Origin: Macrostomum lignano
Taxonomy: Eukaryota
NCBI GenBank assembly: GCA_002269645.1
Contig: NIVC01001789.1
Coordinates: forward strand, 62,001 to 126,000
DNA: 64,000 bases
Reading direction: 5' to 3'
Made by a program: the position numbers and the translations under genes
In this document: positions 1 through 64,000 of the stretch, one piece after another
How positions within the stretch are numbered: the stretch's first letter is position 1
Layout of the letters: every line of letters begins with the position of its first letter
Notes under the pieces: model-generated
Told to the model about the DNA's origin: nothing
What the model saw: the letters and a program-made list of their open reading frames with translations, nothing else
Database searches by the model: none

Positions 1-1
1 A

Positions 2-342
2 CTTCGCGCCGGCTGCCTGCTGGGCCGTCTGGTGGATGCCGCCGCCCAGTTTGCCGTTGAATTCTCGGACAGCTGCCTGACAGCTGCGGCCAGCTCTGAA
101 CAGCTGCGCCTGCCCGACTGGACTATGCTGGTTTATGCCGACAGCGCCGAGGACGACCGGCGCCTGCTGCGCGAGTTGATCAGCGCGCTGCAAGACGGCC
201 GACAGCCTGGCTGGCTGCGCGAGATGCGCGCCTCCTGTCAGGCATTCTGCAGGGAGCAGCACCGCCTGCTGTTTGGCCTGTTGGCTAAGCCTGTTGACAG
301 GCTGTTGAGCGCTCTGCCCGGCTTGCCTTGCTGGTCGCCAAG
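2..342 (+). CDS. COG7: COG7 internal exon (gene continues upstream of the window)
   Basis: Frame open from nt 2 (LRAGCLL...EQHRLLFGLLAKPVDRLLSALPGLPCWSP), resembling the COG7 segment before the LPAF motif. Ends at donor AG|GTAACT (343), phase 2, compatible with the exon at 9339. Confidence 0.8.
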
Positions 343-532
343 GTAACTTGTATGCGTGTATTGGAATTGCTTGGTGCAGTGCGTAGTTCATAGCGCATGT
401 TTGCTAAGCTGCGAGTTTCTGTCAGTGAAGATTACGACTAATTACCTGGGAGACTACAGTGTGTAGTGCAGGGGTCGGCAAACTCTGGTCCGCTCAAGGT
501 TTGTGTCTCTTTTCCTCTACTCTACTTTTTAC

Positions 533-889
533 TGTAGAAAAATAACTGAAGAAATAACACTGGCCAGTGAATACGTTGACAATAACAACTTGAAAACCAA
601 AGTTAGGATGAAAAGGCTCCTCCAGCAGTATATTTATTTGCGTGGTTGAGAGGGGGGTAGAGAATAGATAAGAAGAAAATGGGTAAGAAGGGCGAGGGCT
701 AAAATGCTCTAACGAGACCGAGGGGGGGGGGGCTGACTGAAAACTCACCGATCGATAATCGGAAAACAAGATAAGAATGTACAGTACGTAGAGCGCGGTA
801 GATAGAAGATGGACTAGGCACACAGGGAATGGAAGAAAATGAAAAGGGAGCAAGTGAATTCTATTAGCGCAAGCTGAAATTTCGCGACA
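533..889 (-). repeat. 3' LTR (357 bp)
   Basis: TGTAGAAAAAT...TTTCGCGACA. Identical by eye to 7360-7715 except one extra G in the poly-G run. PPT (GGGGGAG on minus) abuts at 890-896. Confidence 0.95.
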
Positions 890-1294
890 CTCCCCCAAAA
901 ATGATCACATTTTTCCCGATACCAAAAATTCCAAAAAAACGCAAAAAAAAACAAACACAGGAAATGACAATGACTTCATTATAAGAAAATTTAGACCATT
1001 GAAAAGGTTGAGGATTCCTTCACCAATCATCACTAAAGATTCGACAAACAATGAAAAAAAATTGTAATAAATGACATGAAACATACAAAAGGTTGGTGAC
1101 AAAACACTTAGTGATTTAGAGAAAATAACACGATGACGCTAAGGCCAATAAGTAACTGTCACTAGGAAACAAAAAAAAACTACCAAGGCTAAACGAGTCA
1201 CCTCTTGCAACAAAGAAACAGAAAGCAAAAGACGCGATCATTAAATAGAAATGATGAAAAATAAAGTTTAAATGGAACTCTCACACTTCAAAAT

Positions 1295-4200
1295 TTACTC
1301 AGAGACTTCGAGTGGCACCAAGGCTCGCACCGGGCGCCTAATGCGCTCCCTCCTCCTAGCTCCCACACCGCTAACTACACGAACCAGAGCAGAGCGACTG
1401 ACACCATCACGACCAACAGAAACCGACTCAACAACACCGAGCTTCCACATCAGCCTCGGCTGGTGTGATTCACCGCACACCACCACAACGTCACCAGGTT
1501 TCGGAAAGGGACCACATCCTTGCCCATGCAATGGCTTCTCGCGGAGAGCGGTGACGTAGTCCTCTTGCCAAACCTTCCAGAAACGATTCAGAGCGTTGCG
1601 CAGAAGATCGAGTCGTCTAGGTAGTGACAGCAGCGTTGACGACTGAGTCGCACCTTGATCAGGTTCCCAAGTGAGTCGCACTCCAAGTAGAAAGTGTGAA
1701 GGAGTAATAACTTCACTCCGGTCATCGGCAGAGACGTACAACAATGGCCTACTGTTGATGATAGCTTCGATTTCGATGATTGTAGACGACAACTGATCAA
1801 AGTTTAACTGAGCACGGCCGATGCTTTTCTTCAAAGAGCCCTTAATGACTCCAACTAACCGCTCCCAGAATCCGCCCCACCATGGGGCCCTTTCCGGTAT
1901 GAACTGCCAGGTAATTCTCCTTTCAGCACAGAACGCCTGCACCTGATCGCTAGTGCTGGCACCGAGGATTCGAGCTGCTGAACGGAAGGTTTTTGCGTTG
2001 TCGCTGATCAACGAAGGAAGTCCACGACGCGCCACAAAGCGTCGCAAGCCGTGAAGAAATTGTCGAGTTGACATATCTGATAGCAGCTCCAAATGCACTG
2101 CTCGAGTGGTCGAGCATGTGAAGAGCAACACGTACCCTTTTGCAGGCTCACTAGTCGAGACGTCACTCTCCCCCGTCCGATACAAAATCGGACCAAAATA
2201 GTCGAGACCAACAGTCTGAAAGGGGCGAAGATCCGCCAAACGAAAGTTCGGTAACTGGGAAACGACCGGCACGGTGTACGTACGCCCTTGAATCTTCCGA
2301 CATACAACACACCGAGACAACTCCTGCTTCACTCGCTGTCTACCTTTGAGTACCCAAAACTTCTCTCGAATCTTGCAGAGCGTGGGAGCGACTCCCCCGT
2401 GCGCGACTGACTGATGAGCTCTCCTGATGAGGAGCTGCTCCAGGTGAGAATGACGAGGAATTAGAATTGGATAATTGGTCTCATAGGGAAAGGCTTCACC
2501 GATTCGTCCTTTCGATCGAAGCAAACCTTCGTCGTCGAGGACCAGATTTAGATTCCTGCACAGCGGAGTAGCTGTCGCGTGTTTCGAGAGGTGATCGATT
2601 TCTTTCGAGAATCCAGAACGTTGAGCAGAACGGAGCCAGAGTGTTTCACACGTGTGCAGCTCTGCTGCGGTCACAAAATTGAATTTTTGTAGCGGTGACC
2701 GCGCCAACGAGGTCTTTAAATTCAGAACGAAACGCCTGACCCAAGCTGTGACGCGAAGTAACTTGTTAAAACTAGAGAAACGCTCGACATCAATAATCGA
2801 AGAAACGTCCGATGTTGGGGAATCCAAAACAGACTCACGATCAGGGAACGTGGCTGCAGCCACAGAGGCAAGGAGCACTGTACCAGACTGAGACGTGGAC
2901 TCTTCGGCAACCGGTTGAGGAAACGGAGTTAGAGATGACGGAAAGTCTCCTGAACGCAAAAAATCTGGGCCGTGCATCCAGAGGGTGTTGGACTGCAGAC
3001 TCTCTGGTCGACAGCCTCTAGATGGAATGTCGGCAGGATTATTCTCTCCTGGCACATGTCGCCATTCAGAAATAGAGGTTAAGCTACGAATTTCTCGGAC
3101 CCGATTCTGAACAAACACCTTGCGAAGCTTTTCTATGTTAGTGATCCAGCAGAGTGTCGTTAAACTGTCAGTCCAAAGGAAACGCTCCGCGCCTGGGAAT
3201 TGTTGTGAGACCAGGTGCATAAGGCGCGATAGTATTAAGGCTCCTAGCAGTTCCAAGCGAGCAATGGATAGATTCAGCAGCGGCGCAACGCGAGACTTAG
3301 CCATGAGGAGCACGGTGTCGACGGCGCCATCGTCAGATGCAACACGCGCGTAGATGCAAGCAGCAAAAGCTGACTCACTAGCATCACAGAAGCCGTGCAG
3401 TTGAATGTTTGTTGGCTTGGCACCAAGCGTGCGGAAGAAATAACGAGGAAACTCGAAGATGCAACCATCCCACGATTGCTGCCAGGAGTGCCAAGCCTGG
3501 GAGATGTCAGGTGGGAGAGGCTCATCCCAGTCGATTTTTCTGACACACAACTGTTGAAGCAATATCTTGGCAGAGATTACGGCTGGAGACACTAGTCCAA
3601 GCGGATCGTACACTGATGCCAGCTTACTTAGTACTGAGCGCTTAGTTGGACAATGCTCACTGTGCACGCAAGCCAAGTCACGGAAATCCATACGAATGAC
3701 GTCATTACTCGAACACCAGACGAGCCCAAGGACTTTTTTGGCGTGACCCACATCTTGCTCCGGAAGATGCGCGTTGAAGGAGGCAGAATTCGACATCCAC
3801 TGACGCATATTCATACCAGCCAGATCGAACAATTTTTTAGCGTCATGGTACAGAGCTAGAGCTTCTGTGTCCGAACTACAACTGGTTACGAGATTATCGA
3901 CGTAAAGGTCTTTCCGAACGATACCGACACATTCCGGAAAAGCAGACTCAAACGTGTCCAGATGGCGCAGGATGGTAGCTCGGAGCACACCTGGCGAACA
4001 AGTCAAACCGAATGGTAGACGGCAAAATCGATAATGACATATTTGTCTTTCGTCCGACAAATCGGGCCACAAAAAACGCAGCATATCGCGATCGCCAGCG
4101 TGAACAGAAATTTGGAGAAATGCTTTCTCAATGTCACCAAGAATAGCAATAGGGTTACGACGAAAGCGCAGGAGAATCTCGGGAATGCGAGGAAAATCCG

Positions 4201-4297
4201 TCGGACCGACTTGTAGATGATCGTTGATTGAATAAATAATCTTCCCTGAAAGTTCGTGCAGAACCGTCAAAGACAATACGCAGTTTTGTGTGCTCAC
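1295..4297 (-). CDS. Bel/Pao RT-RNaseH-integrase
   Basis: SINDHLQVGP, DIEKAFLQI, RLPFG, YVDN; Pao RH LHGFCDAS/AKSRVAP/ARLEL/WTDS; integrase HHCC, GLDYFGP, ISDN, GFWERLV. Confidence 0.95.
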   Translation of the reverse strand: MSTQNCVLSLTVLHELSGKIIYSINDHLQVGPTDFPRIPEILLRFRRNPIAILGDIEKAFLQISVHAGDRDMLRFLWPDLSDERQICHYRFCRLPFGLTCSPGVLRATILRHLDTFESAFPECVGIVRKDLYVDNLVTSCSSDTEALALYHDAKKLFDLAGMNMRQWMSNSASFNAHLPEQDVGHAKKVLGLVWCSSNDVIRMDFRDLACVHSEHCPTKRSVLSKLASVYDPLGLVSPAVISAKILLQQLCVRKIDWDEPLPPDISQAWHSWQQSWDGCIFEFPRYFFRTLGAKPTNIQLHGFCDASESAFAACIYARVASDDGAVDTVLLMAKSRVAPLLNLSIARLELLGALILSRLMHLVSQQFPGAERFLWTDSLTTLCWITNIEKLRKVFVQNRVREIRSLTSISEWRHVPGENNPADIPSRGCRPESLQSNTLWMHGPDFLRSGDFPSSLTPFPQPVAEESTSQSGTVLLASVAAATFPDRESVLDSPTSDVSSIIDVERFSSFNKLLRVTAWVRRFVLNLKTSLARSPLQKFNFVTAAELHTCETLWLRSAQRSGFSKEIDHLSKHATATPLCRNLNLVLDDEGLLRSKGRIGEAFPYETNYPILIPRHSHLEQLLIRRAHQSVAHGGVAPTLCKIREKFWVLKGRQRVKQELSRCVVCRKIQGRTYTVPVVSQLPNFRLADLRPFQTVGLDYFGPILYRTGESDVSTSEPAKGYVLLFTCSTTRAVHLELLSDMSTRQFLHGLRRFVARRGLPSLISDNAKTFRSAARILGASTSDQVQAFCAERRITWQFIPERAPWWGGFWERLVGVIKGSLKKSIGRAQLNFDQLSSTIIEIEAIINSRPLLYVSADDRSEVITPSHFLLGVRLTWEPDQGATQSSTLLSLPRRLDLLRNALNRFWKVWQEDYVTALREKPLHGQGCGPFPKPGDVVVVCGESHQPRLMWKLGVVESVSVGRDGVSRSALVRVVSGVGARRRERIRRPVRALVPLEVSE

Positions 4298-6770
4298 TGT
4301 CAGCTTTCACAACACAGCTATGAGGAAGATAATGACAGTTAGTATCTTGCTGTAGGTCGGCATCCGGCACTTTCTCAATGACACCTGTAGCTTCCTGCTC
4401 ACGGATGATCGCAAATGCTTTCTCGAACGTATCCGGTTGGCGCGAGAGAGCGCGCATAGTCGTGTCCAGACGCTTGTATGCGAGATCAAAATGATTGCGT
4501 AGCACGAGTGAGCTATCTGGATGCTTCCAAGGAAGCTTGACTTCGTAGCGTCCGTTGATGAGCTGCGGGTCGCAAACGAATTCATCGATCGAGGACTGAC
4601 ACTGAACTTCTGAGATACCAATAGCTTCTAAGCGCCAGAATCGGGACAAGTCACAGTCAGAAGTGACAGTCAGTGGGTCTGCAACTGTACAGCAGAGAAC
4701 TTGAGAAGCTTCACTTGGCCCGTCAGCTGCTGAATTGTTCGCGGGACTGCCGGAGTCCTCAGTCAACTTGACTGGCCCGCAAAGGACGAAACCCAACTTT
4801 GACGACACAGCTGACGGTCCAGATGTTCCACGAATTACTTCTCCGCCGACGATATCATAATATTGATCGGCCCCGATCAGAACAGAAATTGGCGTGCTCT
4901 CATCGCGTGGGTCGTGCGGATCTGCTAAGTCTAAATTGCGCAGATGCGGAAACTGGTTCACTAAGACTGAGCGCTGAGGCTGACAGATATCATTGACCAT
5001 ATTAGCACGGATGTTCAAAACTTGACGCGAATCTATTTTCCTGATTGAGAAAGTGACAGTACCGGATTCGATTGTTGTAGTGAGACCAGTGAATGTCGAC
5101 ACAGTCAATGGCTCACTCCTGGTTGCCGTGATGCCTAAGAGATCGCATACATCCTTTCTGATGTAGGATCTGTTGCTAGCTGTATCGAGCAACACCCTAA
5201 TCAGGAGCTCTCGCTGACCATCAGCACTCAACAGTATAGCTTTGGCAACAGGAAGGGCCACTGAAGGATTGCTGCTAAGGAACATGGTCGAAGAAAAATG
5301 ATCAGAGACGTGATTCGGTGAAGCGACCGGTGCCGGCTCTTCATGAGTAGCACAGACGGTGACTGAGCTGCCAGCATCGGCCCGCGCGTTCGAATTATCA
5401 GACGGAGCTTGAGCCGAATGATCGAGTGGCGAGGACTCAGCGGAAACTGCAGTCGTAGGTAAGCACTGATTATTTGACCTTGCCTGTCTTCCAAGTTGCT
5501 TTCCGGCAGGTTTATTAGACTTAGCTAGACCGGCAGGCCTAGTGATGACAGTTTTTGCTGGAACCTTGTTGCAAATGCTCACGTGATGTGCGCCGTCACA
5601 GAATCTGCACTGCCGCGGATCATTGCACGTGCGAGCACCATGACCTGTGCGCAAGCACCGAAAGCAACGTTTTTCCTGGTGCAAAAACTCGCGACGTCTA
5701 TCCGCTGTTGCAAATTGAAGACAATCTTCAGACTTGTGTCCAGCCTTGCAGTAAGTGCAGAAGATTTTGCCATGTTCCTTTGGTGTGCTATTCGAGCTAG
5801 ATTGAACTGTCAGAGTTGAAAGTGAAGGCTTCGGCGAGCCTCCAGACCGCTCGCGATCGTGTCCAGTCTTCTTGCCAATCAAAACAGCCTTCTCACGAAC
5901 CTCAATTTCCCGGCTTAAGAGGTGTAAAAAGTCCTTAACTGAATCGCACTGTGATCCTGAATAAGCGGCTGACTTGAGCATGTCCAACCTAAATTCATCT
6001 GGGCACCGCTTGAGTAGGTTTGGCAGCAACAATGTCTCATACGAGGCAGCTTGCACATTCTGAGCTTCAAGGCTGCGCACGGCAGCAGACACATCGTCAT
6101 GAAAACGCTGAAGGCTTGAAAGCGAGGTGTCACTTAGCCTAAGCTCTGACAGCTGATGCATGAGGTCTCTGACTATCAAATCTGGCTTGCCAAACCGATC
6201 TCGCAGAATTGTGATCGCAGCCGCGTAATTCGCACCAGTCACTGCCAGACCCCGAATGCCAGCCTTGGCGGAGTCAGAGAGAGAAGCGAGCAAGTAATTG
6301 AATTTGTCGATATCAGCGAGCGATGAATTTGAGTCCACAGATGACGAAAACTGATCCCAAAAGGTCTGCCAACCCGTAACTGTCCCATCAAAGGTCGGTA
6401 GCTGACACTTAGGTAGCTTCACCTGAGGTTGAGCGGAGCCTGAAGGCTGTTGATGCGCCACGTTTGAACTTTGGGAATTTTCCAGCAATTTAATGTACTT
6501 GCGGCAGCGAAACGAGTAGTCATAGCTCTCAGCCAACTCAGATTCCATCTTATCTTCAGAGAGATCTTCCTGAATCACCTCATCTGCACCTTTTAACGCC
6601 TCCAGCTTCTCCTTGAGAACCTCTAAGCACGCCTCAGCATCAGCAACGGCTTCGGCATTCCACCAACTAAGCGACAAGAGCTTGTCTGCCTTCGCGATAG
6701 TCCGAGTGACAGCTGCTCTAATCAGAGCTCTCTTCTTGACCTCCGCAGACATAACGACCTCGAGCAGCAA
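4155..6770 (-). CDS. Bel/Pao gag-protease-RT N-terminus (frameshifted near 4235)
   Basis: KLPKCQLPTFDG (DUF1759-like); knuckles CTYC..H..C, CFRC..H..C and CRFC..HH..C; protease LLDTAS; RT start HYLPH..KLRIVFDGSA. Confidence 0.93.
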   Translation of the reverse strand: MLLEVVMSAEVKKRALIRAAVTRTIAKADKLLSLSWWNAEAVADAEACLEVLKEKLEALKGADEVIQEDLSEDKMESELAESYDYSFRCRKYIKLLENSQSSNVAHQQPSGSAQPQVKLPKCQLPTFDGTVTGWQTFWDQFSSSVDSNSSLADIDKFNYLLASLSDSAKAGIRGLAVTGANYAAAITILRDRFGKPDLIVRDLMHQLSELRLSDTSLSSLQRFHDDVSAAVRSLEAQNVQAASYETLLLPNLLKRCPDEFRLDMLKSAAYSGSQCDSVKDFLHLLSREIEVREKAVLIGKKTGHDRERSGGSPKPSLSTLTVQSSSNSTPKEHGKIFCTYCKAGHKSEDCLQFATADRRREFLHQEKRCFRCLRTGHGARTCNDPRQCRFCDGAHHVSICNKVPAKTVITRPAGLAKSNKPAGKQLGRQARSNNQCLPTTAVSAESSPLDHSAQAPSDNSNARADAGSSVTVCATHEEPAPVASPNHVSDHFSSTMFLSSNPSVALPVAKAILLSADGQRELLIRVLLDTASNRSYIRKDVCDLLGITATRSEPLTVSTFTGLTTTIESGTVTFSIRKIDSRQVLNIRANMVNDICQPQRSVLVNQFPHLRNLDLADPHDPRDESTPISVLIGADQYYDIVGGEVIRGTSGPSAVSSKLGFVLCGPVKLTEDSGSPANNSAADGPSEASQVLCCTVADPLTVTSDCDLSRFWRLEAIGISEVQCQSSIDEFVCDPQLINGRYEVKLPWKHPDSSLVLRNHFDLAYKRLDTTMRALSRQPDTFEKAFAIIREQEATGVIEKVPDADLQQDTNCHYLPHSCVVKADSEHTKLRIVFDGSARTFREDYLFNQRSSTSRSDGFSSHSRDSPALSS

Positions 6771-7142
6771 CGAGCAGCAACCAAGCAGCTAGCAGTGAGA
6801 GAGTTCAGAGAGGAGCGCAATAGGACCCACAACTAACCTCAGTGCACACCCAAATCAAGCGAAAATTTTACTGAATTAGGAAAATGTGAATAAAATTGCA
6901 AAGTGAAAATCTACGACTACGCGAGTTTTAGCAAAAGCAGTGAAACAAACAACACGCAATGAATAGAAAGGAGTATAAATGAGTGGAAAGTCGGACAGCT
7001 AACTGAAAACAGTCCAAATGAAAACTTAGCTGGCAGACGAGTCGACTTCTCCAGGCAGCTGTCCAGTTCGTCCGTCCTGAGTCCTGAATCCGGAGTGAGC
7101 ACAGAGTCTGAAGCCTTGAGCACGATGAGAAGCAAAGACGAC

Positions 7143-7262
7143 GACGAAGACGAGCAGACGAACGCAGAGGTAACGAAGGCAGATTCGACGAAGACGAGCA
7201 GACGAACGCAGAGGTAACGAAGGCAGATTCGACGAAGACGAGCAGACGAACGCAGAGGTAAC
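7143..7262. repeat. ~44-bp tandem repeat (~3 copies) in the retrotransposon 5' UTR
   Basis: GACGAAGACGAGCAGACGAACGCAGAGGTAACGAAGGCAGATTC repeated. Confidence 0.85.
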
Positions 7263-7349
7263 AAAATCGATACGATGCGAGACGATAGAGTAAACGAGCC
7301 GAACGAAGGGTCACAAGCAGAAGCAGTGTAGTGAACGGGTTCAATTCAG

Positions 7350-7359
7350 TCGGGCGCCA
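7350..7359 (-). promoter_or_regulatory. Primer-binding site (TGGCGCCCGA), tRNA-Lys-like
   Basis: Immediately internal to the 5' LTR; the first 10 nt match the classical tRNA-Lys PBS TGGCGCCCGA. Confidence 0.7.
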
Positions 7360-7715
7360 TGTAGAAAAATAACTGAAGAAATAACACTGGCCAGTGAATA
7401 CGTTGACAATAACAACTTGAAAACCAAAGTTAGGATGAAAAGGCTCCTCCAGCAGTATATTTATTTGCGTGGTTGAGAGGGGGGTAGAGAATAGATAAGA
7501 AGAAAATGGGTAAGAAGGGCGAGGGCTAAAATGCTCTAACGAGACCGAGGGGGGGGGGCTGACTGAAAACTCACCGATCGATAATCGGAAAACAAGATAA
7601 GAATGTACAGTACGTAGAGCGCGGTAGATAGAAGATGGACTAGGCACACAGGGAATGGAAGAAAATGAAAAGGGAGCAAGTGAATTCTATTAGCGCAAGC
7701 TGAAATTTCGCGACA
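7360..7715 (-). repeat. 5' LTR (356 bp)
   Basis: Direct repeat of 533-889. Confidence 0.95.
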
Positions 7716-7726
7716 ACTTTCTTTCA

Positions 7727-7890
7727 ACTACTTTCCTCTCTCTCTCTCTCTGCTCTCTTTCCCTTCTCTCATCTCTCCTCTTTTCCCTCTTTCCTTTCCT
7801 CCTCTTCTCTCATCTCCTCTCCTCTCCTCTCCCTTCTCTCCTCTTTCCTTTTCTTCTTCTCTCTCTCCTCTCTCCTCTCTCCCTCCTCTG
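7727..7890. repeat. CT-rich degenerate microsatellite
   Basis: Direct inspection; a CT-rich stretch also precedes the left LTR. Confidence 0.9.
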
Positions 7891-8049
7891 GCCTGCAGTC
7901 ATGCGCTAGGTTCTCTATCTGGCCTTTTAGATAAAATAGTTATCAATGATTCGTTCTCTATGAGGCGTTAAATGCGGTGTTGCCATAGACAAATGTAACA
8001 AATTTAGCATCCTGCTTCAATCAGTTAACTCTTTCCTCTCACTTACATA

Positions 8050-9250
8050 CGAGGGGTATTCAATAAGTTTCCGGATACACAATAAAAAATAGCAAATAAA
8101 AAATTACTATTAGGTCTTTTCAAAGTACTCCCCAGCAGCTTCGATGCACTTCCTCATCCTCTCAAACCAAGTAGAAAAGCAGCCAGTCCATTTGGACTAA
8201 GGGATGTTGTACAGGTGACTGCGGAAGGCCTCGACAGCCAACTCCGGCAACTCAAACCGAACTCCTTTGGGCAGGCGCTTGACCCGAGGGAACACAAAGA
8301 AGTCGCACAGTGCCAGGTCTGGACTGTAGGGTAGATGTTGAAGCAGCTGGATGCGGTTCTGCTCCATAAACTCCATTGTTTGTCGCGCAGTGTGGGCTGG
8401 GGCATTGTCCTGGTGGAGCAACAGGCTGCGAGTTCGAGTCCTTGGACGCCTCTCGTCGATGGACTGTAGCACCTGCGGCATGCATTCGGTAACATTCCAT
8501 CCGGCAGTCACATGACACAGGGCCACATGACTGCTACGAGCCACAAAAGAAGCTGTACACTGTACACCCAGGTTTCATCACTAGTGATAATCTCCTATAG
8601 GTGCTCGTTGACCTCCCACTGTCAAAACTGTTGAGCATGGCTTGGCAACAATCGACCCAGGCCTGCTTCTGCTCCTGGGTCAGGTGGTGGGGTACCCAAC
8701 GGGCGGATGCCTTGCTCAGCCTGAGCCTTTTGTGCAGAATGGTGGAGGTGCTTCCCGATGAAATGCCGATAGCTGTGGCTAGTTGCTGAACCATCATTTG
8801 CGGATCTTCTTCAATCAGTGCTCGCACTGCAGCAACGTTTTCATCGGTTGTCAAGCTTGGAGGTCGTCCCTCTCGAGCTTCGTCTTCAAGCGACAGCCGA
8901 CCCCGACGAAATTCGGCGAACCAGTCAAAAACGGTTGCTCTGGATGGCGCAGTGTCGCCGAAGGCCTGGTGAAGCCGTTCCAAGCTCTCTGACTGCGTCA
9001 GACCACTTTTGTAGTCGTAGTAAATCATCGCTCTCCAGTGCAGAGTGCGCGACAGTTCCATTGCAGATAGGTTTGATAAAGGGAGGGGGGGTAGGTGACT
9101 AAAATAAAATTCTAAGTGGCAGGGTTGAAAGTGGAGCCTTTTATATTTGATGAATAAGCTTGGGACATTTATATCTTTTAGTTAATTACATTGTGTGCAG
9201 ACCTAAACAAGCTGTTTCATGTATTTCGGAAACTTATTGAACACCTCTCG
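8050..9250 (-). mobile_element. Degenerate mariner element (DD34D; Hsmar2/irritans-like TIR)
   Basis: ~30-bp imperfect TIRs CGAGGGGTATTCAATAAGTTTCCG / CGGAAACTTATTGAACACCTCTCG, flanked by TA at 8048-49 and 9251-52. Confidence 0.9.
8197..9061 (-). pseudogene. Mariner transposase pseudogene
   Basis: HTH region, RWVPHHLT, frameshifted (I)ITSDETWV, DNAPAH, PYSPDLALCDF; internal deletion between the first two catalytic Asp regions. Confidence 0.92.
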
Positions 9251-9338
9251 TATTTCTCGCGTTTTACTACTCATTTATGCTTTTGGAAGTAGCATATATT
9301 AAAAAAGTAAGCGGTAAAAAAAATTGAAAAACCTTCAG

Positions 9339-9612
9339 ACCCGACGATCCGGCTGCAGCTCAGCAACTGCCGGCTTTTGGTTATTTAGCCAGCGAGTGCG
9401 TTGCCCAGGTTGGGCAGTACCTGCTGCACCTGCCGCAGCAGCTGGGGCCCTTCCTGTCTGCCGATACACCTGGCCTCAGGTCCGCTATTGCTCACTCCGG
9501 TCTCACCCAGATGCTGCAGCATCATCACCATCAGCAGCATCAGAGGCTGGGGCAGCAGCAGCAACAGGCCGCTGAGACTGAGGATGGCGCTGCGACTGCA
9601 ACTAGCGACCAG
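9339..9612 (+). CDS. COG7: COG7 penultimate exon
   Basis: Acceptor CCTTCAG| at 9338 and donor CAG|GTTAGT at 9613. Encodes PDDPAAAQQLPAFGYLASECVAQVGQYLLHLPQQLGPFL, matching COG7 LPAFSxxPxEYIxxIGQYxxxLPxxLEPF, followed by a His/Gln-rich insert. Phase 2 in, phase 0 out. Not in the ORF track in this frame. Confidence 0.85.
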
Positions 9613-9625
9613 GTTAGTTTCACCT

Positions 9626-9924
9626 CTGTCTGTCTGTCTGTCTTAGTGTCTGTCTTAGTGTCTGTCTGACAGGCTGTCTGTCTTTCTGTCTGTCTGACAG
9701 GCTGTCTGTCTTTCTGTCTGTCTGACAGGCTGTCTGTCTTTCTGTCTGTCTGACAGGCTGTCTGTCTTTCTGTCTGTCTGTCTGTCTGTCTGTCTGTGTC
9801 TGTCTGCTGCCTGCCTGTCTGCTGTCTGTCTGTCTGTGTCTTTCTGTGTCTGTCTGTCTGTCTGTCTTTCTGTCTGTCTGTCTGTCTGTCTTAGTGTCTG
9901 TCTGCTGTCTGTCTGTCTGTCTGC

Positions 9925-9968
<44 letters not shown>

Positions 9969-9972
9969 CGAG

Positions 9973-10016
<44 letters not shown>

Positions 10017-10044
10017 CGAGTGTCTGTCTGTCTGTCTGTCTGTC
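9626..10044. repeat. (TGTC)n microsatellite
   Basis: Direct inspection; source of spurious VCLS ORFs. Confidence 0.97.
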
Positions 10045-10737
10045 TTTTCCCGTTGAAAACGTTACGGTGACAAGAATCGCTAAAGAGTCATTGCAAACAA
10101 CTCAGTAGTGACTCTAACGACTCTGGGGCAACTCTTGAGACCTTCACGACTCAAACGACTGTATGCGACGTAGAAGCGACTTGTTGCATAATTAAAGAGT
10201 CACGAAAAAGTTGTCCAAGAGTCGCTGTGTTAACGCTTAACTTTCTACTAACTCAAGTAGACTAAATGGAGTTGTTATAAATGCAAAGTGCGACACGTCG
10301 TTTTAGAGACGTGAGTCACTTTTTTCCTATTCTCGTACCTGTAATCAAACAGCTCTGGGGCGACGCAAGTGACAGACGCTTCTTAGCCTGGGTACCGTTT
10401 TCATCGGGTCTGTGTGTTTGCCTGTCTGCTGGCTGGCTGGCTGTCTGTTTGCCTGCCTGTCGGTCTGGAAATCGCCTTTGAATTACGATTCCTTCTTTTT
10501 CTGCGCCTCACTTCTCTATCTCCAAACGTATTTCGTCTTGCTCCCTTCTCTCACATCTCCATTCTCTTTACCTCCCATCTCTCCCTGTATGATGGAATAA
10601 GCGCCAGTTGAAAAAGCTAGTAGTACATACAAACTTAAAGCTTCTTAAACTTCTTGAGTGAGAATCAAGTCGCCAGAAGGTCGGATTCTTACCATATGCG
10701 CCATGCATATTCTTAAACACTTAAGCACTTAAGTGTC

Positions 10738-11308
10738 TTAAGCACTCAGTCCTCATCCTAACGGCATCGGTAGCCTTCAACAGGTGGCACCAGGTGACTA
10801 TGGATACCCTCAACTATAGTGTCTTAAGCACTCCGTCCTCATCCTAACGGCATCGGTAGCCTTCAACAGGTGGCACCAGGTGACTATGAATACCCTCAAC
10901 TATAGTGTCTTAAGCACTCAGTCCTCATCCTAACGGCATCGGTAGTCTTCAACAGGTGGCACCAGGTGACTATGGATACCCTCAACTATAGTGTCTTAAG
11001 CACTCCGTCCTCATCCTAACGGCATCGGTAGTCTTCAACAGGTGGCACCAGGTGACTATGGATACCCTCAACTATAGTGTCTTAAGCACTCAGTCCTCAT
11101 CCTAACGGCATCGGTAGTCTTCAACAGGTGGCACCAGGTGACTATGGATACCCTCAACTATAGTGTCTTAAGCACTCCGTCCTCATCCTAACGGCATCGG
11201 TAGCCTTCAACAGGTGGCACCAGGTGACTATGGATACCCTCAACTATAGTGTCTTAAGCACTCAGTCCTCATCCTAACGGCATCGGTAGTCTTCAACAGG
11301 TGGCACCA
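10738..11308. repeat. 86-bp tandem repeat, ~6.6 copies
   Basis: Unit CTTAAGCACTCAGTCCTCATCCTAACGGCATCGGTAGCCTTCAACAGGTGGCACCAGGTGACTATGGATACCCTCAACTATAGTGT; period 86 (10742 to 10828). Confidence 0.95.
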
Positions 11309-11629
11309 CAAGTTGTAGCAATGACTCATTAGCTAATTGACTTGACTTCTGTTCTTTAATTAGTCATCTCTGCTAATTTTTTGCAATGCGATACGATTCT
11401 TAGCCACCCTGTGTTGCGAAGTGATGTGATATTATGATAGAAATTTCACTGCTGTCTTATCTACAAGCTAACTTAACTGTATAGTTTCACAGTAATAGCC
11501 CTCTTATTACACTCTTACCCTTGCGTGGTTTAGACCGGAACTCGCTAGTATCTTTGCGCGCATTTTGTGTTATTGCACATCAGTTTACGCGCGCGCTTAT
11601 TTTGCTGCGTGTATACGTGTATATCATGC

Positions 11630-12500
11630 ACGCTTACTTCATTGAGACACTTAAAAATGCGGGTTTACTATATTGAGACACTTCAAATTGCACGCTTACT
11701 ACATTGAGACACACTTCAAATTGCACGCTTACTTCATTGAGACACACTTCAAATTGCACGCTTACTACATTGAGACACACTTCAAATTGCACGCTTACTA
11801 CATTGAGACACACTTCAAATTGCACGCTTACTACATTGAGACACACTTCAAATTGCACGCTTACTTCATTGAGACACACTTCAAATTGCACGCTTACTTC
11901 ATTGAGACACTTGAAAATTCGGGCTTACTTCATTGAGACACTTCAAATTGCACGCTTACTTCATTAAGACACACTTCAAGTTGCACGCTTACTTCATTGA
12001 GACACTTGAAAATTCGGGCTTACTTCATTGAGACACACTTCAAATTGCACGCTTACTTCATTGAGACACTTCAAACTGCACGTTTACTTCATTGAGACAC
12101 TTGAAAATGCGGGCTTACTTCATTGAGACACACTTCAAATTGCACGCTTACTTCATTGAGACACACTTCAAATTGCACGCTTACTTCATTAAGACACACT
12201 TCAAGTTGCACGCTTACTTCATTGAGACACTTGAAAATTCGGGCTTACTTCATTGAGACACACTTCAAATTGCACGCTTACTTCATTGAGACACTTCAAA
12301 CTGCACGTTTACTTCATTGAGACACTTGAAAATTCGGGCTTACTTCATTGAGACACACTTCAAATTGCACGCTTACTTCATTAAGACACACTTCAAGTTG
12401 CACGCTTACTTCATTGAGACACGCTTCATAATGCGCGCTTGTGTCACTGAGACTAACTTCAAAATTCAAGCTTACTTCATTGAGACACTTCAAGTGCGCG
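11630..12500. repeat. ~33-bp minisatellite ending just before the COG7 terminal acceptor
   Basis: TGCACGCTTACTTCATTGAGACACACTTCAAAT with 31-bp variants. Confidence 0.95.
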
Positions 12501-12530
12501 CTTACTCTACTTTTCCCTCCTTGATCCCAG

Positions 12531-12839
12531 GCCTCGGCCGGCATAGAACTGTGGATCGAATGCGTGGCGGCGCACACTATGGACAAGTTCGTTGATCGGG
12601 CCATGGAAATTCCCCAGCTAACCGCCAACTCGGCTGTGCAGCAGCTCATTACTGACGCCAACTATCTAGCCAGCTGTCTGGACGATCTGGGCGTATCCGC
12701 TAGCGATCGACTGCAGGCCCTGCGCGACTTGGTCTCAGCCGCCGACTCTACCGCTTTCCATCGGCGCGCCGCCGAAGGCGCCCCGCGTCGGATTGTGTCA
12801 GCGGTGGCTCGGATGCGCGACTTTGGCGCCGCTAATTAA
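12531..12839 (+). CDS. COG7: COG7 terminal exon
   Basis: Polypyrimidine tract plus CCCAG| at 12530, phase 0. ASAGIELWIECVAAHTMDKFVDRAMEIPQLTANSAVQQLITDANYLASCLDDLG...PRRIVSAVARMR* parallels the COG7 C-terminus (W..S+A..TM..+...I..IP.L.......QL.TD..YL...+D.LG). Confidence 0.88.
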   Translation, partial: ASAGIELWIECVAAHTMDKFVDRAMEIPQLTANSAVQQLITDANYLASCLDDLGVSASDRLQALRDLVSAADSTAFHRRAAEGAPRRIVSAVARMRDFGAAN

Positions 12840-12954
12840 CCTGTTGTCGTTTTCTGTTTAGCTCGCTAAGTTTATGAGTTGGCTGGCAAAGGTTGATTGG
12901 CTCCCTCATACAGTAGCTTTGGCGCCCCCTGCCCCTGTCACCCCCTCAAGTGCA

Positions 12955-13815
12955 ATGGCGCCCCCATCAGTTACGAAATTGCGCCTCAATATATTGAAAT
13001 GGGGCCGCCGCCCCCATCAATCGAAATAGCGCCCCCATAAATTGAAATGGCGCCCCACCAATTGAAATGGCGCCCCAACAATTGAAATGGCGCCCCCATC
13101 AATTGAAATAGCGCCCCAATCAATTGAAATAGCTCCCCCACCAATTGAAATAGCGCCCCCATCAATTGAAATGGCGCCCCCACCAATTGAAATGGCGCCC
13201 CACCAATTGAAATGGCGCCCCACCAATCGAAATAGCGCCCCCATTAATTGAAATGGCGCCCCAATCAACTGAAATGGCGCCCCACCAATTGAAATGGCGC
13301 CCCATCAATCGAAATGGCGCCCCCACCAATTAAAAAGGCGCCCTATCAATTGAAATGGCGCCCCACCAATTGAAATGGCGCCCCCACCAGTTGAAATGGC
13401 GCCCCCACCAATTGAAAAGGCGCCCCATCAATTGAAATGGCGCCCCACCAATCGAAATGGCGCCCCCATCAATTGAAATGGCGCCCCACCAATTGAAATG
13501 GCGCCCCATCAATTGAAATGGCGCCCCAATCAACTGAAATGGCGCCCCACCAATTGAAATGGCGCCCCATCAATTGAAATGGCGCCCCACCAATCGAAAT
13601 AGCGCCCCCATTAATTGAAATGGCGCCCCAATCAACTGAAATGGCGCCCCAATCAATTGAAATGGCGCCCCAATCAATTGAAATGGCGCCCCAATCAATT
13701 GAAATGGCGCCCCAATCAATTGAAATGGCGCCCCCATCAATTGAAATGGCGCCCCATCAATTAAGATGGCGCCTCAATAAACTGAAATGGTGCCTCCCCC
13801 CTCAGTTGAAATAGC
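12955..13815. repeat. 20-21-bp minisatellite (CAATTGAAATGGCGCCCCAY)
   Basis: Direct inspection. Confidence 0.95.
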
Positions 13816-15787
13816 TACCCAATGTACCCTCAGCATAAATTAGAAAGTCAGAAAAGACAGTAATCTAGGTTTTAATGCAAATATACTAAATGTTCATATT
13901 TCTAAACTAGCCTTTTCTGCACCTTCCCTCAGCCTTTAGTTTCTGTCTCTGTTCCTATGTAAACATGTAAACATGGGTTTGGGCTATTATTGACAGTTGG
14001 CACCAGTGTTTACGCAAGCAGCCAAGTTCAACTGTGGGACCGGAAGTAAACCAGCACTGCAGATCAACATTCCTGTAATATTTGCAAGTTTATTACTTTT
14101 TTCTGGGTAAATAGTATGATATGTTAGATCCTTAAGTTGCGTTATGAATATTATTGCTTAGCTTACTATAATAAATTAAAACCATATTTGTTGGCTAGCT
14201 GTGTTTCAACAAGACGATAACTTGAAATTTAATTTTTATTTATCACCACGATAATTAGTTGTAGTTATGCTCAGTTCAATGTATAGCCATAGAATTTTTA
14301 TTTGTATTATATGCACTTTTCTATATTATATATATATGCCTCCTTTTCTATGCAATACAAAAATACCCTACAGCTGCCGTGTTAACCCCCCAACCCAAAA
14401 TACGGTCGCGAATAGAGAATTCGGGGCAATTTTAAGTGGAAGTGCCCACTTTATACTATGAGTAAATATCGCTGCAACCCAAGGGTTTGTGAGAGAGAGA
14501 GAGAGAGAGAGTTGTGAGCTCAAACTTACCTTACTTCTCTTCAACTTCAGTACCTATCTATGCCAAAAGGCATTTGGCTGCAATATTGACAATTCAATGG
14601 TTTCTGACTTGAGGCTTGACTGCCCGCTTAAGGCTCGCGTATATTCCCTGCTCAATTTTTGCTATGGATATATTGAATTCCACTATCTTATCCGTGGTTT
14701 CCCGGTTGCTTTAGTAATTTATTCTGATTGTTAGGGATCAAATTATAAAACTCTCTAACTCCAACTGGGTTACTAAAAACTTGGCTATTTTAAATACAGG
14801 ATACAAATGTACCCTAATGTACTTTTAGTGCGCCGGTCATTTTAGCACATTTTTGCACAGTCATTAAACAGAATCAGAGTAAAGGTTCAGATCAGAGTCA
14901 GGTCCGCTGTACACGGAATTCTTCGAATTATGAGAAACAACCACATGTTTCAAATGAACCCTAGCATGTGCACATACTCAACAAAATTGAAACACTGAAA
15001 AACTCTAGTCAGTGTCAGTTTAACCTGACTAGGCCTCGCTCCTGACCTGATGATGGGACAGTCAGCTTCGTAAGAGTCGTCTCCCTTCCCCCACTTACTA
15101 GTTAAGACTGCTGCTTTTAATTTTTTAGATTAAAAGTTTATTTTTTTAAACGTTTTTTTCATTAAGGATGTGGTCTAAAATTTTTTGCCAAGAACAACTT
15201 ATTTTATGAAGATTCGACAGTTAAACAATGATAACACTAAACGATGAACACGTTAAATGGGTCTCTGCAGATCTTAAAAAAAAATCCGTTGAAATCATTC
15301 ATTTTCGCGCGCCGCATTTCTGAAGAGTGGCACGCTTCTCTATTGCAGCCAGTCTTCTTTTAATATCAAAAGTGTGACAAATATGATGCGCGGTAGCTTA
15401 ACGACTAAAATCTTGAGAGGTCATTCACAAGTTCACCTCTCTGCCAGATGCTTAGGTCTCTAGGTCGAATGATGATTTTCCATTTTTCTTAGGCCTAAAA
15501 ACTATATGTTGCTCTATCAGTTTCCTCTGCACTATAATATACTTCGGGGCCCTTCACTAAAAAAGTAGTGTGCACGCGCACGCATTTCGGAGTCATAGAC
15601 ATTGATTGATTGACCATTCTGTGTAAGTTCTGTGGTCTAAGCTAGACTGAATAATTTGACTTAAGTCAGCTTCAAATAGGTCTCAATTACTTCATTAAGA
15701 TCTGTAACGATACTTCAACTTAAATTATTTTATAGATATTCAACCTATGTACTAATTCTCTGCAACTTTGCAGCTCTCGCCCAACCC

Positions 15788-16930
15788 ATGGCTACAAATC
15801 CTTCCAACGCGGCGGCGGCAAAGCTGGTCGCAAAGCGTCAAAAAGCCGAGAAAGCTGCACTGCGCCGCATTCGAAAGTGCATGCAGCCGCGCGAGTGCTT
15901 GAAACACGTCGCCGTATTGCTGGACGATCGCATTGCCAATGACCAGCGGCTTGGCCCGTCGATAACCGGCTGTCTGAACGGGCAACAAATTGTTCCATTA
16001 GACGCCGACGAACAGCGACTGTTGCCTCTGCCCGCTATTCGCTGGCGTAGAAACGTTCACGCGTTGGACCCGGCCGCGTTTGCCGATCTGGCTCACGACG
16101 CTTTGCCATCGTCGCTAGCTGCTGCTTCAGTAGAATTTGAAGAGCTCGAGTCCGATTCCTTGCTAATAATGGACGGTCGCCAATTAGTTGAATTGATTCA
16201 GCAGAAGCGGCAGAGTGAGCTGAGCTCATTAGTGTTTCCCGAGCAGCTTGTCAGCACTAATCGCTGGTCGCCCAGTCTTGTCGTTTATGATCTGGAGCTT
16301 CACATAACCCAGTCCAGCCGAGCCGCTGAAGGCAACGCTCTGCGTGCAAAGATGCTGGCCAATTCCGATAAGCCAGCAGCGCCGCCAGCTAAGAAGCCCA
16401 AAGCTAGCACAGCTGATCAGGTCACTCGACTCCAGTGCGAGGAAGCCTTCGTCTCGCTGCAGCTGACTCGCGGTGTCACTGTACGCGTGCTAGAGGACCC
16501 AGTTCAACTGGGCAAACTGGTCTACTGTCTGGCCAAAGCCATTGCCGAGCGGCCTTTCAAAGCTGCCAGACTTGAATCCGTCTTCTCGTTTCACGTTGGC
16601 GCCGGTGTTGGCGCCGGCTGCCGGCTGGAAGAGAGCGCGGACGGAGGCTCGCCAGCTGGCATTGACGAGCTGTGGCGCTGCCAGCTGCAGTGTTTTCCTT
16701 TGGTTACGGCCGAGGTGGCTCGGACAATAATGCGAGCCTACCCGTCGCCTGGCCACTTGATTCGGGCCTACGCCGGGTGCGCCAGCGCCGAGGAGGCCGT
16801 CAGACTTGTGGCCGATCTGCAGGTGTGCAAAGGCACCGGGCCGCTTAGCACTGCCAGGCGACTGGGACCGGAATTGGGGAAACGTATTTACGCGTTTTAC
16901 TCGTCTCGCGATCCGAATCAGGTGCTTTAG
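15788..16930 (+). CDS. EME1: Crossover junction endonuclease regulatory subunit EME1 (single coding exon)
   Basis: PRECLKHVAVLLD, EEAFVSLQL, AKAIAERPFK, LWRCQLQCFPLVTAEVA..IMRAYPSP..LIRAY, VADLQV, RRLGPELGKRIY follow the EME1 ERCC4-like plus HhH2 pattern. Confidence 0.92.
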   Translation: MATNPSNAAAAKLVAKRQKAEKAALRRIRKCMQPRECLKHVAVLLDDRIANDQRLGPSITGCLNGQQIVPLDADEQRLLPLPAIRWRRNVHALDPAAFADLAHDALPSSLAAASVEFEELESDSLLIMDGRQLVELIQQKRQSELSSLVFPEQLVSTNRWSPSLVVYDLELHITQSSRAAEGNALRAKMLANSDKPAAPPAKKPKASTADQVTRLQCEEAFVSLQLTRGVTVRVLEDPVQLGKLVYCLAKAIAERPFKAARLESVFSFHVGAGVGAGCRLEESADGGSPAGIDELWRCQLQCFPLVTAEVARTIMRAYPSPGHLIRAYAGCASAEEAVRLVADLQVCKGTGPLSTARRLGPELGKRIYAFYSSRDPNQVL

Positions 16931-17273
16931 TCGGGAGCCTGATTAATTATACCCTGAATTATTGGACTTCTCGTCGGTTCTGTACTTGTATTCGTATACA
17001 ATATACATGTTCAAAAGCATTTCCAATTTCGGTCTGTCAAAATTAACCGCTAATATTTCTATTGAATCTCTTTAAACAGTTGCGGCCTAGTTTTTTAATT
17101 CGTCTTTATCTATTTGTACATAGATCAATTAAGAATACTTTGCACTTTGCAGGTATATTTTATTATTACTAACACTTAAACCGGTGCATTGTCAATATAC
17201 ACAGATTAATGTCTGACACATAGAGTGAGCACACCATTGAATGCAGAGTGTTGCTCCGAATGAACACTATAGA

Positions 17274-18355
17274 TTAAAAGTTCAGGTTGCAATTTATAAT
17301 GGGTAAAATTGAAGAAATTTTCAAAGCACTAGAAGTTAGCATGTGATGCTTGTAGCTCAAATGCATAAACCTGTGGACCGTGTAGGAACCATTCGGAATC
17401 TGTTTAGTCTCGAAATTTGTGCGGTTCAGTCGCCTGCAATGGTCCTGTTTCGGCTTAGACAGCTTTTCTGGTGCTAGACAGAGCTTCTTTAGTCTGTCAG
17501 GAATCCATGCCACGTCCCAGATGGGCTGGAAGGCGTCTGCCTCGGCCAGCATGTTGCCGCACCAGTCGGCAGGTCGGTCGCTCTTCTTCAGAGCCGTGTA
17601 CTTCTCGTAGAATGTGTGCAGCATTCTGGGTCCCGTGACGTGCACCGCATCGTTATGAACTCTCTTGGTGTTACTGGCCCAATTCTGCTCGAACCATTGC
17701 GGCCAGTTTGTTAGCACGAAGCTCAGGAAGCTGTGATTCGCTCGGCTCATCATCACCGCATTCGAAATCAGTGCCGGAAGATTGAACGTGAAGACTGCGT
17801 GCTCAGTAGGCTCCTGACTCCACACTGCTGACTCACAGTCGAAGTTCGGAGTCAGCCCCACTCCCTGAAGCTGCGACGGTCTTAGCAGCGGTGTCGGATC
17901 TCGAAGCAGCTCCACATCCGTGTCGATGTACAGACCGCCGACGTGGTGCAGCACAACCAGACGGCCGATGTCCGATCGCTCCAGCCCGTTGACCAGCTTG
18001 CGGTAGCTTTGAACAAGGTACGGATAGTGCTTCGAGATGAGCTCGGAGATCTGCTTGTCGTCCCAGTGCATGAAGTGCCAGGCCTGGATTCGGCTACCGT
18101 TACTCAGCCGTGCCCAGGAGCGCACAATGGGAACCAGCTTGGCTGGCACTCGGCCGTCTTTGCTGGTCCAGTGCACCAGCGCCGGGATGGAGTCCGGGAA
18201 CTGGGAGGGCAGCTCGCTGCAACTTGAATTCTTTAAGGCTGACGAATCGTTTTGCCATTCTGATTGAGTATTTGTAGTTGGCCTTTTATTTAGATAGATT
18301 ATCAGCTGTATCGCAATCGTCAGTATTATTAGAAGCATCAGTTTTCGGCTATTCG
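17274..18355 (-). CDS. GT32 (DXD) glycosyltransferase paralogue 1, exon 2
   Basis: TM segment, IPALVHWTSKD, RSDIGRLVVLHHVGGLYIDTD, ISNAVM, TGP. Acceptor TTTTTAG| at 18356, phase 1. Confidence 0.9.
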
Positions 18356-18763
18356 CTAAAAAGATATAGATGGTAATCACAGGTATAGTTGCAGTCAAGG
18401 GCGTTGCCAGAGAGAGGGGTCTATACGGTCAATTGAAGGCTTGTTCTAGCCACCTTTTACTGCAGCCTTCTTTAACAATACTTCTCGACCTATTACATGT
18501 ATAACCCGACTATTCCACTAATCACAGACACAGCTATACTAACTTGCCATGGAACTTCAGTATTTCTTGATTCTGTACCCAGCGCTAGAGTCGTCGATTG
18601 CGGCGGCTTTCGAGTATCGATAGATCAAATTAACAGATGTTTGTCTTTCGGTACGTAGCACTGTTGTTGGCTAGTCAGTCAGACTAAATAAAATTCACTT
18701 ATGTCCAAAAAATTGTTAAAAGGTATATTTGTGCCCACTTGATCCAAACGAGTACATACTTAC

Positions 18764-18797
18764 CTGGGGTACAATATCGCTTTAGTCCATTGGCCAT
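18764..18797 (-). CDS. GT32 paralogue 1, exon 1 (MANGLKRYCTP)
   Basis: ATG, 34 nt, then perfect donor CAG|GTAAGT; phase 1 matches exon 2. Confidence 0.7.
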
Positions 18798-19278
18798 CAC
18801 AATTTTCTCGATCGAGTTTTTATTAGTTAATCCTGATCTTTTCCGCTTTCAATTGCCTTAATTTTACGTCGGCAGCTATACTGTATTGTTTAGATAGACG
18901 AAACATGTTGAAAAAATTTAGTTGACTTTATTTAAAGCTTTCTGTCAATTCACCCCTTGTATGCGCATTTGGACTCCACCCCTGTGCACTGCACTGCCTT
19001 TCTGCCTAGGACATTTTTATTCGGCCAATGAATGAAGCGAGTGTAATAGTGCCTGTTTATCCAGCTGCTATCCATTCACGACTGAGTATGGACTGTACTA
19101 GCTAAATTGCGTTGAACCTGAACGCTGAATCTGCGACTTCTTTTTCTCCATGCTGGTTTAAACCAAAAAGCCAAACCAGGAAGGATAAATTCAACTAGGT
19201 GAACTGTAATAGGGGGGGGGTCTTACAAGCTCAAAATTTCGCCTTGTCGAAAACTCTTGTTAGCTCTTCCAGTCACCC

Positions 19279-19583
19279 GCTAGCTCAGTCATTCTGTCTA
19301 TTAGGCATCAGCGAGTGCAAACCTTCGCGAAAATGTCAACCCCTACTAATTGCAGCGTTTTTTCGGTGTTGCACGTACGTCTGTTCCATTAAATATGTAA
19401 ATATGTACTAAACATATTTACAAGGCTAGCTCAAAACTAAGCATTAAACAGGCTAGCTCAGTCATTCTGTCTATTAGGCATCAGCGAGTGCAAATCTTCG
19501 CGAAAATGTCAACCCCTACTAATTGCAGTGTTTTTTCGGTGTTGCACGTACGTCTGTTCCATTTAATATGTAAATATGTACTT
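19279..19583. repeat. Tandem duplication of a ~130-bp segment
   Basis: GCTAGCTCAGTCATTCTGTCTATTAGG...AATATGTACT occurs at ~19279 and ~19453. Confidence 0.85.
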
Positions 19584-20647
19584 TTAAATTGCATCGTCAA
19601 TTATTGAATCAAAGAAAAAATCGGAAGCAATCATCGCATTCTTGCTGACAGAGCAAAGGTTTCTGATCAGGCAGTTAAAGTTTCGTCATAAGCAATAAGC
19701 AAGCTATGAAAATATCTTTTCTTAGCCCAGTGGAATCTCTCGTATTAGGCACTTAAAGATTGAATGATTCCTGGACGATCACAAAAGCGGAAATGATATC
19801 TGCACTCGCACTCAGATGTTAATCAATTCGTTCGAAATGTAAACTGCAAGTTTAGATGTCTACTTCTAGGTTTGCCGGTCCCTCAGTTGAGCTTCTCGGT
19901 GAGAAATTTGCGTGCTGTCCATGTTCAACCTTACTTAATACTGTGTACACTCCTTATTGTAAGGCTTCTCCCTGTGACATATTTGCCACGAACGCACGCT
20001 CACTCTATATTGAAATTGCAGTAATGGGTTAAATGGGCAAACGCGTCAGTAACTTGATAGTCTATGGCTGTCTTCCATGCATTTGAATGGGGCAAAGTCT
20101 TCTGTAAAACGAGCGAGGTTTGAGATTGCGAGAAAACCGACTTGGCGCTCAGGCCTGACAATCGATATATTTTATAAGCCGAAGATTGAGGTGGGTTTTG
20201 GGTGTTGCACACGCACGGGCGCAACCGCACGTTGCAAGCAACCACCCCCCATACACAAGCACGTACAAATATGACTACGAACAACATTAGAATATTTATA
20301 GGTGCATAGAATGCTCACACTTCAGTAGAGCTTTTAAATGGGGCAGAGGCGTCAGTGCATAGCTTTAAATGGGGCAGAGTCGTCAGTGCATAGCTTTCTA
20401 ATGGGGCAGACGCGTCAGTTAGATGGTTTTGAAAAGAATCACTACTGCTACTACTATTAGTATAATCGATGAATTGATTGATTGACTGCTTTACCTTTCA
20501 AAATATAAGTATTTACCTAAAATACTAAGTGTGGATTTAATTTTATTGAGCGGCGGCAGCAGCGATGGAGTCGAACTGGACAGAAGCCTGTACATATGAT
20601 TTGCCAGTTATTAATTGGATCACCGCATTGTGTGCTGTCGTAACAGA

Positions 20648-21896
20648 ATGTCTCCTTGGCAAGACGAGTTTACTGACAGCGACGACGAGCGCATCGCAGC
20701 TGCATTAGATGAGTACGAGCGAGAGAGAGCCGCTGCTGCCCAGAATACTGCAGGCCCCGTGTCTTCTGTCCGCAAGCGAGAAGTTTCCGCCGATGATATC
20801 CCACCTGCTGGTCAGCCGGCACAGAAAAGGCGGCGGAACGCCACGACGGACGACGATGAAGCCGACGAGTTCAGTGTGCTGGCGTTTAGTGGTGGAGCAA
20901 CGCGGCAGCCACCACAGCCGACACTGCCGTCACAGTCAACTATGCAGCAACAGTCATCCGCCTCCTACGAGCTTGATGAGATGGACTCGGACGACCGGGC
21001 GGCTCTCAACGCCATGCTCGACTACAAGGCGTCCATGAGCCCTGCCGTGCCGCAGCAAAAACCGCCGCCGGAACCTGCTGCAGCTGTCGCCAACCCTGCC
21101 GAGCTCTCAACGCTGCCGAAACCGCCAGAAGTAGCCGCCGAGCTGCATCGTCAACAGCAGCAGCAACAGCAACAGCAGACTGAATGGCAGCGAACGCAGC
21201 AGCGGGAGCCGTACTCGCAAGCAATCTCACGTTGGTCAATGCAGACCATGCCTCTGGCGAGCCAACGACGGAGCTGGAACCGGCCTGAAGCTCGAGCCGC
21301 CGAGGAGCTTCGACCGGACGAACTGTCCTCGTTAAGCTACAGCCCGTCGTCATCTGCTGCACAGTTAATCCGAATGCTACAGCGCTCGGAGTCTGGCAGT
21401 ACCATCAGCAGCAGCAGCAGCAGCAGCAGCTTCAGCTCCCAACGCGGCAGAGGCGCAGCGGCAAACGGTCGACGCAGAGGCGTCGGCGTCCGGCAAATCG
21501 GCCAGAATCCGCTGCTGCAGGCCGACGCGTTCCGCCAACAGTTCACGGTCACTCGATCAGCTAGCCGTTCGCTACCGCTGTATGGTGCCGCTCCGGTACA
21601 GCGGCTGGTTGAGGACACCGGAGTACTAACTGTGCGGCGCTATCTGCACGTCATCCACATCGATAATTTGCGCTTCATCGGTGAGTAGTAGTAGACTGCT
21701 CTTCTCTCTGCTTAACTTTATACTTATGCATGCAACGCCACAACAATCCCATGTACAGGCCGTGCAAAGGTGTACTTGGGCGAGGCGCTCGAGCCGCACT
21801 GCACTGAGTTGCTATTGGCGTCCAGTCCGGAACTTAACGTCGGCATGGACGAGTCGTGTTACCGCCGGCTAGTGGAGGACCCGCTGGCTGTCGACG

Positions 21897-21934
<38 letters not shown>

Positions 21935-22920
21935 CGCACCTTGTCGGGCTACATTCGGCTTGTGACCAACACCGCCGGCTGGCACGTTTACGAGCTGCTG
22001 CACAGACTGCTGCCGGGATCCGAGGTGGGCCGAGGTTTCGTGCTCAACAACCTCACAACGCTGACAGTCTGCGGTGTGCGTTCCCCTGATACGATAGTCT
22101 CACGCAGCACGACGGATACCCGCTCCTGGTCGGCATTGGCGTATCTCAATGCAGCATGCTGGTGCAGGCAACGCGCTGGGTGCTCTCCTACCGCGGACGG
22201 CCAGCCTGCCAAATAATACCGATGGCTTTCTGCTAGCTCACCAGCAGATGCGGGCGGCACTCCTTAGTCCTTACGATGCTTAAGGATATCCAGCGCCAGC
22301 GTCGTATCCGTCAGGAGCGCCCTCAACGCTGCTCGGCTTGCTCAGAAGCACTGAAGCAGACAATGCGACACCTGAAGCGCCGTCAGTGCCCGCTCCGGGT
22401 GGCCGTGTGCAATGCCCTACTCCGGACATCAGGTGTCGTGTACCTTTACGGGCCATCAGGAGTCGGAAAAACCACGGCCGTTGAGCGCCACTGGGGCCTA
22501 GAGTGAATATTCTGCCCAACAATCAAGCCTTTCGGTGGCAACGACTTCATCTTTGATGGGCTCGACATCAACAGGCACTCTGTCATCTTCATTGACGAAA
22601 TTCGGCCCCAATATTTTGAAGGGAGTAGTGACCTAGAAGCGACGCTACTGCGGCTGTTGAATGGGAACTCGTTTCTAATCAACACGAAGCATCAATCGCA
22701 TGTGTACATCGACTGGGCGCAAAGACTCATAGTAGTCCTGGCCGGGCACGCTTCGCCTGAAGAATACAGTCCGGATTTTCAGCGCCGGCTGCGGAACGAG
22801 AATAATGTCGCTATAGAAATGGATCACGACATTGAAGAATGTCATGGGGAGTGCCAGCCAGTACCTGATGGCACCTACGTTGCTGCCGCCGACGATGAGC
22901 CCGACAATGGCATGTACTGA
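20648..22920 (+). pseudogene. CRESS-DNA-virus-type Rep (SF3 helicase) with acidic/low-complexity N-terminal extension; spliced, decayed
   Basis: Intron 21681-21758 (GTGAGT...TACAG) joins ORFs in frame. Walker A YLYGPSGVGKT (GPSGVGKT 22450-73), FDG, Walker B VIFIDE, LLRLLNG..INTK, motif-C region IVVLAG and Arg finger FQRRL lie in one frame with TGA at 22504. Two apparent frameshifts fall between ~22150 and 22280. HUH nuclease motifs are only weakly recognisable. Confidence 0.78.
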
Positions 22921-23044
22921 TCTTTTGATCGATCGATTGATTAATGTTCTGTTTCTTGACTAATTACTTGGCTAGTACTACTACTATTAGAGACTCTGGC
23001 CTAATAACGGTTCTTTGTTTAATAATCAATTCATTTATTCAGCT

Positions 23045-23095
<51 letters not shown>

Positions 23096-23578
23096 TATTC
23101 CCCCCCCCTTCCCCAATGTTTTTGTCGCATAGTTTAAAGCCTTCTTAAGCCTATTGTTCCTGTCTATTGACTATACAGTTTTCCGTTGACTAAAAACTGC
23201 AGGTATGAAGATTTCTTACTTTGATAATAATAATAATCCACAGCAATGGACGGCGGCAGAAGAAAAAGGACGCTAAAATTCAAATGGCGTGCCAAAGCAG
23301 AAAGCTTAGTCTCAATAATAAAATTGATATACCTATCAAGAAGAAAGAAGAAGAAATTACTAGCTAGCTGCTGTTAGGGATGGCTTCGTTCAACGACTTT
23401 AATCTTCCTTGTCTTTACAGTCCAATACATTAATAGTTTATGGCTTTAACTTTGATTACATTTATAAATAACTGATAAATTAACATAATAAATAATAATA
23501 TATAATATAATAATAACATCGAAAAACTGATCGCGCAATATCAAAAGATGAAAAAATTTATAAACAAGGGCTGGCTAA

Positions 23579-25162
23579 CTAACGCATGTCCATCGTACAG
23601 TTCATACTGGACACCTCGGGCGGAGGAACAGTGACTCCGCGCGCAACGAGGCTCGGCCGGATGTAGGCGTCGTGCAGGCGCAGCAGGGCGTCGCAGAAGA
23701 GGTCGGGCAGCACCATTGTGGCTGGCTGGCCAGTGTGCCCGGCCTTGTGCGGAACTTCGGTCGGCGGCAGCACCAGGTGCGAGTGCCCAACGAGATCTTC
23801 TTCAGTGGCACTGATGCTGGTGTCGCGAAACAGCTGGTCCCGGTCGTCCGCCGCCCTGTGTCGCACTGCACGGTTAAGCAGATGCTGCCGCCGCAGATAA
23901 ATCCACGGCAATAGACTAATTGGCTGTTCCACGCTGCAGAAGAAAACGAACTCCTGCACAATGCGCCGGACAAATACCATCTTGGCGCACAGCTGATTGT
24001 CGTCGTCGCTGCGAGACGAGCTGTTGCTGCTGCTGCTGCTGCTGCTCCAGTCTCCAGTTTGCGGCAGCGCCTCCCAACTGTGCTCAAGCAGCATATTAAA
24101 AAACCGGCCGCGCCGGTTAAAAATGTTGCACACATCGCTACGTTTAATATAGCTGGCCATATAGCCCATCTGCCGACCATGGTGGCCCAGCTTAAGGAGC
24201 TGCTCCTGGAGTGAGCGTACAGCGGCGAACTCACCTTTGGCTTCGTCGATCAGCGAAGACATGCGCACAACTGCAAACTGCCTAGCAGCGAGTGGGTTGT
24301 CGCTCATCAGCTGCTGCTGAGCTCGCCAGCCGGCCTGCTCGGCATCCCCTCTGTCGTCGGCATCGGCGGCGGCGGCGGCACAAAACAACTCTGATTGGCG
24401 CAGTCCGATCGCGTCGAGCACCTGCTCAAGACAGCGATTGCCGCGCAATGTGAGCCAACCCTCCAGGGAGAGCAGGATGGTAACTATCTCCTGGCACTTG
24501 CGGCCCGCCGTTGAAGGCGCCAGCTTAAACTGATTGGTGACCACCTCCAAGCCAAAGACGCCAGCAATGAGGAAAGGCCGCAGCACTAGGTCGGCCAGAG
24601 TGAGCTGCTTGCGCTGCCACAGCCGCTCCAGTGTTGCCTCAACGGAATCGCGGATCTTTCCCCAGCGGCGTTTGTGGCTTTAGTTGGCGGAGATGCGCAT
24701 CTTAGTCGGCGCCGTCCACCAGAGCACGGACAGTCGGTTCAGCGTGGCCTCAATCGACGGCCGGTCGCCGAGCGACACTTTCCTGGCTGGGTGCTCCTTG
24801 CTGAAGTGGCGAAAGACGGAGGCGGAGCTGGCAGACTGACGCTCGCCATGGCGTCGCCGCTGCTGGCACTGGGCGCTGCCGACGAGGTCTCCTCCTCAAC
24901 ATTGTCAGCAGCAGCAGCAGAAGAAGAAGAATGAGGCTTCAGCGCCGCCCACTTTGCCGCTTTCGCCCGGCGCTGCTTTGGTGGCGTGGCAGGTAGTCTG
25001 ACGAGCAGTTGTTGGCCATTGCTGATGTTGGCAGACGAGCTGCTGGGTCGCTCCAGCGCGATATCAGCTGTCTGCAACGACAATGGCGAATGACTGGCCA
25101 ATGGTGGCACGACTGTCGGCGCAGCTGCAACAGCAGCAGCAGCAGCAGCAGTAGAACTGTCT
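23579..25162 (-). pseudogene. Tyrosine-recombinase-like gene, 3' part
   Basis: LAPSTAGRKC (core-binding-like), MGYMASY..IFNRRGRFFNML, VPHKAGHTGQPATMVL..YIRP. In-frame TAA at 24680-82 and a frameshift within ~24790-24895. The C-terminal HxxR/H/Y region is absent. Confidence 0.6.
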
Positions 25163-28100
25163 TCTGGTCTTGTCAATTGGTCTTCCAGTTCAATTGCAAC
25201 GGACTGCAGGCCCGCCGCACGGAGCTAGCCGCAAGACTTGCCCGTAGCCAACCCGTCGCTGTCCTGCTCCAGGAGACCAAGCTCCGCCCAGGAGCGGCCT
25301 TCCACCCGCCACAGGGTTACCACGTGGCGGCCCGGAAAGACGGCGAGGCCAAACACGATCCCGAGCCCGCCGCCACCGCGAATACCACCCAGAGAACTAA
25401 CGATGGAATGCCTGTGGGAGAGGAGGCTCCGACCACCCGCCGCCTCACTCGTCCTAGGTGCCGCCTCCGATGACCCCAGGACAAGACCGGCTGGTGCAAC
25501 GGCTGCAGAAGTGGCCGCTCCGCCTGCTCCAACCGTGACCTCCCGTGGCCTGCCCCATCTGACGACCCTCCGGTCCGCACTCCCCCGGACCCGCCGGAAG
25601 CGCGGAGAGCGTCGGAGAGCGGGCCGGCCAACAAGAAAGCAGGCCGGTGGCACTGTTCGGACTGCAGCAAGGCCATCCGCAGGAACAGCTACAGCGTCCA
25701 GTGTACCAGCTGCAGCGGGTGGCTCCACCTCAAATGCAGCGGCCTCGCTACCGTCAAGCAATACTCAGTGTCATTCGAAGGCCCGTGCTGCAGACACGCG
25801 AACCAGCCCCCAGCTCAGCGTCGGAACGCTCAAGCCCCCCGACCCGCCGGGGGAGCCAGCCGGCCCGACCCGCCGCCCCTTCCTCAACCTGAGGGCGACG
25901 CCGAACCTGCCCCGAACGGCCGAAAGCCAAAAAACTGCAAAAACAAACAGCGCCCGACGGGGAGGGGAGGAGTGCTGATCCTGGTTCGCGATGACGTCCC
26001 CTTCAAGAACCCTAAAGTCAGCAGGGGCGGCCTGCTCGACTACGCGGCGGTGACCATCTGCCCGGCTGCCGTTGGCCAGATCCAATTTTTGGCGGTCTAC
26101 GCTCCGCCCAATAGCAACCAGCGTGCGGAGGACAACTGGCTCCCAGCCTGGTCAGACATACCGGTCGCGCCCCGCACGGTGATTGCCGGCGATTTCAATG
26201 GCCATGGACACTGGGACAGCCACCAACCTGAGGACGAGAGAGGAGACAGCATCGAGGGGTGGGCTAGCGACCGGGGCCTCCACCTTGGCAACCGCGAGGA
26301 TGCCCACACGCGGACCAACCCGGCGACAGGCGGCCTGAGCTGCCCGGATATCACTTGGTGCTCCGGCGACCTTGCCGCCTACGTCAGGACGTCGTGGAGC
26401 ACCTCCGAGGACCTCGGAAGCGACCACCTGCCTATTACCTTCACCCTCTCCAGAGACAAGCAGGCCAAACGTCTCCAACGACAGGCCCAGTGGAGCTACG
26501 CGAAAGCGGACTGGACGTCCTACGCGGCCCGACTGGACGCGGAGGAGGAGGCTTTGCAAGGCATCACCACCGCGCAGAAATCGAGCACGGACGCGGACCA
26601 CCAACAGCTCTGCGACATCATCCTCGTAGCAGCGACCGGCAGTATCCCGCGCGGCGCGCGTCGCAACACCGGCAAACCTTTCTCGACCGAAACGTGTGCC
26701 GCCGCTTGCAACCAGTGCAGCGCCGCGCGGAAAAAGGCCGAGCAGACCAAGACGGTGGAGGACATCTCGGCGTACCACCTCGCCAGACGCCGCGCCGATG
26801 AGACGATCAAGGCCGAGAAGCTCCGCATCTGGGACGAACGAGTCGCGGAGTTGTCCGTCAACAGCGACCTTTTCGGTCTGGCCCGGGCGATGCGGGGCGA
26901 ACCCCCACCGCCTCCCCCCAACGCGGCCCTTGCCATCCCGGCCGATGAGACCAGATGCCGCCGGCAGAGGACTGCGGTCACGGACAAGGAGAAAGCGGAT
27001 GCCTTCTGCACCCTGTACGCGGACGTGTCTCGCGTGGAGCGCAGGAGGTCGGATCGGGGGGTCAACAGGTGCGCCTACGCCGCCATCAAAGCGCGCTGCT
27101 GCGAGCCCGACCACAAACAGCAGATCTGTGGCGCCTTCTCCGCCGTGGAACTTAAGCAGGCCCTGAGGTCGCTGAAATCCAGGAAGAGCCCCGGCCCGGA
27201 CGGAGTGTCCAACGAGATGCTCAAGCGTCTCCCCGAACGGACCGAGCAGCGACTACTTGACCTGATCAACAAGGCCTGGCTCAGCGGACACTGCCCCCAC
27301 CAGTGGCGCAGGGCGATTATCATCCCGATCCCGAAACGCGGCAAACCGGCTGACGACCCGGGTTCGTATCGCCCCGTCGCCCTCACCAGTTGCATTGCCA
27401 AGGTCGCGGAACGGCTGGCGCACCAAAGGCTGAACTTCCTGCTGGAATCCAAGGGCATTCTCAGCAAAGTCCAAGCTGGTTTCCGCAAAGGACGCTCGTG
27501 CGAAGAGCAGATCGCCCGCATCGCCCAGCTTATCTTCGACGGGCTGGAAGAGACTCCCGCGCTTAGAGCGATCCTCTGTTTACTCGACTTCAGCAGAGCC
27601 TACGACAAGGTGTGGCGGAAGTCTCTGATCTGCAAGCTCGAGAAGCTGGGAGTCCCCGCCTGCGTCCTGCGCTGGACCAACAGCTTTCTCAGCGACAGGA
27701 GAGCGCGCGTCCGATTCGGCAATAGCCTCAGCAGAGAGCGCATCTTCCGGGAAGGCCTGCCCCAAGGCTCGGTGATCGCCCCTCTGCTTTGGCTGGTCTA
27801 CGTCAACGACCTGCCAACTGCCATCGCGGAAGCATCGCCGGAAGCCGAGATCAGTCTGTATGCCGACGACTCGGCCATCCTGGCGCGCCATACGGACCTC
27901 GAAAGCTGCGGGCACATCGTGCAACCGGCTCTGGACTCCATGGCCCGCTGGTGCGACCAGAACAAGGTCGTGCTCAGCACTGGGAAGTGCAGTTACAGCA
28001 CTTTCACGCTGTGCCCCAACGAGAACCGCGGCAAGACCAGAGTCGAACTCAGCATCGGCGGCAGCGAGCTTCGTTTCGAGCCCAACCCGGTCTTCCTCGG

Positions 28101-29694
28101 CGTTAAATTCGACGACCACCTTGGGTTCGCGGAGCACGCCAAAGATACCCGTCGCCGCATGGCTGCCAGAAGACGCCCACTGCAGGCCATCGCACACCGG
28201 CAAACGGGTGCGACGCAGAGCATCCTCCGCACCGTTTACGTTGCCAATATCCGAGCTGTGGCGGACTACGGCAGCGGCGTATGGCTTGCGGGAGAGGCAC
28301 CGAGCACCAGGCTCCTAGTCGAGCGCCAGCAGAACGCATGCGCGCGCCTGATTACTGGCTGCATATCCACGGCCCGCACTGAAAATCTCCTTAGCATCGC
28401 CGAGCTGCCGCCCCTCAGCCACGTGGCCATCGAACGCGCGTGCACGCTGAGAGAGCGGATGGCTCGCCTCCCGGACGGATCACCATCGCAGAGCATCGCG
28501 ACAGCGGTCAACACCCCGCGCCTCAAAAACCGCGCCTTCGAAGCCGCCAACCGGCCGAATCAGGCCGAGGGGGTCAATCAGCGCCTCCCGGACAGGGACC
28601 TCGACGCCCGACGTCGATTCCGCGGCTGCTGGAGGCGCGCGGCGCGGGAGCTAGAATGTTGCGAGGTATTGGACGGGACGCCCCGGGCCCACCGACCCCT
28701 CGGTCCCCCACCGTGGGAAGTGGCCGAGGCCGGCCGCGTCCAGTTCGATGTCTCGCTCAGCAAGGTTATCAGCCGCGACATGCCGGCGGCCATGAAAGCC
28801 AACATCGCCAGGCAAATCGTCGGCCCACTGGAGACCTCCGGACACGTCATCTGGACGGACGGATCCGCGGCTGGCGGTTTCACGAACGGAGGCGGTGCGG
28901 CGATCGCCCAGTGGCTACCGGACAACGACGCCCGCCTCGTCGCGGCTGGCGCGCTCTGCAGCAGCTTTACCACAGAACTCTGCGCCATCAGGGAGGCCTT
29001 AGACATCGCCCGCCACCCGGCGCCGCCCACGGGCGCTATAACTATCGCCACGGACAGCCTCAGCGCCATCCAGGCGCTCAGCGCCGGACCCCTGTGCCAG
29101 CAAAACTCAGTTGCCGCGGACTGCTGGAGTAAACTCCTCAACCTGATCGCCATGGACCGCCCTGTTCACTTCGCTTGGGTGCCATCCCACTGCGGGGTTG
29201 CCGGCAACGAGGCGGCCGACCGCGCCGCCGCCAACGCGGCCGGGCTCGACCAACAGGCGGTGCCGATCGAGCTTGACGCGGCAAGGGCAGCCGCTCGTCG
29301 CTCTCGCAGAATGCTGGACGCCAGAGTCCTGCCGCCGAGACTACAGCCGCCGACCAGCCTCCCTAGACGTCTCCAGGTCCTGGTCAACCAGCTCCGGTCC
29401 GGCGCCAGCACCATCAACTTTAGCACCAGACACCGCCTGGGCTTGGAACAGTCCCCCGCCTGCCCCGACTGCGGCGCGGAGGACTCGGCTGAACATCTGC
29501 TCCTCCACTGCCCCCGCGGTGACCACTTCCGGAGAAGAAGCGGCCTGGCCCCGAGCGACCTGATGGGGTCCCCGGAGGCCATCGTCAGACTACTACGCAG
29601 CATGGGGCGGCTCCCCTCGGGGTCCACGCCCCCCTCCAGATCGGCCTAGCCGGAACGGAGGCGCCCCGAAGAAGAAGAAGAAGAAGAAGAAGAA
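25163..29694 (+). mobile_element. Non-LTR retrotransposon, I group (Ingi-like): APE(+PHD)-RT-RNaseH-CCHC, (GAA)n tail
   Basis: 12-bp TSD GTAGAACTGTCT at 25151-62 and 29695-706; (GAA)9 tail. Motifs QFNCNG, LQETK, GDFNGH, SDHLPI, KSPGPDG, YRPVALTS, QAGFR, GLPQGS, YADD, WTDGS, TDSLSA, WVPSHCG..GNEAAD, CPDC..H..HC. Confidence 0.95.
25180..29649 (+). CDS. Single retrotransposon ORF with one in-frame TGA (25471-73) and no ATG at the 5' end
   Basis: Frame 1 is continuous from the APE N-terminus through the PHD finger (CSDC..CTSC..WLHLKC..GPCC) into the 25768 ORF. Confidence 0.85.
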
Positions 29695-30277
29695 GTAGAA
29701 CTGTCTGGCTGCAGCATCTGCGGCTCGTCGTCAGCTTCCTCCTGCTCCTCAACCGTCGGGCAAAGCAGCAGGCGGCGGCGGCGATCGTTTGATGAGAAGC
29801 AGGCAGCGCGTCCCATTGCATCTACAGCGACCATCAACCTATCGATGATCGCTGTATTATCCTCTTCAAAGATGACATCAGCAGTCGCCGCCGCTACCGA
29901 TGCTGATGCATCATCGGGGTCCGCTGCCGGAGGTACTGACTGCGCGGCGGAATCGATTGAACCCTGACAGCGATGGGCCCCAAGCCGACACCGCGCCTCT
30001 CCGCAGACGGGGCAGACGGCGATCACTTCCAATCGATGGCTGGCTTTGGTGCTGCGGCTGCACTTGATCGCCAACCAAACAATGTTTCTCCGCTGCTTGC
30101 CGTCTGCGGCAGACCATTGTGCCTCCGTAGGGCGCATGCGCTCTGGTACATCACTCAGCTGGAAGCTCTGCAGGACCTCTTTCTCATGGCGATTTATATA
30201 GTGGCGCTTCAAGTTCCACCAGGTACAGTCTCGCCACACACAGGGCATTCCGAATTTCGGCGGCATTTCGAAGCCAT
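29695..30277 (-). pseudogene. Tyrosine-recombinase-like gene, 5' part with zinc fingers
   Basis: ATG at 30277 gives MASKCRRNSECPVCGETV, then a frameshift into WNLKRHYINRH (C2H2); second finger CPVCGEARCRLGAHRC. Joins 25150 in frame (PDSST|AAAAAA) once the retrotransposon and one TSD copy are removed. Confidence 0.7.
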
Positions 30278-32629
30278 TTCCTCCTAAGTAAATATATATT
30301 TTCTAATTATTAAGCGCCAATACAATTTTTTCTACACTACTACTACTCAAGTGCCCTCCCCATCAACCTCCATCAAACCTTTAGCACCCAACCCCATATT
30401 TCTTAAGCTGAAGAAGCACCCATCCCCCAGATTTTTTCTTTAATTTTGCAGCAATCGCATGAGTGCATCTGACGAATGCTATGTTTGTATGACTAGGTTC
30501 ATATGCACTTGTCTGGCTGGCTGGCTGGCTGTTTGTCGAGATTTGGGGTTTCTGCCATAAACTATAGCTATCTTTTAACCCAAGCCTACTGGCTATAGCT
30601 GATTCCCTTTGCTTCAGTAGTTGTCCTTTGTTTGGATAGTTCGGCCATAGACTAAAGTACATGGCTGCGGATTCTTGCTCGGGAGGTTAGACCATAAACT
30701 ACTTTTTGGCGGACAGGTTTCTCGCTCGGCTAAAGGCAGAGCTACTCTCTTTCAACTATCTCGCTCCTTTATTCTGTAGTGCTTTAGCTCTGGTCGTAAG
30801 CTTCTGTTCTTCTAACACCACCCTTTGTTTGAGGTAAGTTTTCAGTACTGCTTTGACTATGTTACAGGCCTGTAACTTCTTACAGGCCCCAAGCGTCATT
30901 AGTTGAATTATTTGAGTAGCTATTATCTATCTATCTCTTATATTTGATCGGAGGCCCCTTCCATGCTGCATGCAATTTTCTTATTTTCTTGGCTTGCAAG
31001 AACTCCTGCCGAGATTGTCTCCATTTTTATTCAATACCGTCCGTTATATCCTTGCACGTCGATTTAGTCTTACAAGCTAGAGGGGAGCAGCTCAGCGGTA
31101 AACAGCTCTGACTCCAGCACCACGAATCATTCATTTGGGGCTTGTGCAATGACTCAAACATTCAGTCATCACCCCGACGCTGTCGGCACCTTAAAGGAGA
31201 CGAAAACATGACTAAGGACACCCAAAAGAGATTATTTTTTAGCCATTTTAGTAACATTTATTACTTGATCTTTAGTCCACACAGAAATTCGATACTTTTT
31301 TTGTTATTTTTTCTCTTGGCAAAAATTCGGTTCAATTTACAGTTCAGTTAACTAATTGCGTCATCACGTCGAGTGATGATAGACTGTTTGTGAGCCTTAG
31401 CTGAGAATGACCAGGAGTTAAAGTTTGCCCATTATTGATGATTGATCAGTGACATCAAAGACATTCGCAAAAGGATGTCCATAGTCGCGTGGTGTAATCT
31501 GTTGAAGGTGCCAATGGCGTCTGAGTGATGACAGAATGCTTGAGAGACTAGCTGAGAACGTCCAGCAGTCGAGTTTTGCCCACTGTCGAGGCTTGATCAG
31601 CGAAACTAGAGAAATCCGCATCAGGGTGTCCATAGTCACCTGGTGCCACCTGTTGAAGGTCCAGAAGCTCCGCCTGGGTGAAGGCTAGTGACCAAAGAAG
31701 TCAGTGCTGATGCAGACACATGTGATCGACGTGCTGATGAAGTTTGGAGGCTTGGCAAGGCTGCACTGAGGCGCAGTGCTGATTGGCGCACAGGGGTGTA
31801 CTGAATACACTAGCGCTTATGGAAAAAATCCGACTTTTTGGCAAAATCGTAGAATATCTCAACGGTCCAGAGGGCTGGCGACTTTATTCTTGTTTGAAAA
31901 GGTGCGCAACAGAAAGTTAGCCCGTGTTTTTTTGTGTGTCTGCGTTGCTCCGTTCCGGCGCAGCCAAGAAAATTGTCAGGGGGGGGATTTTTCCCGTCTG
32001 GTAGTTTTGTGCACCTTACGACAGGATTATTACGAAGTACCATGCACCGGCGGTTTTTTTAACGATCCAACGATCCAGCGAACCCTTCAATCGAACCGCA
32101 TCGCATACCAGTGCCCATACGAGAGGTGGAGGCCCTAATGTATGGCACCACCCCAGCAGAAGTGCATTCAGTAGGTGAACAATACTCAACCGTACATCGA
32201 GGTGTCTAGAGCTGGTCGACACCTTTGGCTGAATGACAACAAACTGACATTCAGAGAACCAACTGACCCCCTCTCTCTCTCTCTCTCTCTTCATTACAAC
32301 GACTGTGCGTCGGTGTGTGCATTAAACTGTATGTGTTCACTGCTCACTGTTCGTTCATTCACTGCTCACTGTTCGTTCATTCACTGCTCACTGTTCGTTC
32401 ATTCACTGCTAAATGGATTCCAAATAAACAGTGTTGTCGGATTCAGCGCGCAGGAATGTCGTTCCCGCACTCGTTCGCGTACCGGAATGCAACTGTCTAT
32501 GGTAAAAACGCCATTGAAATCAAAGAGAAAATCAGTGCAGGAATGATGTGCGATTCTTGCACTATAAAGGAAACGGAACATTTATTATATAGTATATTTA
32601 GTTCATTTAAATTTACTTTGGTTCACTTT

Positions 32630-32868
32630 GGTTTAAGTGTCTATGGTCTCGTATTACTGGTCTGGGTTTAATTGTCTATGGTCTCGTATTACTGGTCTGG
32701 GTTTAAGTGTCTATGGTCTCCTATTACTGGTCTGGGTTTAATTGTCTATGGTCTCCTATTACTGGTCTGGGTTTAAGTGTCTATGGTCTCCTATTACTGG
32801 TCTGGGTTTAATTGTCTATGGTCTCCTATTACTGGTCTGGGTTTAATTGTCTATGGTCTCGTATTAGT
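32630..32868. repeat. 35-bp tandem repeat (~7 copies) containing GTCTATGG
   Basis: GTCTATGGTCTCGTATTACTGGTCTGGGTTTAATT; period 35 (32639 to 32674). Confidence 0.93.
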
Positions 32869-33701
32869 GGGGGCTCCGCCCCCACACCCCGGCAAGGGGA
32901 CTGCGTCCCCTTGACCCCTGCTTCCTACCACTCTTACTGTGTGCAAGAATGAATCCAACAACACTGCAATTTCCACACTCTGACTCGTGCGTCTCGTGCG
33001 CACTCGTGCTTTTTGCCATAGACGAACTCGTTAGAGTGCGGAAATATACCATTCTTCTTGGGCAAACTAAAATCGAATGCAGCTTTCGGAGATTAGTCCA
33101 TGGCTCAAGCTGGGGATCATAATAGGACATGGTTAGGCATCAGTTCCCTTGGGAAAAATAGATTGCTCTGTTTTGTCAAACTAGATAGCAAAAAATTGGT
33201 ATAATATTCGCGCACTGTGAAGAGACGTTAAGCCTGAGGGCAAATATTTGCAATCCTGCTGCGCCGGAAATTTGTTCACGCAGCTCTGCAGAATACTCTA
33301 AATAACTGGGGGTAGGACTGCATTTGTCAGAGTAAAATTTGTTTGCCAATTCTACATTCTCGTGAGCGCAACGAGTGTGCGGTATGCTATTGGTCGTCTA
33401 ATTAGACTATAGCTCGTATACGTAGCAATTAGTGTTATATGCTTGTTAGGAACTAAGAGAGAAATTCATTTTATTGGTAATTCTTAGAAGCAGCTAAACC
33501 GGCTCTCTAATATGTACATGGCAGTGAGTGTTACAGTTAGCACAGCGTCAAGTGTAAATTTGCCAAAATGCAGTCTCGTTATAGGCGTGAAACCGTGTCG
33601 TGCGTTTCGTGTCCGCCCGAGCTGAGTTTGCACCGAATTAATGAACTTTTGGCCATAAACATTCTCAGTAGGCGGGCAATCTCGTTTCAACTGGCTGAAT
33701 A

Positions 33702-34580
33702 TACCTTTTAACATTTTTTGGACATAAGTGAAGTTTATTTAGTCTTTGGCCAGCTCAGTCCTAGAAAAGTGAGTTTGATTTAGTCAGCACTCGGGTTTAC
33801 CATAGACTATAGTAAAGAAATAAAATCGATTTAGTCAAGTTCCGCTAAATTCTGAAAAGTTACGAAAGTGAAACTTTTCAAAAGTTTTTCAAAAGTGTAC
33901 ACTTTTGAAACTTTTGAAACTTTTGTTTTCAAAAGTGTAACAAAAGTGTAACTTTTGTAACTTACAAAAGTTACAAAGTGAATTTTATTTAGTCGTTAGC
34001 TTTGATAAGATACATGCACGAGTAGTTAAACAAGAACAATACAAACGAACACAGACACAACAAATTATTGTTACGACGCTTCACTCTTCAATTCAATCAA
34101 CGATGTCTTCCCATGGCAATGTAGCGGGGTATGTACCGAAGGCTCTCACGATGCCAGGCTTCGCAGTGAGGCTGTGTGACAGCTGCCATACTGGCCTCCA
34201 GTTCACGCTCAAGAATGCGGGCGCGGTGTTCTTGTAGAGTTCTGGTGTTCTGGCAGACTGACGTTGGATGTTTAGCTGTCTCCCTGGTTGCTGCCAATCG
34301 GCATTTCCAATAAAGGCGTCGATGGGTCTTCGCCGGTCCTGCTCAGAGATGGTGACTCTGCGAATGCCTGCAGCTGCCGCCATGAAAATAAAATTCACTT
34401 TGACTAAAATCTTGTCATGGAAGGGTTTAAATACGTGGCACTTAACTAAATCGAGTTCATTTCTTTACTATAGTTTATGGTAAACCCCGAATGCTGACTA
34501 AACCAAACTCTTTTTTCGAGGACTGAGCTGGCCAAAGACTAAATAAACTTCACTTATGTCCAAAAAACTGTTAAAAGGTA
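33702..34580 (-). mobile_element. Non-autonomous TA-target DNA transposon (Tc1/IS630-like) with ~130-bp TIRs
   Basis: TACCTTTTAACA..GGACATAAGTGAAGTTTATTTAGTCTTTGGCCAGCTCAGTCC.. is mirrored at the right end, with TA flanks. Internal remnant RRVTISEQDRRRPIDAF..DWQQ..RQLNIQRQSAR resembles a transposase N-terminal HTH. A solo TIR piece lies at ~18680-18728. Confidence 0.75.
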
Positions 34581-35183
34581 TATTACATGTATATTACAAT
34601 GTGACAAATCTATGTATGGCGCCACAGCTATGCGGTGCCCAAGCAGGTTACTGACAAGCAAGCCTTTTCGTTCAGGTCATTTCGTTCGAAAGGCAAGAAA
34701 GACACTTCGTCTTTTTCGCGCGTTAGATTTTTTATTGTTTCTTATTTGTCTTTGCGTAATTTGTCTAAATTATTTAATTCCAATTTTTTAAACTATAAAA
34801 TACGCAGTAAGAGAGACTAGTAGGTTTTATTTAAGCTTAGATAGCGTTAGGCCGTACGAATAGCTGAGCATTTGCCATGCGACTCACATTTACACAGATC
34901 TGTATAAATCTATAATATTTAGCATTTAGTTACCATGAGGAGTTGTACCATGACTACGTGGCTATCGGGCGGGTTGATATTCGATTATTGCCATAGACGA
35001 TTTCATTTTGGCCCGAAAAGCATGGCCGATAATGGATTATTTCCTTTATTCTTTCTCTATAGTTGAACTGTATAGTTTCTCACTAAATCATTCTGTCTAT
35101 GGTTGAAATGTGGTGGCTTCGCCCCCACACCACCATGCCCATATTCATCAATGCAGCTCATACGCTCGTACAACTCAGTCACA

Positions 35184-36775
35184 TAGTCTATGGCACAATT
35201 ACAGTATTACCCAGGCTTTAAGGGCGATAATGGGAAAGCCAGAGGGTGCCGAAAATCCCCCAAATTTGAATGGTATGGTAGCCCCGGACGAGTGTCTATT
35301 GTCGCGCGAGTTTTTATGTATCCCCCACTTGCCCCGGGCGAACGTCTATGGTCTCAGTGTAAATTTCATTTATTTGCATCGGTGCAAATAAACGGTTTAT
35401 TTCAGTCGCCCAAAGACAATATTAAAACGCTGCTTCTAACTGCTCACTTGGCTACATAGAGAGAATTGTCTGAAACAGCAAATTTCACTTTTATTTTCTT
35501 CAGCAAATGACCTTCAATATATAGGCTTTGTACGCACCTCCAGAATGAAACTTTTAAGTAGGTAATTTAGATCAATCTTCGACAGTTCGCTGATCTCCTT
35601 CAAACCATTAGCGAGGATCCACCTCCAGTGCACCAGGCCGCTTTCTTCGTTTCGTGCCATTCAATATTCAATATTTCTCAGTCCTGCTACAGTTGTATTT
35701 AACGATTATAAACTAACAAAACCAACAGCAACAGGAAGTTCAGCATAGTAAGAAATAGAAGCCTTTTCTAAGCACTCCCTCAAAGACGATTTCAACAGTG
35801 TTAGTGTTACCGTTGATTTTAATCCTCATTTTCTTTGCAGGATTAGCACTCACTACGTTGCTTTGTTCCATAGATTCAACAGAGCGTTCAGGCTCGGTTT
35901 CAATAGACGGACTTGATGACTGACCACAAGAAGACCAGAAGTGCACTTTAACATGGTCTTGTACGTTAAACTGAATATAGCGCTCAATAGCTGTCGAAGA
36001 GTGTCCTGTAACACGAGCGACGTCCTCTCTAGCGAAGCCAGCACGGTGTAGAGTACTTGCGCAAGTCTTGCGTAGAGACTGATTAGTGTACCTTCCAGTC
36101 ACTCCAGTTAGGGGAGCCGTTAATTCACGAACAATACCGTCCAAGCTGTGCCGGCCGACGGGTGCAACTACCAGCAGCAGGATTCGTTGCAGCGGATTAT
36201 TTACTTTCAAAATATCTTAACACTACACCTTTTCACGTTCAATTTTGATCAAAGTCCAGTTCTAAAAAAACTAGCGGAAATTCAATTCAGACAATTCAGA
36301 CTCGGGCCCAGTCTAACCCCAGCTCAAAACATTCTAACCGAAGTAAGGTTTAGCCATAGACAAAATTATCCTCAGTCTGAATCACAGAATCAAAGCATGA
36401 AATGAAGATTTCAAGAAATTGGGCTACTTTTCCACAGACGAAATTCACTCACTTTCTTATTTAAATTTACATAGACATCTTCTTTTCTTACCATGGACAA
36501 AGCAGACACTTTTTCTGATCAGGCTGTATTTGCACTGACGAATTTCACTTGCTTAGACGAATTCGAAGTCACTTTCTCTACAAATTTACCATAGACACTC
36601 ATTCTCTTCCCCTTGAGCGCTATATAGTTTTGCAGACGCTGACAAATTTGAACTCACTTTTGACGAATCGCGAAGTTGAAAAGGTATATTATGTAGGAGA
36701 CGAAAAAATGGATGAACTGCTGCAGTTAGATTCACAACACTTTAGCCACTCAGTCACAGCTTGCGCCATAGACTA
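35184..36775 (-). mobile_element. Crypton-like tyrosine-recombinase element remnant
   Basis: YR C-terminal remnant inside; flanked by TAGTCTATGGC (35184-94) and GCCATAGACTA (36765-75). Confidence 0.65.
35740..36210 (-). pseudogene. Crypton (DUF3504-like) tyrosine recombinase C-terminal fragment
   Basis: PVGRHSL..VREL..TGVTGRYTNQSLRKTCASTLHRAG..EDVARVTGHSSTAIERY matches the Crypton TNHSLR..GH..Y pattern, with His to Gln. Confidence 0.82.
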
Positions 36776-36784
36776 ACTGTACTG

Positions 36785-37073
36785 CCCGCATAGCAAAATT
36801 ACGTATCCAATACGTAACTCTTTTGGTTGCAGGAACGTCCTTGATGCGTATCCAATTTTTATGATCCTCTAAAGAAGCTCGTTTCTACCAAAATGGTGAA
36901 CATATAATGCTTGTAATTTTATTGATTATTTATTCCACCATTTTTGTAGAAACGAGCTTCTTTAGAGAAACGTAAAAAATTGGATGCGTATCAAGGACGT
37001 TCCTGCAACCAAAAAAGTTACGTATCGGAGGCGTCCCACTTTCTATTGGATATACGTAATTTTGCTATGCAGG
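36785..37073. mobile_element. Palindromic MITE (CMC/CACTA-like), ~115-bp arms
   Basis: CCCGCATAGCAAAATTACG...CGTAATTTTGCTATGCAGG, with CTG on both sides (36782-84 and 37074-76). Confidence 0.75.
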
Positions 37074-37534
37074 CTGGATATTGATGAGTCTTTTGGCTTT
37101 CAGTAGGTTATTATTTTCTCTTCCTTTCTCCAAGTATGTCTATGGAAAAAAGTCCTCGGACGCTATTCTCAAGGCCTCGTCTTCGCCTCGGCCTGAGAAA
37201 TGCATCCTCGGACTTCCTTTTTCATCGCCACACTAGGAAAAGGAGGAGAATGTATATACATCTCCATATGAGCCTCAGTAGAAAAGTTCGGACTATCGTG
37301 AGACATTTATAAAAGCCAAGGACCACTGAAGTATAACAGGATGTAAAACTCAAAGCTCGTGTCATTTTTATGGGCCAATTTCCCGGAAAACATACACTGC
37401 GGTGCAAAGATCGGAACAATCATTTTTATCACAAAATCAATGATTTTATTTGATCTGGGGGAGGAGGGCTTTACGCCCTGTTATGCCACAGTGTCATCCT
37501 TGTCTCACAAATAGAGTTTTATTAACAGTGCTAG

Positions 37535-38767
37535 CTACAGCTTGCATTTGAGAATTGGCAAAATTGACGATATGTTCAAACTGCAGGCCAGATCCATGCT
37601 GTCCGAGTAGCTCAGGTGCAGGAACCTGTGCACCGTGTACGAGCTCTTCGGAATGCGCTTCGTCTGGAATTTTTGACGAATCAGACGCTTGCAGTGGCGA
37701 CGTTGAACTTTTAGAAGCTTGTCTGGCCTCTGGCAGAACTTGATCAGCTTCTTGGGAACAAATATCTCGTCCCAGATGGGCTGGAATGCGTCACCCCTGG
37801 CCAGCATGTTGCCGCACCAGTCGGCTGGCTGGCTGCTCGGCTTCAACGAGGCATATCGTTTGTAGAATGCCTGCAGCATTATGGGCCCGGTCACCATTAC
37901 CGCGTCGAAGTGGGTCCTGTTCACTCTCCTGGCCCAATTCCGCTCGAACCATTTCGGCCAGTTCTTCAGCACGAAGCTCAGGAAGCTGTGATTCGCTCGG
38001 CTCATCATCACAGCATTCGATATCATCGAGGTTAGGTTGAAAAGGAACACTGGATGCTCTATTGGCTCCTGACTCCACACTGCTGACTCACAGTCGAAGT
38101 TCGGAGTCAGCCCCGCTCCCTGAAGCTGCGATGGTCTCAGCAGCGGTGTCGGATCTCGAAGCAGCTCCACATCCGTGTCGACGTACAGACCGCCGACGTG
38201 GTGCAGCACGACCAGACGGCCGATGTCCGATCGCTCCAGCCCGTTGACCAGCTTGCGGTAGCTTTGAACAAGGTACGGATAGTGCTTCGAGATGAGCTCG
38301 GAGATCTGCTTGTCGTCCCAATGCATGAAGTACCAGCGGTCAGCGAGGAATCCGTCTGTATTCGAGCTGTTTCTGTCAGCGCTGCTGCTATCGTTGAGTC
38401 TGACTTCGAGCAGTCGCCTCCATGAGCGCACAATGGGAATCAGCTTGGCTGGCACTCGACCGTCTTTGCTGGTCCAGTGCACCAGCGGCGGGATGGAGTC
38501 CGGGAAGCGGTAGGGCAGCTCGCCACAAGTTCGACTGAAGGGTAAAGGCGTTAGCCGTGTAATGTTTATCGTTGAGTTGTCCGCGGAATCCGTGTCATCG
38601 AGACATTCGATGGGCTTAAAGAACTTTTCCGCCATTAAATTCGTAAGAAGAAGCAGATTGAATGCAGATAGCAGCGTCAGAATGAGCAACATGCTTCGGC
38701 TTTTGCCGGGCCTTGTCCAACGGATAAGCATTCTAGTATTTGAAACAGCGATGTAATCTGTAAACAT
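37535..38767 (-). CDS. GT32 glycosyltransferase paralogue 2
   Basis: Same motifs as paralogue 1 (YVDTD). A phase-1 acceptor TTTACAG| lies at ~38760, but in-frame ATGs precede the TM segment and no first exon was located. Confidence 0.9.
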   Translation of the reverse strand: MFTDYIAVSNTRMLIRWTRPGKSRSMLLILTLLSAFNLLLLTNLMAEKFFKPIECLDDTDSADNSTINITRLTPLPFSRTCGELPYRFPDSIPPLVHWTSKDGRVPAKLIPIVRSWRRLLEVRLNDSSSADRNSSNTDGFLADRWYFMHWDDKQISELISKHYPYLVQSYRKLVNGLERSDIGRLVVLHHVGGLYVDTDVELLRDPTPLLRPSQLQGAGLTPNFDCESAVWSQEPIEHPVFLFNLTSMISNAVMMSRANHSFLSFVLKNWPKWFERNWARRVNRTHFDAVMVTGPIMLQAFYKRYASLKPSSQPADWCGNMLARGDAFQPIWDEIFVPKKLIKFCQRPDKLLKVQRRHCKRLIRQKFQTKRIPKSSYTVHRFLHLSYSDSMDLACSLNISSILPILKCKL

Positions 38768-39576
38768 TTAGTAAGATCTTCCAGCGAAGTCGGTCGAGCT
38801 GATTTGTAATAACACGTATTTATTTCATGGAAGAGCAATGCGATTGGTTTAAAGCTGCGGCTTAAATTTTCGATCTTAAGACAGTAGTTGAGAATACCTC
38901 ATCATTGAGCACATATAGCGCTATACTGGATTTTGAGTCCTAAGCAAATTCTTGTATTTACCAAACCATAAGCTGTTCGCCGTCTCAGTATGATATTTGT
39001 TCACTGCACAGTTAGTTCCAAATGAAGGCAAACTATAATGAATGAGTCACAGTTTATCTGCATATTTGCATTACTGTATGTCTTCTTTCGAACTGCAATA
39101 GATGAGCTGCTGCAGTCTCAATCGAGCGTGCATGCAAACGTAAATTCTTTTAGGATAACCTTCGCTTGGAAGCTCTAACTCGTCCGGTAAAAAAACACAG
39201 GTCGAGAGTGTTTGTCTACGCCACGCCCTTAATTACAATTATTTTAGCCTATCCATATATAGACTGTAAACGGCGGTATACCGTGTATACATGTACATAT
39301 CCGGCATTTTATTTCGGCACGTATTGTTACTGCCCAAGCGATAATGCCGAAAGAACTTGTAACTTAATTTCGTAACTCGGAATTATGCTATCAACTCTCC
39401 CCTACATTGTAATCTCCGTGGGAGAGACTTTATGCCGATAGTCTAGTCTTTTAGTCTCCCCTGGTCGTGTGGTGTCCCCCTGATGTTTTTTTATCTTTTG
39501 TTTCTATTATCGTTTCTGTAATTTTCTAAATCAAAGCCATATAAAGTTATATTTCCATAAGTTTGTAATTCGGCAG

Positions 39577-39830
39577 TTTGTGGCGGCCGTTCGACCGCTG
39601 CGTGAGCCAGACCTTCCCCATTGAGCTCGGCGGCACGGAGTCGTCCGTGTCCAGCTCCAACGCCGAGACAGCCGACGGCGATGTCGTGAACTCATTCGAA
39701 ACAAACCTCATCGACCGTTCGATGGACACGACCGGATCGGATACCACTGTCCAGTACCTGTTCGTGTCTAATCTGGACGCTGGAATCTGCGTTTTTAATC
39801 TCAACTCGATGAAGATTGTGGCGCATTGCG
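39577..39830 (+). other. Orphan exon-like segment
   Basis: GC-rich open frame between GGCAG| and |GTGAG; ends VQYLFVSNLDAGICVFNLNSMKIVAHC (beta-propeller-like). No partner exons found. Confidence 0.35.
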
Positions 39831-39944
39831 GTGAGATGGCGCTTTTTGTTGCTTCATGTTTGTAAGCAAGTTTGTATTTAATGAAATATTGCTGAGTTGC
39901 TTTGGTCTGACTGGTAGGCTTTTAGCACCAGGGGCGTCAGCACC

Positions 39945-40490
39945 AGAGGCGCAGCACCAGGGGCGTCAGCACCAGGGGCGCCAGCACCAGGGGCGCCAGC
40001 ACCAGGGGCGCCAGCACCAGGGGCGCCAGCACCAGGGGCGCCAGCACCAGGGGCGCCAGCACCAGGGGCGCCAGCACCAGGGGCGCCAGCACCAGGGGCG
40101 CCAGCACCAGGGGCGCCAGCACCAGGGGCGCCAGCACCAGGGGCGCCAGCACCAGGGGCGCCAGCACCAGGGGCGCCAGCACCAGGGGCGCCAGCACCAG
40201 GGGCGCCAGCACCAGGGGCGCCAGCACCAGGGGCGCCAGCACCAGGGGCGCCAGCACCAGGGGCGCCAGCACCAGGGGCGCCAGCACCAGGGGCGCCAGC
40301 ACCAGGGGCGCCAGCACCAGGGGCGCCAGCACCAGGGGCGCCAGCACCAGGGGCGCCAGCACCAGGGGCGCCAGCACCAGGGGCGCCAGCACCAGGGGCG
40401 CCAGCACCAGGGGCGCCAGCACCAGGGGCGCCAGCACCAGGGGCGCCAGCACCAGGGGCGCCAGCACCAGGGGCGCCAGCACCAGGGGCG
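39945..40490. repeat. 15-bp near-perfect minisatellite (CACCAGGGGCGCCAG)n, ~36 copies
   Basis: Direct inspection. Confidence 0.97.
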
Positions 40491-40619
40491 TTTCAGAGTT
40501 ACTATAACGATATTTGTTTCTACAACGGAGGTTTTCTGGTGAAAAATGCTACATGCATTTTCTAGCGAATCAATCTACAATAGTTGAATCTTAAGTGATT
40601 AAATAAGCAGCATAAATTT

Positions 40620-40990
40620 GACAGCACTTGCGGTTTAAGCGGCCAATTTTTGATGAACCACATTGATGCAATGGGAAACGTCCTCCAACTTGTAGACGGC
40701 CAAGCGCTGCAGTGATGGTGAATATATTTTACGGCTCCAGAGAGGCGACATTTTTCCATCTTTGCGATCATCACGGCGCTCGTTGCGAAGCCGCACCTTG
40801 TCACCAACTTTGAAGTCGCTGAACTTGGCCGCTCCCAGTCGCTGCTGGTGTGTCCGCACCATGATGCGCTGAGCTCGGGGAATTCAGCGATACAGTCGAA
40901 GCTTGGTTCGCGCGCGCTCTTCATCCTTGATGCGCAGCCAGTCACGATCCAGCGTTTGGCTCTAGGTAGCGCCTGTCTGCCGATCTCCAC
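40620..40990 (-). pseudogene. Gypsy-type integrase C-terminal remnant
   Basis: FKVGDKVRLRNERRDDRKDGKMSPLWS...VYKLED resembles the GPY/F region; frameshifted. Confidence 0.6.
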
Positions 40991-43960
40991 CAGCTAAATC
41001 GGAAGGAAGAAAAGCAGTGTGCTCAGTTACTCGGGAAATGCCGACGTAAGAATTGGATAGCAAATAATGAAGAATCTCATTTAGCTAGCCAGTTGCCATT
41101 GTATTGTGGTCAGCAATGAATAATTTTTTAATTGAGGACTTGTGACTAATTGGTGCACGTGAATTAAATAAAGCTGAATTCTATTGCTCGGCTAAGTCTT
41201 GGCTCTACAACCCACCGTTTCTAAAGTAAACCAGTGAGTTGAAATTCAGATTCAGAACATTGCGTCACCAGTATATTTCAGAGCTACTTCATAGTGCTGC
41301 AAGACCTGGGGCTTAAAGCTTAAATACAGTGGGGTCGAACTATAAAGCTGTCGTAGCGTAAGTTTGATCCTACGTCGGAACTTTTACACTGCGGAGCTTG
41401 GAGTTAAGAACGATCTTATCTTACGATGGCTCTATGGAACGGGCCCAGTGTAAATTGCCTGCGCTAATGTGCAAGATGCGTGTAGGTTTGCGATGCGAAA
41501 TTGTGCTCACCGAACGTGTAAATGGGGGAGGGTACCAGTTAGGGAGAGACTAGAAATTCCGACTATGATGTCGTGACTTGCGCTGCCGTCTCCCCTAGGG
41601 ACGATCGGGCTGCATGAAAACACCTGTGCAAACCCCTTGTCCCCTAGACTTTATCCGCCTCTGGATGGTGCGGTAGCTGACGTTGCGGCCAAGATTATCT
41701 AGACAGCAGGCTCAGATTGTTTGAAGGTACTGGCCGCCACCAGTCACCTGTGAAGGAGTACACCCGGTAGAAATTCCCACTAATGAGACGGGACTTCCGG
41801 TCTGTAACAGACGAAGGTTCTTGACCCCAACTGTACTAGAAATGGCCGATTAATAAGGGACTCTTAAGTTACTTTTATTAAAGCGGCACTTTTTCCGGTT
41901 ATTTTTTTAGAATGCTGGACTTCGGTAACGGAAGTTCCTTTTGATAAGTCCGGTCCTCCGGTACTTGAAAATGAAATTTTAGGTGCAAACAGCCAATTTA
42001 GCACTAAATATTTCCCAAAAGCGCAAAATTTTCACCAAAATCCTCGTAGTAAAATTATAAAAAGGTAAAAAAATTGATCCCAGATCATGTGGTTTTATTA
42101 CTTTTTAAGTTAAAGAACGTTTTAAGCACCATATTGAATCATAGAATGAAGTAATTATTAGTAACTACTATTGCTGAAACAAGACACATTCAAAATAATA
42201 AAATCCTTGTTTAACAACCCCTTGGAAGTTTTCTAACCAGGATAACTAGCAGTACATCTGGACGCTACACTCGCGATTCGTGGAACATTTTTGAAGGCCG
42301 ATTTCTTCATTAAATGAAGTTCATTTCAATGTTCGTGCAGGACGACACGTCGACACGAGTGATGCATTCTAAAGGTGTTTTGACTTTTAACAGGCTAATT
42401 ATAATTTTCTAATTGCAGCGCAAAGGCACTAACCCGATGGGAAAAAAATGGTCGCGGCGACGGAGTTGCGACGGCTGTCCGTCGTATTTCGGGTCGAATT
42501 TTTTTTCTGCTACTAATGTACTCCAAATGACTCAAAACGGGCTGTTTGAGGTTAGTTCGGGGTTAAGGAAGTGAAATATCAATAATTTGACATGGTCGCC
42601 AAAGGGTCGCTTGATCAGAGGTTATGCGCCTGGTCGCGCCCGCGTACTAAAATGGGTCGGCTAACCTCCGGGTCGCCAAGCACTCGACTGTTAGCCTAAT
42701 TGGCGACCCACATGTATGCAGAATACTACTCAGTAGTATGAACTGCGCATTAGCCTTTCTCAGGCAAATAAATTTTATATGGCTTATAAAAGCGTAACTT
42801 GAGTCGCCTTCAAAGACTTATAGAGCTTTGGAATCGGTACTTTTTAGATAAATGGTCATTTTATGTCATTTCATTTCATGATGTTTTACCTACTAATAGG
42901 TATCTTCTTAATACAACGGTCTAGGCCAAATTAAACCTCTAAAGTCCCCAACCTTATTTAATTTTGGCTTGCAGGCGAACAGACTCCTTGTGAATTTGTT
43001 ACCCTAGCAGTCCAACCGCATAGTAACAAATTATTTTTTCTTGTATACGACTATTTCTGCACTGGCTGTTTAAAGTGCAAATTTTAAAGTGTTGCATAGA
43101 AATTTAACGTCTTGTCTGCTGTTAAAATTTTGAACTCGTTAATCAAATGCTTGACTAAGGATATTGATCTTTGTCATGGATAAATCTATTGATTGCATTT
43201 TGCCGATTATGGCATAACGAATACGTTTCTTTGCTTAAAATGTAGTCAGTTCGCTTTAATGTGCAATCTGGGACATCATAATCCTTAATGGGAACAGCTG
43301 AGGTGATAGAAACAATGGTATCCAAGGGAAAATATGTTGCTATGCAGCTGGGATGCAAATAGGGAAATTTGAGTCCTGGTTTAATCAAGGGTGTTGAAAT
43401 ATCGACTTCTTCATCGTGTAAAAATCAGACTTGGAATTTTGTTGTACATTATAATGCATTATTAGTCTTCCGAAGTTTAAACGTGTTGTCTTGTGCCTAC
43501 TATAAGTAGGGCATAGGACACTACTCTATGAGCAAACAGCTTTGTAAGACCTTTACTTCACTGCACCAATACGAATGTATGCAAGTAACACTTGGGGCCA
43601 CGGGAAGAAGCAAGCAATCTTTTAGATTTACAGAACACTCATTGGTCTGTGATGTCGACTTATTGGTCTGATTAGATCCCCCGCGGGAAATCTAACACAG
43701 TCTAACATAGCTCATTAATTTTATTCGTTCCCCACACCCCTTAACTGTTCCCCACCTCATCCCCGCCGCATGATGAATCCTCCAATGACAAAGCCTCAAA
43801 GCGGCCGCAAATTACACGACAAATAGGAAGAACGTTTGCTTTGAAATTAAGTTATTTAAATTAAATATGAGCTGAATTAAAATTACTTTATTTGCATTAG
43901 CATTCAATCACAATTTTACGAGAAATTCAATGGCGCGCTCTAATTGTCGATGTCATAGAT

Positions 43961-45432
43961 CAAAAGCGGAGATTCCTAGAAATTCTAATGTATTTTAATA
44001 CGGAAAGCCAAAAAAATCAATCAGCAACTGCCAAGCTGTATCTGTAGATTCAGATATGAGACTCTACAGATAATTAGAGCATCCCAGTCGGTGTCTTTTG
44101 CAGAAAGAATCGGATCTCTAGCCTAATCAGCTTTCCAGATATTCAAAAGCGGAGATTCCTAGAAATTCTAATGTATTTTAATAGGGAAAGCCAAAAAAAT
44201 CAATCAGCAACTGCCAAGCTGTATCTGTAGATGCAGATATGAGACTCTACAGATAATTAGAGCACCCCAGTCGGTGTCTTTTGCAGAAGGAATCGGATCT
44301 CTAGCCTAATCAGCTTTCCAGATATTCAAAAGCGGAGATTCCTAGAAATTCTAATGTATTTTAATAGGGAAAGCCAAAAAAATCAATCAGCAACTGCCAA
44401 GCTGTATCTGTAGATTCAGATATGAGACTCTACAGATAATTAGAGCACCCCAGTCGGTGTCTTTTGCAGAAAGAATCGGATCTCTAGCCTAATCAGCTTT
44501 CCAGATATTCAAAAGCGGAGATTCCTAGAAATTCTAATGTATTTTAATAGGGAAAGCCAAAAAAATCAATCAGCAACTGCCAAGCTGTATCTGTAGATTC
44601 AGATATGAGACTCTACAGATAATTAGAGCACCCCAGTCGGTGTCTTTTGCAGAAAGAATCGGATCTCTAGCCTAATCAGCTTTCCAGATATTCAAAAGCG
44701 GAGATTCCTAGAAATTCTAATGTATTTTAATAGGGAAAGCCAAAAAAATCAATCAGCAACTGCCAAGCTGTATCTGTAGATTCAGATATGAGACTCTACA
44801 GATAATTAGAGCACCCCAGTCGGTGTCTTTTGCAGAAAGAATCGGATCTCTAGCCTAATCAGCTTTCCAGATATTCAAAAGCGGAGATTCCTAGAAATTC
44901 TAATGTATTTTAATAGGGAAAGCCAAAAAAAATCAATCAGCAACTGCCAAGCTGTATCTGTAGATTCAGATATGAGACTCTACAGATAATTAGAGCATCC
45001 CAGTCGGTGTCTTTTGCAGAAAGAATCGGATCTCTAGCCTAATCAGCTTTCCAGATATTCAAAAGCGGAGGTTCCTAGAAATTCTAATGTATTTTAATAG
45101 GGAAAGCCAAAAAAATCAATCAGCAACTGCCAAGCTGTATCTGTAGATTCAGATATGAGACTCTACAGATAATTAGAGCACCCCAGTCGGTGTCTTTTGC
45201 AGAAAGAATCGGATCTCTAGCCTAATCAGCTTTCCAGATATTCAAAAGCGGAGATTCCTAGAAATTCTAATGTATTTTAATAGGGAAAGCCAAAAAAATC
45301 AATCAGCAACTGCCAAGCTGTATCTGTAGATTCAGATATGAGACTCTACAGATAATTAGAGCACCCCAGTCGGTGTCTTTTGCAGAAAGAATCGGATCTC
45401 TAGCCTAATCAGCTTTCCAGATACTCGAAGGC
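43961..45432. repeat. 183-bp satellite, ~8 highly homogeneous copies
   Basis: CAAAAGCGGAG starts at 43961, 44144 and 44327 (period 183). Confidence 0.96.
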
Positions 45433-45974
45433 GGAGAAATGAATACAAATAGCTGTAAAGCTGTATTAGTAAATACAAATACAAATGTTTTTTTTAGAAT
45501 TTATTTTTATCGTTACCTTTGAATCACAAATTTTAGCAATAGCATTTTAGCAACTAATCAAGCAGGGAAATCAAGCAGGAGCCTGCATCAAAGGAAGGGG
45601 AGGGGCCAGGGTACAGATCACAACACTCAGTCTGTTGCGTATTTTGGTGGATCCGGAAAAGGCAGGGTGCAAGATGGAGGGTGTGTGCTGAAGCCCCGGC
45701 AAACAAAGAGCAATCCAAATATACTAAATCTTAACATTCTAAGCCAATTCAAGTAATTTTCCCACGCTCTTCATTTCCGATTTTCAAACTTAGAAATGTA
45801 AAAGATAGGGGTAGTGGGGGTTTGAGGGCCTTTTTGCGAACACTCAGTTCCATATTCATGGCCAGCCGGAATGTGGGTGTACCGATAAAGTCTCATCGTT
45901 ACAGACAGAGTGGCGCCACATAGCACAGCATACCCTCCTACCCACCATCACAATGTATCTCATAGGCAAGATAA

Positions 45975-46047
45975 CAGAGAGAAAGAGAGAGAGAGGTGGG
46001 AAGAGAGAGACAGACACACAGAGGGAGAGAGAGGATGAGGGATAGAC

Positions 46048-46132
<85 letters not shown>

Positions 46133-46171
46133 AAAGAGAGGGGACAGAGAGAAGAGACAGAGACACATACA

Positions 46172-46215
<44 letters not shown>

Positions 46216-46544
46216 GGAGAGAGAAAAGAGAGGGGACAGAGAGAAGAGACAGAGACACATACAGAGGGAGAGAGAGATAGGGATGAGGGAGAGACGGAGA
46301 GGAGGAGATAAAGTGAGTGAGACTGAGAGGAAGACTGTGAGAGGGTGAGAGAGGGAGGGAGAGAGAGACAGGGAGAGAAAGGGGTAAAGGAGAGGAGAGG
46401 AAAAGTAGGGGAAGCCCCCAGAGCCCCACAGAGAGACAGAGACACAATTATAAACTGGGTGCAAAATTCTATATTCTGTCCCCTTCTCTAAAATATAGGC
46501 AATAATATAGAAACCTGAAGTCTAATCAAACAGACGAAGACAGA

Positions 46545-46590
<46 letters not shown>
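45975..46590. repeat. (GA)n-rich microsatellite tracts
   Basis: Direct inspection. Confidence 0.95.
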
Positions 46591-46597
<7 letters not shown>

Positions 46598-46838
46598 ATG
46601 CACTAAGATCTCCCATTGGCTGTCGCTGAACATGAGGACTAAAAGAATGCAAACGAGAGAGAGGATAAAAAGAGCAGTAGCTTTCTCATTGGTTCACAAA
46701 AGAATTAAGTGGCATTTAAGAACAGACTACGACTTTCTGAGTCAGATACTATTCACTTCGTAGAACAATTCCTATGAGCATCTGACATATCTATCTGATC
46801 GTTTCTGTAGTTATCTCTCAGCTCTAGTACGCTCGTAT

Positions 46839-49800
46839 ATGGCAATGCGCTTCGTAGTAATTTTTAGTTGCGACCTGGAAGTAGTTGAAGTACCTTTTGA
46901 ACAAATAAGGCTTCAAGGGCGATTCGCTACGTTTGACAGTCACAATGACTGGATAGGCTTTGCTCAAAGTGATGATCATGAGACGGAGCGGATCCGTTGC
47001 AGCGCCATCTACGGAGACGCCTTCTACGAAGCAACAGTTATATTGGTAAGCAAATGATATTGACTTTTTTATCTTATTTCTATTGTTTGGTCAGCTGCAG
47101 CCTGCGGCTCTTTATAAACTGCGGAACCGGAATGCGGAATAGAATAAATTCCTTAATATAATTGCTTTTCCTGGGCTTTCAAAGCCTGTTACTGCCACAA
47201 CAGACTCTTTAGGCAATAACAATGTTTAAATTGAGTCCACCGTACCGTGTCAAGAAGCAGAAATTTCTACCAGTTTTTCCACTTTGATTGTTATGATTCC
47301 TATGCCCGACTACACTACTGGAAATAGAGCAGTGCACATTTTTCGGAAATTGAAAAGTGCATATAACAAGGGCCACGATGGTATAGCATGTAGCTGAATG
47401 CGGGGAAATATTGCATCGTTTGATGAGGAAGCCATTGGAGCCAAAACAATGTCCGCATCATAAATATTTTACACCATTCCGCAGGTATTCCGTAAAATAT
47501 AAAAACCGTCCGCACTTTATCAAGACCTGCAGCCTGCTACCTTCATCTATATAATGCATACAAATAAAATGGAGTCGGGGACGACTTATACCATACAATT
47601 TAGATTTACACCCAATCCTTACTTCTCAGGTATCGCTTGATGACGGGTATGATCTTACAAGAGTCATACAGTACTGCCGCAGGTGCCGGCTTGAAAAAGA
47701 CTTTCGCCCGAAGCGAATGTTCCTTCAGGTTTCGCCACGCGTTATTTGTCCCGGAGTGAAGAAGCGGCTGCTGCTGAAGCCCGTGCAGGTATGTAAAAGA
47801 TAATTTACCAAACTAAATTATTAAGAAACCAGGTGTCTATCGATCAGAACAGGAGCCAAAAATCACGCCGTCGAAAAAGCTTTTTGACTGTCTTTTTGCA
47901 GTGCAGTAGAAAGAATTCGTTCTTAGAAATACAAATGGAAGTGTGGGAGTGGTCGGAGGGCAGAGTGGAAAGGAATGAGCGGATTATGGGTAAAAACAAC
48001 GGTTGCGGACAGGGAAGGAGAATGATTTTACTCCTATTTTTGTTTGTACGTTTCTAAGAATAAACTCTAAGCTAAGGCCAAGGGCTGCTTTAACGGAGTT
48101 ATCCACAAGCCATCAGGTAAAATATAATTCTGCTAGCTTAGAAAAATGAGTATAATTCGGGCCTTTCCCTTCACTGTTGCGTCGTTATAGTCTAAGCATA
48201 ACGTGAGATAATTTCGGGCTTTGAAATAATCATACACCTGGATAAACTATATAATCCATTCCCATACTATGCGATCTATCTGTGCAGGCACTCCAATCGG
48301 ATCATGGCACGATGGATTCAGAGGCTGATGTCGGTTCCGGGCAGCCAGCAGCATCCGCGAGCCATCCACATGGAGCTTCTGTGGTACCTAAGCCGAGTAT
48401 GGAGGCGGCTCAACTACTACCCATGCAGAACCGAGCTTCACCTTCAGCAGCAGCCGCTTCTCCGTCGGATTTGCATCGTTCGGTGCGGGTAAGCATAGCA
48501 CACCTTGTGTCTCACTACCTGACGATGAAAATGTCATGGCAGACCAATTTTTAGATTTACGCTGTAGTGAAATTATAGGTCAACTTGGGCTGAATTCAAG
48601 TATATATATTATGAGTTAAACGATGAGAAGATATGAAGCGAGAAACTTAACTGCGAGAAAGAACTGTAAAAGGAAATTTTCTATGGTAAATCATGACAAC
48701 TGAGTCGCAAATAAAAAGTACAACAAAATATTTATAACGCTCAGGCGCTTGGCCGTGGGTACGGTATATTTATACTATAGTGAGCGCCTTGACATTGACA
48801 TGTTTAATTCTTGGGAAAGGTTAATCCGGTCCCCTGGTCATCTTTGCACATCATTTTAGTCACTATAGTCTCGACAGCAGCAACTTCAAAGTAATAAATA
48901 AATGAGTGTGCAAGATTAGTAATTGTGATTGATAAATGCTATGCTATGTTCGCATTAAATTTTAAGTACGAATTCGAGACTATGAAAGTATAAGGTGTAT
49001 ATGCTTTATACAAGAAAATGACATAAATGTATTCGCAGATCCGGAGTAATGAGTGTAATGATTTGTCCCCCACCCCTATTCTATTCAGCCAACAGATACC
49101 GCTACGGCTACATCGACACCAGGGCCTCAACATGACCAGAGTTTCACTGCTGCTGCTGCTGCTGCTGCTATCACAGCTGCTAGCTCAAGCACCCAGAGCC
49201 GCAACAGGGAAAGCGTGGGCCTACAACTGGAGAACCAAGCCGCTCGCAGGCTGATGATGGACTTAACAGCCAAGTTCGGTGACTTGGCGAGTCTGAAGGG
49301 TATCTCGCAGCTGATGTTGCTGGTGTTGCGCGGCCAGCAGCTCCAAGAGCAGCGAGACGCAACAATACAACAGCAGCAGCGGGAGATTCTGGCGGCCCTC
49401 AACAGGCAGGGCAACTCGACTGTTGGCGGCACTATCATCGAGCTGCCCGAAGCTGAATGGCAACCAGCTGCTTCGTGGGCGGGCTATCTAAAGCTGGCAT
49501 CAGATAAGGAGGCACAGAAAGTTCTGCGCACGCAACTGGCACGCTGCCGGGGTGACAGTGTTGCGAGCACCATCCGACGGATGCTGCTAAAGTGTATCAC
49601 CCCTGAAATGATGGCCCAGCTAAACTATTGCGGTCGAGGCTTGGCCGAGAGGTCCGGCGGCGCGGGAACAGATGACAGCCTTGGCTTCCAGACAACACTG
49701 CTTCCTCTTCTGAAGCGTAAGTTTACAGAAATCCGAAAGTGTGTAATTGTAAATCTAGAATCAGAATCATTTTGCCTAATTTTATAGTATAGTTTCTTCA

Positions 49801-50132
49801 ATGAAACTGGTTCAGAATGAAACATTTAGACAAATTCAAGTGAATAATGTCTACTTAAAGTAGGGACTATGGAGCATAGAGTAGAATAAATTTGACAGAA
49901 TAAAACCACCAATCCAATTCCAGGAGCCGTTTCCACGATGTACAAAGACGACAAGCCTCATGAGAGGCCATCTGAGCGAGATGTAGAAAAACACGTCATC
50001 TCGGCTCTTAAGCATGCGGGGGACAACCTGCGCAAGAAGGCGAAGAAGCGCCCAAGTGCACCCGAGCAGGGCAGCGGAAAGCGGCACTATCCTGATTCGC
50101 AGGACTTATCTGACGAGTCTCCATCGCCTTAA
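46839..50132 (+). CDS. Five-exon DUF4806-like protein gene (exons 46839-47045, 47630-47788, 48288-48488, 49089-49716, 49924-50132)
   Basis: All GT-AG junctions are phase-compatible (0,0,0,1). C-terminus RCRGDSVASTIRRMLLKCITPEMMAQLNYCGRG..FQTTLLPLLKRAV..ERDVEKHVISALKHAGDNLRKK fits the DUF4806 pattern; N-terminus FVVIF..EVVEVP. Confidence 0.68.
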
Positions 50133-50754
50133 CCATCATATGTGCACAACTATCACCCTCCCGTCAAAACAAAGCCCCCCTGGGAATTCTCCGGAAAATC
50201 CCCCGACAATCGGTGACGCAAAAATCCCCCAATCTCAAAATCTCATTTCTATGCCTCATTTTTAGGTGCATATAGTAAGCTAAGAATTTCCCTTTTGTGG
50301 TTCAGTTGCCCTTCTCACAAAGATGCCCCATTTTACTGTTCCCACCTCCATAATTAGCTGTCTTGAAAATATGTTTATTCTCAGATATAGCCACGCGAAA
50401 GCCGATTGTAAAATGTGTTTATAGGGCGTTAGAAAATGGCATATGCAAATAGCTATTCATCAAGAAGAAAATTCGCAAAAGCCAACTGCATGCCGAAATT
50501 TTTCCACAGCATTTTCTAAATTTTATGGAGGCCATTGAGCCAGAGAGGAAGCTTTATAATTACCATACGCGCCTATGGATTGGAGATTTGAGTTATTAAA
50601 ACGTCAGGTTAGGGTCTCTGCGAATCGATTTTTGCAAGGTTCTTCGCAAGGGACAATTCTCGCATGAGAGAGATTCTCATACAGTGAGTCTCAAAGAAAA
50701 ATTTCTGAAAGCAGTTGTCAATTGGCGCTTCTCACAGCGAGCGATTCTCTGTGG

Positions 50755-51600
50755 GGGTCAAACTAGATGTACTTGGGACGCTAAACTAGGTGTTCTTGGG
50801 GCGATAAATTAGGTGTCCTTGGGACGCTAAACTAGGTGTCCTTGGGGCGATAAATTAGGTGTCCTTGGGACGCTAAACTAGGTGTCCTTGGGGCGATAAA
50901 TTAGGTGTCCTTGGGACGCTAAACTAGATGTCCTTGAGGCGCTAAATTAGGTGTCCTTGGGGCGATAAATTAGGTGTCCTTAGGGGGTCAAACTAGATGT
51001 TTTGGGGCGATAAATTAGGTGTCCTTGGGGTGATAAATTAGGTGTCCTTGGGACGCTAAACTAGATGTCCTTGGGGCGCTAAATTAGGTGTCCTTGGGGC
51101 GATAAATTAGGTGTCCTTAGGGGTCAAACTAGATGTTCTTGGGACGCTAAACTAGGTGTTCTTGGGGCGATAAATTAGGTGTCCTTGGGACGCTAAACTA
51201 GGTGTCCTTGGGGCGATAAATTAGGTGTCCTTGGGACGCTAAACTAGGTGTCCTTGGGGCGATAAATTAGGTGTCCTTGGGACGCTAAACTAGATGTCCT
51301 TGGGGCGCTAAATTAGGTGTCCTTGGGGCGATAAATTAGGTGTCCTTGGGACGCTAAACTAGATGTCCTTGAGGCGCTAAATTAGGTGTCCTTGGGGCGT
51401 TAAACTAGATGTCCTTGGGGCACTAAATTAGGTGTCCTTGGGGCGATAAATTAGGTGTCCTTGGGACGCTAAACTAGATGTACTTGGGGCGATAAATTAG
51501 GTGTCCTTAGGGGATCAAACTAGATGTCCTTGGGGCGCTAAATTAGGTGTCCTTGGGGCGATAAACTAGATGTACTTGGGGCGCTAAATTAGGTGTCCTT
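50755..51600. repeat. 23-bp minisatellite with alternating variants
   Basis: TTGGGGCGATAAATTAGGTGTCC / TTGGGACGCTAAACTAGGTGTCC. Confidence 0.95.
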
Positions 51601-53103
51601 ATATGTTAAATGATACAGCTGATCTTTTACTCTAAACCCCAAACGTTTAAAAAATAATGAGTTTTTTGACCCCATAAATCGACTATTATTGCAGCTTCTG
51701 TACATAACAGTGTTATTACTTTATGTGCATAGAAAGCCCATTGAATTAGTCATTTGGCCGTATGAATAAAGTGAGCAATAACTGGCAAGTTTCACCTCAA
51801 ACTCTGAGTTGAGCAAGAGCTCGAACTCGAGTACTGCTCTGATCTGGAGTAGTTGCTCAATGTTCATAATCAGAAAATTAGTTAGCTAATGCACGCCATA
51901 TTTCTATTGATGACTGCTTATTTGTCTGTGGGGTACAATGGACCCTATAGGCCATTTATACCTTATTGTACTTTATTGTACTTAATATTGTGAACGATTG
52001 CTTTCTTGTACGCTTCGTGTATGCTTAATAAACAACAGTTTGATATTATTGTACTTTTTTGAAGTATGTCTATGGGTGAATTTTTTCTTCTCTAGCAGGA
52101 ACTGAATAATCAGGTAATTCTATAAATATAATGCTAAAAAGCATTTCCCATAGCAACATAATGTTTATTTGTTGAAAAGGACTGCATCTATATTTCGTTT
52201 CTTTTTTATTCCGAAAAAAAAAAAAATTCGTGGGATATATCATGGTCCATCTACACTACTACACGATACAAGTAGTATCGTACGCATATAAGAGTCGCTA
52301 ATGGGTCTTCCGACCGCCGTCGCAGCGACCGTTGTGGCGACGGAAACTCGGCGTTCACTCGAACGGAGTTTCCGCCGTCGTAAACGCAACAAACAGAAGC
52401 CGTCGCGGCGACCATTTTTTTCCCACCGGGAATCAAGTTATTTAAAGTCTTGTGCATTGGTCCATCTATTAAATTCCAGCCATTTGTTGTCCGGTATCCT
52501 TTTTGTTAATTGTTAACTGGCATTTCTAAGGCTGACAGAATATTATTTTTGATTCTAAATGGCTCAGCAGTACAAAAGTATACTTACACTACTGTAAAAA
52601 TATAGCTGCTGTAAAACTACAGCAAAATACCACAGTAGGGCGACAAGAATGGCCCGCACAAACTAAAAGTCGAGCCTAAAGTATTCTACACTGATCATTG
52701 TGACACATCTATTGGACAAAAATTATCTCCATACATACTTCTGATGAGTCAGAATCAACATTTGAAGATCGGCCTCTAAAAGTTTTTCTGCGAATCGCGA
52801 CTGTATCGTCCTGGTGTACTGCTAATCTTTGTTTAAAGGTGTCATTTATTCACTCAAATTTTGGATGCGATAATAGCAAAAACATTATGTGGCATCTTTG
52901 AGGAATAACAGCATGTTTAACTCTAGACCAACACATGTTTTTGTTTTTTTCACGAAGACATGTTTAAGTACTTTTTAATTGACGGTTCTTTAAAATTAGA
53001 AAGGACCGGTAGCGGAAGTACCGGAAGTTACTTTTTTTAAAAGTACCGGTACCGGAACAAGTGCCGGAAGTTACTTTCCTTGGAACGGGAAGTTACTTTT
53101 TCA

Positions 53104-53123
53104 GAGTAACTTGCCCAACACTG
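53104..53123. mobile_element. Right TIR of a CAGTGTTGGG-type (hAT-like) MITE
   Basis: GAGTAACTTGCCCAACACTG is the exact reverse complement of 63735-63754; GTAAC/GTTAC-rich subterminal region. Confidence 0.55.
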
Positions 53124-53625
53124 ATTACTGGCCATAAACCTGGCCTTAACCGCTCGGTTAATTATTACACCATTTTACCCTCGATTTTGAACAAGGAGAA
53201 CTTCGAAACTGACAAACTCCTCTTTAATATTGACACTCTATGGTCGGGCACTCAAAATCTACAATCAATATTGACAGATCAAGCTTCAATTTTGACAAAC
53301 TCTGGTTCAATTTTGACAATGCACGTTTAGTCAACTTCTCCTGGGAGAATTCGGTAACAAAGTAATCCAATGAAAGCCTGAACGGGGCTGAAGTGAGCTG
53401 TGCAAAATCAGCTTATTCTGACTTTGCTTTTTGGATCTACAAGTATTGATAAAATTTATTTTTCTCCATCCTTTACACACAGACTAAAATAGCTTGACTG
53501 GTTGGGCTGCAAAGTCCGATTCTATTTTGACAGAGTTGCTTCAAAACTGACACTCTATGGTTTGTGTACCCAAAAAGTCCGCTTCATTTTTGACAACTCC
53601 TGATCAATATTGAACAGTTTACAAT

Positions 53626-53796
53626 CGATTTTGACTAAGACATTTTAAAAAATAGATTTTGACCATTTTTATTAAGATTTCTCTCTTAAGGGGGGTACTT
53701 GCTATTTGGGAGAGGGTACTGGCTGCATGTATCTACGAGTACATGTATGGGAATCTTTCTATCCAGGGATTTTTTAAAATGTCTTAGTCAAAATCG
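53626..53796. mobile_element. Small foldback element with perfect 28-bp inverted arms
   Basis: CGATTTTGACTAAGACATTTTAAAAAAT (53626-53) and its exact reverse complement (53769-96). Confidence 0.7.
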
Positions 53797-54109
53797 CTAA
53801 ATACATTAGTGACGCATCTACTGTATGTAGGTAATATAGAATATGTGGTTGTGCGTTTGAAACCTCACCTTTTAAGTTTCAAGGCTAACTTAAACCGCTA
53901 CCCAACAACAACCTCGTCAGTGGCTCGATAACTCCCAACAATATGCACAGTGACACACTGCACATGCACACTATAGTGAATATATAATCAAACAAATGGC
54001 AATGTGGACAGTTGTGGGTTGGGCACACTCGCAAAATCTACTTTGTAAGTACAAATGCCAATTCAAGTGACAGAATGCCAATCGTCAGAACTTTGTTGCA
54101 TTTTGTGCA

Positions 54110-55431
54110 TTAAACTTTGCAGCGGAAAATTGGTACAATCGAGGAGATTCGAATGGAATTACTAAAATTATTTTCGCGATAACTCAAATGCATAAACTTG
54201 TGCACTGTGTAAGAAGTATTTGGAATCTGCTTCAGCTCAAGTTTTGATATCGTTAATGGGCTGCAAAACTGCTTCTGCAGTTTGGAAAGTTTTTCAGGCT
54301 TCGCGCAGGCGGTTTTCAATCTTTTTGGCACGTAGGCCACGTCATTCAAAGGATGGAACGCCCCAGGCTCTGCCAGCATGTTGCCGCACCAGTCGGCAGG
54401 TCGGTCACTCTGCTTCAGTGCCGTGTACTTCTTATAGAATTTCTGTAGCATTACGGGTCCCGTGACGTGCACTGCGTCAATGCTTTTTCTACCCCTCTTC
54501 TTGGCCCAATTCTGCTGGAACCACGGCGGCCAGTTTGTTAGCACGAAGCTCAGGAAGCTGTGATTCGCTCGGCTCATCATCACCGCATTCGAAATCAGTG
54601 CCGGAAGGTCGAACGGGAAAGCGGCGTGCTCTATTGGCTCCTGACTCCACACGGCTGACTCACAGTCGAAGTTCGGAGTCAGCCCCGCTTCCTGAAGCTG
54701 CGACGGTCTCAGCAGCGGTGTCGGATCTCGAAGCAGCTCCACATCCGTGTCGACGTACAGACCGCCGACGTGGTGCAGCACGACCAGACGGCCGATGTCT
54801 GATCGCTCCAGCCCGTTGACCAGCTTGCGGTAGCTTTGAACAAGGTACGGATAGTGCTTAGAGATGAGCTCGGAGATCTGCTTGTCGTCCCAGTGCATGA
54901 AGTGCCAGCGATCTGTTGAAAAGCTGTCTACGTCCTTGTTACTTCCGTTAGTGATGCTGCCATTGCTGGTGCCGAAGTCTTGCAGATTATTTGACTTGAG
55001 CAGAGCCAGTTGGTCACCTAAGTGTTTATTATAAAATGTTAATAGTCTGTAAAGTTCACTGCCTAAACGGATAGAATACTCGTAAGCTAGTGTTGTAAGA
55101 GCAAATTTGGTGACAAAAGTCACGGACAGAGCCAGACCTGCAGAGAAGTTCCTGCTGTTATTGATTCTGACATTCAGCAGTAGCCTCCAGGATCGCACAA
55201 TGGGAACCAGCTTTGCTGGCACTCGTCCAGACTTGCTGGTCCAGTGCACCAGCGGCGGGATGGAGTCTGGAAACAATTCCTGAGTACTGATTATGTCGCT
55301 ACAATTCCCAAGGCTGTCCAGGTCCACATCGTACTCGTATGTGACAGTCTCCCAGGTGGTGCTAGTGAAACCAAGAAACAGGTACAGCGCGGAAGCAGAA
55401 ACCAGAAAGGAGAACACGGCGCGTTTGGCAG
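54110..55431 (-). CDS. GT32 glycosyltransferase paralogue 3, exon 2
   Basis: Same motifs; acceptor AAATTTCAG| at 55432, phase 1; no Met before the TM segment. Confidence 0.9.
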
Positions 55432-55719
55432 CTGAAATTTGTTTTTAAGTAGCAAGAATCGTACGTTTTTCAATGATTTACAAAGGTGTAATAAATATAA
55501 AGAAAGCGACTAATTAAAAATAGTTAAGTTTCACTAATGTCTCAATAGGATCTGTCTTAATCTAATTAATTAATTAATAATTAATTAATAAATTAATGCG
55601 AGAGAGGAATGTCTTAATGAGCTTTCCTCTCTTTACTCCCTCTTCGGTGTCTCGATAGGGCCACCGATAACCCCAATCCAAAAGTCTCTTGGTGCGGCAT
55701 TGGCACTGTCTCTCGCTGG

Positions 55720-55915
55720 GACCCAGTAACCCTGTCTCTGCTGGGATCCAGTAACCCTGTCTCTGCTGGGACCCGGTAACCCTGTCTATGCTGGGACCCG
55801 GTAACCCTGTCTCTGCTGGGACCCGGTAACCCTGTCTATGCTGGGATCCAGTAACCCTGTCTCTCGCTGGGACCCAGTAACCCTGTCTCTCGCTGGGACC
55901 TGATAACCCTATCTA
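55720..55915. repeat. ~25-bp minisatellite (GCTGGGACCCAGTAACCCTGTCTCT)
   Basis: Direct inspection; lies in the GT32-3 intron. Confidence 0.9.
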
Positions 55916-56074
55916 TCGATGATGCACTCATTCTGCATATTCAGAAGTAGGCACTGTAAGCTAAAAAAATTCATTTGGTGATTTAGCTGTCACAAGAGTT
56001 CATCAACCGGTTGGTGATCAAAGTGCCGCGCAGGGTCCGGCGCCACCAGGGGGGCAAGCTGAGGGCATGGCGAC

Positions 56075-57045
56075 CACTCAGATGAAATGGCACCCACTCA
56101 GATGAAATGGCACTCACTCAGATGAAATGGCACCCACTCAGATGAAATGGCACTCACTCAGATGAAATGGCACCCACTCAGATGAAATGGCACTCACTCA
56201 GATGAAATGGCACCCACTCAGATGAAATGGCACTCACTCAGATGAAATGGCACCCACTCAGATGAAATGGCACCCACTCAGATGAAATGGCACTCACTCA
56301 GATGAAATGGCACCCACTCAGATGAAATGGCATCCCAGTCAGATGAAATGGCACCCACTCTGGTACCCCAGTCAGATAAAATGGCACCTACTCAGATAAA
56401 ATGGCACCCACTCAGATAAAATGGCACCCACTCAGATGAAATGGCGCCCACTCAGATGAAATGGCACCCACTCAGATGAAATGGCACCCACTCAGATGAA
56501 ATGGCACCCCAGTCAGATGAAATGGCACCCCAGTCAGATGAAATGGCACCCACTCAGATAAAATGGCGCCCACTCAGATGAAATGGCAACCCAGTCAGAT
56601 GAAATGGCACCCACTCAGATAAAATGGCACCCACTCAGATGAAATGGCACCCACTCAGATGAAATGGCACCCCAGTCAGATGAAATGGCACCCCAGTCAG
56701 ATGAAATGGCACCCACTCAGATAAAATGGCGCCCACTCAGATGAAATGGCAACCCAGTCAGATGAAATGGCACCCACTCAGATAAAATGGCACCCACTCA
56801 GATGAAATGGCAACCCAGTCAGATGAAATGGCACCCACTCAGATAAAATGGCGCCCACTCAGATGAAATGGCAACCCAGTCAGATGAAATGGCACCCACT
56901 CAGATAAAATGGCGCCCACTCAGATGAAATGGCAACCCAGTCAGATGAAATGGCACCCACTCAGATAAAATGGCACCCACTCAGATGAAATGGCAACCCA
57001 GTCAGATGAAATGGCACCCACTCAGATGAAATGGCACCCACTCAG
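56075..57045. repeat. 20-bp minisatellite (ACTCAGATGAAATGGCACCC)
   Basis: Direct inspection; lies in the GT32-3 intron. Confidence 0.96.
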
Positions 57046-57111
57046 AAGTAGAGAAAGGTATCAAGCAAAAAGCATGTTTATAATCGTTTTATAATGCGAG
57101 TCAATACCTAC

Positions 57112-57166
57112 CTGTCGTACGATGCCTCCATACTAGCATTCGTTGAAGTCTGAGCCACATCGACAT
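57112..57166 (-). CDS. GT32 paralogue 3, exon 1 (MSMWLRLQRMLVWRHRTT)
   Basis: Donor CAG|GTAGGT, phase 1; gives a basic cytosolic tail in front of AAKRAVFSFLV. Confidence 0.62.
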
Positions 57167-58039
57167 TGCCAATGCACCGATCAGATAGATACAGAGAAAG
57201 ATAAACAGGAGCTAATGACAGTCTCAGACTTAAAGTTACATATGAGTGCAGTTCTAGAGACGAACCGTAGTTCCGAACAAAATATAACGCTGTCGTATTT
57301 CTATAGCCTATAGGGCTATATCTATGCAAAATCTAGAATTACAAATGAAATAAGTCTTCTGCTCTTAGCCCAGCTCTCTGATTCTGCACTGGCTGTACAC
57401 GCATTTGTACGCAGCGAGAAAGGGCTTTAGGCGTGCTATTCCAATTGGCTCTGATCCCCTATAGTCAAAGAGATGGAACAGGCTATGCGGGTGGGGGACG
57501 GAAAAATTCCTAGACAAATTTTGAGGCAGCCCAGCCCCTCAGTGGAATCTACAGTGGGGAGTGGGTCGTCCCTCCTCCACACTGTACATTCGTCGATGTA
57601 CATTTGCGCTCCCTAACTTGAGGCCCCCCAGAAAACCTTTCCACGAAGCTTAGCTTAGCCCACGCTCCGCCAACCCCCCCCACGAGCCCACATCCTATCT
57701 TACGCTTTCACTATACAAGCAAAGGGACGCTATGCATTGAAGAGTAAAATTATTTATCATCATTGGACGATCGAGGTGGAAGTTGGAACAAATGAAATCT
57801 TAATCAGGAGACTTATAGACACAGGAATCCCAGGCTACAGGGACAGGGAGTGACGCTAAGAGACCAGGCATGGTCATCAGGAGTGCAAAAGAGATCGCCC
57901 TATATCATTACAGCTTATCCTGCCTCCCTGCATCTCTCTACCTCCCTACATCCCTCCCTACCATCCTACACTTATCCGACTATCCCCACCTCCCTACATA
58001 TCTCGCAGCCTCCCGAGCCCCATCGGCTAGCAAAAAAAC

Positions 58040-60062
58040 ATGGCGCTCCCTCAACTGAAATGGCATTCCCTCAACTAAAGTTGAACTCCCTCAACTGAAA
58101 TGCCATTCCTTCAACTAAAATAGCGCTCTTTCAACTAAAATGACGCCTCTCAACTGAAATGGCACTCCCTCAACTAAAATGACGCTCCCTCAACTGAAAT
58201 GGCACTACTTCAACTAAAATATCGCTCTATCAACTAAAATGACGCTCCTTCAACTGAAAAAGCACTCCCTTAACTGAAATGGCACTCGGTCAATTAAAAT
58301 GGCTCTCCCTCAACTATAATGGCGCTCCCTCAACTGAAATGGCACTCCGTCAACTAAAATGACGCTCCCTCAACTGAAATGGCACTACTTCAACTAAAAT
58401 ATCGCTCTCTCAACTAAAATGACGCTCCTTCAACTGAAAAAGCACTCCCTTAACTGAAATGGCACTCGGTCAATTAAAATGGCACTCCCTCAACTATAAT
58501 GGCGCTCCCTCAACTGAAATGGCACTCCCTCAACTAAAATGACGCTCCCTCAACTGAAATGGCACTACTTCAACTAAAATATCGCTCTCTCAACTAAAAT
58601 GACGCCCCTCAACTGAAATGGCACTCCCTTAACTGAAATGGCACTCGGTCAATTAAAATGGCACTCCCTTAACTGAAATGGCACTCGGTCAATTAAAATG
58701 GCACTCCCTCAACTATAATGGCGCTCCCTCAACTGAAATGGCACTACTTCAACTAAAATATCGCTCTCTCAACTAAAATGACGCTCCCTCAACTGAAAAA
58801 GCACTCCCTTAACTGAAATGGCACTCGGTCAATTAAAATGGCACTCCCTCAACTAAAATGACGCTCCCTCAACTGAAATGGCACTACTTCAACTAAAATA
58901 TCGCTCTCTTAACTAAAATGACGCTCCCTCAACTGAAATGGCACTCCCTCAATTAAAATGGCACTCCCTCAACTATAATGGCGCTCCCTCAACTGAAATG
59001 GCACTCCCTCAACTAAAATGACGCTCCCTCAACTGAAATTGCACTACTTCAACTAAAATGGCGCTCCTTGAACTGAAATGGCACTACTTCAACTAAAATA
59101 TCACTCTCTTAACTAAAATGACGCTCCCTCAACTGAAATGGCACTCCCTCAATTAAAATGGCACTCCCTCAACTATAATGGCGCTCCCTCAACTGAAATG
59201 GCACTCCCTCAACTAAAATGACGCTCCCTCAACTGAAATGGCACTACTTCAACTAAAATATCGCTCTCTTAACTAAAATGACGCCCCTCAACTGAAAAAG
59301 CACTCCCTCAACTGAAATGGCACTCCCTCAATTAAAATGGCACTCCCTCAACTATAATTGCGCTCCCTCAATTAAAATATCGCTCTCTCAACTAAAATGA
59401 CGCTCCCTCAACTGAAAAATCACTCCCTCAACTGAAATGGCACTCGGTCAATTAAAATGGCACTCCCTCAACTATAATGGCGCTCCTTCAACTGAAATGG
59501 CACTCCTTCAATTAAAATGGCACTCCCTCAACTATAATGGCGCTCCTTCAACTGAAATGGCACTCCTTCAATTAAAATGGCACTCCCTCAACTATAATGG
59601 CGCTCTCTCAACTGAAATGGTACTACCTTAACTAAAATGACACTCAACCTAACTAAAATGGCGCTCCCTCAACTGAAATGGCACTCCCTCAACTAAAATG
59701 ACGCTCCCTCAACTGAAATGGCACTACTTCAACTAAAATATCGCTCTTTCAACTAAAATATCGCTCTCTCAACTGAAAAAGCACTCCCTCAATTAAAATG
59801 GCACTCCCTCAACTATAATGGCGCTCCTTCAACTGAAAAAGCACTCCCTTAATTAAAATGGCACTCCCTCAACTATAATGGCACTCCCTCAACTGAAATG
59901 GCTCTCCCTCAATTAATTGCACTCCCTCAACTATAATGGCACTCCCTCAACTGAAATGGCACTCCCTTAACTGAAATGGCACTCCCTCAACTGAAATGGC
60001 ACTACCTTAACTAAAATGACACTCAACCTAACTAAACTGGCGCTCTCTCAACTGAAATGGCA
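58040..60062. repeat. 20-bp satellite (TCAACTGAAATGGCACTCCC) with higher-order variant blocks
   Basis: Direct inspection. Confidence 0.96.
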
Positions 60063-60724
60063 CTTATTTAAATGAAATTCCGCCAAGGTTCGCCATAGCT
60101 CGTACCGCTAATGAAAACAAAGTAAAAGAAATTGGATAGCAACTAAGACCGACAAAATTACGCTTCCGTATTAAATTATATGGGAATTTTTCTGAATACT
60201 CGTAGCTTAACTTAAAATAAAGTGAGAAACTTCATATCTACTCAGAAAAAAATTGTATGGTCGCTGTGTACGCAAAATGCATTACAAAGATCGGGATGTC
60301 TTGATTTTCGACAAACAATTATAGCAATAGTTTTCCATTGTAAAAAGCAGCTCAGATATTCAAGTGCTAAGCCAGATTTGAAAACTCGTTAAAAAATTGC
60401 TTCGTCACGTGCTATTACTGGCAGTAGTAGTAAAGTACAGTCTTCTTTTTGCGAGCAAAATTATGATTAAGAATTTCGATTGTACAGTACAATTGTCCTA
60501 CATGTACAATTAGCTTTTGTAAAATTTAAAATCCATTTAATCAACAAAATAATATTAGAAAGTATTGCTCTTAGCTTCCGAACAATTACAATTAATTCTA
60601 ATAAAAAAAGCTATAAAATGTATACACTTCTATTGATCCTTCAACTGTCATAATTTGCTCACATGTATACTTAGTATCCCGTTAGCACCAACCTTGATAA
60701 TAACGCTTCTGTGTCTCTTAGTGA

Positions 60725-61370
60725 GAGCCCCTGTCTCTTGGTGTGGGCATCCCTGCCTCTTTGGTGTGGGCATCCCTGCCTCTTTGGTGTGGGCATCCCT
60801 GCCTCTTTGGTGTGGGCATCCCTGCCTCTTTGGTGTGGGCATCCCTGCCTCTTTGGTGTGGGCATCCCTGTCTCTTGGTGTGGGCATACCTGTCTCTTTG
60901 GTGTGGGCATCCCTGTCTCTTGGTGTGGGCATCCCTGTCTCTTTGGTGTGGGCATCCCTGTCTCTTGGTGTGGGCATCCCTGTATCTTTGGTGTGGGCAT
61001 CCCTGTATATTTGGTGTGGGCATCCCTGTCTCTTTGGTGTGGGCATCCCTGCCTCTTTGGTGTGGGCATCCCTGCCTCTTTGGTGTGGGCATCCCTGCCT
61101 CTTTGGTGTGGGCATCCCTGTCTCTTTGGTGTGGGCATCCCTGTCTCTTTGGTGTGGGCATCCCTGCCTCTTTGGTGTGGGCATCCCTGTCTCTTTGGTG
61201 TGGGCATCCCTGTCTCTTTGGTGTGGGCATCCCTGTCTCTTTGGTGTGGGCATCCCTGCCTCTTTTGTGTGGGCATCCCTGCCTCTTTGGTGTGGGCATC
61301 CCTGTATCTTGGTGGGTGTACCTGTCTCTTGGTGGGCGGCGCAATCTATTAGTTGGGTACCCTGTCTCTT
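60725..61370. repeat. 23-bp minisatellite (TTTGGTGTGGGCATCCCTGCCTC)
   Basis: Direct inspection; explains the six repetitive ORFs here. Confidence 0.96.
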
Positions 61371-61616
61371 TTTGTGAGGGCCCTGTCCAAGAGTTGACAA
61401 AAGTTGAGCTCCGTCATTCGTCAATTTTGGTTACCTCTTTTATTCAGTTTTTAAAGAAGCGCAACTATATTGCAATGGCGAATGGAAGGGCGACACCCTG
61501 GCTCCTTCTGTGTACACCACACGGTTACTTTAGGACACTCTGTATTCCACAACTGACTCGTTTCCTCATACGAAATTCATGTTAATGCACATTATGTACA
61601 AGAATATGTGGTCGAA

Positions 61617-62713
61617 TTATAATCTGCAACCGAAAATCGGTAAAATCGATGATATAGGCGAAGTTGCCATGCGCAATCTGCCCCTGTAGCTAAGATGCAT
61701 AAATCTGTGCACAGTAAAAGAGCGATTAGGAATCTGTTTCGTGGAAAACTTTGTGCCATTCAGACGCTTGCAGTGACGACGCTTCAATGGAGACAGCTTT
61801 TCCGATTTTTTGCACAGCGACTTTAGTCTGTCGGGAATCCATGCCACGTCCCAGATGGGCTGGAAGGCGTCTGCCTCGGCCAGCATGTTGCCGCACCAGT
61901 CGGCAGGTCGGTCGCTTTTCTTCAGAGCCGTGTACTTCTCGTAGAATGTGTGCAGCATTCTGGGTCCCGTGACGCGAAATGCATCAAGATGAGATCGAAA
62001 GACTTTCTTGGCCCAATTCTGATTGAACCATGCCGGCCAGTTCTTCAGCACGAAGTTCAGGAAGCTGTGTTTCGCTCGGCTCATCATCACCGCATTCGAA
62101 ATCAGTGCCGGAAGATTGAACGTGAAGACTGCGTGCTCAGTAGGCTCCTGACTCCACACGGCTGACTCACAGTCGAAGTTCGGAGTCAGCCCCGCTCCCT
62201 GAAGCTGCGACTGTCTCAGCAGCGGTGTCGGATCTCGAAGCAGCTCCACATCCGTGTCGACGTACAGACCGCCGACGTGGTGCAGCACGACCAGACGGCC
62301 GATGTCCGATCGCTCCAGCCCGTTGACCAGCTTGCGGTAGCTTTGAACAAGGTACGGATAGTGCTTTGAGATGAGCTCGGAGATCTGCTTGTCGTCAAAG
62401 TGCATGAAGTGCCAGCGGTCAGTGGGGAATTCGTCAGCATTCGAGCTGTTTCTGTCAGCGCTGCTGCTATCGTTGAGTCTGACATCGAGCAGTCGCCTCC
62501 ATGAGCGCACAATGGGAATCAGCTTGGCTGGCACTCGACCGTCTTTGCTGGTCCAGTGCACCAGCGGCGGGATGGAGTCCGGGAAGCGGAAGGGCAGCTC
62601 GCCGCACTGCCACTTGTAGCTAAAAATCGACTGCGAAGTCCAGTTTGCGCTGAGCAGGCAGAGCAGCACCGACGCCACCAGGATCAGGAGGAACGATTTC
62701 CACTTGTTGGCTG
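61617..62713 (-). CDS. GT32 glycosyltransferase paralogue 4, exon 2
   Basis: Same motifs; acceptor ATCCCAG| at 62714, phase 1; an upstream in-frame stop and no Met before the TM segment. Confidence 0.9.
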
Positions 62714-62895
62714 CTGGGATTTTATTTGAAAAAGTTTTGATTCATTTATGAATTACGAAACAGAGCTGTGTATGAGCGTAAAAGATGATGGTCTCTCGGA
62801 TTCCAAGTTTTAGGTTTGTTTTTAAGTTCAGTTTTTCTCAACTGCAACTATTGTACGAGCATAAGTGATGTGTTTAAACAAAGGCGGTCACTTAC

Positions 62896-62941
62896 CAGTA
62901 CTCAAACAACAGCATGGAAATTGTAACTTTTGGCTTAGCAT
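62896..62941 (-). CDS. GT32 paralogue 4, exon 1 (MLSQKLQFPCCCLST)
   Basis: ATG, 46 nt, donor CTG|GTAAGT, phase 1. Confidence 0.72.
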
Positions 62942-63734
62942 TCACTTTTGAAAAAAATGATTACGCTATGGTGGTCAATTTCAATCGTCTCGTGTGTGAC
63001 ACATGTAAGTAAAGCAGCCATGGACAGCTAGTGAAAAATTGTCCCTTAAACACTAAAATACTCACAATTCTGGCAGTAGCACGAAAAGCTTCTGTCGGGG
63101 TCAGAAAGAGAGCATGCTACTGCACAGAATGTACTGTCCATTTTTGTGACCTCTGTGCACAACGATGAAGAGAGAAGAGAGTTTGCTTGTTTGCGCGTGT
63201 ATGACTGTGCTCGCCAGTCCAAGGCTTGCTGAAAACTGCGCTTTGTGTGTCAATATGCTCTCTTTCTCCTTGGTATTGTTAGACTCCGAGACTCCTCTCT
63301 ATAGAATGCCAGACAAAGTTGCTGAGTAAGAGTTCCTACCCCGTGAATTACTGAGTTTGTTCGGTACGTGAGGCATGCCCATGAGTTATTATGAATGTAC
63401 ACGTATAAGCGTGAATTCATAACTTGTTACAGCCAGTTGAAAGTATACTTAACAACATGCTAGACCTGCAGTGGGCCTGGGCTAGAGTTGGAAACCTGCG
63501 CCATTGCAATGTAGTGAGCTGAAGTCAGTCAGAGGTTTTCAATATTACCGAGTGTACATTGCATTAAGCTTTCACCCGGATCATTGTTCTAACTGTGCAA
63601 ATTAGGTATAGCCAGAACTATGGGAGGCAGGATTTTCTTCTTGACGATGTCTCCAAACAAAAAAGCAAAGTTCCCAATTCGGGAATTCAGCGCATACTTT
63701 TATTCGATTATCAAATATTCATGATACATTGCGG

Positions 63735-63900
63735 CAGTGTTGGGCAAGTTACTCAAAAAAAGTAACTTACGTTACTGTAACTTAAGTTACCACTTTTTAA
63801 AAAGTAACTTACGTTCGCCTAGTAACTTTGAACAAAAACCCGGTAACTTTTAAGTTACTTCCGTTACTTACTTCCGTTACCTATGTTATTAACAAATTTT
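63735..63900. mobile_element. Left end of another CAGTGTTGGG-type MITE
   Basis: CAGTGTTGGGCAAGTTACTC followed by GTAAC/GTTAC-rich sequence. Confidence 0.55.
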
Positions 63901-64000
63901 CTGCTTTTTTGACATTGCAAATGTGCTGGAACAGCACAAATGATCGCGAAAGCCAGGAGGAAGAATACAACAACATTAATTTCAGTAACTGTATTAAATT

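Follow-up and report, generated by a model that had tools for sequence, protein, structure and literature searches.

Organization of the locus and its second copy

The stretch of DNA analysed here, hereafter the window (64,000 nucleotides), came from Macrostomum lignano, and the locus exists in another copy, L001 (GenBank NIVC01001938.1), which was collinear with positions 12221-32903 of the window at 97-98% identity. The block under study consisted of a Rep-derived gene on the plus strand and a convergent gene on the minus strand, the latter interrupted by a non-LTR retrotransposon. It was flanked on either side by host genes, EME1/MUS81-C and DXD glycosyltransferases, and was occupied in both locus copies. 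A virus-type gene was found inside the host chromosome, with host genes around it, in independent copies of the locus.

The retrotransposon was a separate element within the minus-strand gene. Its ORF2 (25768-29649, plus strand) was intact, encoded 1293 amino acids and contained an apurinic-type endonuclease, a reverse transcriptase and an RNase H, as identified by Pfam (Exo_endo_phos_2, 7e-15; RVT_1, 1.3e-31; RNase_H, 1e-12). The element carried a simple-repeat 3' tail, (GAA)n, and a target-site duplication in the form of a 12-13-bp direct repeat on its flanks, and L001 was an empty site for it. Because the L001 site was empty, the insertion took place after the two locus copies had diverged. 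These features bore out the non-LTR insertion with target-site duplication recognized in the original prediction. Without the retrotransposon, the block measured about 6.05 kb (10,597 minus 4,544 bases) and held two convergent genes, with no capsid-like ORF among its ORFs; the ORF list and the base count agreed with the original prediction in each of these respects. Hallmark genes of viruses, such as those for a capsid, a polymerase or a packaging ATPase, were not found in or near the block.

Structure and decay of the Rep-derived gene

The Rep-derived gene was placed at 20615-22920 on the plus strand, as one broken part, from the ORFs, their frames and the homology to a M. lignano protein. 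It comprised an acidic/polyQ extension of low complexity at the N-terminus, followed by a Rep-like N-terminal domain and an SF3 helicase, and the helicase piece was 96% identical to M. lignano BOX15_Mlig013629g1. Three frameshifts and one premature stop were present in the window allele, and the L001 allele was frameshifted too, between the N-terminal domain and the helicase. Some of the frameshifts could be assembly errors. The copy had been described as decayed, and both genes were indeed broken in the window allele by frameshifts, stops, an insertion and a deletion.

A 78-nt GT-AG stretch in phase 1, read in the sequence at 21681-21758 (plus strand), is probably an intron. It was missing from the intact homologous ORF of the relative L003, and the exon junction fitted the continuous L003 ORF. 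GC3 was 0.61-0.75, versus 0.61-0.69 in the neighbouring host genes, which represented a host-like codon composition. The probable intron, the GC3 and the frameshifts and stop were all signs of residence in the host. The gene model of the L001 allele was transcript-based. The GenBank model of the Rep-derived gene derives from a transcriptome stripped of repeat-overlapping transcripts (PMC5730564) and had passed this filter.

The SF3 helicase domain

The SF3 helicase domain was located at 22384-22866 (plus strand), where Walker A (22450-22473), Walker B and motif C were readable. The Pfam match to PF00910 was weak (E = 1.5e-3) and missed the cut-off, and the Viral_Rep, Gemini_AL1 and Parvo_NS1 profiles were matched by none of the window pieces, P0001 or the relatives. 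The AF2 model of the helicase, made from the allelic protein, had a pLDDT of 76. Its best Foldseek matches included AAV2 Rep40 (7e-7), BPV E1 (4e-6), the PCV2 Rep ATPase (TMt 0.63) and parvovirus NS1, and its top match in BFVD was the Rep of an uncultured virus (2.5e-8).

Relatives of the Rep-derived gene

An exhaustive phmmer search of a set of 1.84 billion proteins yielded 13 relatives of the Rep-derived gene. The similarity to one of them, P0013, was distant but significant (E = 7.8e-4 among the 1.84 billion proteins; 2e-10 in tblastn). P0013 is encoded on L002, a virus-like contig of 2347 bp, where it is followed by a 303-aa capsid-like ORF with an arginine-rich N-terminus and no family match. 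Neither the N-terminal domain of this Rep nor the capsid-like ORF had a Pfam or PDB sequence match, and comparison of the contig ends revealed no terminal overlap. The link of the Rep family to a bona fide virus was represented by this one contig. With the SF3 helicase, the Rep-like N-terminal domain and the kinship to the Rep of L002, the plus-strand gene was Rep-like, as originally proposed.

In the protein databases there was a single close protein, together with one diverged paralogue that lacked the partner gene. The paralogue, P0003, was the only other one in M. lignano and was joined to a GPCR-like sequence. At eight other loci of Rep homologues, whose contigs were short, no similarity to the minus-strand gene was detected. 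A second copy with both genes was found neither in the protein databases nor in the metagenome and viral-contig scans, and no relative of the block was found in IMG/VR. The mobility and the pairing of the two genes that had been predicted were not supported: there is one known locus, occupied in both copies, and P0003 and the eight other loci lack the partner. The same holds for the expectation of shared ends and empty sites among copies, as L001 was occupied and these searches yielded no second, non-homologous copy.

The N-terminal domain and the nuclease residues

Alignments A6 and A9 placed the Rep-like, nuclease-derived N-terminal domain at approximately 21560-22260 on the plus strand. Its homology reached L003 and P0013. 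At about 20% identity, the level on which all catalytic-residue calls rest, the HUH column was H-L-H in P0013 versus T-L-S in M. lignano, and L003 likewise had no histidine in this column. The motif III tyrosine and lysine positions of the Rep-derived gene were occupied by other residues, with the tyrosine column containing Ser in the L001 allele, Arg in L003, Trp in P0006, Glu in L004 and Asp in L006. Both H-L-H and Y-V-T-K were kept only in the virus-like P0013. Since the nicking residues are absent by alignment while the SF3 motifs are kept, the protein would be able to hydrolyse NTP and unable to start rolling-circle replication. The proposed rolling-circle amplification via Rep therefore conflicted with the alignments, in which the HUH histidines and the tyrosine of motif III were missing from the nearest relatives as well.

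The minus-strand gene

The convergent gene occupied 23579-30266 on the minus strand, as one broken part without a recognized family, according to the ORFs and the comparison with L001. It contained Cys/His finger motifs at the N-terminus, low-complexity spacers and a globular region at the C-terminus, and its GC pattern over the codon positions was of the coding type (0.64/0.44/0.72). Translation may in fact begin a few codons further upstream, in a different frame. In addition to the nested retrotransposon, the window allele had two frameshifts, one in-frame stop and a deletion of the 3' end, by which roughly the last 200 codons, still present in the L001 allele, were lost.

A word-indexed search of 5.8 billion proteins yielded, within its sensitivity, no homologue of this gene. 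It had no match in Pfam at E ≤ 10, including Phage_integrase and DUF3504, nothing relevant in PHROGs, nothing among the PDB sequences, and no tblastn match at E ≤ 10 in 50,697 phage genomes. The hhalign comparison with XerC, XerD, FimB, FimE, lambda Int and Cre gave a probability of 0.7%, and the hmmsearch --max score of -1.5 bits was equalled by 79 of 500 shuffled sequences. Candidate residues for the R-H-R-Y tetrad were seen in the L001 allele by eye only and were not placed by the hhalign or HMM alignment; the last three of them would fall in a part that the window allele no longer has. Thus, of the zinc-finger gene resembling a tyrosine recombinase (YR) that had been described, the Cys/His finger motifs were confirmed and the recombinase identity found no support in profiles, phage genomes, hhalign or the shuffle-controlled HMM search.

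Repeats and putative ends

The 11-mer TAGTCTATGGC was present in two exact copies, one at 20058-20068 on the plus strand and one at 30644-30654 on the minus strand, each upstream of a gene (the plus gene and the minus gene, respectively) and in the orientation of that gene. With at most one mismatch, the word occurred 15 times in the window versus 0.88 times expected. The flanks of these occurrences were mostly unrelated, the complementarity of the two exact copies stopped at 11 bp and the adjoining bases differed. No target-site duplication was found around the two copies, and there was no paralogous empty site within the window. The 11-mer was rejected as an element end on the grounds that it was an over-represented local word with unrelated flanks and no extended inverted repeat. 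The perfect 11-bp inverted motifs of the original prediction were accordingly exact at both positions, but as element termini they failed, the word being common and lacking a target-site duplication.

Two other repeats were located near the Rep-derived gene. A 31-bp tandem repeat of 2.9 units lay upstream of it (20329-20419), with degenerate single units at 20030-20050 and 20082-20112, and L001 had fewer units. Exact copies of the 13-mer CTACTACTATTAG at 20448-20460 and 22978-22990, both on the plus strand and 2530 bp apart, bracketed the gene. No stem-loop origin with a canonical nonanucleotide was found by the Rep gene, and the 13-mer regions folded no better than shuffled sequences (z from -0.01 to 0.4). 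Conceivably, both the bracketing 13-mers and the tandem repeats upstream are what is left of a replicon.

Discussion

The sequence features of the block are real, but a new class of mobile element is not established by them. The block probably consists of a Rep-derived gene that has long been endogenous and of an orphan gene next to it, and both genes are pseudogenes in the window copy. A Rep gene of a lineage of small Rep-encoding DNA viruses would have reached the germ line of an ancestor of Macrostomum and would since have been passed down as ordinary chromosomal DNA. With no orthologous empty site at hand, only the viral relatives favour an insertion over descent from an ancient host gene. 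The gene appears to belong to a small clade in which the SF3 helicase motifs were kept and the HUH histidines and the nicking tyrosine were lost or were never present; judged from the alignment, its protein might still bind NTP and hydrolyse it, and perhaps also attach to DNA, but would be unable to start rolling-circle replication. During its residence the gene seems to have gained the intron, the low-complexity expansions and the host-like codon composition that are now seen in it. The convergent minus-strand gene would be a separate coding gene, or a former one, with Cys/His fingers and tied to Rep by adjacency alone, and the empty site in L001 shows that the retrotransposon hit it after the locus copies had diverged.

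Other readings of the block were weighed against this one. The Rep-like gene may be an exapted functional host family with a helicase or DNA-binding role, of which the window copy is a degenerate duplicate, and duplicated blocks at an identity of at least 95% are indeed frequent in M. lignano assemblies (PMC5730564). Relatives without the nuclease residues have intact long ORFs on contigs of 32-53% GC, a spread that points to more than one host and to an ORF under selection, and the gene model of L001 is based on transcripts. Nevertheless, that allele is frameshifted between the N-terminal domain and the helicase, unless this is an assembly error, and the window allele has four breaks; exaptation seems unlikely. 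We consider it distinctly improbable that both genes arrived as one larger foreign piece, a fragment of a virus- or plasmid-like replicon, by a single illegitimate integration followed by decay. The minus-strand gene would then be a viral gene other than a recombinase. The adjacency of the genes, their similar low-complexity style and composition, the orphan status of the minus-strand gene among the 5.8 billion proteins of the word-indexed search and the presence of papillomavirus E1 among the best fold matches would fit such an origin; papilloma- and polyomaviruses as a rule have replication proteins in which a nuclease-dead Rep-like domain is joined to an SF3 helicase. Against it, no viral hallmark gene was found in or near the block and no relative in IMG/VR, the composition equals that of host genes, and orphan genes are common in flatworm genomes.

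The element of the original prediction, an integrative, self-replicating unit of about 6 kb whose YR (the minus gene) excises and integrates a circle that Rep amplifies, is scarcely credible. The genes are adjacent and convergent in one gene-dense block, the plus gene is Rep-like, the order of Arg, Lys, Arg-His, His and Tyr at the C-terminus of the L001 minus-strand protein recalls by eye a recombinase active site, and a 9-mer found in L002 also occurs next to each of the two genes in L001. Yet no recombinase signal was obtained from Pfam, PHROGs, PDB sequences, the 50,697 phage genomes, hhalign or the HMM; by alignment, Rep lacks the nuclease residues; the 11-mer is frequent in the window and has neither an extended inverted repeat nor a target duplication; the protein databases and contig scans yielded no second copy, and the codon composition is host-like. 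It is likewise very improbable that the block descends from an animal element or integrated small replicon that combined Rep with a highly divergent recombinase-like protein, the repeats being leftovers of an origin or of attachment sites. If it did, the nuclease-dead Rep-like clade would mark an undescribed lineage between the rolling-circle Rep viruses and replicons of the E1/large-T type.

Comparison with known systems showed partial likeness in each case. As in CRESS-type endogenous Rep elements (PMC3198968; PMC6372831), a gene with a Rep-type SF3 helicase lies between host genes as a rep-only remnant without a capsid gene, partly decayed and with at least one copy transcribed. The locus differs from them in that no Viral_Rep, Gemini_AL1 or Parvo_NS1 match was obtained, the alignment shows neither the HUH motif nor the tyrosine, the protein has a long N-terminal extension of low complexity, the gene contains an intron, and the nearest virus-like relative, P0013, is unclassified. 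The endogenous densovirus NS1 sequences of Platyhelminthes (PMC13055364; PMC6880638) share the flatworm host, the SF3 helicase of the ssDNA-virus type and the chromosomal integration. Those two studies concern parvovirus NS1, and Macrostomum is absent from PMC13055364; the protein described here has no Parvo_NS1 match in Pfam, and its significant relatives form a separate small family. In papillomavirus E1 and polyomavirus large T, an SF3 helicase also follows a domain of Rep-nuclease ancestry without nicking residues. However, the relationship to them is limited to the helicase fold, the other genes of such viruses are missing at the locus, and E1 and large T lack a low-complexity N-terminal region of this kind.

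The defining feature of Cryptons, which are multicopy elements, is a YR with the R-H-R-Y tetrad (PMC3212892). The block resembles them only as it was proposed, with one large ORF, without long terminal repeats and with boundaries that are difficult to place; YR similarity and a second copy were not detected here, and Cryptons have no Rep. In prokaryotic integrative elements, a rolling-circle Rep is paired with an integrase. Only the proposed pairing is alike, since the Rep of M. lignano lacks the nicking residues, its partner is not recognizable as an integrase, and the locus, with its intron and host codon composition, is like resident eukaryotic genes.

If the block is indeed a long-resident gene derived from a viral Rep, with an orphan neighbour, a free-living flatworm would join the known hosts of Rep-derived viral fossils, and the gene would belong to a small, unclassified Rep-like clade that has kept the helicase without the nicking residues in several organisms and has one virus-like relative. 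Such clades bear on the origin of nuclease-dead initiators from rolling-circle Reps and on the reuse of viral helicases by their hosts.

Identity and relatives of the plus-strand gene

The helicase-bearing reading frame of the plus-strand gene (20615-22920) showed 96% identity to one database protein, the M. lignano hypothetical protein BOX15_Mlig013629g1 (P0001). Pfam detected nothing beyond a P-loop and an SF3 hit that fell short of the threshold (PF00910, E 1.5e-3), and an exhaustive phmmer search with P0001 against 1.84 billion representative proteins gave 13 matches, which fell into three groups. One match, P0003, was a diverged second M. lignano protein whose gene model continues into GPCR-like sequence and for which exact look-up returned no record. 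Another, P0013 (E 7.8e-4), is a Rep encoded on the 2347-bp contig L002 and contained the motifs H-L-H and Y-V-T-K, arranged as expected. The other matches were fragments from short metagenomic or read-assembly contigs of widely differing GC (32-53%). The metagenome contig L003 (JGI 3300040801) carried an unbroken 444-aa ORF with 53% identity to the helicase part, and its homology to the plus-strand gene extended through the N-terminal domain. On L002, P0013 was followed by a 303-aa ORF with an arginine-rich N-terminus, a feature also seen in capsid proteins from small ssDNA viruses, and the contig is probably the genome of a small Rep-encoding virus. Neither the N-terminal domain of P0013 nor the second ORF of L002 matched a curated family or, by sequence, a solved structure; no terminal overlap was found in the small contigs, L002 included, and the search of IMG/VR with P0013 gave no match. 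Scanning metagenomes and IMG/VR with a two-sequence alignment yielded no relatives of the Rep-like protein in either.

The AlphaFold model of P0001 built with a 12-sequence alignment was usable (pLDDT 76), and the helicase modelled from a single sequence was not (pLDDT 44). Foldseek comparison of the P0001 model with the PDB matched AAV2 Rep40 (7e-7), papillomavirus E1 (4e-6), parvovirus B19 NS1, the JC virus helicase and the ATPase domain of porcine circovirus 2 Rep (TM 0.63 on target, rmsd 3.6 Å), and the top ranks in BFVD were held by “ATP-dependent helicase Rep” of uncultured viruses and by parvovirus NS1 proteins. Together with the phmmer relatives, P0013 among them, these matches show that the plus-strand gene descends from a virus and encodes an SF3 helicase of the Rep/NS1 type, in agreement with the Rep-like SF3 helicase of the original prediction.

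Predicted absence of the nicking residues

The N-terminal domains were aligned twice by MAFFT, with mutually consistent results at about 20% identity. At the columns where P0013 has H-L-H and the tyrosine, the M. lignano protein has T-L-S and, in the allele on L001, the second copy of the locus, a serine. L003 has T-V-A and arginine, and L006 has Q-L-K and aspartate; P0006 and L004 each retain one histidine, with tryptophan and glutamate, respectively, in the tyrosine column. An aspartate close by has been retained together with the surrounding sequence pattern, so the proteins do share a homologous domain. We infer from these alignments that the clade, apart from the virus-like P0013, would lack the residues needed for the DNA nick with which rolling-circle replication begins. 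The contigs bearing these relatives (L003, L004/L005 and L006-L009) are of low coverage, range from 32 to 53% in GC and come from unrelated samples. The element had been proposed to amplify via its Rep; with the nicking residues missing in an alignment of such low identity from M. lignano and all relatives except P0013, that proposal is unsupported. The nearest functional analogy to the Rep-like protein is offered by papillomavirus E1 and polyomavirus large T antigen, which combine a nuclease-dead origin-binding domain with an SF3 helicase.

The second copy of the locus and its surroundings

L001 comprises 20.8 kb around the P0001 gene on contig NIVC01001938.1 of assembly GCA_002269645.1. Window positions 12221-32903 were collinear with it at 97-98% identity (98.5-99.3% within the plus- and minus-strand genes), and L001 is therefore the same locus, either in another haplotype or in a duplicated block. 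About 180 Mb of the M. lignano assembly lies in duplicated blocks at ≥95% identity (PMC5730564). Between the two genes, L001 carries about 3.3 kb of additional DNA (L001 11203-14692), which contains an ORF with Tc1/mariner-type HTH domains (L001 11389-11724) and is probably a copy-specific transposon insertion.

The surroundings of the Rep-like gene are ordinary repeat-rich host DNA. They include an EME1/MUS81-C gene, a mariner-type fragment, more than 10 satellite arrays and, on the minus strand at 1295-7647, a BEL/Pao LTR retrotransposon, of whose two long ORFs one encodes DUF1759 gag and protease and the other Peptidase_A17, RT, integrase and DUF5641. Four paralogous ORFs for DXD sugar-binding glycosyltransferases (17274-18398, 37535-38767, 54110-55417 and 61617-62678, all on the minus strand) form a dispersed tandem gene family with satellites between its members. 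A 228-aa ORF at 39856-40542 is occupied by a 15-bp tandem repeat of 38 near-perfect units.

Signs of long residence and decay

Within the M. lignano Rep-like gene, sequence inspection and comparison with L003 revealed a 78-nt stretch with GT-AG ends (21681-21758), probably a spliceosomal intron: once it is excised, the coding sequence runs on exactly as it does, unbroken, in L003. The N-terminus of the protein contains long acidic, polyQ and serine-rich tracts. GC3 was 0.61-0.75 in the plus- and minus-strand genes and 0.61-0.69 in neighbouring host genes, so that the apparent “GC-rich island” reflects mere coding density. The intron, the N-terminal tracts and the host-like GC3 are signs of long residence. 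Moreover, the annotation of the assembly was derived from transcripts, and those overlapping annotated repeats were discarded (PMC5730564), from which it follows that the L001 allele is transcribed and was not taken for a repeat.

The window copy had been described as decayed, and both of its genes were indeed found to be disrupted. The plus-strand gene has three frameshifts and one premature stop in the window and one frameshift and no stop in L001, the two alleles being four frame-changing indels apart. The premature stop in the helicase sits among three C-to-T or G-to-A differences from L001 (five codons, window 22484-22510). In the window, the minus-strand gene (23579-30266) has two frameshifts, one in-frame stop, a retrotransposon insertion and a deletion removing roughly the last 200 codons; the L001 allele, with an ORF of 537 aa, shares one of the frameshifts and the stop and has an extra 0.6-kb segment at its 5' end. 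Some of the single-base indels could be assembly errors, and the shared frameshift and stop could lie inside an unrecognized intron.

The insertion in the minus-strand gene carries an intact 1293-aa ORF2 (25768-29649, plus strand, GC3 0.79) with endonuclease, reverse-transcriptase and RNase H domains, ends in a (GAA)n tail and is flanked by a 12-13-bp duplication. The corresponding position in L001 is an empty site. These features confirm the predicted TSD-flanked non-LTR insertion; because it is missing from L001, the retrotransposon inserted after the two copies had separated, and its family has been recently active. Exact look-up of the ORF returned no record. Without the insertion the block measures ~6.05 kb; as had been described, its two genes are convergent and none of its ORFs is capsid-like.

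The minus-strand gene and the question of a recombinase

GC at the three codon positions of the minus-strand gene (0.64/0.44/0.72) marks it as a genuine coding gene, at present or formerly. The N-terminus of its L001-allele protein contains two Cys/His motifs, first a C-x2-C...H-x4-H finger and then C-x2-C...H-x2-C. No family was matched in Pfam at E≤10, no relevant PHROG and no PDB sequence were found, six-frame tblastn against 50,697 phage genomes gave no match, and a scan of metagenome contigs returned no locus. No homologue of either allele was found among 5.8 billion proteins by a word-indexed search, which may miss distant relatives.

To the eye, the C-terminal part of the protein in L001 offers the residues arginine, lysine, arginine-histidine, histidine and tyrosine, whose order is suggestive of the active site of a tyrosine recombinase (YR). 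The protein was therefore compared with the natural recombinases XerC, XerD, FimB, FimE, lambda Int and P1 Cre, which make up a small, purely prokaryotic profile and hence a weak test. Comparison with these six by hhalign gave 0.7% probability over a stretch other than the region picked out by eye, and unfiltered hmmsearch against the profile gave -1.5 bits, a score reached by 79 of 500 shuffles. The active-site-like region is missing from the window allele. Thus, of the predicted zinc-finger YR-like gene, the Cys/His finger motifs stand, and the recombinase reading is unsupported by these comparisons; given how far eukaryotic YRs have diverged (PMC3212892), it is an improbable reading and not a formally refuted one.

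Terminal motifs, short repeats and mobility

The original prediction took the whole of 20058-30654 as a mobile element pairing a CRESS-type Rep with a YR and bounded by inverted 11-mers. The 11-mer TAGTCTATGGC is indeed exact and inverted at 20058-20068 (plus strand) and 30644-30654 (minus strand). It occurred at 15 window sites with at most one mismatch, four of them exact, against 0.88 expected, an excess of about 17-fold, and it clustered at 33015-36775. The flanks of the sites were unrelated except for one inverted duplicate pair, the complementarity of the two putative termini ended at 11 bp, and no duplicated target bases were found outside them; the 11-mers are not element ends. Each terminal copy lies upstream of one gene and in the orientation of that gene, a placement that would suit a regulatory word as well as any other reading; the 11-mer may serve in regulation or may form the core of some small repeat dispersed in the DNA.

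The pairing of the two genes was not seen at other loci. Similarity to the minus-strand gene was detected at none of the eight loci of other Rep relatives (L002-L009), which count as weak evidence, all being short contigs of 1.3-3.4 kb, and the sequence downstream of P0003 differed from that beside the plus-strand gene. The block is present in both copies of the locus, and no paralogous empty site was found within the window. Measured against the refuting conditions set out with the original prediction, and as far as can be judged from sequence, the proposed element fails on its ends and on its recombinase similarity.

Two sets of short repeats around the Rep-like gene also bear on this question. 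The 13-mer CTACTACTATTAG has exactly two window copies, both on the plus strand and 2530 bp apart, on either side of the gene (20448-20460 and 22978-22990), against 0.04 expected; none of 100 shuffles contained two. The pair is retained in L001, and its 9-mer core, which we take to recall loosely the nonanucleotide of CRESS-virus origins, was found there at 8291-8299, at 10829-10837 and, after the stop of the minus-strand gene, at 14907-14915 on the minus strand, as well as in a non-coding part of L002 (2195-2203). The alignment score of the 13-mer flanks, 28, was within the top few percent of shuffles (95th percentile 23, maximum 35); no extended homology was found around the copies, and no hairpin at them exceeded those of shuffles. 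Upstream of the gene lies a 31-bp tandem repeat (20329-20419, with degenerate extra units at 20030-20050 and 20082-20112), whose number of units differs between the alleles, with fewer in L001. An AAATGG-type core resembling that of the 31-bp repeat is present in several unrelated satellites (12941-13794, 56074-57046 and 58040-60064). The 13-mer pair and the 31-bp repeat could be remnants of a replicon origin, ordinary UTR or promoter words, or chance. Mainly because of them, we retain a slim chance that the block is the remnant of an element or replicon that paired a Rep-family protein with a highly divergent recombinase-like protein, a reading we regard as very improbable.

The plus-strand gene is apparently endogenous and derived from a Rep gene, and its clade is small, unclassified and seemingly nuclease-dead. 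An orphan finger-containing gene adjoins it, both are pseudogenes in the window copy, and a young non-LTR element is nested in the orphan gene. The region belongs with Rep-derived endogenous viral elements and does not represent a new class of mobile element.

Follow-up and report, generated by a model that had tools for sequence, protein, structure and literature searches.

A Rep-like gene in a 64,000-nucleotide stretch of Macrostomum lignano DNA (C1789:62001-126000, hereafter the window) raises the question of whether a viral replication protein has settled into a host role or still belongs to something that moves. The original prediction was a host-adapted Rep. That reading did not hold: the gene proved to be one of the two genes of a mobile element, for which empty target sites exist. 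In a paralogous copy both genes had moved together, as a single unit of 7,951 bp, to a position found empty in four paralogues. We consider it probable, if by no means certain, that the element is capsid-less and consists of a spliced, nickase-dead Rep helicase and a linked likely recombinase, and that the window holds a decayed copy of it.

The layout of the window copy is given in Table 1. The ATG opening the long acidic polyQ/polyS ORF was confirmed in the ORF listing, and the predicted SF3 motifs were found in the expected order. The motif-C Asn position was His in the Macrostomum members of the alignment. An N-terminal extension was present as predicted; its length was about 325-330 aa, not ~340 aa. 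Frameshifting indels were found near 22096, 22191 and 22261 (relative to C150, C283, C3646 and C1938), and an in-frame stop at 22504-22506 lies inside the helicase. With three frameshifts and one internal stop, the window Rep copy is a pseudogene; C51 has the stop as well, together with two of these frameshifts. All eight exon-1 indels relative to C150 were multiples of 3. The CxxC was present in 7/7 spanning rows of alignment A1 and the downstream Cys was invariant (8/8), so that this stretch is a possible zinc site. Papillomavirus E1 and polyomavirus T antigen have a long N-terminal extension, and T antigen has a zinc site before its helicase.

Table 1. Features of the element copy in the window (positions counted from the first nucleotide of the window)
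Feature	Position	Strand	Basis
Left end: 5-bp crossover/coupling core (19977-19981), then conserved first element bases	19977..19987	+	similarity, C150 filled/empty sites
Four 31-bp direct repeats near the left end	20082..20426	+	repeat family D14
Splice acceptor immediately 5' of the ATG	20645-20646	+	
ATG opening the long acidic polyQ/polyS ORF	20648	+	ORF listing
Exon 1: acidic/low-complexity extension with basic NLS-like patch; also the probable first nuclease-fold strand	20648..21680	+	ORF listing
GT-AG spliceosomal intron, 78 nt	21681..21758	+	joint in run X5
Catalytically dead HUH-fold domain and oligomerisation helices	21759..22260	+	hhalign, Tyr column, frame comparison
Conserved CxxC and one more Cys, between oligomerisation domain and helicase	22330..22420	+	
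SF3 helicase: Walker A/B, motif B', Arg finger	22450..22920	+	motifs, alignments
Walker A	22450-22473	+	counted by hand from ORF listing
Walker B	22582-22599	+	counted by hand from ORF listing
Motif B'	22645-22665	+	counted by hand from ORF listing
Arg-finger motif	22777-22791	+	counted by hand from ORF listing
Convergent partner gene: N-terminal C2H2-like zinc finger and likely tyrosine recombinase	23579..30266	-	
Non-LTR retrotransposon (PHD, APE, RT, RNase H), foreign to the element	25163..29693	+	
Final stretch common to related elements C275/C280/C4797	30826..30977	+	

The predicted CRESS-type ancestry of the Rep was borne out by profile comparison. When a profile of 8 family rows was searched against 1.84 billion proteins (200 matches at E<=0.001), the best outside matches among the top 150 were dead-family fragments from JGI, ENA and Logan contigs of 0.9-3.4 kb, some of which appear to end where an intron would be expected; the next best were intact HUH+SF3 Reps. 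Against a profile of 18 intact Reps, the family gave an hhalign probability of 99.92% over 291 columns covering the nuclease, oligomerisation domain and helicase. The intact-Rep profile in turn matched geminivirus Rep nuclease structures (7vg8, E 3.7e-5; 1l2m, E 1.7e-4) and the AAV, B19 and E1 helicases. Pfam searches of the 98 aligned rows returned DUF5906 (50), RNA_helicase (23), PPV_E1_C (15), Gemini_AL1 (6), Parvo_NS1 (5) and Viral_Rep (1). Family members themselves had no match to PF02407 (Viral_Rep), PPV_E1_C, the polyomavirus Pfam families or Parvo_NS1. In a FastTree helicase tree (132 sequences, 124 columns), the 11 family rows were monophyletic (0.81) and sister to 108 unclassified Reps (0.97) in a 119-sequence group; all 6 Viral_Rep-labelled proteins fell outside that group (support 0.97). 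The tree places the family only roughly, because the sample was drawn by the family's own profile and held no named references; it omitted 6 proteins without a canonical Walker A, proteins <250 aa and one p97-like protein, and 4 of its 5 outside family rows were helicase-only fragments whose nuclease part was not seen. By sequence, the closest intact relatives are thus unclassified HUH+SF3 Reps and not circovirus Reps, and the label "circovirus-like" in the original prediction has to be dropped. The Rep subgroup that shares the family's C-terminal Cys motif came mostly from ~2-kb contigs, with one cluster in the rotifer Rotaria.

Searches with a single Rep sequence gave weak AAA/RNA_helicase matches only in Pfam, the animal's own M. 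lignano protein alone among 5.8 billion sequences, and only P-loop noise in the PDB. Atlas placed it with CRESS-like and unnamed clusters at 0.90-0.94, recognition being below its threshold. A low-confidence AlphaFold model (pLDDT 45.3) matched no HUH fold, which is not evidence against that fold. A PF01057 scan of the genome gave no match, and the control was likewise without signal. The genomic context of the relatives yielded nothing in two metagenome scans and one viral scan; a second viral scan returned four distant ordinary CRESS contigs.

Loss of the nuclease motifs was evident throughout the family alignment. The column of the catalytic Tyr held S6 R3 A2 W1 K1 in the 13 family rows and Y in 82 of 85 others, whereas the Asp five residues past it was kept in 13/13 family rows. 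HxH plus Y was present in 79/85 non-family rows. No HxH was found at the aligned strand in the 7 family rows spanning it, and the motif-II columns were gaps in 5-6 of 13. The prediction of a dead nuclease was therefore upheld, with catalytic Tyr in 0/13 family rows. In the window, the residue at the Tyr position is Ser, the motif-III stretch being read in another frame (22096-22113). The HUH motifs described earlier as vestigial are absent, and the supposed YxxK relic, a heptapeptide at 22133-22153, is an off-frame artefact because it lies downstream of the frameshifting indel near 22096. Ratios of dN/dS in the dead domain were 0.21 (C2367 vs C267, 136 codons) and 0.17 (C1024 vs C2956, 82 codons), indicating that the domain is under purifying selection despite the loss of its motifs. 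The helicase gave 0.10 (C1024 vs C2956), with 0.43 and 0.77 in two comparisons of <10 changes; the extension gave 0.80 and 0.61 (the latter for window exon 1 vs C150), and the recombinase 0.21 vs C150. Two further comparisons were saturated.

Splicing was observed in a paralogue of the window gene. Six of 24 listed sequencing runs were aligned (X1, X5, X7, X12, X13 and X14). A contig of X5, a run judged RNA-like by guess, skipped exactly 78 nt with GT..AG borders (depth 21, short side 129 letters), which brings the acidic extension and the nuclease exon together. Over L109:930-3353 there were 0 differences between the X5 contigs and the C150 copy, showing that the splicing belongs to this independent, open-frame paralogue and not to the window copy. 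The intron there is 81 nt, compared with 78 nt in the window and 80 nt in C283 (counted by hand). The claimed 78-nt GT-AG intron was thus supported, and the RNA check proposed for the 21680/21759 junction yielded the joint, in the C150 paralogue. The intron was also said to join the extension to the nuclease region, as the X5 contig confirmed; judged by eye from the intron-free C2367 subfamily, though, it appears to lie inside the nuclease-fold domain, not ahead of it. An X1 contig read through the intron, and no intron joint was listed in X12, X13 or X14. The transcript in X5 and X7 starts with an exon from the C150 flank, which is spliced to the acceptor just 5' of the ATG. Expression of the element may therefore be read-through, since the sole transcript seen starts in an exon outside it. 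RNA coverage of the recombinase was sparse in the runs aligned to the C150 element. By eye, the flanking exon resembles exon 1 of a Crypton-type gene continuing past the right end.

When the helicase was searched against the 764-Mb assembly, 59 candidates yielded 50 matches, which collapsed to 37 places after 13 second-exon or duplicate rows were dropped. These fall into four subfamilies that are 25-35% identical. Place counts are not independent, since duplicated haplotypes make up many of the 37. A long low-complexity N-terminus was present in all four subfamilies, and intron positions differed among them. Besides the window Rep, five near-identical copies exist: C51 and C1938 represent the window locus on homologous contigs, and C150, C283 and C3646 are independent insertions.

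Next to the Rep gene, each subfamily has a large ORF that encodes a C2H2-like finger and in which R, H-K, R and Y residues are conserved. In the partner alignment, the R, H-K and R columns were invariant and the Tyr near-invariant; measured against the tyrosine-recombinase catalytic set R-K-HxxR-H/W-Y, the R, K, R and Y were conserved and the His positions replaced. Foldseek with a partner model of mean pLDDT 48.6 returned Cre, Tn1549 Int or XerH in all of the top 22 listed rows, at E 0.047-0.55. HMM matches were weak (E 0.008-0.06): XerC in 1/8, phrog_1 integrase in 2/10 and PF00589 in 1/10. A PDB sequence search gave no match for the partner, a word-limited search found no outside homologue, and a wide structure search with the low-confidence model returned helical bundles only, which is not evidence against the fold. 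No DUF3504 match was found in the partner, and hhalign against local DUF3504-type Crypton recombinases gave 0.11%. The support is weak and concordant, and the partner is likely a tyrosine recombinase. Linkage of the two genes was far above chance: 17 of 37 Rep places lay <=10 kb from one of 47 recombinase places, with 0.046 expected. The other 20 had no recombinase match within 10 kb. Orientation and spacing of the pair varied among subfamilies.

The ends of the element were defined by comparing insertions. A right end was common to C150, C283, C3646 and C277, and a left end to C150, C283 and the window locus; similarity of the window to the independent insertions C150 and C283 starts at 19976. 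In the DNA-like run X13, a joint skipped 7,951 bp of the C150 element with 5 shared letters. The same site was empty, with a single 5-bp core, at four paralogous loci (L164, L165, L166 and L168), and the complete C150 element carries the core at both ends; the core in the window was defined from these filled and empty sites. Integration by a recombinase rather than by the Rep, as originally proposed, agrees with the X13 joint and the four empty sites. In C957 and C1267 the 5-mers differed between the two ends, as a crossover core but not a target duplication would predict. The ends fit crossover via a short core with relaxed matching. Integrases of the Tn916/Tn1549 type cross over in this manner. 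By their sequence, the ends fit neither the target duplication of DDE enzymes nor HUH insertion, which proceeds without target duplication (excerpt of PMC10288648). The 31-bp repeats near the left end are candidate origin iterons or recombinase arm sites. Tandem repeats unrelated to these were seen beside the left end of C957-subfamily elements, and C1024 has some upstream of its gene. Adjacent DUF3504 Cryptons were considered as part of the element and rejected, the C150 site being empty in four paralogous Crypton-linked loci.

These observations can be combined into a working cycle. The recombinase would excise the element as a double-stranded circle; the dead HUH fold would bind the left-end repeats, a helicase hexamer would melt the origin, and host polymerases would copy the circle by a non-rolling-circle route, as in papillomavirus E1 and polyomavirus T antigen. 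Copies would then be inserted by the recombinase at sites resembling its own 5-bp core. The acidic extension may serve as a disordered regulatory and nuclear-import region. Replication, origin binding and unwinding by the dead Rep are what we infer from this comparison. The wider proposition is that a ssDNA-virus Rep independently repeated the nickase-to-helicase transition of papillomaviruses and polyomaviruses, giving a new class of eukaryotic integrative plasmid, a dsDNA element of animals that is self-replicating, excises and extends beyond Macrostomum; we see its chances as evenly balanced. Such a plasmid would also have given up its capsid, gained spliceosomal introns and joined up with a tyrosine recombinase, and would possibly target Crypton-associated sites. 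Several points count against the working cycle: low copy number, the lack of a circle joint in the four runs aligned to the C150 element, a recombinase without a significant single match, the 20 Rep places with no recombinase match nearby, the varying orientation and spacing of the pair, possible read-through expression and the His at the motif-C position.

The Rep-derived protein could alternatively be an accessory factor in a cut-and-paste, Crypton-like cycle with no episome replication, binding the ends or remodeling the recombinase-DNA complex as a directionality or excision helper. We regard this as unlikely. The copy numbers fall short of what an efficient replicon would reach, recombinase-only derivatives carrying element ends exist (C275/C280/C4797 and C277), and no circle (right-end/left-end) joint was listed in four runs on the C150 element, in which contigs drop rare forms; all of this would suit a helper role. 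However, recombinase-only derivatives can be mobilised in trans, and purifying selection has maintained all SF3 motifs and the oligomerisation domain even though the subfamilies share only 25-35% identity. Further, the word helicase occurs 0 times in the Crypton paper PMC3212892, suggesting that such elements move without one.

A helper-dependent rolling-circle satellite is a still less probable alternative. In such a system the nick at a nonamer-like right end would be supplied either in trans by a co-infecting CRESS virus with an active Rep or by nickase activity of the recombinase, and the dead Rep would serve as helicase only. The element boundary coincides with the position at which CRESS origin nonamers are nicked. 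Judged by eye, C150, C283 and C277 have right ends one base off the canonical CRESS origin nonamer listed in PMC6186406. However, this resemblance was noticed post hoc, the right ends of C957/C1267 and C275 were unlike the nonamer, and a partial examination of the 50 matches in the M. lignano genome showed no intact Rep.

It is very unlikely that the copies represent integrated pieces or deletion derivatives of a virus that is larger or multipartite, in the manner of adomaviruses or PEVE, and has its capsid genes elsewhere. Related fragments occur in other samples, and replicases of E1-like or CRESS-like type are paired in adomaviruses with separate virion modules (excerpt of PMC11071296). Against this, the 7,951-bp copy is complete, with exact ends and just two genes: each of the 9 ATG ORFs >=100 aa in the C150 element is part of one of these genes or overlaps one, leaving no free-standing ATG ORF of that size for a capsid, and a multi-exon small gene is still conceivable. 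Read by eye, the ~20 kb surrounding each of the other subfamilies showed no capsid-like ORF. Domestication as a host gene, or survival as a functionless endogenous viral fossil that lies beside a recombinase by chance, is highly improbable and largely refuted by the empty sites: host-like traits exist (introns, the low-complexity extension, a splice to an exon in the flank) and the window copy is dead, but several independent insertions, linkage beyond chance and purifying selection between mobile subfamilies speak against it.

The preferred reading, a capsid-less element of Rep helicase and likely recombinase, was compared with known systems. E1 and large T, the Papovaviricetes initiators, are alike in having an SF3 helicase behind an HUH-derived domain without signature motifs (excerpt of PMC6668415), whereas the family has no capsid, integrates by a linked recombinase and has no PPV_E1_C match. 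The loss of the nickase looks independent of E1/T, because the Rep sequence is tied to intact CRESS-type Reps over its full length. The unclassified CRESS Reps (P0026, P0028 and P0152-P0157, on ~2-kb contigs) have the same order of nuclease fold, oligomerisation domain and SF3 helicase and are alignable throughout; the family differs from them by the lost HUH and Tyr, an extension of 300-500 aa, spliceosomal introns and its existence as an 8-kb integrated element without capsid. Cryptons have a tyrosine recombinase, as the family likely does, lack TIRs, and have 4-6-bp terminal direct repeats and a proposed circular intermediate (excerpt of PMC3212892). Unlike the DUF3504/CryptonA type, the Crypton lineage covered by the comparison, the family has a recombinase with an N-terminal zinc finger and a helicase gene. 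The pCRESS integrative plasmids are likewise capsid-less and integrative with a CRESS-like Rep (excerpt of PMC6668415), but are prokaryotic with HUH Reps, whereas the family is animal, spliced and nuclease-dead. Replitrons and Helitrons are eukaryotic transposons with Rep-derived genes (excerpt of PMC10288648); both use an active HUH as transposase and Replitrons have no helicase, whereas the HUH of the family is dead. The geminivirus-like transposon of Tuber melanosporum carries a Rep-derived gene and, unlike the family, TIRs and transposase ORFs (excerpt of PMC3198968). PEVE and PIVE of planarians are flatworm virus-like elements with Rep-like ORFs, as here, but PEVE turned out to be a poor comparator, being grouped with PIVE among parvovirus-like elements by Liu et al. 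2011 (excerpt of PMC3198968). Overall, the element would work like E1/T antigen coupled to a Crypton-like integrase, as a member of neither family.

Full-text literature searches outside Repbase and subscription journals turned up no tyrosine-recombinase element with a nuclease-dead Rep, and no CRESS-like elements for Macrostomum; this kind of mobile element is apparently undescribed. The passage of E1/T antigen from nickase to structural origin-binding domain has been called obscure, and an HUH domain turning structural has precedent (excerpt of PMC6668415). The family offers an apparently independent case of nickase loss that is still alignable residue by residue to intact ssDNA-virus relatives, and the transition can be studied directly because the animal is kept in the laboratory and has a transcribed copy and empty target sites. 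If the preferred reading is true, it adds a kind of eukaryotic mobile element that combines recombinase integration with its own replicative helicase and has neither polymerase nor capsid. Such an element would fit none of the transposon groups tested.

No empty site was seen for the locus of the window copy in the assembly, which gave only three homologous contigs, and its right terminus was not found in a right-end scan of 24000-45000. The partner gene is disrupted by the LINE and by a ~1-kb deletion at 23608/23609 that takes out its last catalytic motifs. The LINE sits in the recombinase gene between copies of a 13-bp target duplication (25150-25162 / 29694-29706) and is absent from the same site in C51 and C1938. 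The window Rep gene is 91-95% identical to that of C150 and the recombinase gene 72%, suggesting that modules were swapped between subfamilies. Host-like neighbours of the element include an EME1-like gene (15680-16930) and a glycosyltransferase (17274-18428).

The recombinase and Rep modules were arranged variably among the element copies. In two copies of the same subfamily, C2367 (G000:C2367:88001-108000) and C157 (C157:560001-580000), the modules lay 8-10 kb apart with inverted repeats between them, and their relative orientation was opposite in the two copies. Two Rep modules were found on contig C267 without a nearby recombinase. The copies on C275, C280 and C4797 (L112, L113 and L114) were recombinase-only deletion derivatives of the window's subfamily, in which the right end was still recognisable.

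At the right end of the C150 element (L109:8455-8465), the final bases together with the 5-bp crossover core matched the canonical CRESS origin nonamer except at one base, and the right ends of C283 and C277 (L111) were likewise one base away. The likeness was not seen at C957-type or C275-type right ends. The nonamer-like right end is possibly a relic origin that was reused as an attachment site.

Around the Rep-like gene of the window, a short common motif in direct orientation was noted by eye on both sides (20444-20460 and 22976-22989), and a similar run occurred near 30335-30350. The 31-bp left-end repeats (20082-20426) carried G-rich pentamers beside an AT tract; these resemble the pentamers bound by polyomavirus T antigen, a likeness that could easily arise by chance.

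DUF3504-type Crypton recombinase genes or fragments were located within about 5 kb of many element copies, and in the C150 insertion a Crypton-type gene appears to enclose the element. Cryptons were frequent in the genome, with at least 150 matches scored among 573 candidates, so this proximity could reflect either targeting or clustering.

Element copies also carried insertions. In the window copy a LINE interrupted the recombinase gene, the C2956 element hosted a related LINE, and the same recombinase gene at the homologous locus on C51 contained a different 4.7-kb insertion, distinct from the window's LINE.

Features in the window and in extracted stretches (L-handles)
Feature	Location	Details
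DUF3504-type Crypton recombinase gene/fragment	L012:6850-8098	
DUF3504-type Crypton recombinase gene/fragment	L099:4218-5597	
DUF3504-type Crypton recombinase gene/fragment	L097:5668-6303	
DUF3504-type Crypton recombinase gene/fragment	L095:1145-2143	
DUF3504-type Crypton recombinase gene/fragment	L013:7226-8153	
DUF3504-type Crypton recombinase gene/fragment	L112:1443-1742	
DUF3504-type Crypton recombinase gene/fragment	L101:708-1018	
DUF3504-type Crypton recombinase gene/fragment	window 35779-36165	
LINE, apparently intact; 1391-aa ORF (PHD, APE, RT, RNase H)	window 25163-29693	13-bp target duplication
EME1-like gene, long single ORF	window 15680-16930	PF21292, E 1e-22
Glycosyltransferase gene (PF04488)	window 17274-18428	
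20-21-bp minisatellite arrays (mutually related) and 183-bp tandem array	window 12941-13794, 56067-57046, 58040-60064, 43960-45437	

The window held four instances of the PF04488 glycosyltransferase gene: besides the one at 17274-18428, paralogues lay near 37538-38531, 54180-54908 and 61685-62606. An IMG/VR viral contig of 8313 bp (L129) carried two differing CRESS-like Rep genes, both extended at the N-terminus by a long acidic stretch, together with two capsid-like ORFs.
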